Below are positions 1-64,000 of a stretch of DNA of 64,000 nucleotides, in pieces. Each line of letters begins with the position of its first letter. Position 1 is the first letter of the stretch. The notes beneath the pieces were generated by a model that was not told where the DNA came from, did not search any database, and saw only the letters and a list, made by a program, of their open reading frames with translations. The translations under genes were made by a program, and so were the position numbers. The stretch is taken from NCBI RefSeq assembly GCF_028368995.1, contig NZ_JAQNDL010000003.1, positions 672,001 through 736,000 of the forward strand, in the 5' to 3' direction. The stretch is from Nannocystis bainbridge. Lineage in GTDB: Bacteria; Myxococcota_A; Polyangia; Nannocystales; Nannocystaceae.

Positions 1-404
<404 letters not shown>

Positions 405-457
405 GAGCGTTTTGGATCCTCAGTGCGCGGTCTAGCGCCCGCGCATGATCTATAGGA

Positions 458-469
458 GAACAAGTGTTC
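458..469. promoter_or_regulatory. Putative LexA (SOS) box upstream of recA
   Basis: Palindrome GAACA-AG-TGTTC (GAAC-N4-GTTC) about 55 bp upstream of the recA start, in an AT-richer patch. Confidence 0.55.
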
Positions 470-575
470 CGTATCAAGCGCTTTCGGCCCTTGAAATCCC
501 CTGGATCGCCTCCCCGGGCGCTTCTCCCGGTTTTTCGCCGCCGCGCCGGCCTCCGCTCCGGCCGGCGATCCCCGG

Positions 576-1706
576 TCACAGCGGGCCCGCGGGGACCCGC
601 CCGGCCAGCATGTCCTGCTCCTGGGCCGCGGAGAACGGCGGCGCCAGCAGGCTCGCGTCGCGCTGGCGCGAGCGAAAGTACTCGAAGATGTAGCGCATGC
701 GGTCGCCGAGTTGCGACCAGTCGTCGGCCCCCGAGCCCTGCGCCTCCGGCCCGCCGAACCCGAGCCAGTCCTCGACCCGGTCGGCCAGCCCGAGCCGGCG
801 CTCGCGCGCCTCGTAGGCGCCCAGCTCCTCCGTGAGCTGCACCAGCCGCGGGTGCTCCAGCCGCGCCAGCCCGTCGGGCCACAGCGGCTGCCCCGGCGGC
901 GCCGGCAGGTCGAAGCCGAGCCGCAGCACCTGCCCCGGCAGCGCCATCGTCATCATCAATTCGGTGGCCGCCCGGCGCACCACCACGCCCAGCGCCGCCG
1001 CCACCGGCCCCTCGACCACGCCCTGCAGGTCGGTCAGCGGGGCCGACAGCGCCCCGGCGATGTACGGCTGGAGCCGCGTCTGCTCGTGCAGCCCGCACAG
1101 CCCGTTGGCCAGCAGCACCAGCTCGGCGCGGATCGCCGGCGAGCGCTCGTGCAGGGCCATGAAGTAGTAGTGAAGCGCCTCGCGCAGCATCGTCTGCCCG
1201 CCCTGCGGCTGCCGCTCCAGCGCCCCGTCGGCCGCGAGCGTCACCACGTCGGGCAGGCTCGGCCCCTCGCTGAAACGCCCCACCACGTCGGCCAGCCGCT
1301 CCTCGGTGCGCGCCGCGGGCTCGGCGAAGGCCGCCGAAAAGGCCGCGAACGCCTCCCCCAGCTCCGCGAACACGATCGTGTTGCCGCCGCCGACGTGGCG
1401 AGCGACCTGCGCCAGCGCCCGCCGCACCGGCGCGCCCACGGCCACGCCGACCGGCAACCCGGGCAGCCGCGCGGCCAGGATCGCCGACACCCCCGCCCCG
1501 AGCTCCTCTTCGCGGATGAACTGCCCGGCCTGCTTCGACGCCCACACGGCGAAGATCGGCCAGGCGAAGTCGCCCTGGCCCAGCAGCTGCGCCATCGCCA
1601 GCGTGAGGCGGTGATACCCGCGTGTGATCAGGAGGTTGCGCAGGACCGGCTGGTCCGCCATCGCCACGATCTCGCGCACCCGCTCGGGCGTGATCCCATC
1701 CACCAT
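576..1706 (-). CDS. Conserved hypothetical protein (possibly DUF2515-like)
   Basis: 376-aa ORF with normal composition and motifs WPIFAVWASKQAG, GLHEQTRLQP and DWSQLGDRMRYIFEYFR. Family assignment is tentative. Confidence 0.7.
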   Translation of the reverse strand: MVDGITPERVREIVAMADQPVLRNLLITRGYHRLTLAMAQLLGQGDFAWPIFAVWASKQAGQFIREEELGAGVSAILAARLPGLPVGVAVGAPVRRALAQVARHVGGGNTIVFAELGEAFAAFSAAFAEPAARTEERLADVVGRFSEGPSLPDVVTLAADGALERQPQGGQTMLREALHYYFMALHERSPAIRAELVLLANGLCGLHEQTRLQPYIAGALSAPLTDLQGVVEGPVAAALGVVVRRAATELMMTMALPGQVLRLGFDLPAPPGQPLWPDGLARLEHPRLVQLTEELGAYEARERRLGLADRVEDWLGFGGPEAQGSGADDWSQLGDRMRYIFEYFRSRQRDASLLAPPFSAAQEQDMLAGRVPAGPL

Positions 1707-1783
1707 CCTCTCATCTTGCCCCGGATTCGCCCGGCAGAGGCCGCTCCCGAGCGGAGCGCCCGCCTCCGCCTCGACGGGCTATC

Positions 1784-3766
1784 GTGACCCCCGTGCCGAC
1801 TCGCCCACGCCGCTCCCCGCCCCGAACCCGCGGCGTGCGCGTCGCGGAGCCGCGCGTCTGCTCCACGCGACCGGCCCGCGCGAACGAACCCGCGAGCCAA
1901 CCCGCGTCCACGAGCCCACTCTCGCAACCTACGTCCGCGCGACTTCGCCTCGCCTCTGCGAGCCCGCTCTCGCAACCTCTGCCCGCACGACTCCGCCTCG
2001 CCGCCGCTTCCCTGCTCTCGCAACCGCCCGCCCGGCCTCGCCCGCCTCGTCCCGCGCCGAGCTCCGCGGTCCGCCTCGCGCTCATGCTCCTGTGCGTGCT
2101 CGCCGGCGCCTGTCGCCCGCGCGCCGAGGAGCCGCCGGCCGAGGACCGCGTCGTCCTCTCGATCGTCGGCACCAGCGACCTCCACGGCCACCTGCGCGCC
2201 CTCCCGCTGCTGGCCGCCCACCTCGAAGCGCTGCGACGCGAGCGCGCCGGGGCCGGCGGCGGCGTCGTCCTGGTCGACGCCGGCGACATGTTCCAGGGCA
2301 CCCTCGAGTCGAACCTCGTCGAGGGCGCCAGCGTCGTCGATGCCTACGCCGCGCTCGGCTACGACGCCGTGACCATCGGCAACCACGAGTTCGATTTCGG
2401 TCCGATCGGCCCGAGGGCTACTGCCACGCCGCCGTTCGGCGCAGGCGAGGCCGACCCGCGCGGGGCCCTGCTGGCGCGCATCGTTCAAGCCCCGTTCCCC
2501 TTCCTGTCGGCCAACCTGCGCCGCAAGGACAGCGCACCGCTGGGCCTCGGCGTGCCCTCGCAGATGATCGAGCGCGCCGGCATCAAGGTCGGCATCGTCG
2601 GCGTGACCACCGAGGCCACCCCGCACACCACCATCGCCGCCAACGTCGCCGACCTCGAGGTCGCCCCGCTGGCCGCCGCGATCGCCAGCGAGGCCGCCTC
2701 GCTGCGCGCCCGCGGGGCCGCGGTGATCGTCGTCGCGGCGCACGCCGGCGGCCGCTGCACCGGCTTCGCCGACCCCGACGACCTGGCGGTCTGCGAGGCC
2801 GACCACGAGATCATGGCCGTCGCCCGCGCCCTCCCGCCCGGCGCCGTCGACGTCATCGTCGCTGGCCACACCCACCAGGCCATGGCCCACCGCGTCGCCG
2901 GTGTGGCGATCGTCCAGTCGTACGCGCTCGGGGTCGCCTTCGGCCGCGTCGACCTGGTCGTCGATAAAACTTCGGGACATGTCGTATCGAACATGGTCCA
3001 CGCGCCACGTCGCCTGTGCGCCGCGGCCGAGGCCGACCCCGACGATCCGCTGTCGGTCTGCGATCCACGCGACGACGACGGCCGGCCCCTGACGCCCGAC
3101 CCCGCGGTGGCCGCCGTGATCGCCCCGGCCCTGGCGACCGCCGACGCGATGCGCGAGCGCCCGCTCGGGCCGACGATCGCCGCCCCGTTCGTGGCCCGAC
3201 GCCGCGGCGAGAACGCCGTCGGCAACCTGTTCGTCGACCTCATGCTGCGGGCCCGGCCCGACGCCGACGTCGCCATCATCAACGGCGGTGGCGTGCGCGC
3301 CGACCTGCCCGCCGGACCGCTGCGCTACGGGGCGCTGTACGAGGCGTTCCCGTTCGACAACCGGTTCGCCCGCGTGAAGCTGCGCGCCGGCGACTTCGCG
3401 GCGATGATCGCCGGCAGCCTCGGCGGCGGCGCCTTCTTCTCGCTCGGCGGCCTGGACGCGGTCGCCACCTGCGACGGCCCCGACCTCCGCGTCAGCCTGC
3501 AGGCCGCCGGGGTCACGCTCGCGGCGGATCAGGAGATCGTGGTGCTCGCCAGCGACTTCCTGGCCACCGGCGGCGACCGGGCCTTCGCCGGCCTGCAGGA
3601 GCGCGGCCTGGCGACCGTCACGCTCGAGGAGGACCCACCGCTGCGCGAGGCCCTGGCCGCCGAGCTCGAGAAGCTCGGCCCCGCCACGCTGGCGCCGCTC
3701 GCCTACCACGACCCCGAGCACCCGCGGATCCGCGCCCCCGGCGAGCCACCGGTCCGCTGCCCGTGA
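1784..3766 (+). CDS. Bifunctional metallophosphatase/5'-nucleotidase (UshA-like) lipoprotein
   Basis: Motifs TSDLHG, DAGDMFQG, GNHEFDFG, FLSAN, GHTH, NGGGVRA and FPFDN; lipobox LAGAC. The true start is probably downstream (ATG 2084 or nearby). Confidence 0.93.
   Translation: MTPVPTRPRRSPPRTRGVRVAEPRVCSTRPARANEPASQPASTSPLSQPTSARLRLASASPLSQPLPARLRLAAASLLSQPPARPRPPRPAPSSAVRLALMLLCVLAGACRPRAEEPPAEDRVVLSIVGTSDLHGHLRALPLLAAHLEALRRERAGAGGGVVLVDAGDMFQGTLESNLVEGASVVDAYAALGYDAVTIGNHEFDFGPIGPRATATPPFGAGEADPRGALLARIVQAPFPFLSANLRRKDSAPLGLGVPSQMIERAGIKVGIVGVTTEATPHTTIAANVADLEVAPLAAAIASEAASLRARGAAVIVVAAHAGGRCTGFADPDDLAVCEADHEIMAVARALPPGAVDVIVAGHTHQAMAHRVAGVAIVQSYALGVAFGRVDLVVDKTSGHVVSNMVHAPRRLCAAAEADPDDPLSVCDPRDDDGRPLTPDPAVAAVIAPALATADAMRERPLGPTIAAPFVARRRGENAVGNLFVDLMLRARPDADVAIINGGGVRADLPAGPLRYGALYEAFPFDNRFARVKLRAGDFAAMIAGSLGGGAFFSLGGLDAVATCDGPDLRVSLQAAGVTLAADQEIVVLASDFLATGGDRAFAGLQERGLATVTLEEDPPLREALAAELEKLGPATLAPLAYHDPEHPRIRAPGEPPVRCP
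1911..2045 (+). repeat. Degenerate 48-bp tandem repeat (about 3 copies)
   Basis: CTCTCGCAACC core at 1919, 1967 and 2015. Confidence 0.7.
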
Positions 3767-3794
3767 CCGCGGCGAGCTCCGGAGGCCCGCGCTG

Positions 3795-3960
3795 CAGCAT
3801 GTCCACGAGGACATGCCCTGTGAGGCATGTCCTTTAGAGCATGCCCCCTTCGACATGCCCCCTTCGACATGTCCCCTTCGACATGTCCCTTTCGACGAGC
3901 GCCGGCTGACGCGGGCCCACGAACTCAATTTTTAAGAACATGTCCCGCGCTACATGACCC
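3795..3960. repeat. Array of GGACATGTCC-like decamers on a 14-bp period
   Basis: CATG at 3798, 3812, 3826, 3840, 3854, 3868 and 3882, then 3939 and 3953; lies between convergent genes. Confidence 0.9.
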
Positions 3961-4115
3961 GAGGGCCACCCGCCGCCGCGCCGCGCCTCTCGCCGCGACT
4001 CGGCCGCGACTCCCCGGCGCGCCGGCGTTCACCGCCAAAACGCCTGCCTGCGGCGAGCGAGATCTTCCTGGCGTGAAGTCGCCGGAGGATTGTGCGGCGA
4101 GCGTCTGGAAAACTC

Positions 4116-5411
4116 TCAAGCTTCGAGTTCGCGGACCTCGGCGAGGCCGCGAGCCACCAGGCGGTCCCACACCAGCTTGAGGGCCACCATCCCTGCCGTG
4201 TGCTGGATGAGCGCCCGGTCGCCCCACAGTTGCACGCGCTTGTGCGTGCACGTCTCGGCGTCCGCGACCGCGAAGTCGACCGTGCCGACCGGCTTCTCGG
4301 GCGAGCCGCCGCCGGGTCCGGCGATACCGGTGATGCTGACGGCCAGATCGACGCCCAGCGCCCGTCGCGCGCCCTCGGCCATCTCGCGCGCCACCGGTTC
4401 GGACACCGCCCCATGGGTGGCGAGACTGTCCTCCGTGACCCCCAAGATCCCCGTCTTCACGCTGTTGGCGTAGGCCACCACCCCGCCGAGGACCACGTCC
4501 GAGGAGCCGGCCACAGCGGTGAGCCGCGCGGCCACCCGTCCCCCGGTACAGGACTCGGCGGTGCCGAGGGTGAGGCCCGCCTGGCGACAGGCGGCCAGCA
4601 CCCGCACCTCGAGCTCGGCCTCGCCGATGCCGTAGAGCGAGCGGCCGAGCGCCGCCTCGAACGGGGCGTCGAAGCTGCGCAGCTCCTCTTCCGTGGCCCG
4701 GGCCCCGCCCTCGCCGGCCAGCGCCTCGAGGATCAGCAGCACCTGCGGCGTCGCGGCCCGGTAGTGGAGGTAGACGGCCGCGAGCCCCGCCGAGCGGGCC
4801 CGCGCCGCGGCAAGAATCGGCTCCACGTCGACCGCCACGGCCGATTCGCCGCGGCCGATCAGGCGATACACGCGCCGCAGCGGCTCGGGCAGGGCGAACC
4901 GCCGGCGCAGCCGCGGCTCGATCTGCTCGGCCATCATCTTCTTCATCTCGCGCGGGACCCCGGGCATGCAGGCCACGAGGGTGCCGCGCGGCAGGTCGAC
5001 GGCGAAGCCCGGGGCCGTACCGACCGGGTTCGGCAACACGTCGCAGCCCGCCGGCAGGTCGGCCTGCTTGCGATTGATGTCCGGCATGGGTCGGCCGAAG
5101 CCGGCGAACACGGCCGCGATCGCGGCCTCGGAGGCGGCGTCGCGGACCAGCGGGACGCCGGCGGCGAGCGCGACGGCCTCGGCGGTGAGGTCGTCCGACG
5201 TGGGGCCGAGGCCGCCGGAGACGAGGCAGAGATCGACCGCGCCGTCGCCGACGGCGGCCACGATCTCGGGGATCCGGTCGCGGACCGAAAGCGCCCGGAC
5301 GACCTCGAAGCCCAGGCGTCGACAGCGTTCGCCGAGGTACGCCAGGTTGGTGTTGACCGTGTCTCCAGCCAACAATTCGTCGCCGATGGTGAGGATCTGG
5401 GCCGTGGGCAT
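4116..5411 (-). CDS. cinA: CinA family protein (MoCF-like domain plus NMN deamidase PncC domain)
   Basis: [76 protein letters not shown]. Confidence 0.96.
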
Positions 5412-5548
5412 CGCCCGGGCACCCTAGCACCCCTCTGCGCGCGACGGCCTGGGCGCGGGTGGCTCGGCGGTGCGGGCTGGAGCGCCCTCCGCGCGCCCGG
5501 TCGCCGGTCTTTCCGCGCTTGCGAGGGTCCGCTAGGATAAACGCCACC

Positions 5549-6307
5549 GTGCGACTTCGTTACGCTGCCAAGACCGATGTGGGCATGAAGCGCGCCCACA
5601 ACGAGGATTACTTCTCGCTGATCGAAGACGAGAAGGTGTTCCTGGTCGCCGATGGCATGGGCGGGCACGCGTGCGGCGAGGTCGCGAGCAAGCTCTCCGG
5701 CGACGTGATCAGCGAGTTCTACATGCACTCGAAGGACATGGACGCGACGTGGCCGTACCGCTACGACCCGAACCTGTCCTATCCCGAGAACCGCATGGTC
5801 GCCGCCGTGAGGCTGGCCAACGCGCGCATCTACGACGCCGCGCAAAAGAACCCGAACCTGCGCGGCATGGGCACCACGATCGTCGGCTGCATGTTCGTCG
5901 GCGACCACGTCTACATCTCCCACGTCGGCGACTCGCGCTGCTACCGGATCAACGCCGAGATCAAGCAGCTCACGCGCGACCACTCGCTGCTCGAGGACTA
6001 CAAGGACGCGCGGCCCGACATGAGCGAGGAAGAGGCCCGCAACTTCCCGCACAAGAACGTCATCACGCGCGCGCTCGGCATGCGCGACACGGTCCAGGTC
6101 GACATCACCAAGCACCAGGTGAACGACGGCGACCAGTTCGTGCTCTGCTCCGACGGCCTGTCGGGCATGGTCGACGACAAGACGATCTTCAAGATCGTGC
6201 GCGAGGCCAGCACCCTCGAGAACGCGGTCGCCGAGCTGATCGAGCAGGCCAACCGCGCCGGCGGGACCGACAACATCACCGCCATGCTGATCCAGTGCAA
6301 CCTCTGA
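5549..6307 (+). CDS. PP2C-family Ser/Thr phosphatase (Stp1/PrpC-like)
   Basis: [58 protein letters not shown]; GTG start at 5549. Confidence 0.96.
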
Positions 6308-6371
6308 CCTGCGGCGCCCACCGGCTCCGCGGCTCGCTCGCTCCCCACCCCATCTTCACGGGTGAATTCTC

Positions 6372-6758
6372 GTGACCACAGACTCTCCCGCCAATCGCCG
6401 CGCCGAGGCCCGCCACCCGGTCCACTTCGAGGTCGACTGCACCTCGGGTGACACCTTTCTCTACGCCCACATCACCGACATCTCGTCGATGGGCATCTTC
6501 ATCTCGACCGACAAGCCGCTGCCGGTCGGCACCGCGCTGCAGCTCGCGTTCACGCCGCGCGCCGACGCCGGCCAGCCGACGCCGCAGCGGCTCGAGCTGA
6601 CGGGCGAGGTCATGTGGAGCACGACCGGGCAGGTCGCGCCCGACAAGCCGGGCATGGGCGTGCGCTTCGATCACGCCGCCCCGAAGACGCGCAGCCGCCT
6701 GCTCGAGCTGGTGCGCGCGATCGCGTACCTCGACGTCACGACCGACATCAAGCCCTGA
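6372..6758 (+). CDS. Stand-alone PilZ domain protein (myxobacterial TIGR02266-like)
   Basis: RRAEAR (RxxxR), DISSMG (D/NxSxxG), GEVMW, PGMGVRF. Confidence 0.9.
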   Translation: MTTDSPANRRAEARHPVHFEVDCTSGDTFLYAHITDISSMGIFISTDKPLPVGTALQLAFTPRADAGQPTPQRLELTGEVMWSTTGQVAPDKPGMGVRFDHAAPKTRSRLLELVRAIAYLDVTTDIKP

Positions 6759-6800
6759 GCCCGGCCTCCGCCCGGGCGCTCTCTCGCCCTGCTGGCCCGT

Positions 6801-9800
6801 ATGTCCCTTCGGACACCCAACGACCGTCCCGGCGGCGAGGCCGGAGGCGACGAGCCGTCCGTCGAGCCGCGACGGATCGGCCGGTTCGCCCTGCTCAGAC
6901 GTCTCGGCGCCGGGACGATGGGCGTGGTCTATGCCGCCTACGACCCGCAGCTCGACCGCAAGGTCGCGGTCAAGCTGCTGAAGCGCAGCGACGGCGGCGA
7001 GACGAGCACGCGCTGGCAAGACCGGCTGCTGCGCGAGGCCCAGGCGCTGGCCAAGCTGTCGCACCCCAACGTGGTCCAGATCCACGAGGTCGGCTTCCAC
7101 GGCGACGAGGTGTTCGTCGCCATGGAGTTCGTCACCGGGATGACCCTTCGGACATGGCTCTCGGAGCAGCGTCGGAGCTGGCGCGAGGTCGCGGCGGTGT
7201 TCGCCCAGGCGGCGCGCGGGCTGGCGGCGGCGCACGCGGCCGGGCTGGTCCACCGCGACGTGAAGCCCGACAACATCCTGGTCGGTGACGACGGCCGGGT
7301 CCGCGTGGTCGACTTCGGGCTGGTCCGCTTCGGCGACGAGGACGACGAGGAGCACACCGACGAGGTCCCGCTGGCGCGGGCGCACGCGACCCGCACGGCC
7401 TCGGGGATCTTGCTGGGGACGCCGGCGTACATGTCGCCGGAGCAGTTCCGCGGCCGCCCGGCCGACGCGCTGTCGGATCAGTTCAGCCTGTGCGTGGCGC
7501 TCTACGAGGCGCTGCACGGCGAGCGGCCGTTCGCCGGCGAGACCGCCGACGAGGTCGCGCACGCGGTCGTGCGCGGCCAGCTGGCGCCGCGGCTCGAGCG
7601 ACCGGTTCCGGCCTGGCTGCAGCGGCTGGTGCTGCGCGGCCTGGCCCACGACCCCGGCGCGCGCTGGCCCGGCCTCGACGCCCTGGCCGCCGAGCTGGCC
7701 CGCGACCACGGCCGCCGTCGCCGCGTCGTAGCGATCGCGACCGCCACGACGGCCGCGCTCGTGGCCGTGCTCGCGGCTGTCCTTTGGGTCAGCTCGTGGC
7801 GCGACCGCGAGGCCCAGGCCCAGGCCGAGGCGCTGGCCGCCGGGCGCCTGCGCGCGGCCGAGGACAGCATCGACGAGTTCCTCCGCGCCGGTCGCCAGGC
7901 CGACGCCGCCGCCGTGCTCGACGCCTTCGTCGCCGTGCCCGAGCACCGCACCACCCGCGCCCTCGCCGACGCCCTGCGCAGCTGGGGCGACCGCATGCGC
8001 GCCCGCGACGACATCCCGGCCGCCCGCGCCGCCTATGCCCGCGCCTACGCGGCCGCGCTCGACACCACCGCCGAGCGCACGATCCTCGGCGACTTCGTGC
8101 GCCTGTTCCACGAGCAGTGGTCGTGGGACCAGCTCGGCAACCTGTGCACCCTGCTCGCCGGCCAGGCGCCCGCGAGCCCGTGGGCCGGACGCTGCGCCGA
8201 GGCGGCGTTCGCCCGCCGTGACTTCGCCGCGATCGCCGAGGCCCGCGCGCGCACGCCCGGCGATCCGACCCTCACCGACCTCGCGCCGCTGGCCGCCGCC
8301 TGGGCCGTGGCCACCCCGCTCGGCCACGATGTCCTCGGCGCCGGCACCCTCTCGCCGCCCGGCGCCGCGGAGCCCGAGCTCTACCTCCACGTCGACAGCC
8401 CCGCGCCCGGCCGCCTCGACGTCGTCCGCCCGACCCCCGCGCTGCCGCCGGTGCGCAGCTACGCGCTGCCGAGCCGGTTGCCCGCGCGCCTGCAGCCCCT
8501 GTCTCTCGGGCCAGGTCAGCCGCCGCTGCTGGTCACCTGGAGCGCCGCCCACCGCCGCGTCTCGCTGGCGGCCGCCGGCCCCGAGCGCCTGGCCGAGCTG
8601 ATCAGCGTCACCGGCGACGAGCCGCTCGGGGCCGCCGTCGCCGACCTCGACGGCGACGGCGCGCGCGAGGTCTACGTCGGCACCGGTCCGTACGGGCGGG
8701 TGCTCCTGTCCTTTCGGACAGGAGCCGACGGGACCTGGCGCGTCGACCATCCGCACCCCGAGACCGACGCTACCAACTCCGACATCAACGCGGTGATCGC
8801 CGCCGACCTCGACGGCGACGGCGCCGAGGAGCTGGCGATCGCCGCCGGTCCGTGGCGCGCCTTCGACGTCCGCGTGCTCCGCCCCGGCAAGGGCCGCGCG
8901 CTCGAGTTGGTCGCGCGCCGCAAGCTCGGCGCCGTGGTCGGCCTCGCCCCGCTGCGCACCGCCGCCGGCGAGCTCCTGCTCGTCGCCGCCAAGACCGACT
9001 ACTACCCGAGCAAGATCGCCTTCTCCGCCGAGAACCCCACCGGGCCGCCCGCCGGCGTTTATCTGCTGCGCCTCGCCGGCCGCGAGCTCGAGACCGTGCA
9101 GTTCCTGCCCGCGCCGCGTCGCGCCGGCGCGGCCGCCCCGGTCGACCTGCACCGGCTCTACGTCGGCGACCTCGACGGCGACGGCCTCGACGACATCCTG
9201 CTCGGCGTCCACGACCCCGAGCTGCAGCCGGGCTTCAGCGTGATCCACCGCCAGCGCCGCGACGGCAGCTTCGGCGCGGCGATCCTGGCCGGCTTCCAGC
9301 CGGTCGCGCTGGTCGAGGTCGACGGCGACCCGGCGGCGGAGTTGGTCGTGCGCACCACGGTGGCGACCACCAGCCAGGAGTCGTGGCTGCTCGGCGCCGG
9401 CGACGAGGCCACGCCGACGCTGCCGCTCGCGCGCGCGCCCCAGTCGGCGCCGACGCCCGCGCTGGCCGATCCGCTGCTGGCCCGGGCGTGGGAGCGCGCC
9501 GAGGAGCTGGCCAGGCTCGACCTGTCCTCCGAGGCAGCTCGCGCCCTCGACGACCTCGCCGGCCTCCTGCCCGACGCGCCGCGCACCGCCGCGCGCCTGC
9601 GGGCCGCCGCGCTGCACGAGGCCGCCGGCGATCACCTCGCCGCCGCCGAGCGGTTCGAGCAACTCGGCGAGCAGACCGACGCGCTGCTCGGGGCGGCCCG
9701 CGCCTACGAGCGGGCCGGTCGGTTCGCCGACGCCCTGCGAGTGACGCGGCTCCTCGCCAAGCGCGACGACCTGCCGCGCGCCGATGCGGCCCACGTGCGC

Positions 9801-11183
9801 GACCGCGTGGCCCAGCTGGCCGGGATCGTCGAGGACGTCGAGGTCGTCGCCCTGCGCTTCGACCAGCCGCTGGCGACGCCGTGGCAGATCGACGACCCGA
9901 CCACCGCGCACCAGGACCTCGTCGGCCAGCACCTGCAGATCGACGCCTTCGCCGGCCACGGCCCGATCGCCCGCTTCCCGTTCGAGTGGTCGACCGGCCC
10001 GCTCGGCCTCCAGGTCGACCTCGCGCTCGAGCGCGGGGAGTGGGGCTCGGGCCTGGTGATCGGCGTGCGCCCGGTCGGCAGCCCGGCCCTGCTGTCGGCC
10101 GTGCGCATCGACATCATCGGCGGCGGCGGCATGTTCCGCCGCCGCCACCTGTGCCAGGTCGCGGGCCTCGAGGAGCACATCCTGACCCAGGAGTCAGGCG
10201 AAGATCCGGCCCGCCCCGGCCACCTCCGCCTCACCCTCGAGCTGCTGCCCGAGCTGGGCCAGATCGTCTGCAGCGCCGTCGTCGACGGCGTCCGCCACGA
10301 GCGTCGCTCGCGGCTCACCACCGAGGCCATGCCGCCGCCGGGCCGCTACGAGCTGGTCGTCATGCCGAGCAGCTTCGGCGACCCGGCCAGCCTGTGGAGC
10401 TCGGCCAAGCTGCGCGCGCTGACCCTCCGCGGGGCCCGCCGCAGCGCCGCGACCGAGGAGTCGGCGATCGCCTACGCGGCGCGCCTGCTGGTCCAGGGCG
10501 AGGCCGAGTCGGCGCTGGTCGAGCTCGAGCGGCTCCCGGGCGACGACCCGAAGCTGGCGATCTGGCGCGCGCTGGCGCTGTCGGAGCTCGGCCGCTGGCA
10601 CGAGGCCACCGCGGCCCTGCGGCCCGGCCTGCTCGAACACCCGTCGGCCCGCGCGGCCCTGCTCGGCCTGATGCGCGCGCGCCGGCAGACGATCGCCCCG
10701 CTGGTCCGCGCCGCCTTCGGCACCGGCTACTTCCGCCTGTTCTGGGAGGCGATGGACGACGTGCTGCGCCACCACGGCGACCCGCTGATCGAGCGCACGC
10801 TGACGACCGATCTGTCGGACCTCGGCGAGTTCCGCCCGGCCGCCGGCGACGTCGATGGACATGTCCTCAAGGTCAGGTTGCTGTTCGAGCGCGGCCGGGC
10901 CTGGAGCGCGCTGAAGCAGGAGCAGCGGGCCCGCGTCGACCTGGCCGCCGCCGCGGCGCTGGCCGCCCTGCTGCCGGCCGCCCGCCGCACCGACCTCGAC
11001 ATCGACTACGAGCGCGCCGCCCTCGAGGCGGTGGCCGGCCGCCGCGACGCCGCCCGCGAATTCGCCGACCGCGCCCTCCGCAACGCCCCCGCCCGCGAGC
11101 TGATGGCCGACCGCATCCGCTTCGACCCCCGCTTCGCCGCCCTCGCCGACGACGCCGCCTGGCAGGCGCTGCTCGGCAACTAG
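6801..11183 (+). CDS. Hanks-type Ser/Thr kinase with TM helix, FG-GAP/VCBS-like repeats and TPR-like helices
   Basis: [43 protein letters not shown]; hydrophobic helix near aa 310-330; four DLDGDG/DGD Ca-binding-type repeats. Confidence 0.93.
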
Positions 11184-11190
11184 CCCGAAC

Positions 11191-11427
11191 GGACATGTTC
11201 TGAAGATTATGCTCCGAGAGACATGCTCGATGGAGCATGTCCTTTAGGACCTATGATCGACCCGTTTCACGACCGTGCCGCGGGTCTGGCGACGAAGAGC
11301 CGGACTCCCGAAGGCCTGACGCCCGCGGCGGTCCTCCGTCGCGCAGCCCTCGACGCCGACTGACCAATCTTTAAGAACATGTCCCTTCGATCATGCTCGA
11401 TCGAGCATGCCCGAAGAGACATCCTCT
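11191..11427. repeat. Two arrays of the 14-bp-period decamer motif
   Basis: ggacatgttc-tgaa-gattatgctc-cgag-agacatgctc-gatg-gagcatgtcc-ttta-ggacct, and gaacatgtcc-cttc-gatcatgctc-gatc-gagcatgccc-gaag-agacatcc; between convergent genes. Confidence 0.85.
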
Positions 11428-13119
11428 TCACTTCGGTCCGACGACCTCGCCGCCGACGATCGTCGCGCGCACCGCGGCCGTGCGCAGCTCGAGCGGCGAC
11501 ATCTTCGTGATGTCGCCGGCGAAGCAGGTCAGGTCGGCCAGCATCCCCGGCGCCAGCGTGCCCGCCCACCGCTCGCGGCGGGCCGCGAACGCGGCCCCGC
11601 GGGTGAAGGCCGCCAGCGCCTCGTCCAGCGTCAGCCGCTGATCGGGCAACCACCCGCCGGGCGGCTCTCCCTGCGGGTCCTGGCGGGTGATCGCCGCGTA
11701 CAGCCCGAACGTCGGCTCGACCTCCTCGACCGGGAAGTCGGAGCCGAACGCCAGCGGCACCCCGGCCGCGAGGAAGCGGCGCCACGCGTACGCCCCCGCC
11801 AGCCGCTGCGCGCCGACCCGCTGCTCGGTCCACGCCATGTCGCTGGTCGCGTGGGTCGGCTGCATGCTGGCGATCGCCCCGAGCTCGGCGAACCGCGGGA
11901 TGTCGGCGAGGTCGACGATCTGCGCGTGCTCGACCCGCAGCCGGTGATCGGCCGGCGCCTGCGAGCCGGCCAGCGCCTCGAGCACCGCGCGGATGGCCGC
12001 GTCGCCGATCGCGTGCGCGGCCACCTGGTACCGGTGCGCCTGCGCCTGCGTCAGCACCGTCGCCAGCTGCCCCGGCGCGTGCTGGAACATGCCCGTGTGG
12101 CCCGGCCGATCGCTGTACGGCTGCAGCAGCGCCGCCCCGCGGCTGCCGAGCGCGCCGTCGACGTAGATCTTGACCCCCTGCAGGGCATAGCGATCGTCCG
12201 CGGCTGGCCGATCGGCCAGGTCGGGGAGGCCGTCGCCCAGGCGGAACCACGACTCGTCGGCGTAACCGACCATGCGCAGCTTGAGCAGGCCCTCGGCCGC
12301 CAGCTCGCGCAGCAAGCGATCGACATGGCGGGCCACGCCCATCTCGTGCACGCCGACCAGCCCGCGGGCCAGCGCGTAGTCCTGGGCCAGCAGCAGCCGC
12401 CGCCGCAGCTCCGGCTCCGGGGGCGCCGGCGTCGGCATCAGGTCCATCGCCGCGTCGATGAGCACCCCCGTCGGCTCGCGCCCTGACGGCCCGTCGCGCA
12501 GCAGCACCTCGCCCCCGGTCGGCACCTCCGTCGCCGCCGTGATCCCGGCCGCGCGCAGCGCCGCCGCGTTGGCCCAGCCGGCGTGACCGTCGACGCGGCG
12601 CAGCCACACCGGCCGCTCGGGGAACGCGGCCGTCAGCGGATCGTGGCCCGGCATGGCCGCGCCCTGCCAGAGGTTCTGGTCCCAGCCGCGGCCGGTGATC
12701 CAGCCGTCGGGCGGGGCGTCGCGGCGCACGCGTTCGACCACCTCGGCGATCGACCGCGCCCCGCGGAGATCGACCTCGACCAGCGCCGAGCCGAGCCCCA
12801 CCAAATGGGCGTGCGCGTCGGTGAGCCCCGGCACCGCGCTGCCGCCGGCCAGATCGATGACCTGTCCCCGGGGACAGTCGCGGGCCAGCGACTCGGCCGC
12901 GGCCCCGCGCGCGACCACTCGCCCGTCCGCCGCCGCGACCGCGCGCGTGATCGGCTCCCGCGGATCGCCGGTCCAGATCGTGCCGCCGCGGACGACCAGC
13001 AATCCCTTTCCCTGGTCCGGAGGACAGGTCGCACCGGAGCTGCGCCCGCCCGCACGGCACGCGATCAGCGCGGATGCCCCCGCGAGCCAGCTCCGGCGGC
13101 TCAGAAACCGGGCGCGCAC
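11428..13119 (-). CDS. Amidohydrolase_3 (YtcJ-like) metal-dependent hydrolase, Tat-type lipoprotein
   Basis: PGLTDAHAH, RVDGHAGWAN, KIYVDGALGSRGA, HAIGD, RVEHAQ, SMQPTH, GSDFPVE; GTG start 13119 with GGAGG RBS and SRRSWL..LIAC signal. Confidence 0.93.
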   Translation of the reverse strand: MRARFLSRRSWLAGASALIACRAGGRSSGATCPPDQGKGLLVVRGGTIWTGDPREPITRAVAAADGRVVARGAAAESLARDCPRGQVIDLAGGSAVPGLTDAHAHLVGLGSALVEVDLRGARSIAEVVERVRRDAPPDGWITGRGWDQNLWQGAAMPGHDPLTAAFPERPVWLRRVDGHAGWANAAALRAAGITAATEVPTGGEVLLRDGPSGREPTGVLIDAAMDLMPTPAPPEPELRRRLLLAQDYALARGLVGVHEMGVARHVDRLLRELAAEGLLKLRMVGYADESWFRLGDGLPDLADRPAADDRYALQGVKIYVDGALGSRGAALLQPYSDRPGHTGMFQHAPGQLATVLTQAQAHRYQVAAHAIGDAAIRAVLEALAGSQAPADHRLRVEHAQIVDLADIPRFAELGAIASMQPTHATSDMAWTEQRVGAQRLAGAYAWRRFLAAGVPLAFGSDFPVEEVEPTFGLYAAITRQDPQGEPPGGWLPDQRLTLDEALAAFTRGAAFAARRERWAGTLAPGMLADLTCFAGDITKMSPLELRTAAVRATIVGGEVVGPK

Positions 13120-13218
13120 GTCGCCCTCCGTCGCTGTGGTCCAGTTCGGTTGCGCTGCATGCGAGGCGCAGCATAACCACCGCGGCCGCGCCGGACCACC
13201 GGCGCCAAGGAGACCGCG

Positions 13219-13536
13219 ATGACCTCCCTCAAAGACACCCTTGAAAACAGCATGCAGGAGCTCCGGACGCTGCGCGACGAGATCCGCGTCCGCCTCAACC
13301 TCGCCGGCAAGGAGGCCCGCGACCGCTGGGAGCAGCAGCTCGAGCCCCACGTCGAGAAGCTCGAGCAGCAGATCCGCAGCGCCACCGACTCCACGATCGA
13401 GTCGATCCGCGACGCCATCGAGCGCGCCCGCACCTCCTTCCACGAGTACCGGGCCCAGCTGACCCAGGGCAGCGCCGGCGGCGTCACCGGCGGCGGCGAG
13501 GAGCCCGACTTCTCCCGCGTCGACCCCAAGTCGTGA
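13219..13536 (+). CDS. Small helical hypothetical protein
   Basis: 105 aa, AAGGAG RBS, LRDEIRVRLNLAGKEARDRWE coiled-coil-like motif. Confidence 0.8.
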   Translation: MTSLKDTLENSMQELRTLRDEIRVRLNLAGKEARDRWEQQLEPHVEKLEQQIRSATDSTIESIRDAIERARTSFHEYRAQLTQGSAGGVTGGGEEPDFSRVDPKS

Positions 13537-13562
13537 CGCCGCGCGCCGCGCCGGCGCGCTGA

Positions 13563-13690
13563 GAGGCAGGTCCTGCCGGACGTGCCCGCTCGAGCCCCCG
13601 GCCCGGTACCGGCGCCGACAGAGGGCATGTCCTCGCGGACATGCCCTCTCATTCATGGCTTCAAGCACATGGCGCGAAGGACATGTCCCT
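13563..13690. repeat. 14-bp-period decamer array (5 units plus a pair)
   Basis: gggcatgtcc-tcgc-ggacatgccc-tctc-attcatggct-tcaa-gcacatggcg-cgaa-ggacatgtcc. Confidence 0.85.
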
Positions 13691-13724
13691 CGCGCCACGC
13701 AACTCACCTCACGTCACAGCTCGA

Positions 13725-14693
13725 TTACAGGTGCGGCTCGCCGTGCAGGTCGTCGAGGCCGAACAGCGCCTCCTCGAGCCCGAGGTCGAGCGCCTCCCAC
13801 GCGACGCCGGCGTCGTGCGAGCGGAGCACCACCCCGTGGTCGCCGACCGCCTGGCCCTGACCGTCGATCGCCAGGTGCAGCGCCCTCAGCGCGAGGCCCG
13901 GCTCGAGCAGCTCCTGGGCGCTGTCGCCGAGATTATCGTCGAGGCGGAGCACCACGCCCGCCGCGCCGACCGCGACCACCAGGTCGGCGGTGCGGGAGAT
14001 CCGTACCGCGTGCAGGTCGCGGCGCGTGGGCGTCGGCAGGCTCGACCAATGGGCCCCGCCGTCGTCCGAGCGCACGACCAGGCCGCCGGCGCCGACGGCC
14101 ACCATGCTCTCGCCGTCCGGCGTCACCGCGATGCCCGACAGCGGGCCCTCCGAGGTCGTGAACACCGGCTTCAGCACCTCGCCGTCGAGCTGCCAGATCT
14201 GCCCGCTCGCCGTCGTCAGCCACGCGTACGTCCCCTTGGCCGTCGTCGTCACCGAAGTGAAGTCGGCCTCCGCGTCGGGCACCGCGCGGAAGCTGTGGCC
14301 GTCGTCGTCGGAGCGCAGCACGATGCCGTCGCCGGCGATGTACGCCGGGGTCGTGCCCGACAGGATCACCGCCCGCAGCGGCGCGCGCGTGCCGACGTCG
14401 ATCGTCTTCCAGGTCTCGCCGCTGTCGTCGGTGCGCAGCACCACCCCGTCGTCGCCGACGGCCACGCCGGTCGCCTCGCCCTTGCAAGCGATCGCCCGCA
14501 GGTCGCCCTCGACCTCGAGCGGGTAGTACCAGACGTCGCCCTCGGGGTTGAGGCGGACCATCGTCGCGTCCTCGCCGACCGCCCACGCGCCGGAGCCGCC
14601 GGAGGTCGAGGTGTTCTTCTTGTCGTCGTCGTTACAGCCGACGAGCGGCGCCATCAGCACGAGGAGGATCGGGGTGAGCGCTCGGAGCTTCAT
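13725..14693 (-). CDS. YCF48/BNR-repeat beta-propeller lipoprotein
   Basis: Lipobox LVGC; repeats of AVG..G.V.R[ST]DD.G..W. Confidence 0.88.
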   Translation of the reverse strand: MKLRALTPILLVLMAPLVGCNDDDKKNTSTSGGSGAWAVGEDATMVRLNPEGDVWYYPLEVEGDLRAIACKGEATGVAVGDDGVVLRTDDSGETWKTIDVGTRAPLRAVILSGTTPAYIAGDGIVLRSDDDGHSFRAVPDAEADFTSVTTTAKGTYAWLTTASGQIWQLDGEVLKPVFTTSEGPLSGIAVTPDGESMVAVGAGGLVVRSDDGGAHWSSLPTPTRRDLHAVRISRTADLVVAVGAAGVVLRLDDNLGDSAQELLEPGLALRALHLAIDGQGQAVGDHGVVLRSHDAGVAWEALDLGLEEALFGLDDLHGEPHL

Positions 14694-14951
14694 GCTCCGA
14701 CGCTAACCGCCGCCCGACGGCCTCACAAGCAAAAATGCGCGGATTCGCCAGGCCCCGCAGGTGTCCCGCCCGGCCCCCACGCCCCGCAAACTCCGTTCTC
14801 TGGCCCGCTCGGGGCCACTTCAGGAGCATGACCATTCAGACATGTCTGTTCGGACATGCAGATGCGGCGCGGCGGAGGCGAACCCAGCGAACCCAGGCGT
14901 GACCCGTCGGCGAGAGTGATGCACGGCTCGCCGTCGCCGCGCGCGCGCGGC

Positions 14952-15512
14952 TCACTGACACACGGGGCCAGGGCCGTCGGCGATGGTGATGCACTTCTTG
15001 CCGTCGCCGCACTTGCCGTGCGGGCAGGGGATCCCACAAGTCTGAAACTTGGGGCCGCGCGGGCCGGCGACCCCGTAGTACTCGATGCAGGTCTCACCGG
15101 CGCCGCAGGTGATGTCGCCGCAGCGCGGACCGGCCTCTTCGGCGGGGCTCGGCGGGGCGCTGGCGGCCGCGAGGGTGACGCTGCCGTCGGACCACCACGC
15201 GCACTCGCGGGCCACGCAGCCACACTTCGCGCCGGCGGGGATCTGCACCTCGAGCGCGTCGCAGGTGCCCGGCGACGACTCACCCGCCGCACACACCTCG
15301 TCCGAGCAGCCGCCGCGATGACACGCCGCGTCGTCGCTGCAGTCGTTCTCGAGACCTGTCCCTTCGAACCTGGCGTAAAGGGCATGGTCCTTGGGCACCA
15401 GCAGGACCCGCGCGGGCTCGCTCTCGGCCGGCTGCGGCGACTCCGAGCCCTTGCAGGCGGGGGTGGCCACGAGGGCCGCGAGAGCGACGACGACGAGCGC
15501 GCGGAAGAGCAT
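14952..15512 (-). CDS. Cys-rich lipoprotein with an eight-cysteine-cluster-like domain
   Basis: Signal MLFRALVVVALAALVATPAC; CSDDAACHRGGCSDEVC...TC...CGCVARECAW, plus a second Cys-rich module. Confidence 0.75.
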   Translation of the reverse strand: MLFRALVVVALAALVATPACKGSESPQPAESEPARVLLVPKDHALYARFEGTGLENDCSDDAACHRGGCSDEVCAAGESSPGTCDALEVQIPAGAKCGCVARECAWWSDGSVTLAAASAPPSPAEEAGPRCGDITCGAGETCIEYYGVAGPRGPKFQTCGIPCPHGKCGDGKKCITIADGPGPVCQ

Positions 15513-15546
15513 CGGGCGGGAGCTTAGCACTCCGGCCCGGTCACGA

Positions 15547-17874
15547 TCACAGCGGCTCGCAGAAGCGGGCCAAGATCGTCTTCACGCCGACGCCCGGGAA
15601 GTTGATGGCGAGCTTGACGTTGCTGCCGGTGCCGTCCCAGCCGACCAGCGTGCCCTCGCCGTACTGGCGGTGGCGCACCGCCATGCCCTTGTAGAGCGCC
15701 GGCGCGTCGCCCCCGACCGCGGCCGGCCCCCGCCGCGCGGGCGCGGCCACGCCCTCGTCGTAGACGATGTCGCTGTTCCACGACGACTCGCGCACGGGCG
15801 CCGGCGCTCGCGGCGGCGCGCTCGGCAGCGACAACCCCTGCGGCACCGCCATCGCCTCGCGCCGGACCACCCCGGGCACCCGCCCGCGCACCGAGTCCGG
15901 CGGCAGGTCGCGCACGAACCGCGACGGCGTGCCGATGAACTCCTGGTTGTAGAGCCGCCGCCGCTTGGCCCACGTGATCACCAGCTGCCGCTTGGCCCGC
16001 GTGACCGCGACGTAGGCGAGCCGCCGCTCCTCCTCGATCTGCGCCCGCTCCTCGGGGCGCAGCCGCCGGCCCTCCTCGCGCGCCGCGTCCTCGCCCGCGA
16101 TCACGCGCGAGTGCGGGAACACCTTCTCCTCCATGCCGGTGAGGATGACCTTCTCGAACTCGAGCCCCTTGGCGCTGTGGATCGTCATCAGCCGCACGGC
16201 CCGGACCTCGCCGCGTCCGCCGCCGTCGGCGTCGGCGACCAGGCTGACCTGCTCGAGGTAGTCGGCCAGGGTCTGGTCCGGGTGCTCCTGCACGAAATCA
16301 GTCAGCGCGCCGACGAACTCGTCGAGGTTCTCGACCCGCGCCTCCGCCTCGTCGCTGCCCTCGTGGACCAGAGCGTCGCGATAACCTGTCCTTTCGAGCA
16401 CCTCGGTCGCGAGCTGACCGAGCGGCACCCCGGCGTGCAGACGCGCGGCGAGCTCGTCGATCATGGCGACGAACGCGTGCAGGCGCTTGGCCGCCGCGCC
16501 GCTGACCCCGGCCTCCTCGGGCGCGCGCGCGATCGTCAGCAGCGAGACGTTGCGGTTGGCCGCGAGCGCGGTGAGGCGGCCGACGGTGGTGTCGCCGATC
16601 CCGCGGGCCGGCTCGTTGACGATGCGGGTGAAGTCGAGGTCGCTGTTGGGGTTCTGCAGCAGGCGCAGATAAGCCAGCGTGTCCTTGATCTCCTTGCGCT
16701 CGAAGAACCCGAGCCCGCCGAAGATCGCGTAGCGCATGCCGCGGTCGGTCAGCTGCTGCTCGATCACCCGCGACTGCGCGTGCGTGCGGTAGAAGACCGC
16801 GATCTCCTCCGCCGGGATGTCTTCGTTGAGCGCGTCGAGGATCTCGTTGACGACGAAGCGGGCCTCCTCGCGCTCGTCCTCGCAGGCGCGCAGCGTCACC
16901 AGCGAGCCGTCGCCGAGCTCGCTCCACAGCGTCTTGCCGAGCCGGCCCTCGTTGCGGCGGATGATCGCGTCGGCGCAGCGCAGGATGTGGCCGGTGCTGC
17001 GGTAGTTCTGCTCGAGGCGGATCAGCTCGCAGCCGGGTCGCTGATCGGGGAAGCCGAGGATCTGCGACACGTCGGCGCCGCGCCAGCCGTAGATCGCCTG
17101 GTCGTCGTCACCGACCACGCACAGCTGGGCCCGGCCCGACAGCAGCTCGACCAGCCGCGCCTGGACCGGGTTGGTGTCCTGATACTCGTCGACGACGACG
17201 TGGAGGAACCGCCGCTTGAGCCCGATCACCGGGTCGACGTCGACCAACTGCGCGCCCGGCCGCGGCTGCTCCGTCCCGGCCTTTTCCAGCAGCTTGACCG
17301 CCAGCACCAGCAGGTCGCCGAAGTCGGCCGCGTCGGCGGCCCGCAGCAGCTCTTCGTAGCGGCGCCCGAGCAGCGCGACCAGCCGCGTCATGAAGCCCTC
17401 GAGCCCGAGCTGCTCGACCTGCGAGATCGTGAGCCCGCGGTTCTTGAGCTGATCGAGGTGGCCGAGGATCGCCCGCGGCTTGACCTGGTCCTCGTCGCGG
17501 TTCAACTCCTTGAACACGCGCTTCATCAGGCGGGTCTGGTCGTCGGTGTCGTAGATGGCGAAGTTGCGCGACAGCCCGACCGACTCGCCGTGGCGGCGGA
17601 GGATCCGCGCCGAGATCGAGTGGAACGTGCCGACCCATAGCTGCGACACGTCGACCTTGCCCTCGCACATCTTCTCCATGCGCGCGCGCATCTCGGCGGC
17701 GGCCTTGTTGGTGAAGGTGACGGCGAGGATCCGCCACGGCGGCACGCCCTCGTCCATGAGCGCGGCGACGCGGTGGGTGATGACGCGGGTCTTGCCGGTG
17801 CCTGCGCCGGCGAGCACGAGGAGCGGCGAGCCGCGGTGCTCGACCGCCGCCTGCTGGGCCGGGTTCAACTGCAC
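15547..17874 (-). CDS. uvrD: UvrD/PcrA/Rep SF1A DNA helicase
   Basis: LAGAGTGKT, VTFTNKAA, TFHS, VDEYQDTN, VGDDDQAIYGWRGA, LEQNYRS, TIHSAKGLEF, EEERRLAYVAVTRA; C-terminal Tudor-like tail. Confidence 0.96.
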   Translation of the reverse strand: MQLNPAQQAAVEHRGSPLLVLAGAGTGKTRVITHRVAALMDEGVPPWRILAVTFTNKAAAEMRARMEKMCEGKVDVSQLWVGTFHSISARILRRHGESVGLSRNFAIYDTDDQTRLMKRVFKELNRDEDQVKPRAILGHLDQLKNRGLTISQVEQLGLEGFMTRLVALLGRRYEELLRAADAADFGDLLVLAVKLLEKAGTEQPRPGAQLVDVDPVIGLKRRFLHVVVDEYQDTNPVQARLVELLSGRAQLCVVGDDDQAIYGWRGADVSQILGFPDQRPGCELIRLEQNYRSTGHILRCADAIIRRNEGRLGKTLWSELGDGSLVTLRACEDEREEARFVVNEILDALNEDIPAEEIAVFYRTHAQSRVIEQQLTDRGMRYAIFGGLGFFERKEIKDTLAYLRLLQNPNSDLDFTRIVNEPARGIGDTTVGRLTALAANRNVSLLTIARAPEEAGVSGAAAKRLHAFVAMIDELAARLHAGVPLGQLATEVLERTGYRDALVHEGSDEAEARVENLDEFVGALTDFVQEHPDQTLADYLEQVSLVADADGGGRGEVRAVRLMTIHSAKGLEFEKVILTGMEEKVFPHSRVIAGEDAAREEGRRLRPEERAQIEEERRLAYVAVTRAKRQLVITWAKRRRLYNQEFIGTPSRFVRDLPPDSVRGRVPGVVRREAMAVPQGLSLPSAPPRAPAPVRESSWNSDIVYDEGVAAPARRGPAAVGGDAPALYKGMAVRHRQYGEGTLVGWDGTGSNVKLAINFPGVGVKTILARFCEPL

Positions 17875-17883
17875 GGCCCGGGC

Positions 17884-18762
17884 CTATACCACGGCTTCGC
17901 GGACCGGCGCGAACGCGAACTCGACGCCACGGGCGTCGAGCTCGACCCGCACCTCGCGCCGCCGGCTGTCGCCGATGTCGCCGGGCTCGTCGACGATCCG
18001 CGCCGGACGCACCTGCTGCAGCACGACGGTGAAGCCGACCGCGGGCGCCCCGAGCGTCAAGGTCGCGGCGCGCCCGTTGCTGCGCCCGGCCTGGACCGCC
18101 TCGAGCCAGCGCGTGAACCCGAGGGCCTTGTTCTCCGCAAGCACCAGCGCGAGCCGTCCGACCGTCGGCGGCTCGACCCGACGCACGGTGTGGAGCCCGT
18201 CGTCGCCGGGCGGACGCTCGATGCGCTGGCGGATCGTGAGGCCCTCGATCCGCCGCACCTGGCTGCACGCCTCCTCGAGCCCGTCGATGTGCAGCTCGGG
18301 ATCGGTGGCCGGCAGCGGCCTGCGAGCCTCGATCGCCTCGCCGCCGAGGTGCCCGCCGTTGTAGCTGCGCCGCGAGCCGTGCAGGCTGAACTTGACGCCC
18401 AGCTTCAAGCTGTCCCGAAAGCCATATTCGTAGGAGGCCAGCGAGAGCTCGGTGACGACGCCGCCGGCGAAGCTGAGGCGGCTCATCTCGGCGGTGCCGT
18501 CGTCGGCGAGGATCACCTGGCCGCGCACCGGCGTCGGTCGGCTCGCCGTCATCGACGCCGCGACCCAGGCGTAGAGCTCGTGCGGCATGCCGGGCCAGCA
18601 GCGCAGCGTCAGCTCCTCGTAGCGGTCGATCCGGACGGGGCCCCCGAGCTCACCGGAGGTGAACGCACCCGAGACGTCGGTGAGCCACCCGCAGGGCTTG
18701 CCGTCCAACTCGAGCGCGTACTTGTTGGACGTCGGCCCGCGTTTGCTCGGCGCCGTCTTCAC
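17884..18762 (-). CDS. Putative T4 gp19-like tail-tube protein with two tandem domains (orphan)
   Basis: YALELDG..G..TDVSG...YEELTL...MPHELYAWV...GQVILAD...EMSRLSF and a second copy LHIDGL...RIEGLTI...FTRW...AATLTL...EVRVELDA. Start may be 18762 or 18795. Confidence 0.55.
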   Translation of the reverse strand: MKTAPSKRGPTSNKYALELDGKPCGWLTDVSGAFTSGELGGPVRIDRYEELTLRCWPGMPHELYAWVAASMTASRPTPVRGQVILADDGTAEMSRLSFAGGVVTELSLASYEYGFRDSLKLGVKFSLHGSRRSYNGGHLGGEAIEARRPLPATDPELHIDGLEEACSQVRRIEGLTIRQRIERPPGDDGLHTVRRVEPPTVGRLALVLAENKALGFTRWLEAVQAGRSNGRAATLTLGAPAVGFTVVLQQVRPARIVDEPGDIGDSRRREVRVELDARGVEFAFAPVREAVV

Positions 18763-18885
18763 CGAATCACCGTCCCCCGGGGCCGACCTTAGCACGGGGA
18801 CGGCGCGCGCCGCCTAGCCCCAAAACCACGAGCCGACCGGCACCGCGGATCGCGGGCCGGGCGCGGCTTCGGGCCCCGGACGCGC

Positions 18886-20382
<1,497 letters not shown>

Positions 20383-20673
20383 AGCCGGGATGACCTCTTT
20401 ACCACGGCCGCGCCGTTCTAGCGAACCGCCGCCGCGAGCGCCGCGGCCTCCAGCGGCGCGTCTCGGTCCGTCCTCGCCCCGAGCTGCCGGCCCGTCACCG
20501 GCGGCGACCCAGGTCCGCGAACGCCCCGTGCAGCGATGTGCGCCACACCCCAGCGCGCGTGCGACGTGCGACGATCTCCTGCCCCCTCGCCCCGCGCCGC
20601 GTCATCCGCACGACCTCGCCTCGCCGCCGCGAGGGACGCCCGAGCCCGCGACGATCGCCGCGGGCTCGCCTCG

Positions 20674-21660
20674 TCACGCCGCCGCGCTGCCGTAGCTGCG
20701 CATGCTGAGGCGGGCGCGGTAGCGCATCGTCTCCTGCATCCACACCAGGTTGCCGCGGACGAACGACCCCAGGTCGGCGACGTAGCCGAGCACCGCCGGC
20801 GCGCCCAGGCCCTGGTAGTCGCGCAGGCTGGCCGCCAGCGCGTCGAACGCGTCCTCCTCGGCGCTCTGCATCGCCATCGCCCGGGTCAGCGCCTCGTCGA
20901 GCCCGAGGTTCTGGTCGGCCTGCAACACGAGCACGAGGTTGTGCGGGTTCTGCTCGACCATCTCCTTCTCGAGCGAGCCGATGTCGTTGGCCCAGCAGAT
21001 CGCGTTGTTGGCCAGCAGCTCGAGCTGTTGCACCACCACGTGCTGACGGACGTCGCCGAGCGACTCGTGGCGGACCAGCTCGATGAGGGCGAACACCACC
21101 CCGGCGGCGCCGGTGAAGGGCCGCATCTTCAGGTAGATCGGCAGCGCCGGTCGGAGCTGGTGCAGCAGGTTCCGCAGCTCCCACACGTTGCTCTGGAAGT
21201 AGCGCTCGACCTCGGCGACAAACCGCGGCATGAAGCCTTGCGCGGCCCACGCTGCGGTGCGCGCGCCCAGCTCGGCCAGCATGTGGACCAGCGGCTCGTC
21301 GTCGTCGAGCGGCGGGCTGCCGCGGAGCACCGCCGACATCCGCACCTGCGCATCGTGAAGACGCTTCAGCGGATCGGGGGCGGCGGCGACGTCGTCACAC
21401 AGGGCGTCGTCGTAGAAGAACAGCCAGGTGATCCAGTCGCACACGAGGCGCAGCTCGGCCAGCGGGGCCCGGGGCAGGCCCCGCGCGGCCAAACGGGCGA
21501 ACTTCGCCGCCTGCAGCTTGCGCAGCCGGCCCGGGCTCAGCGCGACCGCGGGGAAGAAGCGCAGCACCCACGCGATCCCCTCGCGCTCCACGAGCTCCGC
21601 ATACCGGTTGATCGGAGCAGCGTGCGGTTCAAAGATCGACGTCTGAAGCAGCGAGGACAT
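20674..21660 (-). CDS. Class I terpene synthase/cyclase
   Basis: WLFFYDDALCD (DDxxxD-like), YLKMR..TGA effector region, NSE triad NDIGSLEKE, WMQETMRY. Start ATG 21660, or 21732. Confidence 0.9.
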   Translation of the reverse strand: MSSLLQTSIFEPHAAPINRYAELVEREGIAWVLRFFPAVALSPGRLRKLQAAKFARLAARGLPRAPLAELRLVCDWITWLFFYDDALCDDVAAAPDPLKRLHDAQVRMSAVLRGSPPLDDDEPLVHMLAELGARTAAWAAQGFMPRFVAEVERYFQSNVWELRNLLHQLRPALPIYLKMRPFTGAAGVVFALIELVRHESLGDVRQHVVVQQLELLANNAICWANDIGSLEKEMVEQNPHNLVLVLQADQNLGLDEALTRAMAMQSAEEDAFDALAASLRDYQGLGAPAVLGYVADLGSFVRGNLVWMQETMRYRARLSMRSYGSAAA

Positions 21661-21794
21661 CTTGGTTCCGAAGAGCAACCCCTGCGGTGATCCATCCCAA
21701 CCCATGCCAAGCTTATCCCGTGATGATGCCACTTCATGGCACGACTCGCAGCCGCTTCAACCTCACCATTCGGTGGTGATATACTTCTGCACAG

Positions 21795-23975
21795 GTGTTC
21801 GAGCGCCCCACTCTCACGGCCCTCGCGTGGCTCGCCGTTTGCGCCGCGCTCGGCCTCGTCGCTGCGGCTCGGGGCAGTGAGGCTCAGGTGTGGGGCCTGA
21901 TCCCCGCAGCCCACAAACCTGTGATCGAGATCGACTTGCGCGTTCGCCTCGACGACGGCGCGCCGGACGAGGCCCTCGAGGCCGCGGTCGCGGCACTGGA
22001 GCCGCTCGCCGGTCGCTGCCCGCTGGCCCCGCCGCCGGCCGAGGCCCGCCGCTGGCTCGACGCCCACGCGCTCTCGCTGCTGCCGCGCGACTATCACGCG
22101 GCGCTCGCCGACCGGCTCGCGCCGGATGCCCTGCGTTCGGCCATCGCCGGGGCCAGGGCTCGGCTCGCCAGTCCGTTCGCCGGGCTCGTCGGTGACGACC
22201 TGCGCCGCGACCCGCTGCGCCTCGCAGAGCTCGCCCCGCAGCTGTCCGGTCGCCTCGGCTTCCTCGCCGACGCCGGCCCCGAGGCGTCGGTCCGCGGCGA
22301 CCTCGTGGCCCCTGACGGGCGCGCCGCTCTCCTCTGCTTCCACACCGGCGGTTCGGCCCACGAGCTGCGCGCCGGTGCGGCCGCGCTCGTGGCCGGGCAC
22401 CCGGTCTCGCTGTCCGTGGTCGGCGCCCCGGCCCGCGACGAAGCGGCCTCGGCCGCCATGGCCGCCGCTCCGCGGGTGCTGACGACGCTGGCCGCCGCGC
22501 TCACCCTGGTCCTCGCGCTCGCGTTCCGCAGCGTGCGCCCGGTGGTCGCCCTGCTGCTGGCGATCCTCGGCCCTGCGGCGCTGCTGGCCGTCCTCGTCGC
22601 GCCGCTCGGCCTGCTCGACCTGCCGCTGCTCGCGCTCGCTGTCGGCATCTCCGCCGCTCCGGCGCGCCCTGACTGGACGACCACCGCTCTCTCTGCCCTC
22701 GCCCTGACCCCACTCCTTCTCACGCCGTACCCGGCCTGGCAGACCTGGGGTCTGGCGTGGGCAGCGGGCCTCGCCGCCGCCGGCCTGGCGCGGCGCCTGG
22801 TCCAGCCCGCGTTGGCCGCCTGGCTCGGCAAGCCGGCGGGCGAGCGGGCCCCGTTCGCCCGCCCCGACCCGCCGCCGCTGCGCCTCGGCCTGGCCCTCGC
22901 GGCCGCGGCCGCGTGCGCGCTGATCCTGTCCTTTGGGGCATGGTCTTCACGACATGTCCGTTTCGACAGCCCGAGCCCGCTGCCGCTGGCCGCCCCCGAG
23001 CTGGCGGCCGCCGAGGCGGCGGTGCGGGCCGAGTTCTTCCGCCCCGAGGACGTCGCGCTGCTCCACAGCCGCGGCGCCGATCCGGAGGAGGCGCTGGCGC
23101 GCGCGGCCGAGGAGCTGCCGGCGCTGCTGTCGTTGGTGCCGACCCGCATCGATCGCGTCGACGCGCCCGGGGCCTTCGTGGTCGCCGAGCCCGAGCTCGA
23201 GGCCCGCCTCGACGGCCTGCTGGCCCTCGACATCCGCGGCCGGCTCGAGCTGCTGCGCACGACGATCGCCGAGTTCGGCATGCGCCCCGACGCGTTCGGC
23301 GAGTTCATCCGCGGCGCCGGCGACGACCTGCGCCAGCCGCCGAGCCCCGAGGCCGCGCTGGCCGGCCCGCTCGGGCCGTGGCTGACCGGCAAGTTCGGCC
23401 CCGACGGCGTCGTCACCCGCGCCTATCTCGCCAGCGAACCGGACGCCCTGCCGGCGGAGCTCGACCTGCGCGGCCCCGGCGTGTTCGCCCGCTCCGAGCA
23501 CGACCGCTTCTCCGCCCGCGCCGGCGCGATCGCGGCCGCCGGCGCGTGGCTGTCGGCGCTGGTCGTGTGGCTGGCGACCCGCCGCCTGGCCCTGGCCCTG
23601 GCCCTGGCCCTGGCCGCGATCGTGGCCCAGTGCGGCCTGCTGATCCTCCTCCACGCGCTGGGCCGCTCGTTCGGCCCGCTGACCCTGCCGGTGTTCCTGC
23701 TGGCCGGCTCCGCCGCGGTGGTCGCCGGCCTACGCGCGGTCCGGGCCCTGGCCGCCGGCCGCCCGTGGATCGACCCCGGCCGCCTCGCCAACGCCCTCGG
23801 CCCGCTCGCCGCCGCCCTGGCCCTGCTGGCCGCCCCCGAGCCGGTCTGGCGCTCGCTCGCGATCGCGGCCGGCCTGGCCGTCCTGTGCGCCCACGGCGTC
23901 GGCGGCCTGCTCGGCCCCCTGCTCTACTCCCTCACCAGCCGCGCCGGCGAACGCTTCTACCGCCGCCGCGCCTGA
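21795..23975 (+). CDS. MMPL/RND-like membrane transporter (divergent)
   Basis: Two TM clusters separated by soluble domains; LRRDPL motif and LALAFRSVR typical of MMPL-type exporters. Confidence 0.6.
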   Translation: MFERPTLTALAWLAVCAALGLVAAARGSEAQVWGLIPAAHKPVIEIDLRVRLDDGAPDEALEAAVAALEPLAGRCPLAPPPAEARRWLDAHALSLLPRDYHAALADRLAPDALRSAIAGARARLASPFAGLVGDDLRRDPLRLAELAPQLSGRLGFLADAGPEASVRGDLVAPDGRAALLCFHTGGSAHELRAGAAALVAGHPVSLSVVGAPARDEAASAAMAAAPRVLTTLAAALTLVLALAFRSVRPVVALLLAILGPAALLAVLVAPLGLLDLPLLALAVGISAAPARPDWTTTALSALALTPLLLTPYPAWQTWGLAWAAGLAAAGLARRLVQPALAAWLGKPAGERAPFARPDPPPLRLGLALAAAAACALILSFGAWSSRHVRFDSPSPLPLAAPELAAAEAAVRAEFFRPEDVALLHSRGADPEEALARAAEELPALLSLVPTRIDRVDAPGAFVVAEPELEARLDGLLALDIRGRLELLRTTIAEFGMRPDAFGEFIRGAGDDLRQPPSPEAALAGPLGPWLTGKFGPDGVVTRAYLASEPDALPAELDLRGPGVFARSEHDRFSARAGAIAAAGAWLSALVVWLATRRLALALALALAAIVAQCGLLILLHALGRSFGPLTLPVFLLAGSAAVVAGLRAVRALAAGRPWIDPGRLANALGPLAAALALLAAPEPVWRSLAIAAGLAVLCAHGVGGLLGPLLYSLTSRAGERFYRRRA

Positions 23976-24019
23976 CACGTCCCGTGCGCCAAGCCCTTGC
24001 TTCAGGCGAAATGAACCAA

Positions 24020-24175
24020 AGGACATGTCCTCCAGCACCTTGCCCATGCGACCTGTCTCCTCGGACATACCCGATTCGCCCGCTCGAGGCCGCTACACGG
24101 CGCTCGGCAGACAACATGAACTTGGGGACATGTCCCCCAGAGCATGGCTCATGAGCCCTGTCCTATCGACCATCC
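24020..24175. repeat. 14-bp-period decamer arrays
   Basis: ggacatgtcc-tcca-gcaccttgcc-catg-cgacctgtct-cctc-ggacataccc, and caacatgaac-ttgg-ggacatgtcc-ccca-gagcatggct-catg-agccctgtcc. Confidence 0.8.
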
Positions 24176-24247
24176 TTCCGCCCGTCGCGCCACCCCCCTC
24201 GCGCTCGCGGGTGCTCCCGCCGGTCCTCGCCCCGTCCGCGTGATCGC

Positions 24248-24922
24248 ATGAGCTCGCGCCGCACGTTCCTCTGCCTCGCCGCCGGCGCCCTCGCGCTGAC
24301 CGCCGACCGTGCCGTGGCCCAGGCGCCGGTGGTCGATCGCCAGCTCGCGCGCCGGCTCGAGCTGTGGGCCAAGGCCGCCGCGGGCACGCGCGTGCTGGTG
24401 GCCCGCTACGCGCTGACCCGCCAGTCGACGCTGCTGCAGGAGCCGCTCAAGACGGCCGGCACCCTGCTGGCGCGCGCCCCGGACACCCTGGTCCTGCGCG
24501 ACGACACCCGCGCCGGCGCGACCACTCGCCTGGCGCGCGGCCGGCTCGAGATCCGCCCCAACGACCCCGCCCTGCCGGCGCTGGCCGAGGCCCCGAGCCC
24601 GACCGTCACCTGGCTCTTCGAACACGTCCTGGCGCTGTTCAGCGTCCCCGAGGGCGCGGGCGAGCCGAGCGCCGCGCTGCAGGCCGACGCCCGCCTGACC
24701 GTCCCGCGCGGACCGGGTCACCTGCTGTCGATCACCCCGCGCCGCGACCACCCGGCGCGCCGGGAGATCCGCGACCTCGTGGTCCACCTCGACCCGCACA
24801 CCGGCGACGTCGACCAGCTCGACCTCGTCGAGGCCGGCGGCGACAAGCTCCTCATCACCTTCAGCCAGCGCCGCCGCGACGCGCCCGACGACGAGGTCGC
24901 GGCGCTGCTGCAACCGACATGA
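24248..24922 (+). CDS. LolA-like lipid/lipoprotein carrier with Tat signal
   Basis: SRRTFL signal; ARYALTRQSTLLQEPLKTAGTLLARAPDTL and LVEAGGDKLLITF match the LolA-like fold pattern. Confidence 0.7.
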   Translation: MSSRRTFLCLAAGALALTADRAVAQAPVVDRQLARRLELWAKAAAGTRVLVARYALTRQSTLLQEPLKTAGTLLARAPDTLVLRDDTRAGATTRLARGRLEIRPNDPALPALAEAPSPTVTWLFEHVLALFSVPEGAGEPSAALQADARLTVPRGPGHLLSITPRRDHPARREIRDLVVHLDPHTGDVDQLDLVEAGGDKLLITFSQRRRDAPDDEVAALLQPT

Positions 24923-25312
24923 TCTTCAGGACAGGTCGAGACGGCGCACCGGCGACCTGGCTTCGAGGACAGGCCACGATTACGACCGACCTGACCTTCC
25001 AGCCGGGTCGCCAGGCCGTCGCGCCACCGCTGCAAGCAACCTGACCTTCCATCCAGGTCATCACCGGCACGCCAGCGACATGACCTTCAGGACAGGTATC
25101 CGCCGCGATCGACCTGACAATCCAGCCAGGCCACCGCTGCAAGCACTCTTCCAGCCAGGTCATCACCGGCGCGCCAGCGACATGACCTTCAGGACAGGTA
25201 TCCGCCGCGATCGGCCTGCCCTTCCTGCCAGGTTATCGCGGCATACCGGCGGCCTGCCACCGCTCTAGTCGACCTCACGGCGCGCCGGTCGACCTGACCT
25301 TCGGGACACATC
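24915..25312. repeat. Array of about 10 paired motif units containing a ~105-bp duplication
   Basis: Repeated cgac[ac]tgacc-ttc[ac]-[ag]g[ac]caggt units; GCGACATGACCTTCAGGACAGGTATCCGCCGCGATC occurs twice (about 25075 and 25177). Confidence 0.8.
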
Positions 25313-25631
25313 GTGCGCCGCGCCGGTCATGCGCCCTCTCTCGGGCCGCTCCCCCGCCGAACCGCGGTCATCCTCTCGCCGCTCCGGCGTGCATCGGGCG
25401 GGCGCGGCGAGATCTCGAAAGGGCGGCCACGGCGGCCGGCGCCCTCGTCTGCCACCACCGACAGGATCCGCGGGAAGACCCGCTCACGGCCTCGGGATTC
25501 GCCTCGCCGCGGGTGCGGCTGGCTCACGCGACCGCGGCTGCTTCGCCGCGGCCGCAGCGGACAAGCCTCACGGCGGCGCGCTCGCGCCATGCGGGCGCGG
25601 GCCGGGCCGCCTGCGAACAGCGTCCTCGCGC

Positions 25632-25865
25632 TCAGCTCTGCCCGGGACCGAGCGCCTTCGGGCCGGAGCCGCGCATCCACAGGTAACCCACCCCGCCGAG
25701 CAGCAAGATGGGCCAGAACGCCAGCGCTGCGTAGGCCACGGCGGCCGAGCTCACGCCGGTCAGGGCTGCGGCGCCTGCTGCGGCGCCAGGGGTCGCCTTG
25801 CGCTGCTTGCGGTAGGCGTAAGTGGCGCCGGCGGTGCCGCAGCCGATGAGAAGCGCGAGAAGCAT
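25632..25865 (-). CDS. Small membrane protein
   Basis: 77 aa with 2-3 hydrophobic segments; GGAGG upstream. Confidence 0.7.
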   Translation of the reverse strand: MLLALLIGCGTAGATYAYRKQRKATPGAAAGAAALTGVSSAAVAYAALAFWPILLLGGVGYLWMRGSGPKALGPGQS

Positions 25866-25967
25866 GAGCAGAGGCCTCCGGAAAAAGCGGTGTGTCGCAG
25901 TATAGTGCTTTTACGAGGCGGGGCGAGCGGACTGGACGCCGGGCGGACGGCGGCTGATACTTCGCCC

Positions 25968-27926
25968 GTGGCAGACGACCGGAAGAGCATCAGCGCCCGC
26001 GATTCGCGGCCGAGGGCTGCGGGCCCGGGCCCCGCGGGCGGACCGCAGCAGGACCGCCAGAGGCGAGAGCGCGGCCGAGGCCCGCGTGAGGGTGGCGAGT
26101 CGGCGGGTGGCAGCGAGGCTGGAGCCGACGCTCGCCCGCCGCGCGAGGGTGTGGCTGACGCCCGCCCGCCGCGCGAGGGTGGAGCCGACGCTCGCCCGCC
26201 GCGCGAGGGTGCGGCCGACGCTCGCCCGCCGCGCGACGGCGACCGTGGCGACCGGCGCCCGGGCGACGGCCCGCGTGGCGACCGGCCGCGGCGCGACGAC
26301 GGCCCGCGCGGCGATCGGCGCGACGACCGACGCGACGACCGACGCGGCGGTCCGCCCCCGCGCCGCGACTCCTCCTCCTCCCCGCTGACCGCCTCGCTGT
26401 TCAGCGCCGTCCAGGACAAAGAGATGCCGTGCCGGATCGCCGGCTGCGAGAACACCTGGACCTGGTTCGCCGCCCAGCAGATCCGCGGCTTCGGCCAGCG
26501 CCCGCCCGATCGCATGTGCGATCATCACCTGACCCAGTTCAGCGAGCTGTCCGACCGCGAGGTCCACTGCCGCACCCCTGGCTGCCCCAACACCTGGCTG
26601 TGGAAGCGCGGGGCTCAGCTGGCCGAGCTGCAGCGCCACGGGCGGCTGAAGAAGCCGGCCCGGCTGTGCAACGAGTGCGTCGCCGCCGAGCGCGAGACCG
26701 GCGACGCCGAGATGCCCTGCAAGGTCGAGGGTTGTCGGCGCAGCTGGATCTGGACGCGTGACGCCCAGCTGCGCCACCGCCTGTGGGTCCTGCGTCAGCG
26801 GGCCCGCGCCCGCGCCGTCGAGGCCCGCCACGAGTCGGCCGCCGCGGCCGAGGTCGAGGCGACCGCCGACGCGCCTGTCCCTTCGGACCTGTCCTCCGAG
26901 ACACCCGTCGAGGTCGGCACGCCTGTCCTCGAGGCCATGTCCCCGGCGACCGACGAGGCCGCGCCCGCGGGCGGCGAGGCGCACGAGGTCGGCGACAGCA
27001 AGGCCGGGCCGGGCAAGAAGCGCCGGCGCCGGCGCAAGCAGCACGTGCGCGCCGAGCCGGACCCCGAGGGTCCGCCGCAGCGCATGTGTGGCCTATGCGC
27101 GCAGAAGCTCGGGCGCCTGGTCCCGCGCGAGGTCCCGTGCAAGGTGCACGGCTGCGTGCGCACCTGGACGTGGGACCGCGCCGGCCAGCTGCGCGCGTGG
27201 GTGCTGTCGGGCAGCGACGACGTCGAGTTCGAGCCGGCGGCGCCGAAGCGCATGTGCGAGGCCTGCCGCGAGTTCTGCCGCAAGCACCCCGACCGCGAGA
27301 TCCACTGCGGCCGGCCCGGCTGCCCGTCGGTGTGGATGTACAAGACCGGCGCCCAGCTGCAGGCCTTCCTGGCCGGGCGGCTGCAGGACCCGCTCAAGCT
27401 GTGCGACGAGTGCGCCAAGGGCGAGTTCGCCAAGACGATCGAGGAGGCCGGCCTGCCCGAGGGCGCCGAGATCATGCCGTGCGTGGTCCCGGCGTGCGAC
27501 GGCAACTGGGTCTACATGCCGGGCCAGAAGCTGATGCACGTGCCCGACGGCGAGCTGGCGCCCGACCGCATGTGCCTCAAGTGCAAGCGTGAGCGCGGCC
27601 TGGCTCCCCCCGAGGAGATCGTCGGCGAACCCATCGGCGAGCTCGAGGTCTCGCCGGAGGACACCGAGGCGTCTGACGACGAGAGCGACGCCGACGAGCT
27701 GCTGGCCGACGATCCGGAGCCCGCGCACGACGACGGCGCTCACGACGCCGCCGATGACGCCGCTCACGACGACGCCGCTCACGACGCCGCCGATGACGCC
27801 GCTCACGACGACGCCGCTCACGACGCCGCCGATGACGCCGCTCACGACGACGCCGCCGCCGCCGACGACGAGCCGCAGACGGACGAAGAGCCGGCCGCGG
27901 ACGACGAGACCGCGACTTCGGATTGA
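25968..27926 (+). CDS. Protein with six tandem C-x4-C...P-x3-C-x2-[CH] zinc-ribbon-like modules and disordered termini
   Basis: Repeats such as DKEMPCRIAGCENTWTW..QQ...PDRMCDHH and DREVHCRTPGCPNTWLW..AQ...PARLCNEC; GTG start 25968 inferred. Confidence 0.8.
   Translation: MADDRKSISARDSRPRAAGPGPAGGPQQDRQRRERGRGPREGGESAGGSEAGADARPPREGVADARPPREGGADARPPREGAADARPPRDGDRGDRRPGDGPRGDRPRRDDGPRGDRRDDRRDDRRGGPPPRRDSSSSPLTASLFSAVQDKEMPCRIAGCENTWTWFAAQQIRGFGQRPPDRMCDHHLTQFSELSDREVHCRTPGCPNTWLWKRGAQLAELQRHGRLKKPARLCNECVAAERETGDAEMPCKVEGCRRSWIWTRDAQLRHRLWVLRQRARARAVEARHESAAAAEVEATADAPVPSDLSSETPVEVGTPVLEAMSPATDEAAPAGGEAHEVGDSKAGPGKKRRRRRKQHVRAEPDPEGPPQRMCGLCAQKLGRLVPREVPCKVHGCVRTWTWDRAGQLRAWVLSGSDDVEFEPAAPKRMCEACREFCRKHPDREIHCGRPGCPSVWMYKTGAQLQAFLAGRLQDPLKLCDECAKGEFAKTIEEAGLPEGAEIMPCVVPACDGNWVYMPGQKLMHVPDGELAPDRMCLKCKRERGLAPPEEIVGEPIGELEVSPEDTEASDDESDADELLADDPEPAHDDGAHDAADDAAHDDAAHDAADDAAHDDAAHDAADDAAHDDAAAADDEPQTDEEPAADDETATSD
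26121..26240 (+). repeat. In-frame 30-bp tandem repeat x4 (xADARPPREG)
   Basis: GCCGACGCTCGCCCGCCGCGCGAGGGT units. Confidence 0.9.
27725..27860 (+). repeat. In-frame 39-bp repeat x3 (HDDAAHDAADDAA)
   Basis: GCTCACGACGCCGCCGATGACGCCGCTCACGACGAC units. Confidence 0.85.
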
Positions 27927-28115
27927 CGGGGCCGAGCGTCGCGTGCGAGCCTCCGCGGGCGCACGCGACGCTGCTCTCTCGACCGCGTCCTCCCGCTCTC
28001 GGACCTCCGGGTCCGCCTCACGCACCAGCGACTCCGACCGCTCCCGCGTGCGCGACCTCTCCGACCGGACCTCGAGCCTCGCGCCCGGGTCCGGTCCTCC
28101 TGCCCGCCGCTTCGG

Positions 28116-28210
28116 GCACCTGTCTCTCGGCACAGGGCCGAACGAACAGGCCCCTTCGTACAGGTCCTCTCGCACAGGAACTTCGAGACAGGTCCCTTCG
28201 GCCATGGCCG
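28116..28210. repeat. Seven-unit 14-bp-period array ending on a start codon
   Basis: gcacctgtct-ctcg-gcacagggcc-gaac-gaacaggccc-cttc-gtacaggtcc-tctc-gcacaggaac-ttcg-agacaggtcc-cttc-ggccATGgcc. Confidence 0.85.
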
Positions 28211-28887
28211 CCAACCCGCTCCCGCGCTCCTTCGCCCTGGCCGAGACCCGCCGCCGCTACGAGGTCACCCCGCGGACCCTCGACGACGAGCTGCTGCGGA
28301 TGGCCCGCGGCGACCGCGGCTGCCTCGGTGACGCCGTCTCGGGCTTCGGCGCGGTCGGCGTCCTGCTCACGGCCGTGCTCGCGTACATGGGCTTCCTCGG
28401 GGCCGGCTTCATGGTGGTGTTCGCCGGCCTGATGATCGGCGGCTTCGTCCTCAGCTCGGCCGCCCAGGCCCGCAGCGGCCCGGCCCGCTACAAGGCGCTG
28501 ACCGAGGGCCCGCTGGCGCTCGGCCGCGTGCTGCGGGCCGACCCGGCCCTGTTCGAGCCCGGCGACGTGCCCTACCCCGCGCTGGTGGTGTTCGCCGTCG
28601 ACGCCCCGCACCGGTTCGACGCCGACTATCTCCACGGCGTCGCCGCGGCGCTGCAGGCCCTGCGCGACGGCGGCGATGCGCCCGCGGAGCAGGCCGAGGT
28701 CGCGGCGATGCTGCGCGACCCCAACCGGATCGCCCCGCTGCGCCTGCCGCCCGCGCTCGCCGGCGCCGGCGATGCCTGGCTCGGCGTCATCAGCGTCGAC
28801 CCGCGCCGCCTGCCCGCGCGCCGCATCGAGGACCACCTGGTCCCGGTGATCGCCGCGCCCGGCCTCGCGTTCGTCGAGCACGTGTGA
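28204..28887 (+). CDS. Hypothetical membrane protein (2 TM)
   Basis: ATG 28204; two hydrophobic helices followed by a soluble domain. Confidence 0.75.
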   Translation: MAANPLPRSFALAETRRRYEVTPRTLDDELLRMARGDRGCLGDAVSGFGAVGVLLTAVLAYMGFLGAGFMVVFAGLMIGGFVLSSAAQARSGPARYKALTEGPLALGRVLRADPALFEPGDVPYPALVVFAVDAPHRFDADYLHGVAAALQALRDGGDAPAEQAEVAAMLRDPNRIAPLRLPPALAGAGDAWLGVISVDPRRLPARRIEDHLVPVIAAPGLAFVEHV

Positions 28888-29115
28888 GCCCGCCGCGTCG
28901 AGGACCACCGGGTCCCGGTGATCGCCGCGCCCGGCCTCGCGTTCGTCGAGCACGTGTGAGCCCGCCGCGTCGAGGACCACCGGGTCCCGGTGATCGCCGC
29001 GCCCGGCCTCGCGTTCGTCGAGCACGTGTGAGCCCGCCGCGTCGAGGACCACCGGGTCCCGGTGATCGCCGCGCCCGGCCTCGCGTTCGTCGAGCACGTG
29101 TGAGCCCGCCGCGTC
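28819..29115 (+). repeat. 72-bp near-perfect tandem repeat x4 duplicating the 3' end of the upstream gene
   Basis: TCGAGGACCAC at 28826, 28898, 28970 and 29042; no spacers. Confidence 0.95.
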
Positions 29116-29276
29116 CGTCGAGCGCAGGCCAGCGATGGGCCAGCGGCGGTGGCTGCCTGTCTCTCCGGACAGGTCCATGAGCCGCGGCTCCGCGCGCTGG
29201 CGCGCGGCCGGCCTCGACAACCGCGCGAGCGCCAGGGTATGACCGGGCGGGGCGAGGTCGCTCGCCGAGGAGCCCG

Positions 29277-30797
29277 ATGAAGCAGCCTGTCCGAATCGCC
29301 CTGTCTGTTGCGCTCTGTCTCTTGGGACATGGCTGCAAGGCCAGCTCCCCCTCGACCGAGCCCGAGCCCGCCGCCGCCGCGCCCGAGCCCGCGCCCGCGC
29401 CCGCTCCGGCGGCCAGCGGTCCGGAGGTGTGGGTCGGCGCGGTCGAGCTGCCCGGCGACGCCAAGCTGCGGTTCATCGCCCGCCTCGACCCGCCGCGACC
29501 CGACGACCCCGAGGCGGCGTGGAGCGGCCGGCTCGACATCCCGGCCCAGAGCATCAAGGACTTCCCGCTGCAGGACGTGCGCGTCGCCGCCGACGGCGTC
29601 GATTTCGTGCTCGCCCCGCCCGGCGCGCCCGAGAACCAGTGGGCCATCTTCAGCTTCGACCGCGAGGCCGGGGCCGACGACGTCAAGGGCAGCCTGAGCC
29701 AGGCCGGTCAGAGCCTGCCGGCCACCGCGCGCAAGCTGAAGCCGGGCGAGCCGACCGACGTCGCGCCGAAGCGGCCGCAAGAGCCGAAGCCGCCGTTCCC
29801 GTACGCGACCCGCGAGGCCGCGTTCGTCAGCGCCGCCAAGGACAAGGTCGCCCTGGCCGGCAGCTTCACCCTGCCCGAAGGGACAGGTCCGTTCCCGGCC
29901 GTGGTCCTGCTGACCGGCTCCGGCCCGCAGGACCGCGACGAGTCGCTGATGGGCCACCGCCCGTTCCTCGTGCTCGCCGATCACCTGACCCGCGCCGGTT
30001 TCGCGGTGCTGCGCTTCGACGACCGCGGCGTCGGCGGCTCGAAGGGCGACCTCGACAAGGCGACCCAGCTCGACCTCGTCGGCGACGCCCGCGGCGCGCT
30101 CGACTGGCTGGGCCAGCAGCCCGAGGTCGACAAGACCAAGCTCGGACTCATCGGTCACAGCGAGGGGGCGATGATCGCCGCCCGCACCGGCGCCGCCGAC
30201 AAGCGCGTCGGCGCGGTCGTGATGCTGGCCGGGCCCGGCGTGACCGGCAAGGAGATCCTGGTCCAGCAGATGATCGCCCTGGCCCGCGCGCGCGGGCTGG
30301 CCCAGGCCGACATCGACGCCCAGGTGGCGCTGCAGAAGCAATTGCTCGACGGCCTGGTCGCCAAGAAGAAGCGCGCCGACCTCGAGCCGATCCTGCGCAA
30401 GCTGGTGGCCCTGCAGACGGGCGGCGCGACGCCGGAGCAGCTCGACGCGCTGGTCGGCGCGTCGCTGGCGTCGCTCGACACGCCGTGGTTCCACGATTTC
30501 CTCAAGGCCGACCCACGCACCGACCTGCGCAAGCTGAAGAAGACGCCCGTGCTGGCGCTGATCGGCGCGCTCGACCTGCAGGTGCCGGCCGACGGCAACC
30601 TCCCCGAGCTCGAGCAGGCGCTGGCCAAGGCCGGCAACAAGGACGCGACCGTCAAGTCGCTGCCCGGCCTCAACCACCTGTTCCAGCACGCCAAGACCGG
30701 CTCGCCCGGCGAGTACGGCGAGATCGAAGAGACGATGGCCCCCGAGCTGCTCGGTGAGGTCTCGAGCTGGCTGCGCACGCGCTGGCCCGCGCCCTGA
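29277..30797 (+). CDS. Alpha/beta hydrolase lipoprotein (S9/S15-like)
   Basis: Lipobox LGHGC; KRPQEPKPPFPY, TGSGPQDRDE, DDRGVG, GHSEG nucleophile elbow, DLQV, LNHLFQ. Confidence 0.93.
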   Translation: MKQPVRIALSVALCLLGHGCKASSPSTEPEPAAAAPEPAPAPAPAASGPEVWVGAVELPGDAKLRFIARLDPPRPDDPEAAWSGRLDIPAQSIKDFPLQDVRVAADGVDFVLAPPGAPENQWAIFSFDREAGADDVKGSLSQAGQSLPATARKLKPGEPTDVAPKRPQEPKPPFPYATREAAFVSAAKDKVALAGSFTLPEGTGPFPAVVLLTGSGPQDRDESLMGHRPFLVLADHLTRAGFAVLRFDDRGVGGSKGDLDKATQLDLVGDARGALDWLGQQPEVDKTKLGLIGHSEGAMIAARTGAADKRVGAVVMLAGPGVTGKEILVQQMIALARARGLAQADIDAQVALQKQLLDGLVAKKKRADLEPILRKLVALQTGGATPEQLDALVGASLASLDTPWFHDFLKADPRTDLRKLKKTPVLALIGALDLQVPADGNLPELEQALAKAGNKDATVKSLPGLNHLFQHAKTGSPGEYGEIEETMAPELLGEVSSWLRTRWPAP

Positions 30798-30970
30798 CGC
30801 GGTAGAGCGCCTCGCGGCCGAGCAGCCGCGGAGACAAGACGGCCTTGTCGAAGTGTCCTCGAGGACATATCGATAAGGCTGTTGTTTTAGATGCACGCCC
30901 ATGGCCACATGGTCCACCTGTGGCTATGGGTGCGCATGGGTCCTGTCTCCGCCGGCACGCGCATGTCAGT

Positions 30971-31094
30971 TTGACAGGAACCTGTCAATCTCTCGCGCCC
31001 ATGGCCACGGGTGCGTATGGGTCCGCGTACCTCGCTGTCTCGTCGCCACGAACATCTCCATGGCGCCGAATTCAATTTGACAGGTACCTGCCCA
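30971..31094 (+). promoter_or_regulatory. Two putative MarR operators overlapping TTGACA -35 hexamers
   Basis: Perfect palindrome TTGACAGG-AA-CCTGTCAA (30971-30988) and imperfect TTGACAGG-TA-CCTGCCCA (31077-31094) upstream of the MarR gene. Confidence 0.7.
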
Positions 31095-31112
31095 TCGCGC
31101 AGAGTCGCCGGC

Positions 31113-31586
31113 GTGGCGCGATGGACGGACAGAGGGCTCGCCTTCACCGATCTGATCCTCGAGGTGTTCCGGCTCAACGGTCTCCTGCTCGCGGCCGGTG
31201 ACCAGCTCGCCGCGCCTTCGGGCCTCACCAGCGCGCGCTGGCAGGTGCTCGGCGTCGCCGATCACGGGCCGGTGACGGTCGCCCAGGTCGCGCGGACCAT
31301 GGGCCTGAAGCGCCAGAGCGTGCAGCAGACAGCTGACGCGCTCGCGCGTGACGGCTTCGTCGTGTTCGTCGACGACCCCGACGACGCCCGCGCCCGGCGC
31401 ATCGCCCTCACCACCGCCGGGCGTCGGGCCCTGCGCGCCGTCGAGGCGCGGCACGCAGTGTGGGTCGAGGGCCTGGCCGCGCGCGTCGACCTCACCGCGC
31501 TGCAGGCCACCGTCGCCGCCCTGCGCGACGCCGTGCACCTGCTGCAATCGCCGCCGCGCGCCCGTGGCCGCCCGAGAAAGGACTGA
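31113..31586 (+). CDS. MarR family transcriptional regulator
   Basis: GLTSARWQVLG, TVAQVARTMGLKRQSVQQTADALARDGFV, DARARRIALTTAG; GTG start inferred. Confidence 0.92.
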   Translation: MARWTDRGLAFTDLILEVFRLNGLLLAAGDQLAAPSGLTSARWQVLGVADHGPVTVAQVARTMGLKRQSVQQTADALARDGFVVFVDDPDDARARRIALTTAGRRALRAVEARHAVWVEGLAARVDLTALQATVAALRDAVHLLQSPPRARGRPRKD

Positions 31587-31594
31587 CGCCCCGC

Positions 31595-32320
31595 ATGCAC
31601 CCCGAGACGATGATCCCCGTGCTCCCGAGCGTGTCGCTCGCCGACACCCTCGCCTTTTACCGGCTGCTCGGCTTCGAGGTCACCTACCAGCAGGCCAGGC
31701 CTTACGTCTACGCGGCGACCCGCCGCGGCGGCATGGAGGTCCACTTCATGGGCATCCCGGAGCTCGACCCCAAGGGCGCCTACAGCACCTGCCTGGTGAT
31801 GGTGCCCGAGGTCGAGCAGCTGCACGCGACCTTCGCCGGGGCGCTGCGCGGCGGCTACGGCAAGCTGCCGATCGCCGGCATCCCGCGGATCACCCGCATG
31901 AAGCCGGGCCAGACCCGCTTCACGATCGTCGACGTCGCCGGCAACTCGCTCGTCTTCATCAAGAAGGACGCCGGCGGCAGCGAGGACGAGGAGCCGCTCG
32001 AGGCCGTCAAGCGCCGGCCCGGCGAATCGCGGCTGGCCCACGGGGTCCGCTTCGCCGCCCGCCTGCGCGATTTTAAAAATGACGACGAAATGGCGGCGCG
32101 GGTCCTCGACCTGGCCTTGGCCCGCCCCGACCCCGGCGACCCGTTCGAGCGCGCCCGGGCCCTCGCGGCCCGCATCGAGCTGGCGATCGCCCTCGGCCAA
32201 CCCGACCGCGCCGATGCCCTCGGCGCCGAGCTGGCGGCGCTGCCACTGTCGCCCGAACAGCGCGACGAGCTCGCGGCCGAGCTCGAGCGGGCCCACGCGC
32301 TCGAGCGCTCGCAAGCGTGA
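31595..32320 (+). CDS. VOC/glyoxalase-bleomycin-resistance family protein with C-terminal helical domain
   Basis: IPVLP..SLADTLAFYRLLGF, FTIVDVAGN. Confidence 0.85.
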   Translation: MHPETMIPVLPSVSLADTLAFYRLLGFEVTYQQARPYVYAATRRGGMEVHFMGIPELDPKGAYSTCLVMVPEVEQLHATFAGALRGGYGKLPIAGIPRITRMKPGQTRFTIVDVAGNSLVFIKKDAGGSEDEEPLEAVKRRPGESRLAHGVRFAARLRDFKNDDEMAARVLDLALARPDPGDPFERARALAARIELAIALGQPDRADALGAELAALPLSPEQRDELAAELERAHALERSQA

Positions 32321-32548
32321 AGGCTGTCCCGCAGGACATGTCCTTCGGGATGTCCGGCCCCGACGCCCGCTCGAGCGCTCGCTCGCAAGCCTGATTGCTG
32401 TCCCGCAGGACATGTCCTCCGGGACACTCCAAAATCCCCTCTGGCGCCCGCCTCGCCGGCCAGCGGCCTCCTCCGCGCCGCGCCGCCGCGATCGCCCGCG
32501 AGTCGGACCTCGCCCGCCGCGCCGGCCCGCGCCCGCCACCCTGAACTC

Positions 32549-33682
32549 GTGCCGCGCCTCGCCTTTGCGACGCTCGCCGGCCTGCTCGGCGCCTGCGGTC
32601 CGTCGGCCGACAGCAAAGCCCCGCGCGACGACGAGTACCCGCCGACGATCCAGCCCTACGACGACGACGACGCCGACGCGAACGCCGACCTGCCGGCGTG
32701 GCATTCGCTCGGGGGGGCGATCGCCGAACCAGCCGCCACCCTGAGCGCCGACGGTCGCCTCGAGGTGTTCGTGCGCGGCCGCGACGGGGCGCTGTGGCAC
32801 ATCCATCAGGTCGCGCCGAACAGCGGCTGGTCGGAGTGGAGCTCGCTCGGCGGCCGGCTCGACGGCGGCGTCGTCGTCGTCGTCGGCGAGGACGGCGACG
32901 GCCAGCTCGACGTGCTCGCGCGCGGCAGCGACGGCGCGCTGTGGCACCTGCGGCAGACCGGGCCGAAGCACGCGTGGCCGAGCTGGAAGCGGCTCGGCGG
33001 GCAGCTCGTCGCCGGCGACCGGCCCTCGGTGGTGCGCGGCCTCGACGATCGCCTCGAGGTGTTCGTGCGCGCGCCCGACCGCCAGGTCCACCACCTGCGC
33101 GAGCTGCCCGGGTCGGCGTGGAGCCGCTGGTACGTGCTCCCTGGCGCCGTCGGTCCGGTCACCGCCGCGCGCGACGGCGACGGTCGCCTCGCCCTGTTCG
33201 CCCGCGGGGACGACGGTCGACTGGTGCACCGGCGCCAGCTCGCGCGCGACGGCGGATGGAGCGAGTGGACCGCGCTCGCCGGACCCATCGCCGGCCGCCC
33301 CGCGGTGGCCCGCAACCACGACGGCCGGCTCGAGGTGTTCGCTCGCACGGACGCCGGCGACCTGGGCCACGCGTGGCAGACGGCCCCGGGCGGGGGCTGG
33401 TCGCGCTGGGCCTCGCTCGGCGGCGCGCCCGCTGACCCGGTGGCGATCGCCGGGCCCGACGGCCGCCTCGAGGTGTTCACCCGCGGCCTCGACCACGCGC
33501 TGTGGCGGATCGGCCAGATCACGCCCGGCGGCGCCTGGTCGCCCTGGAGCTCGCTCGGCGGCGCCTTCGCCGATGTGCCCGCGATCGCCCCCAACCAGGA
33601 CGGCCGCCTCGAGGCCTTCGTGCGCGGCACCGACGGCGCGCTGTGGCACCGCTGGCAGACCCGCCCGGGCTGCTGCTGGTGA
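32549..33682 (+). CDS. Lipoprotein with seven-bladed PLL-like lectin beta-propeller
   Basis: Lipobox LLGAC; seven repeats of W.SLGG....P......DGRLEVF.RG.DGALWH..Q. Confidence 0.85.
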   Translation: MPRLAFATLAGLLGACGPSADSKAPRDDEYPPTIQPYDDDDADANADLPAWHSLGGAIAEPAATLSADGRLEVFVRGRDGALWHIHQVAPNSGWSEWSSLGGRLDGGVVVVVGEDGDGQLDVLARGSDGALWHLRQTGPKHAWPSWKRLGGQLVAGDRPSVVRGLDDRLEVFVRAPDRQVHHLRELPGSAWSRWYVLPGAVGPVTAARDGDGRLALFARGDDGRLVHRRQLARDGGWSEWTALAGPIAGRPAVARNHDGRLEVFARTDAGDLGHAWQTAPGGGWSRWASLGGAPADPVAIAGPDGRLEVFTRGLDHALWRIGQITPGGAWSPWSSLGGAFADVPAIAPNQDGRLEAFVRGTDGALWHRWQTRPGCCW

Positions 33683-33704
33683 ACCGCTGCTTCGTAAAGA
33701 ATAT

Positions 33705-33775
33705 TCGAAAGAACATGCGCAAAAGGCCATGTCCCGAAGGACATGGCCTTTGGCACCTATCTCTTATGCCATCAA
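33705..33775. repeat. 14-bp-period decamer array
   Basis: gaacatgcgc-aaaa-ggccatgtcc-cgaa-ggacatggcc-tttg-gcacctatct; between convergent genes. Confidence 0.8.
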
Positions 33776-35136
33776 GCCCGGCGCGCGCGCCAGCGGTCGC
33801 GCAGGGTCTTGCCCTGGCGCCACAGCCAGATGCCGACCACCACGTAGACCTCGAGCGCGAGCAGCAGCAGCAGCGGGTCGTAGGGCGCGCGCAGGCGGGT
33901 GTCGCCGAAGTAGATCGCGGCGGTGATCATCAGCGCCACCACGTGGAGGGCGATGAGGCCGTAGTTGGCGACCGTGCGGCGCATGAACAGGGTCACGAGG
34001 CCGAGCACCACCGGCGCGACGACGAAGGTGGTGTAGAGGCCCTGCCACCAGATCGCGCGCGGGCGCCATAGGTCGCGGCCGGAGTCGGGCCACGGCGTGT
34101 TGTAGCCGGCCAGCAGCAGCATGTTGACGATGCCGTACTTGATCTGGCCGAGAATGCCGGTCTTGCGGATGCACTTGGCCATCAGCGCGTCGAGGGCCTT
34201 GGCGTCGGCGATGTAGCCGCGGTACTCGAGCTCGGGGCCGAGCGCCGGGTCGAGCTGGACCCACGAGCGCGGCGCCGTCTTGGCCCGCTTCTCGAGCTGG
34301 ATCAGCGGCGGCGGCCCGAAGCGGATCTTGCCGCGCCCGGGCTCGGTCGGCGCCGCGGTGGCCTTCTTGTTGTGGCAGCGACCGAACAGCTGGTTGAACT
34401 TGCCGTTCTCGCTGACGAGGCCGAAGCGGCCGGTGTGGTGGTGCATGCGCGCGACCGAGAACCCGAGCACCGCGATCAGCGGGATGCCGGCGAACACCAG
34501 GTGACGCCAGCGCACGTTCGGCAGCGCCTTGCGCCACACCAGCCACAACAGCCCGAACAGCGCGATCGACATCAGGATCTGCGGCCGGCAGGCGGTCGCC
34601 AGCGCGGCGGTGACGCCGGTGGCCCAGGCGTCGCGGCTGCGGCCCTCCTGGACCAGGCGGACCAGGTAGAACATCGACGCCATCATGAACACGCCGAACG
34701 GGATCTCGCTCAGCGTGTAGCCGCCGAGCGAGATCAGCGGGTAGTAGAACACCAGCAGCGTGCCGAGCAGCGGCGGGATCCACTTGCGCGGGCTGATGCG
34801 CGCCGCGATCCGGTAGGCGTAGGCGACCATGCCGGTGCCCATCAACGCGTAGGCGATGCCGATCGCGGTGAAGTTGTCCTTGCCGAACAGGTACTTGATC
34901 AGCGCCAGGATGAAGTGCGTCCCGTAGGGGAAGAACGCGTGGTACTCGTTGGGCGCGCCGAACTTGTCGACCATCTGGTCGGCCCGCGAGACGTAGCCCT
35001 TCATGTCCGAAGAGACATAGTCGCCGAGCGGGTGGACCACGAGGTTCCAGTGCAGGCGGACGAGGAAGGCGCCCAGCACGATGACGAGCGGCCAGCGGTT
35101 GCGGTAGAGCCAGTCGAGGACGCGTTGCACGGGCAC
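33772..35136 (-). CDS. GT-C (ArnT/PMT-like) membrane glycosyltransferase
   Basis: Polytopic membrane protein; SSDMKGY in the first loop, FPYG, LSEIP, CRPQ, GDTRLRAP. Confidence 0.7.
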   Translation of the reverse strand: MPVQRVLDWLYRNRWPLVIVLGAFLVRLHWNLVVHPLGDYVSSDMKGYVSRADQMVDKFGAPNEYHAFFPYGTHFILALIKYLFGKDNFTAIGIAYALMGTGMVAYAYRIAARISPRKWIPPLLGTLLVFYYPLISLGGYTLSEIPFGVFMMASMFYLVRLVQEGRSRDAWATGVTAALATACRPQILMSIALFGLLWLVWRKALPNVRWRHLVFAGIPLIAVLGFSVARMHHHTGRFGLVSENGKFNQLFGRCHNKKATAAPTEPGRGKIRFGPPPLIQLEKRAKTAPRSWVQLDPALGPELEYRGYIADAKALDALMAKCIRKTGILGQIKYGIVNMLLLAGYNTPWPDSGRDLWRPRAIWWQGLYTTFVVAPVVLGLVTLFMRRTVANYGLIALHVVALMITAAIYFGDTRLRAPYDPLLLLLALEVYVVVGIWLWRQGKTLRDRWRARRA

Positions 35137-35293
35137 CAGAGGGGGCGGAGAGTAGCAGCGTTCCGCACGCCGCGGGAGGCGCGAGCGGGGCCTTCACGCC
35201 CCGCCGGCGACGCGGGCGCGGGCGCGCCCCGTCGCAATTGCGCAGCCTCACGGGCGCCCCGCGACGGGACGCCCGCGAGGCGGCGCGCTCGGT

Positions 35294-37435
35294 TCAGTTC
35301 TGCGGGAACTCGACCCAGTGCGCGTCGCTCAGGTCGGCGAGCGCGCTGGCCTTGAGGCCCACGTCGGACAGCGTGAACACCTGCTCGCCGATGACGATCG
35401 AGCGGCGCAGCATCGGCGAGTAGTAGCAGCCGTAGTACTCGTCCCAGCACTCCTCGACCACCGGCTCGGGGTGCTGGACCTCGCCGATCAGCGAGATGCC
35501 GTCCTCCTTGTCGACGCGGAAGCCGAACGCGCCCTGCTCCCAGGAGTAGCCGATGTTCTCGTCGTAGGTGCCCCACTCGAGCGGCAGCATCGCCAGGCCC
35601 GTCTTGCCCCACCACAGGAACGCCTTGTGGTCGAACAGCGCCTCGGACCAGCCCCAGTCGTCGCCGATCGTGGCCTTGTGCAGCTGCTTGGGCGCGGCGT
35701 CGTCGGACACGTCGAACAGGCTGAGCTGGAGGCCGAGCAGCTGGCCCTCCTCGGTGCCGTCCATGCCGACGCCGAGGATCAGATCCTCGCCTACGGGGTG
35801 GAGGTAAGCCGAGTAGCCCGGGATCTTCAGCTCGCCGGCGACGACCGGCTTGGTCGGGTCGCTGACGTCGACGGTGTAGAGCGGGTCGGTCTGGCGGAAG
35901 GTGACCACGTAGCCCTTGTCGCCGATGAAGCGCACGCCGTGGATCTGCTCGGTCTTGCCGAGGCCGCCGACCTGGCCGATCTGCTGCAGCTCGTCGCCCT
36001 CTTGGCGCAGCACGCTGACGAAGCTCTCCGAGGTGGCCTGGTCCCAGCCGAGGCTGTCGGTGCTGGCCACCCGCAGGTCGCCCTCGTGCTCCGACATCGC
36101 CCACTGGCTGAGCAGCCAGCCGCGCACCGAGCCCGACGCGACGTAGTTGGCGCGCGAGCGGTCCTGGATGTCGAACTTGTGGACGTACGTGGTGCGGCCT
36201 TGCTCCTCGGCCGAGGCCTCCGGGTCCCAGTCGGCCGGGTTCCACGGGGTCGTCGCCACGTAGAGGTTCTGCTTCGAGGCGTAGACCGTCTCGCCCTCGG
36301 AGAACACGCCGACGCCGCCGGTCGGCGCCAGGTGGCCGTCGAGGTCGACCGTCAGCACGCCGAGGGTCGAAAGGCCCGAGTACTCGCCGGTGTGCATGAC
36401 ATCGTCGCAGGCCAGCAGCACGCCGCTGGTGACCGCGGCTTGCCCGTTGGACATGTCCTCACGGACATAGCGCGGCAGCCAGTTCTCGATCGTCGAGGCG
36501 TCGATGACCGAGCTGTTGTGCACCTTCGACTGCGCCAGCGCGATCTTCCACATGTGCTCGTAGAGCGCCTCGGTGCCGCCGCCCTGCTCGAACGCCGAGT
36601 AGTCGAAGAACTCGTACGGGTCCTTGAACTTCAGGCCGTTCGGGGCCGAGCGCACGACCACGCGGGCGACGCCTTCGACCATGCGGGCGCTGACCAGGTC
36701 GCCGGTGATGTGGAGGTTCGACACGATCTTCATCGCGTCGGGGTTGGCGATGTCGACCTCGATCAGGCGGGTGATGCCGGCGTAGTAGTCGGGGCCGAAG
36801 TACTGCTGGAGGTCGACCCCGGCCGGCTGCGGCGCGCCTTCCCAGTCGCCGTAGTAGTACGGCGAGCTGCGGACCAGCAGCAGCGCGCGGTCCTCGTGCA
36901 TGAACAGCTGCGCGTCGCGGACGTCGGCGCCGATCTCGAGCGAGCTGCGCAGGGTCGGCGAGGCGCCCGACGCGTCGACGAAGTGGAGCCTGCCGCCCGC
37001 GAACGCCAGGATCCGCTCGCCGTCGGTCTTGACGATGTCGGGCTCGTCGACGCCCGCCTCCTGCACGTTGGTGCCGGAGTAGTCGTCGCCCTCGACGCCG
37101 CCGTTGTCGCCGCCGTCCTGCGGGGCCTCGCCGCCGTCGCCGCCGCTGGACTCGCCGCCGCTGTCGGTGCCGCCGGTGGAGAGGCCGCCGCCGTCACCGA
37201 CAGGATCGCCGAACCAGCCGCTGCTGTAGTCGTAGCCCTGAAGGTTGCCGTACTTCTCGATCAGGCCCTTGGCCTCGCCCTTGGTGTACCCGAGCAGGTC
37301 GTCGCAGCTGTCGAAGCCGTAGAGGACGCGCGGGTTGAGGTCGCCGCCGCCGGGCGACTCCCGGTCCGAGCAGCCGGTGGCGAGGGCGCCGAGGAAGAGG
37401 AAGGCGGGGAGCGCGAGCGCGTAGGGGCGGGACAT
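35294..37435 (-). CDS. Beta-propeller domain lipoprotein (Beta_propel PF09826-like)
   Basis: Lipobox LATGC; YSGTNVQEAGVDEPDIVKTDG, LRVAST, VVTFRQTDPLYTVD, GELKIPGYSAYLHP; ATG 37435. Confidence 0.9.
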   Translation of the reverse strand: MSRPYALALPAFLFLGALATGCSDRESPGGGDLNPRVLYGFDSCDDLLGYTKGEAKGLIEKYGNLQGYDYSSGWFGDPVGDGGGLSTGGTDSGGESSGGDGGEAPQDGGDNGGVEGDDYSGTNVQEAGVDEPDIVKTDGERILAFAGGRLHFVDASGASPTLRSSLEIGADVRDAQLFMHEDRALLLVRSSPYYYGDWEGAPQPAGVDLQQYFGPDYYAGITRLIEVDIANPDAMKIVSNLHITGDLVSARMVEGVARVVVRSAPNGLKFKDPYEFFDYSAFEQGGGTEALYEHMWKIALAQSKVHNSSVIDASTIENWLPRYVREDMSNGQAAVTSGVLLACDDVMHTGEYSGLSTLGVLTVDLDGHLAPTGGVGVFSEGETVYASKQNLYVATTPWNPADWDPEASAEEQGRTTYVHKFDIQDRSRANYVASGSVRGWLLSQWAMSEHEGDLRVASTDSLGWDQATSESFVSVLRQEGDELQQIGQVGGLGKTEQIHGVRFIGDKGYVVTFRQTDPLYTVDVSDPTKPVVAGELKIPGYSAYLHPVGEDLILGVGMDGTEEGQLLGLQLSLFDVSDDAAPKQLHKATIGDDWGWSEALFDHKAFLWWGKTGLAMLPLEWGTYDENIGYSWEQGAFGFRVDKEDGISLIGEVQHPEPVVEECWDEYYGCYYSPMLRRSIVIGEQVFTLSDVGLKASALADLSDAHWVEFPQN

Positions 37436-37933
37436 AACGAGTTCTCCGAGTGCGAGGGCGACCGGGCGGCCGCGACCTTGAAAGGTGAGGGTCGCCGGGG
37501 GGTCTCCGCAGCGATGCCGCCCCTTCAGCACGCTGCGTGCCAACGGCTCCCGGAGGCCACTGGCGGGCTTCGCGGCGGTTTTGGCCGGACCCGCGCGCCC
37601 GGGGCCCGCGGCACTGCGACCCAGGCGCCCGGACATCGACGCCAGCCCGCGGCGCCGCCGCTGCGACGATCTTTTCACGAGCCAACTCACGAGGTGCAGC
37701 CGGCTGCTCCGCCCGGGTGTGCGGGGTGGCTGCCGGGCGGCGCAGCGTCCGCCGCCGCAGACGCGCTGCGAACTTCCGCTCACACCTCAGAGAAACATAA
37801 AGACAGGTCCTTTCGGACATGTCCGTTGGAACATATGTGCATTGACCGCCAGGGCCTGAAGCTCGCAGCGGGCGCCTCGCCGCGTTGACATGATCTTGAT
37901 GTTGACGAAATCTTGACCGCCAGAGGTTCTGGC

Positions 37934-39016
37934 ATGAAATCCACCAAGATCATCACGATGACCGTGGCGTGCACGCTTGGGCTCGGCATGGCCGGGGTAA
38001 AGACCGCGTACGGCAAGAGCGACGACACTGACCGCATGGTCGAAATCGACGGCGAGGCGGCCGCGCCGATCGCGGTGGAATCGCGCGACATCATGCTGCC
38101 GGCCGCCGACCACGCCCAGGGGCTCTCGATCCCGGCGCGCGTGTTCCAGCCGAAGTTCGCCGAGGGCGCCAGCCCCGGCCCGGCGGTCCTGGTGATGCAC
38201 GGCTCGGGCGGCCTGCACAAGATGCCGAACGGCGACGACGCCGGCGCGTGCAGCCGCCAGCTCGAGAATCAATACGAGCGCTGGGGCCAGGAGCTGGCGG
38301 AGCGCGGCTACGTGGTGCTGATGCCGTCCTCTTACACCGCCCGCGGCTTCTGCGACATGCACACCGACGTCGAGCGGATCCCCGCCGGCTTCGACGAGCG
38401 CCCCGAGGCCATCCTCAGCCGCCTCTACGACCTCGACGTGGCCGCGCGCTACCTCTGCGACATGGACGGCGTCGACTGCGACCGCCTCGGCGTGCTCGGC
38501 TTCTCGCACGGCGCGACCATGGCCATGCTCGCGCTCCACTGGCAGATGGACCACGCGCTCGACTATTACCGCGAGCACTCGCCGGACCGCGAGGACATCG
38601 ATTTCGCGCTGCCGAACCTCTCGGAGGATCGGCCCGCGTTCAAGGTCGGCGTGGCCTACTACCCCGGCTGCGGCACCGACGGGTTCCTCCCGCGCGAGAC
38701 CGACGACGGGGCCGACGTCGAGAACAAGTACTTCCCGACCGCCGACCTCTACGTCCTCCACGCCGAGCGCGACGCGCTGGCCAAGATCTGCACCGTCGAC
38801 CCCGACGTGAAGGGTGCCACCGGCGAGCGCGAGATCCAGTCGGCGCAGGTCGCCGCCGAGCTGGGTGTCGACGACCGCTACAACATCGAGGTCTACGCGC
38901 AGGCCGGCCACGGCTTCGACTCCGACGAAGAGGACGCGAACGAGCCCGGCAACCCCGACGCCGCCGCGCACGCGCGCACGGTCGCGCTGCGCCAGCTCTA
39001 TTCGCACCTGAACTGA
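37934..39016 (+). CDS. Secreted dienelactone-hydrolase-family protein
   Basis: Signal peptide; PAVLVMHGSGG, GFSHG, AYYPGC, GHGFD. Confidence 0.88.
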   Translation: MKSTKIITMTVACTLGLGMAGVKTAYGKSDDTDRMVEIDGEAAAPIAVESRDIMLPAADHAQGLSIPARVFQPKFAEGASPGPAVLVMHGSGGLHKMPNGDDAGACSRQLENQYERWGQELAERGYVVLMPSSYTARGFCDMHTDVERIPAGFDERPEAILSRLYDLDVAARYLCDMDGVDCDRLGVLGFSHGATMAMLALHWQMDHALDYYREHSPDREDIDFALPNLSEDRPAFKVGVAYYPGCGTDGFLPRETDDGADVENKYFPTADLYVLHAERDALAKICTVDPDVKGATGEREIQSAQVAAELGVDDRYNIEVYAQAGHGFDSDEEDANEPGNPDAAAHARTVALRQLYSHLN

Positions 39017-39213
39017 TCAGATTCGCCCGCGCCTAGCGCCTCACGCGCACCGCACACCTGTCCCTTGTGACAGGTGCCGCAATTGTCCCAGCCACGCCCC
39101 GCGGCGCCGCGACGGTCCCGCGCCACCGCACACACGGCCGCCGACGTGACGCAGATTGCTTGTCGCGTCGGCGGCCTTTCCTACTTTGGGAGGCGTTACA
39201 GGGGGGGCATTGT

Positions 39214-41031
39214 ATGCCGACGAGAGTGGGAAACACGGTTGCGTATACTCGTAGGATTGCGTCGTGGGCGACGCTGCTGACGGTGGTCGGCGGCTGTCCG
39301 AACGACGATACCGGCATCACCAGCGCGACCGACGGCGGCAGCGGCTCCGGCGATTCGGCGACGCCCGCGACCGACGGCGCCGTCCCGACCACCTCGGGCA
39401 TGTCGGGCTCCGGGAGCGAGCCGACCGGCTGGCAGACCACCGGCACCACCGACCCCGTCGGCCCGTGCGGCGCCGATCCGCTGTGCGGCATCCCGCCGGA
39501 GGAGCACGAGCCCACGCCCAAGCCCGACGGCCTCCCGAGCCCCTTACCGGGCGTCTATGACGACCAGGGCCCGGCGCCGCTCGACAACGGGTTCCGCTCG
39601 CTGATGGGCTTCCCCAACCGCCAGCGCGCGCTGCTCGAGGAGCGCGTGGTCCGGCTCTACGACCCCGGCAGCCCCGAGTTCCGCAAGTACCTGTCGGTCG
39701 ACGAATGGATGGACGACCACGCGCCGCTCGAGTCCGACGTCGAGATCGTCAAGGCGTGGCTCAAGTCGCGCCACTTCACGGTCAACTTCGAGGCCAAGAA
39801 CCGCCTGCTCCTCCACTTCTCGGGCACGGTCAAGGACTTCAACGAGAGCTTCGCCACCGAGCTGCACATCTGCATGCGCAAGAACCCGCTGCACAGCGGC
39901 GACCCGTTCCCGGTCTATTGCACGCTGGACAGCTTCACCCTGCCCAAATTCGTGGCCGAGCGCACCAACGGCCTGGCGACCGCGGACCTGCCGGCCGAGA
40001 CCGGCTCGCTGGTCAAGGAGGTCGGCGAGGTGATCGAGGACTACCCGGGCGACCAGGCCTACGGCCCGCCGGCGTTCTTCGGCGCCTACGACATGCTGCC
40101 GCTGTTCGAGGCCGGCTACACCGGCCAGGGCTCGGCGGTCGGGGTGGTCGGCGCCGGCACCTATCATTCGATCGATCTGCAGATCTTCTGGAAATCGTTC
40201 GGCATCACGCGGGCGCTGCCGACCCGCGTGTCGCTGATGGAGCCGGTGTTCGAGCGCATCACCGAGACCGTGCTCGACACGCAGTGGTCGTCGTCGCTGG
40301 CGCCGGGGGCCGACGCGTACGTGTACGAGGGCCCCGACGCCCGCAACACCGCGCTGCTGTTCGCCTGGAACGAGGGGGTCGGCGACAACAAGGTCGACGT
40401 GCTGTCGACCTCGTTCGCCCACCGCGAGGACGCCGAGGCCAAGACGCTGCGCCACCAGTACGACGAATCGGCGCTGATGGGCGCGGCGATCGGCATGACC
40501 CTGCTGTCGGCCAGCGGCGACTCGGCCAACCCCGACACGCCGTGCTCGAGCCCGTACGTGACCTGCGTCGGCGGCACCAACCTGGAGGCCACCCCCGACG
40601 GCGAGCTCCACGACGAGACCGCCTGGTCGCTGTCGGGCTCGGGCCAGTCGAAGTCGTTCGCGCGGCCCTACTGGCAGGAGGGCGACGTCGACAGCAAGAC
40701 CCGCTCGATGTGCGACCTGTCGCTGTCGTCCTCGCCGGAGAACCCGATGTGGATGCGCCGCTGGACCAAATGGGAGGCCTACGGCGGGACGTCGTTCGCC
40801 TCGCCCGCGTTCGCCGGGATGGTCGCGGTCATCAACAGCTACCGCAAGGCCCACGGCAAGCCGCGCGTCGGCTTCCTCAACCCGCTGCTCTATCTGCACG
40901 GCCCGACCCGCGCGACCTTCCGCGACATCACCGAGGGCGCGACCAAATACTGGGAAGCGGGCGTCGGTTGGGACTACCCGACCGGCCTCGGCGCACCCGA
41001 TATCGCCGCCCTCGCCGAGGTCATCCCCTGA
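39214..41031 (+). CDS. S53 (sedolisin/kumamolisin) serine-carboxyl peptidase lipoprotein
   Basis: Lipobox VGGC; prodomain YDPGSPEFRKYLS; catalytic ETVLD, SGDSA, GGTSFASP; GFLNP, WDYPTGLG. Confidence 0.92.
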   Translation: MPTRVGNTVAYTRRIASWATLLTVVGGCPNDDTGITSATDGGSGSGDSATPATDGAVPTTSGMSGSGSEPTGWQTTGTTDPVGPCGADPLCGIPPEEHEPTPKPDGLPSPLPGVYDDQGPAPLDNGFRSLMGFPNRQRALLEERVVRLYDPGSPEFRKYLSVDEWMDDHAPLESDVEIVKAWLKSRHFTVNFEAKNRLLLHFSGTVKDFNESFATELHICMRKNPLHSGDPFPVYCTLDSFTLPKFVAERTNGLATADLPAETGSLVKEVGEVIEDYPGDQAYGPPAFFGAYDMLPLFEAGYTGQGSAVGVVGAGTYHSIDLQIFWKSFGITRALPTRVSLMEPVFERITETVLDTQWSSSLAPGADAYVYEGPDARNTALLFAWNEGVGDNKVDVLSTSFAHREDAEAKTLRHQYDESALMGAAIGMTLLSASGDSANPDTPCSSPYVTCVGGTNLEATPDGELHDETAWSLSGSGQSKSFARPYWQEGDVDSKTRSMCDLSLSSSPENPMWMRRWTKWEAYGGTSFASPAFAGMVAVINSYRKAHGKPRVGFLNPLLYLHGPTRATFRDITEGATKYWEAGVGWDYPTGLGAPDIAALAEVIP

Positions 41032-41121
41032 GGCCGCGCGCGGGCCCCTGCGCCCGCGCGTAGCGTCGAGGCGGGTCGACTTCGGCCCGTCCTGTGGAAC
41101 GTGGACTCCGGGAGATGTGCG

Positions 41122-44100
41122 ATGACTCCGTTCGAATTGCTCCCGCACGGCGGGCTCGACCAATCGATCCTCATCCCGGTCCTGGTCGGGGTCTACGTCG
41201 CCCTGCTCTTCACCGAGACGTTCGGCTGGGTGTTCGTCGGCCTGGTCGTGCCCGGCTACCTGGCGTCGGTGCTGGCGCTGCAGCCGACCACCGCCGCGGT
41301 GATCGTGCTCGAGGCGATCGTCACCTACCTGCTGGCCCGCGGCCTGGCCTACGCGCTGGCGCCGACCGGCGTGTGGGCGCCGTTCTTCGGCCGCGACCGC
41401 TTCTTCGTGATCGTCCTCGCCAGCGTGCTGGTCCGCCAGCACGACCAGCTGTGGATCTTGCCGGCGCTGTCGTCGTGGCTCGAGCTGCAGATGGGCACCG
41501 AGCTGCCGCCCGTGCGCGAGTTCTACAGCATCGGCCTGGTGCTGGTGCCGCTGACGGCCAACATGCTGTGGAAGCCGGGCCTCTTGCGCGGGCTCGGCCC
41601 GCTCGCGGTCGTCGTCGGCCTGACCTACGCGATCCTCGAGCTGGTCCTGCTGCCGCTGACCAACCTGTCGCTGTCGTCGTTCGAGCTGCTCTACGAGGAC
41701 AGCGCGATCGACTTCCTCGGCCACGCGCGCGCCTACGTGCTGCTGCTGACCACCGCGACGCTGGCCGCCCGCTTCAACCTGCGGTACGGCTGGGACTTCG
41801 GCGGCATCCTCGTGCCGGCGCTGCTCGGCCTGCTGTGGTTCACGCCGATCGAGATGATGGTGACGCTGGCCGAGGCCTGCATCCTGTGGAGCATCACCAA
41901 GCTGCTGCTGCGCTACACCCCGCTGAAGCGCTACAACCTCGAGGGCCCGCGCAAGCTGGCGCTGGTGTTCACCCTCAGCGTCGCGCTCAAGTGGCTGCTG
42001 TCGCTGATCGTCAGCGTCGCCATGCCCGGCGTGCGCGCCCGCGAGCTGTTCGGCTTCGGCTACCTGCTGTCGACCCTGCTGGCGATCCGCATGCTGCCGA
42101 AGAAGGCGACGCGGCGGGTGCTGCTGCCGACCATCACCACCGCGTTCGCCGGGTGGCTGATCGGCAGCGCCCTCGGCCTCGGCCTCGACATCGCCGCGCC
42201 GGTGCCGACCCCGGTGCCGGCCTTCAACCCGCGCAACACCAGCGATCGCCTGCTGCGCAGCGAGGCGGGCGCGCTCGCGCTGGGCCACGTGCGCGCCGAA
42301 CTCGCCCCGCCGCGCCTCGACGCGCCGCCAGCGTCCGCGCTCGTCGCCCACGCTGAGGCCTGGTCGGCGCTGGCCGCATGGATCGCCGCGCCGACCGACG
42401 ACGCGGCCGCGACCGCCCGCGACGCGGCCGCCCGCGCCGACCTCGGCATCCACGCGATGAGCGCCCCGACCGGTCTCTTCCACCATGTCTCTTACGCCAT
42501 CTCACCGATCGAGCGCGGGGTCGTGCACACCAGCTGGCCGTCGGCGCTGGTGGTGCCCGGCGCGAGCGGGCCGGCGATCGTGGTCCCGCGGCCGGTCGCC
42601 GAGGCGCCCGCCGCCGAGGCCGCAGGCCCGCTGTGCGCCGCGCTGGCGTGCCGCCTCGTCCTCGTCGCCGGGCGCGATCAGGTGCCCGGCGTGATCGACA
42701 TGACCTTCTCGGCCGCGCTGGCGCGCCTCGCCCCCGAAGGCGCGGTCGAGCTGCGCGCCGACTTCGACGCCCCGCCCGGACAGCCGCTCGTCCACCTCGA
42801 GGCCGCCGCGCCGATCGGCGCGCCGGCGCTGCAGCCGACCAGCCCGCGCGGCGTGGCCGGCCTGCCGCCGATGGCCGTGGCCGAGGGCGCCCCGCCGCTG
42901 CTGCTCGGCGCCCCGTGGGGCGAGGGCCGCCGCGCCGTGGTGCGCATGCACCCCGAGACGATGCGCGCCAGCCTGCTGCAGGGCGCGCCCGAGATCCGCA
43001 GCGCCCCCGCGCTGATGCCGTGGCTCGCCGAGCAGGTGCGGGCGTGGAGCGAGCGGCCCGACAGCGGCCTGGCCGCGCCGTCGGTCGCCGAGCTGACCTT
43101 CCTCGAGCGCCACGTCGCCGAGCCGCTGATCCACGGCTTCACCGAGGACCGCGCGCTCGCGGCCCGGTTCGCCCGCCTGGTCGACGCCGAGGTGTGGCAG
43201 CTGCGCGACTGCGGCTCGCGCCGGCCGTGCCGCGCCCTCGTGGCCGGCGGCGAGATCCTGGTCCTCGGGACAGGTCCCTCCCGGCTCGTGATCGAGGCCA
43301 TCCGCGTGCCCGAAGAAGCCGGCACCTGGCGCCTCGCCGCCGAGCTGTTCAGCGCCGCCAGCGGCCGCGCGCTGCTGATCGCCATCAGCCGCTCGGGCGC
43401 CGGCATGTCGGCGTTCACCCCGGCGCAGGCGCTGCACCAGGCGCTGTCGGCCGACGAGGCCGGGACCCCGCGCACGATCGTGCAGATCCGCGGCCTCGGG
43501 GCCCGCCCCGGCGCGCCCGCCGACGCGCTGGCGATCGGCCGCCCGCGCGCCGGCATCGGCGAGCTTCCACCTGTCCTCGCGGACATGTTGACCATGTCCG
43601 GCCCGCTGGCGTTCGTGCCGCGCTGGCGCCTGCTCGAGGACGCCCCCGAGCTGGCCGCGCTGGTCGGCGTGCGCGACGCCTTGATCGCCTTCTCGGCCGC
43701 CTTCACCGCCGACGCCGCCGCCATCCTGTGGTTCCCGCCCGCCCTGCGCCGCGTCTACGCGCTCGGCGACCCGTGCCTCGACCTGCGCCGGCTGTCGGCG
43801 CTCGACCTGGTCCCGACCGGCCGCAGCTGCGGCGCGTGGGTCCGCGACGAGGCCGCGCTGGCGCTCGGCGGGGTCGCGCCCGGCGCCCAGGATGCCCGAA
43901 CGGTCATGTCCAAAAAGACAGCTCAGGACGACCCTCCGGCGCGTCGCCAGGCCGCCGAGGCCCGCGCCGCCGCGGCCCGCGCCAAGGCGGGCCCTGGCGT
44001 CACCGTCACCACCACCGCCGACTTCATGGCCGCGCTGGCGCAGGTCGAGGCCTACGCCGAGTCGAACAACCTCCACTGGTTGCGCCTGGTGCTGGCCGAG

Positions 44101-44310
44101 CCGGGCCTGCGCCTGCAAGCCGGGCTCGGGCGCACCACCGGCCGCGGGTTCCTCTCGCTGTGCGAGACCGCGGGCGACCGCCGCTGCGCGATCGTCTGGC
44201 TCGGCCCCGCCCTGGCCGGCCGCACCGTCGTGCCGAGCAAGATGCGCGCGGTCGGCCCCGCCCTGTGGCGGCGCAACCGGACCCTGCTCGTCGACGGGGA
44301 GGAGCGCTGA
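41122..44310 (+). CDS. capC: Large CapC/PgsC-family membrane protein (tandem CapC domains plus C-terminal soluble region)
   Basis: LLFTETFGWVFVGLVVPGYLA matches the CapC signature; second copy RYGWDFGGILVPALLG; many TM helices followed by ~700 soluble aa; GGAGA RBS. Confidence 0.8.
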   Translation: MTPFELLPHGGLDQSILIPVLVGVYVALLFTETFGWVFVGLVVPGYLASVLALQPTTAAVIVLEAIVTYLLARGLAYALAPTGVWAPFFGRDRFFVIVLASVLVRQHDQLWILPALSSWLELQMGTELPPVREFYSIGLVLVPLTANMLWKPGLLRGLGPLAVVVGLTYAILELVLLPLTNLSLSSFELLYEDSAIDFLGHARAYVLLLTTATLAARFNLRYGWDFGGILVPALLGLLWFTPIEMMVTLAEACILWSITKLLLRYTPLKRYNLEGPRKLALVFTLSVALKWLLSLIVSVAMPGVRARELFGFGYLLSTLLAIRMLPKKATRRVLLPTITTAFAGWLIGSALGLGLDIAAPVPTPVPAFNPRNTSDRLLRSEAGALALGHVRAELAPPRLDAPPASALVAHAEAWSALAAWIAAPTDDAAATARDAAARADLGIHAMSAPTGLFHHVSYAISPIERGVVHTSWPSALVVPGASGPAIVVPRPVAEAPAAEAAGPLCAALACRLVLVAGRDQVPGVIDMTFSAALARLAPEGAVELRADFDAPPGQPLVHLEAAAPIGAPALQPTSPRGVAGLPPMAVAEGAPPLLLGAPWGEGRRAVVRMHPETMRASLLQGAPEIRSAPALMPWLAEQVRAWSERPDSGLAAPSVAELTFLERHVAEPLIHGFTEDRALAARFARLVDAEVWQLRDCGSRRPCRALVAGGEILVLGTGPSRLVIEAIRVPEEAGTWRLAAELFSAASGRALLIAISRSGAGMSAFTPAQALHQALSADEAGTPRTIVQIRGLGARPGAPADALAIGRPRAGIGELPPVLADMLTMSGPLAFVPRWRLLEDAPELAALVGVRDALIAFSAAFTADAAAILWFPPALRRVYALGDPCLDLRRLSALDLVPTGRSCGAWVRDEAALALGGVAPGAQDARTVMSKKTAQDDPPARRQAAEARAAAARAKAGPGVTVTTTADFMAALAQVEAYAESNNLHWLRLVLAEPGLRLQAGLGRTTGRGFLSLCETAGDRRCAIVWLGPALAGRTVVPSKMRAVGPALWRRNRTLLVDGEER

Positions 44311-47147
44311 TGCAGCCCGATCGCTCGCTGTGGCGGCGCGGCGGCCCGCTCGCCAGCCGTCGCCTCGCCTTGCCGACCCTGGTGGCCCTGCTCACCGCCA
44401 TGGTCCTGGCCGCCCGCGGCCCCGCGGCCGTCGAGGAGGAGGCCGCCGACGACATGTTGACCGCGACCAGCGAGCGCATGATCGCCTACGTCCTGACGCC
44501 CGAGCACGGGCCGCGCTTCCGCCTGCCCGGCGGCCCCGAGTTGGTCCGCGTCACCGCCCACCTGGTGCTCCCGAGCGGCCAGACCTACGTGCCGACCCGC
44601 CGCTACGGGTTCGGCCTCGAGGCGACCTTGCGCGCGCCCAACGGCGAGATCCTGTGGCGGCGCCAGCTCTCCGATCGCACCGACCAGACCAAGGCCGGCC
44701 ACGGCGACGGCGGGTGGATCTACGAGGCCGCGTTCGCGGCCGACCACCGCTACGAGCTGGCCGACAGCGCCGGCCTCGAGCTGTCGCTGCCGAGCTGCCC
44801 GCCCTCCTCCACGCTCGAGCTGCGGCTGTCCCAAGAGACAGGCATCCTCGGCAGCGACGGCAACAAGATCGCCGTCCCGTTCACCAACCCGAGCGCCCTC
44901 GTCCGCGTCCACCGCCGCGTCGACCTCGGGCTCGCCGGCGAGAGCCTGCGCCGCAGCGCCACCCAGGCCGCGCTCGGCAAGGCGCGCCTGGCCGCCTCCA
45001 CCTTCCTCCCCTGGCACGCCCTGCGCGAGGCTCACCGGGCCCACGCCGAGGCCGAGGCGTGGGAGCGCATGCCCGCCGAGGGCCGCGCCGGCGTCGACTA
45101 CCGCGGCGAGAGCGTCTACGTGGCCGCTGGCCCGCCGCCCGCGCCGCCGCCTCCCGAGCCGCCCGCGCTGGCGATCGCCCCCGGTCAGGCGGCGATCGTC
45201 CACCTGCTCGGCCCTGGCACCGCGACCGTGCGCACCCGCGGGACCGCGACGGTCTCGACCGACATGCCGCAGGAGATCGCCGTGCGCACCCGCTGGCTCG
45301 GCCCGTTCCCCGCCGGCCCCGACCCGCTGCCGGCCTCGCCGCCGACCTCGATGCTCTCGATCCCGATCACCGACGCCTGGCAGGAGCAGGCGATCGCTCT
45401 GGCCGCCGGCTGGACCGCGATCGAGCTGTCGACCGCCGTCGGCGCCGCCGACGTCCAGGTGGTCGCCAGCGACGGCGCCCGCCACCCGACCACCGACGAG
45501 GCCGGCGGCGACGCGGCCCGCGAGTCGACCTTCGCCGCCCTGCGCATGCCGGCCGAGACCGAGCGCAGCGGCTGCGCCAACGCCCGCCTGACCTACCGCG
45601 CCGCCTGCACCTTGACGACCCCGCCTCCGCCGCCCTCGGCGCTGATCCCCGTCGACCTGCGGACCTTGCCGCTCTACCGCATCGGCCCCGACGTCGCGCC
45701 GCTGTCGTTCAACCTGATCGGCCCCGAGGACATCTACACCCGGACCCTGCGCTTCGACGTCCGCTCGCTCGGCGTCGTCGCCCCGGTCCGCCTCGGCCTC
45801 GAGTTCCTCGACGCCCGCGGCCACGTCGTCGCCGCCCACGAGCTGCTGGCCGAGCCGACCGGCCTGTCGCTGTTCGAGCGGGCCCGCCCGCCCTCGTCGT
45901 TCTTCGCCGAGTCGGCCGGCGGCGGCGACGACGAGGAGGGCCAGGTCCCGTCGCTGTTGCCCGCGCTCGGCCTCGCTCTGGCCGAGCGGCCCGTCAGCGA
46001 GCCGGTCTCGCTGCGCCTGCTCGCCCCGCCCGAGGCCGTGCGCCTGCAGCTCACCGGCGGCTCGCCGGCGCTGCTCGACGTCCGCACCGTCCTGCCGCCC
46101 CCGGCCGACGAGGTCGGCGGCTCGCCATGGGTCTGGCCTTACGACCAGGTGGTGGTCGACGACGAGCGCTGGCGCTACGCCCCGCGGCGGCGCGACCGGT
46201 GGTTCCCGCTGCGCGCGGAGGACCACGTGCTGCGCCGCGCCGCCGGCCAGGTGATGCCGCTGCAGGCCCAGATCCGCCGCGAATACGAGCCGCCGCGGCC
46301 GACCACCGACGGCCCGTGGATCACCGAGCGCCCGCGCAACGCAGCCCAGCGGCTCGACATCCTCGAGCTGGTGCCGCTGGCGCGCCGCGACGAGACCATC
46401 GCCAACTGGGGCCCCGGCGAGGTCTCCGTGTTGCGCCCCGGCGTGGTCGAGAAGATCGACCTGCGCCGCGGCTTCGCCCGCCCCACGCGCATGCGCTACC
46501 ACGCCATCGGCGCCGGCGTGCGCGCGCTCGGCCAGGACATCGCCCTCCGGATCAACGAAGAGGACGACGACTGGCTCATCACCGCCCGCGCCGAGAGCCG
46601 CCGGATCGCGCGGCCCAAGGGCGGGCTCGTGTCCCTGCTGTGGAACTCCGGACCGGAAGCCGTGCGCCTCCTCGTCAACCGCCCCACCCTGTCCGGCGCG
46701 CCGATCTACACCGCGCGCCAGATCTACCGCCTCGGCGACAACGCCCTCACGATCGACGTGCCCAAGCGCGGCGGCATCGTCGAGGCCCTGCACGTCGTCG
46801 TCTACTGGCTCGAGGGCGCGCCGACCACCGCGACCTCGTTGAAAGTGGCGATCGACGGCGGCGCGCCCAGGCGCCACGGCGCCCGCGGCGTCAACGTCTC
46901 GCAGGCCGAGCACTCGGTGGTCCTGATCCCCGACTCCGGCACCGAGCTGCTGCGGACCGACCGCGACACCCCCGTCCGCGCCCAGCGGACCACCTTCACC
47001 ATCCGCCTCGGCGACGACCTCGCCCCGGGCCGCCACTCCGTCACGTTCCGCCGCGACAGCGGCGCCCCGGTGTGGCTGCGCCTGTTCCGCGAGGCCCCGA
47101 AGAGCCAGGGCGCCGCCCCCGATCTCGAGCTCGGCCATGACGACTGA
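44310..47147 (+). CDS. Large exported or anchored hypothetical protein (945 aa, beta-rich)
   Basis: TGATG overlap with the upstream stop; N-terminal hydrophobic segment RRLALPTLVALLTAMVLAA. Confidence 0.8.
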   Translation: MQPDRSLWRRGGPLASRRLALPTLVALLTAMVLAARGPAAVEEEAADDMLTATSERMIAYVLTPEHGPRFRLPGGPELVRVTAHLVLPSGQTYVPTRRYGFGLEATLRAPNGEILWRRQLSDRTDQTKAGHGDGGWIYEAAFAADHRYELADSAGLELSLPSCPPSSTLELRLSQETGILGSDGNKIAVPFTNPSALVRVHRRVDLGLAGESLRRSATQAALGKARLAASTFLPWHALREAHRAHAEAEAWERMPAEGRAGVDYRGESVYVAAGPPPAPPPPEPPALAIAPGQAAIVHLLGPGTATVRTRGTATVSTDMPQEIAVRTRWLGPFPAGPDPLPASPPTSMLSIPITDAWQEQAIALAAGWTAIELSTAVGAADVQVVASDGARHPTTDEAGGDAARESTFAALRMPAETERSGCANARLTYRAACTLTTPPPPPSALIPVDLRTLPLYRIGPDVAPLSFNLIGPEDIYTRTLRFDVRSLGVVAPVRLGLEFLDARGHVVAAHELLAEPTGLSLFERARPPSSFFAESAGGGDDEEGQVPSLLPALGLALAERPVSEPVSLRLLAPPEAVRLQLTGGSPALLDVRTVLPPPADEVGGSPWVWPYDQVVVDDERWRYAPRRRDRWFPLRAEDHVLRRAAGQVMPLQAQIRREYEPPRPTTDGPWITERPRNAAQRLDILELVPLARRDETIANWGPGEVSVLRPGVVEKIDLRRGFARPTRMRYHAIGAGVRALGQDIALRINEEDDDWLITARAESRRIARPKGGLVSLLWNSGPEAVRLLVNRPTLSGAPIYTARQIYRLGDNALTIDVPKRGGIVEALHVVVYWLEGAPTTATSLKVAIDGGAPRRHGARGVNVSQAEHSVVLIPDSGTELLRTDRDTPVRAQRTTFTIRLGDDLAPGRHSVTFRRDSGAPVWLRLFREAPKSQGAAPDLELGHDD

Positions 47148-49302
47148 TTCCCCCGATCACCTCATGTCTTATGGGACATGTCCTCATGGGCATGTCTTAA
47201 AAGACACTATTTTGGCCTCCCCGGCCCCCCTCTGTCCTCGCGGCCGCGCGGCCCCGGCGGTTACATGTCCCTCCGGACAGGTCACATCGCCGCCCGCGAA
47301 GCCCCCGGGCGGCCGCTCGCACCTCGCCGCGACGCACGCCCCGGGTCAGCCGATCCCTCTCCCGGCCGCCCGCGCCTATCCCCCCGCCTCGCCCGTCATC
47401 CCGCCCGGAGCCCCGCCCCCGCCCGCTGCGAGCCGGCCCGATCGCGGGTCCGCGTCGACCGCCGCGGGCCAGGGCGACCCGCGCCTCGCCGTGGCCGCGA
47501 CCCTGCTCGACCCGCGGCTCGTGGCCCTGAGCCAGGCGCCGCAGGTCCGCCCGCCCGCCGTCCCCGGGCGGCCCGCGGCGCCGATCGCCCGCCCGCTCGC
47601 CGGCCCCGCAGAACCGCCCGCCGTCCCCACCTGTCCCCCAGGACATCTTAAAAATTCTCCCCCGCGCCCGCCCGCCTATCCCTCGGGACAGCTCGCAAGC
47701 CCCCGCTCGGCGCCCCTCATCGCCAGCCCATCGCCAGGCCTACGGCCCACCTACCCCTCGGGACAGCTCGCCATTACCCCCGCGTCGCCCAGCTCTTGTC
47801 CCGCCCTACAAGCCACCTGTCCCGCGGGACAGCTCGCCCATTCACCCTCCCCGACCGCGAGCCCGTCACTCGCCCTACAAGCCACCTATCCCTCGGGACA
47901 GATCGCCAGCTCGCCTGCGGCCCTGCCGGCAGCGAACCCATCCATCGACCCGCGCTCGCGCCCCGCCGCCCCGCGCCCGCCCGCCGTGCCTGCCCACCCG
48001 GCCCGGGCCGCGCGCCCCCCCGGCCACCCCGCCCAGCTCGCCGCCGGCGGTCCGCTGCAGCCTCCGCTCGCCACCTGTCCCGCGGGCCAGCCCGCCCACC
48101 TCCGCAACACCTGTCCTGAAGGCCAGCCGAGCTCCCCGCTCGCCGACCCGCCGCCGCGCCCGCCGGGCGCGCGCGGCTGGGCCATCGTCCTCGCGCTCTC
48201 GGCCGGCTGCCAGGGCAGCACCTGCGACTGCACCGACCCCGACCGGCCCGGCTGGGGCGCGCGCGCCCTGTTCAAAAATGACCGTACGGACATGCCCCCA
48301 TGGACAGGTCCCGAAGACCAGCCTGCCTCGGCCGCGCTGACCGGCGAGCGCCCGCGTCCGCCGGCCCGGCCGCTCGACGCCTACACCATGATCGACCCGA
48401 CCGAGCTCCGCCAACGGCTGTGGACCGAGCCGCCGCCGCCCTTCTACGTCCCGCCGACCCCCGAGCGCACGGCCGCCTTCGAGGCGCTGATGCGCGGCCT
48501 GCTGGCCACGCCGACCCCCGAGCCCGAGGCGCTCGGCGAGCTCGCCTGGGCCGCCGGTTACGAGGTCCACGCCTGGTACGTCTCCGGCCAGCGCCTGCTC
48601 GCCGCCGTCGAGCCGCGGACCCAGCAGACCGGCGGCGGCGCCTACCTCGTGCGCGTCGACGACGGCCCGGCCGCCGCCGCGCGCCCCGTCATCCTCCAGG
48701 CCCCGCACGCCTTCCACGACCTCGGCACCGAGCGGATCGCCCTCGCCCTGGCCCTGCGCGGCGACGGCTGGCCGCGCGCGCTGTTCGTCAACACCGTCCA
48801 CCGCTACCTCGACACCGACGGCCAGCGCCGCGAACGCGACGGCGCCCCCGCCGACCCCTGCCACAACCCGCAGCATTTATTCTCGGTCGCCACCGCCGCC
48901 GCGCTCGACGCCCTGCCGCGCGTCGAGGTCGTGCAGATCCACGGCTTCAGCGAGGACGACGAACCACTCGGCCCCGCCGCAGTCGTCAGCGCCGGCGACC
49001 GCGTCGCCGCCACCACCCGCACCCGCGAGGTCGCCCAGCGCCTGCGCGGCGGCCTCGGCGTCGAGGTCGCCCTGTTCCCCGACGACCGCACCCGCCTCGG
49101 CGCCACCGCCAACGCCCAGGGCCGGCTGGTCCGCTCCCGCGGCGGCGCGGCCCGCTTCGTCCACATCGAGCTGTCGCACGAGCTGCGGCGGCGGATCCAG
49201 CGCGACGCGCGGGCCCTGGCCAGCCTGGCCGAGGCGCTCCGCCCCGACCCCCGCGACCCCGATGAAACGCTCGGCCTCGGCCCGCCCTCGCGCCCGCTCT
49301 GA
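47137..49302 (+). CDS. Zn-hydrolase resembling PghP/YjqB poly-gamma-glutamate hydrolase, with a long Pro-rich N-terminal extension and internal lipobox
   Basis: VILQAPH..HDLGTERIA, VVQIHGF, LGATANAQ, FVHIELSHELR; lipobox LSAGC near 48200; 11-bp overlap with the previous gene. True start uncertain. Confidence 0.65.
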   Translation: MTTDSPDHLMSYGTCPHGHVLKDTILASPAPLCPRGRAAPAVTCPSGQVTSPPAKPPGGRSHLAATHAPGQPIPLPAARAYPPASPVIPPGAPPPPAASRPDRGSASTAAGQGDPRLAVAATLLDPRLVALSQAPQVRPPAVPGRPAAPIARPLAGPAEPPAVPTCPPGHLKNSPPRPPAYPSGQLASPRSAPLIASPSPGLRPTYPSGQLAITPASPSSCPALQATCPAGQLAHSPSPTASPSLALQATYPSGQIASSPAALPAANPSIDPRSRPAAPRPPAVPAHPARAARPPGHPAQLAAGGPLQPPLATCPAGQPAHLRNTCPEGQPSSPLADPPPRPPGARGWAIVLALSAGCQGSTCDCTDPDRPGWGARALFKNDRTDMPPWTGPEDQPASAALTGERPRPPARPLDAYTMIDPTELRQRLWTEPPPPFYVPPTPERTAAFEALMRGLLATPTPEPEALGELAWAAGYEVHAWYVSGQRLLAAVEPRTQQTGGGAYLVRVDDGPAAAARPVILQAPHAFHDLGTERIALALALRGDGWPRALFVNTVHRYLDTDGQRRERDGAPADPCHNPQHLFSVATAAALDALPRVEVVQIHGFSEDDEPLGPAAVVSAGDRVAATTRTREVAQRLRGGLGVEVALFPDDRTRLGATANAQGRLVRSRGGAARFVHIELSHELRRRIQRDARALASLAEALRPDPRDPDETLGLGPPSRPL

Positions 49303-49374
49303 CCTGTCCTTCGCGACATTTCCCTCGGGACATGTCGCGCGTCGCTCTCGGCCCCTCCCCCGCAGGAGCACCCC

Positions 49375-52300
49375 GTGTCCACCGCCCTCCGCATCGCCTC
49401 GTGGCTGCTCGCCGCCGCCGCGCTGATCCCCCACGACGCCAGCGCCCGCCCCGGCCGCGCCGCCGCGCCGCTGGCCGACCCGGCCGTGCGCGCCGCCGTC
49501 GAGTGGCGCCCGGTCGAGGTCGTGCCGGTGGCGCTGACCGGCCCCGCGCCGTGGACCGCGACCGCGCCCGCCGAGGCCCCCACGGCCACCAGCGCGGTCG
49601 TCGGCCCCGACGCCGGCGCGATCGTCCGCCTCGGCTCCCTCGCGGTCCTGCAGATCCGCGCCGAGCCGGTCCGCGGCGGGGGTCGGCCCGCGCCGCTGCA
49701 GTTCTGGCGCCGCTCCGGCGAGCCCGAGGCCGGCCGCGCCGCCGTGCTCGAGCCGGCGATCGAGGTGGCCCCGGGGACATGGCTTTTGGAACATCCGCCC
49801 GGCGGGCCCGGCGAATGGCTGGTCCACGCCGCCGAGCCGACGCGGATCACCGCCCTCGCCCCCACGCCGCGCACCGGCGAGCTGATCTGGGAGCACGTGC
49901 TCGGGGCGACCCTCGAGTGGATCGATCACGGCGGACCGCCGCCGCCGCTGCCCGACCTGCCGACCTTCGCCGACCTGCGCCGCGAGCTGCTGGCCGACGC
50001 GGCCATCGCCGCGGCCCTGTTAAAAAGTGACCCGAAGGACATGTCCCTTCAGGCAGCCGTCCGGGCCTGGCGCGGCGCCGCCGCGGTCCAGCGGATCACC
50101 GCCATGCGCCCGCCCGGCCGCCCGACCTTCGCGCTCGAGACGAGCCCGCGCCCGCTGGCCGACGCCGCCCCCTTCGACCTCGACGGCCGCCCGTTCCAGC
50201 GCACCGCCGGCCATCGCAGCTGGGACCTCGAGCTGACCGGCCCGGGGGTGGCGTGGATCTCCGCCAGGCTCCTGGGACAGGACCCGAAGGCCAGCCTCTC
50301 GGTGCACGCCGGCGGCCGCCTGTTGGTCCGCGAGCGCCTCGCCCCCGAGACCCCGTGCCTGCCCGAGGCCGCCGAGTGCCGGATCGGCGGCCCCGAGCGC
50401 GAGCTCGCCGTGCCGCTCGCGCCCGGGCTTCACACCTACCGCCTGCAGCTCGACGGCGACGCCGCGCTGCTGCGGGTCCGGACCGGCCGCACTCTCGAGC
50501 GGCTGGCCGGCGCGCTGCGCCGCGAGAGCACCCTCGACCTGCTGCGCCTCGGCCGACGCGCCCTGGCCCGCTCGCGCTCGCCCCGGGCCGCGCTGGTCGA
50601 CGCCCTGCTGGCCCAGGTCGAGGGCCGCCCGCTGCCGACCCTCGCCAAACGCCCGAGCCCGCCGCCGCTGGCCCTGGCCCACGATTGGTTGCAGGCGCAA
50701 CAGGACGACCTGCCGCCGGCCCGCCGCCGCCAGCTGGCCTGGTCGCTGGCCCGCGCCGCCGACATGGTCAAAGACCGCGACCTCGCCGCTCGCGGTCGCG
50801 CCGCCGGCATCGAGCTGCTGGCCGGCACCGACGACGCCGGCCTGGCCCGCCGCCTGCTCGGCCCACGCCCGAGCGAGGCCCCGGCCCGCGCGCTGGCGGC
50901 CGCCTCGCGCCTGCTCGACGGCCCGCCGCTGCCGCTGGCCAGCCCGATGCTGGCGCTGTTCGAGCGGGCCCGCCGGCTCGACCCGTACGACGCCGAGCTG
51001 CGCGCGGCCTACCGCGACCACTGGCAGGCGACGCGCTGGTCGGCGCTGCAGCCGAGCGACGAGGGCCCGCGGCCGCTGCTGTGGATCGAGCACCTGCCCG
51101 CCGACCCGGCCCGGGCCCCGACCAGCGCGTCGCTGTGGACCTGGCCGAACGCACATGTGCAAACGGTCATGGCCCCGCCGCTGCCGGAGGCGCCGCGGCG
51201 ACCGGCGCTGCTGCGGCTGTACGCCCGCGCCTCCGCCGGCCTGACGGTGACGGTCGACGACGCGCGCTGGCGGACCTTGCCGCTGGCGCCGCTCGAGCTG
51301 CTCGAGCTGGCGCTGCCGCCCGGCCCGCACGCGCTCACGGTCGCCGGCCCGAGCGGCAGCGAGGTGTGGTCGTCGCTGCCGCCCACGCCCCCGCGCGCCC
51401 CCGACGCCCGCCTGCTCCGCCTGTGGCGCGCCGACGCCGAGCACCCGGCCCGCTTCGTCCTGCCCGGCGAGCCGGCCCACGCCCGCGTCGACATCCGCGC
51501 CCTCGATGCCGTCACCCCCACCCGCGTCGACCTGATCCTCAAGACCGACACCGGCCTGCGCCGCCGCTTCAGCGTCGAGCTGCGCCCGGTCGAAGGCACG
51601 GCGATCCCGCTCGACGGCAGCCCCCGCGTCGGCCCCCCGACCAGCGTGCTGGTCCCCCTCGACCTGCGCGCCCGCGCCCTCGAGGTCCAGCTCGCCGGCC
51701 CGGGCCCCGCGGTCGCCGTGTCCGCCGCCGTGCGCGCCCCCGGCATGGGCGAACCATTGCCCGGAGCTGTCCCCCAGGACAGCAGCGAGACCACGATCCT
51801 CGCCGGCACAAAAGGACATGCCCCCGAGGACATGTCCTCAAAGACTCTCACCGGTTCACTCGCCGCCGGCACCCCGGGCGAGCCCGGCCCGCCCGCGCCC
51901 ACCGCTCCCGACTCACCTGTCCCCGGGGACAGCCCGATCGAGACCCCGGCCGCCGCGCTCGAGCGGGCCAGCCGCGGCCTGCTGGTCCGCCCGAACGACC
52001 CGGACCTGCTGCTCGTCCGCGCCGGCGCCTTGCTCGACCTCGACCAGCGGACCTACGCCCTGTCCGACTGGACCCGCGTCGCCGCCCACCCGCTGCCGCC
52101 GGTCCTGCGCCCGCGCGCGCTCGCCCTCGGGCGCCGGATCGAGGCGCTCGGCGCCCCCAGCCACATCGACGTCACCACCGACGTGCCGGTCCTCGTCGCC
52201 CCCGCGCTCGCGGCCGCCGGCCTCGACGACCTCGCCCTCGCCCGCCTGGCCCCCGCGGCCGCCCGCGCCCGCGAGGCCGGCCCCGCCGCCGGCCTCGCCG

Positions 52301-54770
52301 CCCTCGACGCCCTCGCGCCCGCGAGCGCCCCCGCCGCGTCCGACATGTCCCAAAAGACACCCGGACGCTCCTCGCCCGCCACGAAGGACATGTCCCAGGG
52401 GACATCCCGAGAGCCCGCCGCGTCCTCCCGCCGCCCCGCCGCGCCTGCGAGCGCCGCCGCCGCCTCCTCGCCCGGGGGCCTCGCTCCGGCTGCCGAAAAG
52501 GACATGTCCCGAGGGACATCCTCGACCTCCCTCGCTCCGGGCGACCTGTCCTCGCGGCCATCCTCGCTGCTCGCCGCGCCTACGGCCGCCGCGTCCTCGA
52601 CCCCTGGCGACCTGTCCTCTCGGACATCCTCGCACGACCTGTCCCCCGGGACAGCCAAAGCCCTCCCATTGAAACCACCCGCCCGCCCGCAGGCCGACCC
52701 GGCCGAGCTCGCGCTGCGGGCCGCCCTGCTCGACGCCGCCGCGCGCCCCGACGAGGCCTTCCGCGCCTGGCACCGGGTCTACGCCGCCACCGATCGCTGG
52801 CAGGTCGGCCTCGCCGGCGTGCGCAGCGCCCTCGCGGCGCTCGACGAGCCTGCCACCAGCCCCGTCGGCGCCGGCCTCGCCTACGGCCTGGCCCTGCGCG
52901 TCCGCCCCGCGATCCGCACCCCCGCCCTCGACCGCCTCGCCAACATCGCCGGCGAGCGCAGTCGCTGGTCGCACCTGATCCTCAGCGAGGAACGCGGCAG
53001 CCGTGAGCACGTCGACCTGCCCAAGAAGCCCGCGCCCGCCACCGGCACCGCCGACACCCGCGCCACCTTGCTCGCCGCCCCGTTCCCGGCCAAGGGCGCC
53101 CTCATGCTGCGCCCCGGCGTGCCCGTGCTGATCGACCTCGCCCGCGGTCACGACGCGCTCGGCTTCGAGCTGTGGTGCCGCGAGGTCCGCCCCGAGCTCG
53201 GCGGCGTCGCCCCCAGCGTGCGCTTCTGGATGGGCGAGGAATTGCTGCACACCCAGGCCGTCGCCGCCGGCACCCTCACCCTCGCCGAGTTCGCGGTCCC
53301 GGCCCGCGACGCCGTCACCCTCGAGCTCGACGACGCCAGCCACGCCTACCTGTGCCTGGCCCGCCTGCGCCGCCCCGAGGCCCGCCAGACCGCCCGCACC
53401 GACCGCTGGCACGTCGCCCGCGCCCGCCGCCCCGTCGAGTTCATCGTCCTGGGCCCCACCACCGTCCAGATCGAGGTCCACGGCCACGCCGTCTCCGACG
53501 TCAGCGTCGCCCTCGCCCGCGGCAGCGAGCCGTTCGGCCCAGCCCGCCCGCTCGGAAGTCTCTCGGGACATGTCCCTTCGGGCCTGGCCCAAAATTCCAA
53601 AGACCTCACCCTGCACCCGCCGATCCAGGTCCTCACCCTCGCCGACTCCGGCCCGCTGCGCATGCGCCTGGCCCCCGGCGTCGGCTCGGCGATGGTGCGC
53701 GTGCACCAGCGGCTCGACGCCGAGGCCGAGCCGCCGCCGCCGCGACCGCCGCGGCGGCGCCCGGCTCGCCTGGCCGAAGAGACAGCTCCACCCGCCCCCG
53801 CGCCGCACCCCACCCCCGCCGTGCCGCCGGACCAGCGCCACGTCCAGAAATTCGGCACCCCCTACGTCGACCTCCACCTCGGCACCGACGACCTCGAGGA
53901 CAGCGACGACCTGCGCCCGCGCGCCTCCGGCATCATCCGCCTCGGCTGGGCCCGCGAGCTGCTGGCGCGTCGCCTGTGGATCGAGGTCAACCCCGAGCTG
54001 CGCCCGCGCGAGGGCACCGCTCTGGTCGCTGGCGGTCGCCTCGGCTTCCAGGCCCTGTTCCCCCGCGCCGGCCTGCGCGCGTGGGTCAGCGCCGCCGGCC
54101 TGGTCCAGACCGAGCACGCGCTGCAGCCGTGGAGCCTGCGCGCCGAGGGTCGCCTCGATCGCCCGACCTGGCTGGCCCCGCGCCTGCAGCTGTTGCCCGG
54201 CCTCGACCTCGCCTACCGCTACCAGTCGCTCGCCGAGGGCCACGGCTTCGCGCGCGGCGAGCTGCACCCGCGCGTCTACCAGTGGTACGTCGAGGATCAT
54301 CCGCTGGTGTTCCGGCCGACCCTCGACCTGCGGGTCGTCGCCTGGCAGGACGCGCGCGTGGTCGTCGGCGCCGACATGATGCCGAACAGCGACTTCCGCA
54401 GCGTCGACCAGGTCAGCATGCACGCCGGCATCGCCGGCGCCCTCGCCCTCTACGGCCGCGTCGTCCCCGAGTTCGCGCTCGACTACGAGGCCTCCCTGCG
54501 GCTCGCCGATCCCGACCGCCAGAAGACCTACCTGCGCAGCCGGATCCTCGCCGGCCTCGGCGTCGGCATCTGGCTCACCGACGGCGTCCGCCTCGCCTTC
54601 GGCGTCCGCAACAACCTCTACCTCTCCTCGCTGTACCCGGCGCGCAACGGCCTCGACCTGTGGCTGCGCCTCGACCTGCCCCTCGGTCGTGGCTTGCGCG
54701 ACTTCGGCCCGCTCGAGATGCCCTTCCGCGCCGCCCGCGAGCACCGCCTGTGGCGCCAGGAGCCGACACC

Positions 54771-54774
<4 letters not shown>
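49375..54774 (+). CDS. Very large secreted protein with TPR-like helices and predicted C-terminal outer-membrane beta-barrel
   Basis: Sec signal MSTALRIASWLLAAAALIPHDASA; GGAG RBS; TPR-like segments (ERARRLDPYDAEL, RPNDPDLLLVRA); the last ~300 aa are alternating amphipathic strands. Confidence 0.7.
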
Positions 54775-59336
<4,562 letters not shown>

Positions 59337-59379
59337 CCCGTTGGGGCCGCGAGGTCGACCTGTTACCCTCGCCGCACCC

Positions 59380-60558
59380 GTGCCGACGCCCCTCCGCCTC
59401 ACCCACGCGAGCCTGCACCGCTTCAAGGCGGCCTATGCGCTGGAAGGCGTCCCCCTGCGCCCGTTCAACGTGATCATCGGCCGCAACGGCGCCGGCAAGA
59501 GCACCCTGCTCGAGGGGCTGCAATGGATCGACGCCGCGATTCGCGGCACGGTCAACACCGCCTGCGACCGCTACAACGGCATCGCCGATCTCGTCAATCA
59601 CCGCTACGCAAAGGGCGCTCGCGGCTTCGAGCTCCACACCCGACTGGAGTCCGCCGAGGGAGCGTTCGCCGACCATCATTGCAATGTCGTCGAAGTATTC
59701 GAAGACATCGCGACTGTCGGCTCCGAGCGGCTGCAGATCGGCCGACCCGGGAGCTCGCCGAGCGAAGTCCTATGGACCGAGAGGCACGAGCAGGACGTCC
59801 GCTTCTCCCCGCAGGGCAAGTTCGACCTCAGCGATCGTCTGGCGCTGTCGCGGATCGACGAGTTGATGGTCGATCCCCAGTTGCCCCTCCATGGCTCGGA
59901 CATCGCCGAGTTCTGGAAGAACGCGGTCTTCTTGCGCCTCGAGCCGACCGACCTCGCGCAGGGCGGCATCCTCCGCCGACCCTCGCTCGCGCCGCTGCTC
60001 GACGAGCGCGGCGCGATGTTGCCGGCCCTCATCGACGAACTGGGCGAAGAAGGCCGCGAGGAGCTCGCCGACATGCTGCGGTCGGTGCTCCCCGACTTTC
60101 ACGGCGTCGAGGTCTTTCGCGGCGGCGACAGCCGCAGCGGCAACTACGCGCTCCACGAGGACATCGTCTACCGCGGGCCCGCCGGCAAGAAGAGTTTTCG
60201 GATCCCCTCGTGGATGCTCTCCGAGGGCACCCGGCGCATGACCGCGATCTTCGCCCTGCTCGCCCATCGCCCTGGCCCCAGCCTCCTTTGCATCGAGGAG
60301 GTCGAGAACGGCCTCGACCCGATCTCCGTGCGCAAGGTCCTCGGCTACCTCAAGGAGGCCAGCCTGCGCGGCGTGCAGGTCCTCGTCACCACCCATTCGC
60401 CGTGGCTGCTCGACGACGTCGAAGTGGACGACGTCCTGGTCGTGCGCCGAGCCCTCGGCGACACCACGTACACCCGCCTCGCCGACGATCCTGCCAGTCA
60501 GCAAAGCGACCCGCGCGTCCGTCCTGGCGGGCGCTACCTCGACCTGCTCGAGTCCTGA
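59380..60558 (+). CDS. ABC-type ATPase (AAA_21/AAA_15-like)
   Basis: GRNGAGKST, LSEGTRR, LLCIEEVENGLDP, VTTHSP; GTG 59380. Confidence 0.92.
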   Translation: MPTPLRLTHASLHRFKAAYALEGVPLRPFNVIIGRNGAGKSTLLEGLQWIDAAIRGTVNTACDRYNGIADLVNHRYAKGARGFELHTRLESAEGAFADHHCNVVEVFEDIATVGSERLQIGRPGSSPSEVLWTERHEQDVRFSPQGKFDLSDRLALSRIDELMVDPQLPLHGSDIAEFWKNAVFLRLEPTDLAQGGILRRPSLAPLLDERGAMLPALIDELGEEGREELADMLRSVLPDFHGVEVFRGGDSRSGNYALHEDIVYRGPAGKKSFRIPSWMLSEGTRRMTAIFALLAHRPGPSLLCIEEVENGLDPISVRKVLGYLKEASLRGVQVLVTTHSPWLLDDVEVDDVLVVRRALGDTTYTRLADDPASQQSDPRVRPGGRYLDLLES

Positions 60559-60564
60559 ACGCTC

Positions 60565-61374
60565 ATGCGCATCGCGCTCTTCGTCGAGGGCAGCGCCCCG
60601 CTCGGCAGCAAGGACCACTGCGCCCGCCTGTGGAACGGCACGCTCCTGCCCGCGCTCGGCTGCGCCCCCGTCCAATTCATCGTCCCGATCGGCAAGGACG
60701 CCATCTCGCGGCTCCGTGGCCTCCGCACCAGCAGCTCCGCCCCCGGCCTCGACGCGAAGATCCAGGCACTCCTTCGCAATGAGAAGCTCGACCCCGACGT
60801 CGACGCCCTCGTGATCGCCTGGGACCTCGAGCCGATCGATCGAGGTCAGCGCCGCTGCGCCTGGGACGAGAAGATCGACCTCTATCGCAAGCTCTCGGAG
60901 TCGCCCTTGTTGAAGGGCACCGGTTGGGCCAGGGACGCCGCCCGGCGGGCCGCCGCGCTCGAGCGATTCCGTGGCCTGCCTCCCAGCGGCGCGAACCACA
61001 GCCGCGTCACCCCCGGCTCGGTCCTCGCATTGTGCATGCAGCCGATGTTCGAGGCGCTGCTCGCCCGCGACGGCCGGGCCCTGCGCCGCGCTCTCGGCCT
61101 CACGACCGATCCGGAGGGCTGGCCGAGCGGGTGGGGTCGGTCGGACCTCCGCGATCCGAGCGCCGAGCTGCTCGAACCAGCGATCGCCGCCCTGCGACGC
61201 ATTCGCCCGCGCCCGCCGGTCCGCCGACAGATCCGCGAGACCTGGGCCAACGCCAAGGACGAATGGGGTGAGTACATCCTGCGGCAGCTGTTCGCCGATC
61301 CCGAGCAGGCCGCACAGCTCCTGGCGCACCCGATCGCCCGCCGGCTCTCGCACGTGCTGCCGCGCGCCTCGTGA
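60565..61374 (+). CDS. TOPRIM-like hypothetical protein (DUF4276-like)
   Basis: MRIALFVEG, IAWDLEP, MFEALL; 6 bp after the ATPase stop. Confidence 0.6.
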   Translation: MRIALFVEGSAPLGSKDHCARLWNGTLLPALGCAPVQFIVPIGKDAISRLRGLRTSSSAPGLDAKIQALLRNEKLDPDVDALVIAWDLEPIDRGQRRCAWDEKIDLYRKLSESPLLKGTGWARDAARRAAALERFRGLPPSGANHSRVTPGSVLALCMQPMFEALLARDGRALRRALGLTTDPEGWPSGWGRSDLRDPSAELLEPAIAALRRIRPRPPVRRQIRETWANAKDEWGEYILRQLFADPEQAAQLLAHPIARRLSHVLPRAS

Positions 61375-62072
61375 CAGCGGGCGAGGGACCGCCGAGGAGC
61401 TCGAGGCGCACGCACGCTCACGCCACCGCGTCCCTTGGTAGGCACGCTGCCGCGTCCGCTCGGGTTCGGTGACATTCGCGAAGCATCGGCCTCGTCGATG
61501 CCTCCACATCCGCGTCGCTCGCATCATCCTCCTCTCCTCGCTGAAGATGCTCCCCGCGCCCGCGGTCCGGCGGCACCCGGCTCCATTGCCCGCACTCTCC
61601 CTCAGCACATTCCGCGCTCGCGGACTCGCATCCATCCCCGGCGAAGCGACCTCTTGCGGCGCGAACTGCCAGGATTTCCCATTCGATGCGGATCAGTCCG
61701 CTCGCCGCCCTCCCTATTTTGACGGTCCGGGGAGAGTCTGCGCCCGCAGAATGCCCCCCCGGTGCCGCTTCTACGCACGTCCGGATCCGCATCAGAACAA
61801 CGTTCAAGCGCCAAATCCTTGAGCTCCGGCTCCTGCGGACTGTGCGCACCACCCCAGATTCCCGCATTTCGCGCACCCTCCCGGACAGCTGTCCAGGAGA
61901 AAAGCGGGCGCAACCGGGCTCGGGTCTCGGCCCCCCAGATTGGCTCCTGAGCCCGCCAAACGCCGTTATCGGAGCGTTCTCCGGACCCTCGCGTCATTTC
62001 CGGGCCTGTTCGCGCTTCGTCACCTTACGATTTTTCATTGCTCGTCGTGCCCCTCTGGATCAGCCAAGGTGC

Positions 62073-62669
62073 ATGCAGCCCCGCAACAAGACCCTCTACA
62101 TGCTCTCCTTCGTGTTCGCCGCGGCCTGCTCGCGCACCTCTCCGGACACCAGTACGCCGGAGCCGGTCGTGGAACCTTCCCCGGCCGCGACTGCGCCGTC
62201 GGAGCGGAACACGGCCGATGACGAGATCTTCGGCGTCCTCGACACCATCAATGGTGAGGCGGTTGCCCACGGCGAATACATGAAGAAGTGGGCCAAGACC
62301 CAGAAGGTCAAGGAGTTCGCCGCCATGATGATCAACGACCACGAATTCGTGCGTGAGCGCGAAAAGAAGGTCCGCGACGCCCTCGACCTGCGCGCCACGA
62401 CCAGCCGGCTCGCCAGCGACATCGAGCAGGATTCGAAGCAGAAGCTCGACACCATGGGCAAGATCGACAAGGGCGACTCGCTCGACAAGGCCTACATCGA
62501 CATTCAGGTCGACGTGCACGCCACCTGGCTGTCCGCGCTCGACAACAAGCTCATCCCCTTCGCGCAGACCGACGAGCTGCGGGACGAGCTCGAGGAAGTG
62601 CGCAAGATCGTCGAGAGTCACTACAACCTCGCGGTCGACATGCGCAACAGCCTCAAGACCGGCAAGTGA
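62073..62669 (+). CDS. DUF4142 domain lipoprotein
   Basis: Lipobox AAAC; INGEAV, VKEFAAMMINDH, DKAYIDIQVDVH, HYNLA. Confidence 0.85.
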   Translation: MQPRNKTLYMLSFVFAAACSRTSPDTSTPEPVVEPSPAATAPSERNTADDEIFGVLDTINGEAVAHGEYMKKWAKTQKVKEFAAMMINDHEFVREREKKVRDALDLRATTSRLASDIEQDSKQKLDTMGKIDKGDSLDKAYIDIQVDVHATWLSALDNKLIPFAQTDELRDELEEVRKIVESHYNLAVDMRNSLKTGK

Positions 62670-62904
62670 CGCCTGGCACCCCTGGCTTCTCGCTTGAACT
62701 ACCGCCTCGCTTGAATTGACATCGCCACCGTCACGATCGCCTGGGCCCGCCGTTCGGCGCCCGGAGCCGGGCAGGATCCGCCACCTCGCCCCCGATACCG
62801 ACCCATTAATGCTACCTCGAGCGACCCTTCGAGCCGCGGACGGACACTTCTTACGGTCCACGGCCCTCCCTGCGGATCCTGCCCGGCACTGAGAGGAGAC
62901 CACC

Positions 62905-64000
62905 ATGCTGCGCGACCTCGCCACCGAGAACACCAGGGTTCCGGCCCAGGACTCCGCCCATCGCCCGCTCACCGCGTATTTCCGCGACCTCGCCGAAGTC
63001 AACGTCATGACGAAGGACGAGGAGACCACCGCGGCCCTCAAGATCGCCGACCTGCGCAAGGGACTCTGGGTGGCGATCCTCAACTATCCCCCGTTCGTCG
63101 GCCCGATCTGCGCCCTCGTGCGCCAGCGCCTCGACGACGACACCTGCCCGGTCGACGCCCTCGACGCGCTCGAGACGACCTCGCGGACGCTGCGCGACCG
63201 CGACCTGCGCTGCCACCATGACGCCTTCCACGCCGCGCGCAACGACCTCGCCGTCGCCATGCTCGCGGCCGACGTCGACAACGAGCTCGCCGACGCGATC
63301 CTCGCCGACCTCGACAGCCTCGAGGGCGACCGCAAGGCCGCCGTCGCGCTCGCTGTCAACCCGCCCCGCCGCGGCAGCCTCCCCTTCGCCCGCTTCGCCG
63401 CCGACGTCCGCAAGCAGCACGCCGCGCTGATGGCCGCCAAGAACGCCTTCGTGCGCGCCAACCTGCGCCTCGTCGTCGCCCTCGCGCGTCGCTTCCACCG
63501 CGGCACCGTCCCTCTGCAGGACCTCATCCAGGAGGGCAACCTCGGCCTGATCAAGGCCGTCGACCGCTTCGACCCCGCCCGCGGCTGCCGCTTCTCGACC
63601 TACGGCTCGTGGTGGATCCGCCACGCCATCAGCCGCTCGATCGCCGACAAGGCCCGCAGCGTCCGCCTGCCGGTCCACATGGTCGACGCGTGCAACAAGG
63701 TCACCAGGGCCCGCCGCGAGTTCGAGGCCCGCGAGGGCCGCGAGCCCACCGACAAGGAGCTGTCGGTCGTCAGCGGCGTCAGCGTCGAGCGGATCGCCCG
63801 CATGGGTTGGTCGCTCATCGAGACCCCGCTGAGCCTCGCCCTGCCCGCCTCGCGCGACGGGGAGGCCAGCCTCGTCGACACCGTCGCCGACCCCGACCAC
63901 GTCGCCCCGTCGGAGGTGCTCGACCGCGACCTCATGCACTCCCAGCTGCAGGAGGTGTTCGCCCAGCTCTCCCCGCTCGAGGCCGACATCCTGCGCAAGC
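62905..64000 (+). CDS. RpoD/RpoS-family sigma-70 factor (runs off the right edge)
   Basis: Manual translation after GAGAGGAG RBS: LTAYFRDL, NLRLVVALARRF, DLIQEGNLGLIKAVDRFDP, FSTYGSWWIRHAI, VRLPVH, GREPT. Confidence 0.95.
   Translation, partial: MLRDLATENTRVPAQDSAHRPLTAYFRDLAEVNVMTKDEETTAALKIADLRKGLWVAILNYPPFVGPICALVRQRLDDDTCPVDALDALETTSRTLRDRDLRCHHDAFHAARNDLAVAMLAADVDNELADAILADLDSLEGDRKAAVALAVNPPRRGSLPFARFAADVRKQHAALMAAKNAFVRANLRLVVALARRFHRGTVPLQDLIQEGNLGLIKAVDRFDPARGCRFSTYGSWWIRHAISRSIADKARSVRLPVHMVDACNKVTRARREFEAREGREPTDKELSVVSGVSVERIARMGWSLIETPLSLALPASRDGEASLVDTVADPDHVAPSEVLDRDLMHSQLQEVFAQLSPLEADILRK

Follow-up and report, generated by a model that had tools for sequence, protein, structure and literature searches.

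A candidate five-gene system for the synthesis and export of a gamma-linked polyamide in Nannocystis bainbridge and other diderm bacteria

The biology of poly-gamma-glutamate (PGA) is based almost wholly on Bacillus, which has a single membrane, and no explanation was found in the literature for the route by which such a polymer would cross the periplasm and outer membrane of a diderm. A cluster of five genes in the myxobacterium Nannocystis bainbridge raises the question of whether a dedicated machine exists for this purpose. The cluster lies within a stretch of 64,000 nucleotides (contig NZ_JAQNDL010000003.1, positions 672,001 to 736,000), referred to here as the window. The five genes probably encode one trans-envelope machine, which would convert glutamate (or a close analogue) to a gamma-linked polyamide and export it via the outer membrane. 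The cluster thereby offers a concrete, testable five-part candidate for polyamide export in diderm bacteria.

Gene order, junctions and distribution

All five genes are present as open reading frames on the forward strand, as proposed in the preliminary description, and all features given below are on the same strand. Gene 1 (41122-44310; 1062 aa), gene 2 (44310-47147; 945 aa), gene 3 (longest open reading frame 47137-49302; 721 aa), gene 4 (49375-54774; 1799 aa; GTG start with AGGAG 7 nt upstream) and gene 5 (54771-59336; 1521 aa) follow one another closely. The three overlapping junctions listed earlier were all located, namely TGATG at 44308-44312 (genes 1 and 2), the 11-nt overlap ATGACGACTGA at 47137-47147 (genes 2 and 3) and ATGA at 54771-54774 (genes 4 and 5). 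In the 11-nt overlap, which is kept in four of the five Nannocystis loci, the ATG of gene 3 precedes the stop codon of gene 2. No terminator-like site was found on the forward strand between 40500 and 60400. The GC content of third codon positions is 0.94-0.975 in genes 1, 2, 4 and 5 (0.97 in gene 1, for which an alternative GTG start exists at 41101) and 0.88 in gene 3. A gene for an S53 sedolisin-type peptidase (39067-41031; Pfam matches Pro-kumamolisin and Peptidase_S8) lies in the same orientation 90 nt ahead of gene 1. By tblastn it was detected in 7 of 65 loci, i.e. the five Nannocystis loci, L020 and L037 only, and may be a lineage-specific accessory gene.

Canonical PgsBCA/CapBCA operons carry CapA/PgsA beside capB and capC, whereas the window is devoid of it. 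The absence of CapA and CapD reported earlier holds for the whole window, as neither the PGA_cap (CapA) nor the GGT (CapD) family was matched among the five proteins, 8 flanking open reading frames and 27 other open reading frames of the window. A CapA (PGA_cap) gene was also not found in the clusters of loci L049 and L035. Furthermore, no glutamate racemase was found among the open reading frames of the window.

The five-gene system is not peculiar to myxobacteria. Among 37 related loci with at least 6.5 kb of upstream and at least 9.5 kb of downstream flank, 27 harbour the full set in an unchanged order (CapC, gene 2, gene 3, gene 4, CapB), and these are distributed over at least four phyla (Myxococcota, Pseudomonadota, Planctomycetota and Acidobacteriota). 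The other 10 loci are incomplete or lack the genes altogether (gene 3 alone in five, only genes 3 and 4 in two). Tandem CapC is seen in 42 of the 53 loci with upstream flank. The low-GC loci L035, L049 and L065 have unambiguous gene calls with overlaps of 4-28 nt. Outside myxobacteria, a CHASE2 histidine kinase is often encoded upstream of the cluster (L049, L040, L031), and a GGDEF gene adjoins it in L035; the conserved set itself includes no transporter or catabolic gene. Since at least 1811 long CapB relatives are present in the protein database, the trait may be widespread among bacteria of soils, marine habitats and sediments.

A putative, diverged CapB/CapC synthase

The product of gene 5 comprises an N-terminal helical domain of ~780 aa, one transmembrane helix (57144-57200; residues 792-810; from hydropathy), a CapB/PgsB amide-ligase domain and a conserved C-terminal region. 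The ligase domain had been assigned to CapB in the preliminary description, and the PgsB model TIGR04012 indeed matches residues 798-1139 (57162-58187; E 1.8e-57), with the P-loop GTRGKS at 57258-57275. PgsB was the sole NCBIfam match at E <= 10, without any hit at this level to the models for MurC-F, FolC or cyanophycin synthetase, to which the domain might otherwise have belonged; no Mur_ligase Pfam family matched gene 5 at E <= 5. The motifs GxRGKS, KTTG, ECMA, PDHxDxxGP and NxREDR, which we take to be the catalytic motifs of Mur-type ligases, show little or no variation among 31 gene-5 orthologues. The TIGR04012 score (194.8 bits for the whole protein, 198.7 for the domain alone and 197.3-209.1 for orthologues) does not reach the equivalog cut-off of 222.7 bits in gene 5, and the match covers positions 4-330 of the 380-position model.

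The N-terminal domain had been described as a HEAT domain, which is borne out by HEAT_2 matches in the orthologues of L049 and L035 and not by the window protein, which has no Pfam match; precomputed HEAT families occur in 8 of the 120 gene-5 homologues listed. The transmembrane helix is flanked by seven Lys/Arg residues just after it (ligase side) and one just before it, and split gene-5 forms of 720-760 aa start ~20 residues ahead of it. With a single transmembrane helix, the 790-aa HEAT domain would formally lie outside the cell, although gene 5 lacks a signal peptide. The C-terminal region (58371-59333; motif QNIKGTGLD in the alignment) is also present in split forms of 700-730 aa and matched nothing in PDB or Pfam.

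The tandem CapC attributed to gene 1 was recovered with the Pfam model PF14102, which matches in two stretches (E 2.2e-41; 141.5 bits against a gathering cut-off of 27). The protein begins with a membrane domain (41122-42261; residues 1-~380; ~6-9 hydrophobic segments in a hydropathy scan) made of two CapC repeats, the first of which (41185-41589; residues 22-156) gives the best Pfam stretch. Two degenerate PghP-like domains and a tail of ~170 aa follow. The CapC/PgsC model TIGR04011 scores 69.6 bits on gene 1 (69.7 on its L049 orthologue), under the equivalog cut-off of 96.45. Judged from these scores, gene-5 CapB and gene-1 CapC are diverged relatives of PgsB and PgsC and not their canonical forms.

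Exported components and alternative readings

Gene 3 had been presented as a PghP-like hydrolase of 721 aa. Its conserved domain is confined to the last ~300 aa, and a REP-like repeat array (47150-48130; units TGTCCC-N3-GGGACA; repeat families D1-D5) occupies the first ~350 codons. This array (~0.95 kb) separates the start codon from the signal-peptide core while the reading frame stays open, and the GC3 profile displays no coding periodicity over codons ~5-320 (47150-48100). N. radixulma (L005; gene 3 of 399 aa) lacks the array, whose length differs in L001-L004. Gene 3 of the same genome is 438 aa long in the protein database, which fits a GTG start at 47986, and its homologues are lipoproteins of ~300-400 aa. 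The signal-peptide core and lipobox (WAIVLALSAGC, 48172-48210; Cys358 at 48208-48210) line up with the lipobox found at the N-terminus of homologues of ~340 aa, and also with that of five Nannocystis orthologues. Gene 3 is a lipoprotein of ~340-400 aa preceded by a repeat array.

The catalytic domain of gene 3 (48346-49263; residues 404-709; profile match) is modelled by AF2 with a pLDDT of 91.8, and the model shows a Zn-hydrolase fold of the PghP/N-formylglutamate amidohydrolase/M14 kind. Foldseek aligned the model with the PGA hydrolases PghP (3a9l), PM1 (21dc) and YndL (5onj) at a TM-score of 0.51-0.54 (target-normalised) and an identity of 14-16%; 21dc, 5onj and 3a9l have the lowest rmsd among the PDB matches listed (5.5-6.1 over ~206 columns). 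DapE, M14 carboxypeptidases, M17 aminopeptidases and N-formylglutamate amidohydrolase were retrieved with E-values similar to those of the PGA hydrolases, and the PGA hydrolase of phage Bobb ranked second in the viral library. The putative metal-binding or catalytic residues His126, Asp130, His204 and Glu280 are invariant in the family. At the sequence level, PF05908 (Gamma_PGA_hydro) is the only Pfam family matching more than one of the 109 family members, with weak matches in seven (best E 0.0078, under gathering). It does not match the window protein at E <= 5 or the family profile, and neither this protein nor the profile matched a PDB chain by sequence. Hence, the PghP-like character proposed earlier is retained for the fold and for 7 of 109 family members, and not for Pfam on the window protein.

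Two further domains of the gene-3 type lie in tandem within gene 1 (42268-43791; residues 383-890) and had been missed in the preliminary description. A profile built solely from gene-3 proteins matches gene-1 orthologues twice each in 22 of 45 loci that have an open reading frame for gene 1 (E 1e-27 to 1e-5). It gave no direct match to the gene-1 protein of the window, on which the domains were placed via an orthologue profile. In the residue table, the conserved metal-ligand His is replaced by Arg (motifs VVPRP, IEAIRVPEEAGT and VQIRGLG), and both copies are degenerate.

A machine of the same build could also yield a different product, such as a polyamide of another amino acid, a gamma- or beta-linked polyamide of mixed or modified composition or a glutamylated carrier, which gene 3 would cleave. 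The scores of PgsB and PgsC under their equivalog cut-offs (198.7 < 222.7; 69.6 < 96.45), the partial ligase match (positions 4-330 of 380), the inclusion of N-formylglutamate amidohydrolase, DapE and carboxypeptidases in the fold family of gene 3 and the lack of a glutamate racemase in the window would all agree with such a product. Nevertheless, PgsB is the sole ligase model matched, and synthase and hydrolase, as two independent components, both point to gamma-glutamyl chemistry, which makes a different product rather unlikely.

For a gamma-linked glutamate polymer, the path beyond the inner membrane would involve genes 2 and 4. The gene-2 product belongs to an unnamed family and is either exported or anchored in the inner membrane, in line with the exported 945-aa protein described earlier, as an N-terminal hydrophobic signal or anchor is present at residues 19-37. 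Orthologues were found in 49 of 65 loci, and a fusion of genes 2 and 3 occurs in four loci (L036, L039, L043 and L047). The protein has a conserved C-terminal module (45651-47108; residues 448-933) and no match in Pfam, NCBIfam or PDB; weak hints of a beta-sandwich come from a MalQ_N match in 4 of 24 family members.

The giant gene-4 protein starts with a signal peptide and ends in a C-terminal outer-membrane barrel, with beta-sandwich segments, helical segments and low-complexity linkers (the latter with REP-like insertions) in between. In the AF2 model of residues 1100-1799 (mean pLDDT 81.3), the barrel (53857-54675) has 14 modelled strands with pLDDT mostly >90, and two more long strands at 53623-53718 may bring it to 16. 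Helical hairpins (52699-52956) and a beta-sandwich domain (53101-53520), both taken from the AF2 secondary structure, lie N-terminal to it. The top compact Foldseek matches of the barrel are all outer-membrane barrels, including OmpG (TM 0.58-0.61, target-normalised), the PgaA barrel 4y25 (TM 0.47) and autotransporter and porin barrels. Since generic porins (OmpG) match it better than PgaA, its role as a polymer conduit stays a prediction. Across phyla, no other part of gene 4 is as well conserved as the barrel. Of the TPR/beta-barrel architecture suggested before, the barrel stands on AF2 and Foldseek, while the TPR part was not recovered: no TPR Pfam family matched any of 15 gene-4 proteins (the window protein, those of L049 and L035 and 12 orthologues), the modelled region has five helices only, and look-alikes with TPR in the atlas reached 0.83-0.86, under the level that counts.

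The polymer might instead be made and remain periplasmic or bound to the envelope, with gene 4 serving as an anchor or scaffold fixed by its barrel. The small and generic nature of the best barrel matches (OmpG and autotransporters, with PgaA lower), the large beta-sandwich and linker regions and a peptidoglycan-binding SPOR domain in the gene-4 orthologue of L042 are in keeping with this arrangement, which is considered quite improbable. The conservation of the barrel across phyla speaks for secretion via gene 4, as does the layout of PgaA, BcsC and PelB, exopolymer porins in which a giant periplasmic part is followed by a C-terminal barrel; language-model look-alikes of gene 4 in the PgaA_barrel and NfrA_C clusters (0.83) are leads only. 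Lastly, myxobacteria are predators and scavengers, and an active-looking hydrolase with an outer-membrane barrel would suit import and breakdown of exogenous PGA without any synthesis, but this is highly implausible in view of the near-invariant ATP-dependent ligase motifs in 31 orthologues, the tandem CapC in 42 of 53 loci and a conserved set with neither a transporter nor a catabolic gene.

The proposed machine and its relation to known systems

The combination of a CapB/CapC synthase, a PghP-like hydrolase and a barrel, conserved in several diderm phyla, looks like an undescribed polyamide exporter. The layout put forward in the preliminary description, i.e. an inner-membrane CapB/CapC synthase, an exported gene-2 protein, a hydrolase of PghP fold and a giant protein ending in a barrel, agrees with the analysis, and export signals are present in genes 2, 3 and 4. 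Its reading as synthase-dependent PGA export keeps this layout, along with the co-occurrence of the genes and the PgsB affinity of the ligase, and loses the TPR component; the polymer and its export are predicted.

In the proposed machine, CapB and the duplicated CapC would act as the synthase, as do PgsB and PgsC of Bacillus, and the nascent chain would emerge into the periplasm. There, the pair of inactive hydrolase-like domains attached to CapC (with Arg for the metal-binding His) may hold the chain, replacing the absent CapA. Gene 2, inner-membrane-anchored and beta-rich, could guide it to the barrel together with the extended periplasmic portion of gene 4. The active gene-3 lipoprotein would trim or release the polymer in parallel to BcsZ, AlgL, PelA and PgaB, and the N-terminal HEAT-like domain of gene 5 may be a cytoplasmic regulatory or scaffolding module. 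It is conceivable, at somewhat less than even chances, that this is the first recognised synthase-dependent trans-envelope machine for polyamide secretion, composed of a HEAT-like CapB, a dead-hydrolase CapC clamp, a beta-rich guide, a trimming lipoprotein and a giant barrel, and spread partly by horizontal transfer over at least four phyla. If true, the principle of synthase-dependent secretion would widen from polysaccharides to polyamides, and PGA would be a widespread, overlooked matrix polymer of environmental Gram-negatives. The dead domains of CapC would exemplify a pseudo-enzyme recruited as a polymer-handling module. Further, the cluster could supply biotechnology with new PGA synthases and hydrolases.

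The Bacillus systems PgsBCA(E)/CapBCA(D,E) and the Nannocystis cluster have in common a membrane-anchored PgsB-type ligase (P-loop and Mur-ligase-type motifs) and CapC. In Nannocystis, however, CapC occurs twice in one protein that has ~680 more residues, CapB is enlarged by an N-terminal helical domain of ~780 aa and a longer C-terminus, and CapA, CapD and CapE are lacking in the window. The host, unlike Bacillus, is a diderm, and three exported partners are co-encoded, one of them with an outer-membrane barrel. PghP reportedly has a Glu ligand, and Asp would take its place in gene 3. The PghP/YndL hydrolases (PF05908; 3a9l, 5onj, 21dc) share their fold with the gene-3 domain to a moderate degree (TM ~0.5), and the order expected for this superfamily (His, acidic, His, Glu) is that of the invariant residues of gene 3. 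In contrast, the gene-3 domain exceeds them by ~100 residues, is extended by helices at the N-terminus and belongs to a cellular lipoprotein or secreted protein, whose gene lies within a synthase operon.

PGA-type systems (CapB and CapC) are found in most phyla according to Rendueles et al. (2017; PMC5542703). Fusobacterium nucleatum, Francisella capBCA, the 'PGA' class of CapsuleFinder and the CapB-CapC-PgsF loci of Cloacimonadota likewise combine CapB and CapC in diderms. As far as the available accounts go, those loci have small canonical genes (CapB, CapC, CapA or PgsF) as against the giant fusions seen here, and the same accounts mention neither an outer-membrane barrel nor a PghP-like periplasmic enzyme. 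A published description of the five-gene Nannocystis-type cluster was not found in the literature.

The exopolysaccharide systems PgaABCD, BcsABZC, Alg8/44/K/E/L and PelA-G follow a like logic, with a processive synthase in the inner membrane, periplasmic accessories, a periplasmic enzyme that cleaves the polymer and a large exported barrel protein, although no sequence homology of the cluster proteins to their components was found. A TPR region precedes the barrel in components of the PgaA/BcsC/PelB/AlgK-AlgE type, in contrast to the 15 gene-4 proteins without a TPR family; gene 4 nonetheless shares with the PgaA/BcsC/PelB type a C-terminal outer-membrane barrel on a large exported protein. 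In both cases, the components are encoded in a single tightly coupled operon, and the sensor or c-di-GMP genes beside Nannocystis-type clusters of other phyla add to the likeness. The main difference lies in the chemistry, as the polymer of the Nannocystis-type system is predicted to be a polyamide, made by an ATP-dependent ligase instead of a glycosyltransferase.

Gene calls and conservation of the five-gene cluster

The G+C content of the window lies between 68 and 79%, owing to which long spurious ORFs abound. The five plus-strand frames put forward in the preliminary description (genes 1-5; 41122-44310, 44310-47147, 47137-49302, 49375-54774 and 54771-59336) nevertheless carry the codon-position GC signature of real genes, with third-position GC of 0.97, 0.975, 0.88, 0.94 and 0.97, respectively, and second-position values of 0.50-0.65. 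The junctions described earlier are likewise borne out by the sequence, namely TGATG at 44308-44312 (TGA/ATG shared by genes 1 and 2), the 11-nt overlap of genes 2 and 3 at 47137-47147 and ATGA at 54771-54774 (genes 4 and 5). Gene 4 starts at GTG 49375, 72 nt past the gene-3 stop and with AGGAG 7 nt upstream. Neither plus-strand terminator-like sites nor sigma-70-like promoters were found in 40500-60400, nor any Rfam family in 38000-61000. The same locus is present in five Nannocystis genomes at ~90% identity, gene 5 sharing 95% identity with proteins from Nannocystis sp. ILAH1 and N. radixulma. Elsewhere in the window, an 856-aa plus-strand ORF (35318-37888) was rejected as spurious in favour of a minus-strand gene (35297-37783; Beta_propel, E 5.7e-135), with which the GC3 frame agrees.

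Codon periodicity is absent from 47150-48100 at the 5' end of gene 3, where the DNA is an array of TGTCCC-N3-GGGACA units. In N. radixulma, the overlapping ATG is conserved and leads directly into a normal 32-residue lipoprotein signal peptide (gene 3 of 399 aa). The window differs, as do four other Nannocystis genomes, in that 290-600 repeat codons separate this ATG from the signal-peptide core. These arrays contain no in-frame stop (the other two plus frames have 0-3 stops each), and across the species their length varies from 0 to ~600 codons with the frame never broken. The protein database entry for gene 3 of this genome has 438 aa, consistent with a start at GTG 47986. An overlap of genes 2 and 3 created artificially by ORF extension is ruled out by the conserved ATG and the signal peptide directly after it in N. 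radixulma; on the same sequence grounds, the overlap is ancestral and real.

The palindrome GGACATGTCC (at most one mismatch) occurs in 38 copies in the window against 1.5 expected (for example, at 3865/3879, 13623/13637, 24021, 24126, 33725/33739, 37815, 47174, 50037, 51814/51828, 52386 and 52500), often paired 14 nt apart and mostly at gene boundaries, and has the appearance of a REP-like element spread throughout the Nannocystis genome. Such units lie in frame inside ORFs at 47150-48130 (gene 3) and at 50017-50055, 51764-51936 and 52341-52658 (gene 4), where they would read as TCPSGQ-like peptides in gene 3 and as KDMS-like peptides in the gene-4 linkers. Four units within genes 3 and 4 score as terminator-like hairpins on the minus strand.

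For assessing conservation, loci were collected with the gene-3 domain as anchor (25-row alignment), 10 kb of flank on each side and one genome per species, giving 65 loci (L001-L065), in which CapC, gene 2, gene 4 and CapB were detected by profiles iterated within the collection. Among the 53 loci with at least 6.5 kb upstream, CapC was detected in 42 and gene 2 in 41, while gene 4 and CapB were each detected in 33 of the 41 loci with at least 9.5 kb downstream. Co-occurrence of the five genes, which the preliminary description had proposed as a test, was observed: all parts are colinear on one strand in 27 of 37 loci with both flanks, a count that leaves out L047 owing to an ORF-length filter, although all parts are present there. 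Ten loci are exceptional. Gene 3 stands alone in five (L026, L027, L059, L061 and L064), and only genes 3 and 4 occur in L030 (9818-16036) and L058 (9662-14658), CapB and CapC being absent within 10 kb and the neighbours (amidase, methyltransferase, DAHP synthase) unrelated; in these two, the synthase may be encoded elsewhere or the pair may serve another polymer. Gene 2 was not detected in L032, L040 holds genes 1-3 only and L041 is rearranged. In L041 (3933-9731) and L031 (38-5116), from Poribacteria and one MAG, a triplicated gene-2 module forms a 1700-1930-aa protein beside gene 3; gene 4 was not detected in either, and the opposite, divergent strand carries CapC, a CHASE2 kinase and split HEAT and CapB genes.

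Low-GC gammaproteobacterial loci, in which the calls are unambiguous, encode proteins of 1076-1095, 824-844, 299-305, 1759-1833 and 1314-1443 aa (genes 1-5), with junction overlaps of 4-28 nt. Carriers of the cluster include Myxococcota, Gamma- and Zetaproteobacteria, MAGs labelled 'Rickettsiales', Planctomycetota and Acidobacteriota (Sulfidibacter), and partial or rearranged loci occur in Poribacteria, Wallbacteria and Bradymonadales. Haliangium ochraceum, Pyxidicoccus and Sulfidibacter corallicola are among the taxa with homologues. In the ligase-domain tree, Myxococcota form one clade (17 rows; support 100/99), and a second clade (96/97) mixes Gamma- and Zetaproteobacteria, Planctomycetota, Acidobacteriota and Poribacteria, which suggests transfer between phyla.

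Synthase, hydrolase and hydrolase-like domains

The tandem CapC assigned earlier to gene 1 (1062 aa) was recovered with PF14102, which matches twice (E 2.2e-41); CapC was the sole Pfam family matched by the five proteins and 12 sub-pieces. Against NCBIfam PgsC, gene 1 scores 69.6 bits, under the equivalog cut-off of 96.45. The CapB domain attributed to gene 5 (1521 aa) was likewise found, at residues 798-1139, by NCBIfam PgsB (TIGR04012; 194.8 bits). The ligase domain alone reaches 198.7 bits, under the cut-off of 222.7, and the orthologues from Gammaproteobacteria and Planctomycetota score 197-209 bits. With regard to kinship with MurC-F, FolC or cyanophycin synthetase, which had been named as the alternative, PgsB was the only NCBIfam model matched, even at E <= 10; this placement comes from the NCBIfam scan. 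When the ligase domain alone served as the query for homologues, the sequences obtained were fragments and 700-730-aa members of the same clade, with no ~390-aa PgsB among them. As the P-loop GxRGKS along with KTTG, ECMA, PDHxDxxGP and NxREDR are invariant or nearly so in 31 gene-5 orthologues, the ligase looks like an active enzyme.

A single hydrophobic helix (residues 792-810) precedes the ligase, with seven Lys/Arg just after it and one just before, and the split forms of gene 5 (700-760 aa) begin ~20 residues upstream of this helix. The HEAT repeats ascribed to gene 5 are seen in orthologues rather than in the window protein: Pfam matches none in its N-terminal ~780 aa, while HEAT_2/HEAT are matched in the orthologues of L049 (E 2.3e-8) and L035, and precomputed HEAT families are given for 8 of the 120 gene-5 homologues listed. 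Members of the gene-5 C-terminal alignment gave only scattered weak Pfam matches. Nothing useful came from PDB sequence searches, for which the queries were genes 1, 3 and 5 as well as profiles built on gene 3 and on the C-termini of genes 2 and 5. As noted earlier, CapA and CapD are missing; these families, as well as glutamate racemase, were found neither in the five proteins and eight flanking ORFs nor in 27 more ORFs elsewhere in the window.

The conserved part of gene 3 (longest ORF 721 aa) is formed by the C-terminal ~300 residues. When residues 340-721 were run with HMMER against the full library, 1190 cluster representatives were obtained at E <= 0.001 (669 at <= 1e-10), mostly of 300-380 aa and aligning from about ORF residue 400 on. 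These relatives, named 'hypothetical protein' in the databases apart from one UniRef 'N-formylglutamate amidohydrolase', start with lipoprotein or ordinary signal peptides, the lipobox aligning to WAIVLALSAGC (Cys358 of the 721-aa ORF). The AlphaFold2 model of the domain (109-row alignment; pLDDT 91.8, pTM 0.89) has, by Foldseek against the PDB, a Zn-hydrolase alpha/beta fold. Among the hits listed, the most compact superpositions are with the poly-gamma-glutamate (PGA) hydrolase of phage PM1 (21dc; TM 0.54, rmsd 5.5), YndL with bound PGA (5onj; 0.54, 6.0) and PghP (3a9l; 0.51, 6.1), with TM normalised to target length; DapE, M14 carboxypeptidases, M17 aminopeptidases and N-formylglutamate amidohydrolase give similar E-values but larger rmsd. 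The second-ranking match in a viral structure library is the PGA hydrolase of a Bacillus phage. Moreover, His126, Asp130, Arg158, Asp175, His204, Glu280 and Arg286 (numbering of the 323-aa segment) are invariant in the family. By sequence, PF05908 is the one Pfam family that more than one of the 109 family members matched, seven of them doing so weakly (best E 0.0078), whereas the window protein and the family profile matched nothing in Pfam or the PDB. The earlier label 'PghP-like' is thus upheld in the sense of distant kinship at the level of the fold, with a metal site that looks intact, and not as membership of PF05908.

While the tandem CapC of gene 1 stood, the earlier account had overlooked two hydrolase-like domains that follow the CapC repeats. 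A profile built from gene-3 family proteins alone matches this region in 22 of the 45 loci with a gene-1 ORF, as a rule with two matches in each protein (at about residues 400-590 and 690-970; E over the full sequence 1e-27 to 1e-5). The window's own gene 1 gave no direct match to it; its residues 383-890 align end to end with an orthologue profile that also covers gene 3. At the first conserved His position, His is retained in 5 of 14 aligned first copies, and the 21 second copies have His (4), Arg (14), Lys (2) or Glu (1); the second position is Arg in 5/5 first and 14/17 second copies. No copy in which both positions align retains both His, and the catalytic Glu position is Trp in all five second copies aligning there. 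In the window's gene 1, all three placeable His-equivalent positions (one in the first copy, two in the second) are Arg. The extra domains are best read as inactive hydrolase derivatives, possibly polymer-binding. The last membrane helix of gene 1 (window and L049) is preceded by a Lys/Arg-rich and followed by a Lys/Arg-poor stretch, a charge distribution that fits, but does not prove, a periplasmic location of these domains.

Envelope proteins and neighbouring genes

Gene 2 (945 aa) has an N-terminal signal/anchor in the window and in low-GC orthologues, and a conserved ~470-aa C-terminal module present in 49 of the 65 loci. No relatives were found in Pfam, NCBIfam or the PDB, and hints of a beta-sandwich from Pfam are weak (MalQ_N in 4 and BiPBP_C in 2 of 24 members of the C-terminal alignment). 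Genes 2 and 3 are joined in one ORF of ~1170 aa in L036 (7367-10870), L039 (7094-10591), L043 (7220-10738) and L047, which belong to a clade of high-GC MAGs labelled 'Rickettsiales'. The two parts are connected by a linker of 25-45 residues and the second signal peptide is missing, which argues for joint action of the two proteins in the periplasm. These fusions prompted a complex prediction for the gene-2 module and the gene-3 domain, which scored 0.00 (mark 0.32) and counts neither way. The gene-2 module profile also matched residues 533-731 of the window's gene 4 (domain E 2e-5 in a 5-sequence search), a match set aside as too weak for a common domain to be claimed.

Gene 4 (1799 aa) has a signal peptide, and its barrel is the part best conserved across phyla. 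The AlphaFold2 model of residues 1100-1799 (35 rows; mean pLDDT 81.3, >90 in the barrel) comprises five helices, a beta-sandwich and a C-terminal barrel with 14 modelled strands, two more long strands lying ahead of a disordered loop. Its compact Foldseek matches are all outer-membrane barrels, including autotransporters, intimin and porins. The TPR part of the earlier description was not borne out, a TPR family being detected in none of 15 gene-4 proteins; language-model look-alikes (TPR, PgaA_barrel and NfrA_C clusters at 0.83-0.86) serve as leads only. The zetaproteobacterial orthologue (L042:10323-15893) contains a SPOR peptidoglycan-binding domain (residues 627-701, E 6e-7).

In non-myxobacterial loci, a ~900-aa CHASE2 sensor histidine kinase is encoded directly upstream of the CapC gene (L049:834-3542; L040:1203-3851; L031:9323-12205, minus strand), and a GGDEF diguanylate cyclase lies by the cluster in L035 (28-933); these neighbours suggest signal-controlled polymer production. 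In the window, an S53 sedolisin (pro-kumamolisin) peptidase gene (39067-41031) shares the strand of gene 1 and precedes it by 90 nt; by tblastn, it occurs in 7 of the 65 loci (only Nannocystis, L020 and L037) and possibly belongs to the cluster as a lineage-specific accessory gene. Farther away, the window encodes a terpene synthase family 2 protein (20677-21732, minus strand; E 1.4e-38) adjoining a histidine kinase (18889-20382) and, 30 kb from the cluster, a small PilZ-domain protein (6372-6755) and, next to it, a Ser/Thr protein kinase of 1460 aa that contains FG-GAP repeats (6801-11180).

Proposed pathway and comparison with known systems

Both the synthase and the hydrolase, as components independent of each other, point to gamma-glutamyl chemistry. 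In the proposed pathway, an inner-membrane synthase of CapB and two CapC units would polymerise glutamate, and the chain would pass to the dead hydrolase domains on CapC, which would take the place of CapA. Gene 2, together with the part of gene 4 that lies in the periplasm, would guide the chain onward; its trimming or release would fall to the gene-3 lipoprotein, and the gene-4 barrel would serve as its exit from the cell. Since both synthase and hydrolase diverge from the canonical families, there is room for a related product other than PGA.

A full-text literature search found no paper describing this gene set. CapB+CapC 'PGA capsule' systems are reported in most phyla, with many in Planctomycetes, in the portion of Rendueles et al. 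(2017; PMC5542703) available, so that, going by this portion, diderm capBC as such is not new. Furthermore, the available text of a 2025 Cloacimonadota preprint calls a CapB-CapC-PgsF operon 'typical' of Gram-negative producers, that of Ashiuchi (2013; PMC3815933) describes only Bacillus-type operons and F. nucleatum, and that of Mamberti et al. (2015; PMC4497714) describes PghP-like enzymes. The conserved five-gene architecture, with its outer-membrane barrel protein, operon-encoded PghP-fold lipoprotein, unnamed gene-2 family and pseudo-hydrolase fusion on tandem CapC, appears to be undescribed. With regard to export, the gene-4 barrel resembles the polysaccharide secretin PgaA (4y25) at TM 0.47, below the 0.58-0.61 for OmpG (normalised to target). 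In contrast to Bacillus-type operons, CapA is absent, and the dead hydrolase domains on CapC are proposed as its stand-in.
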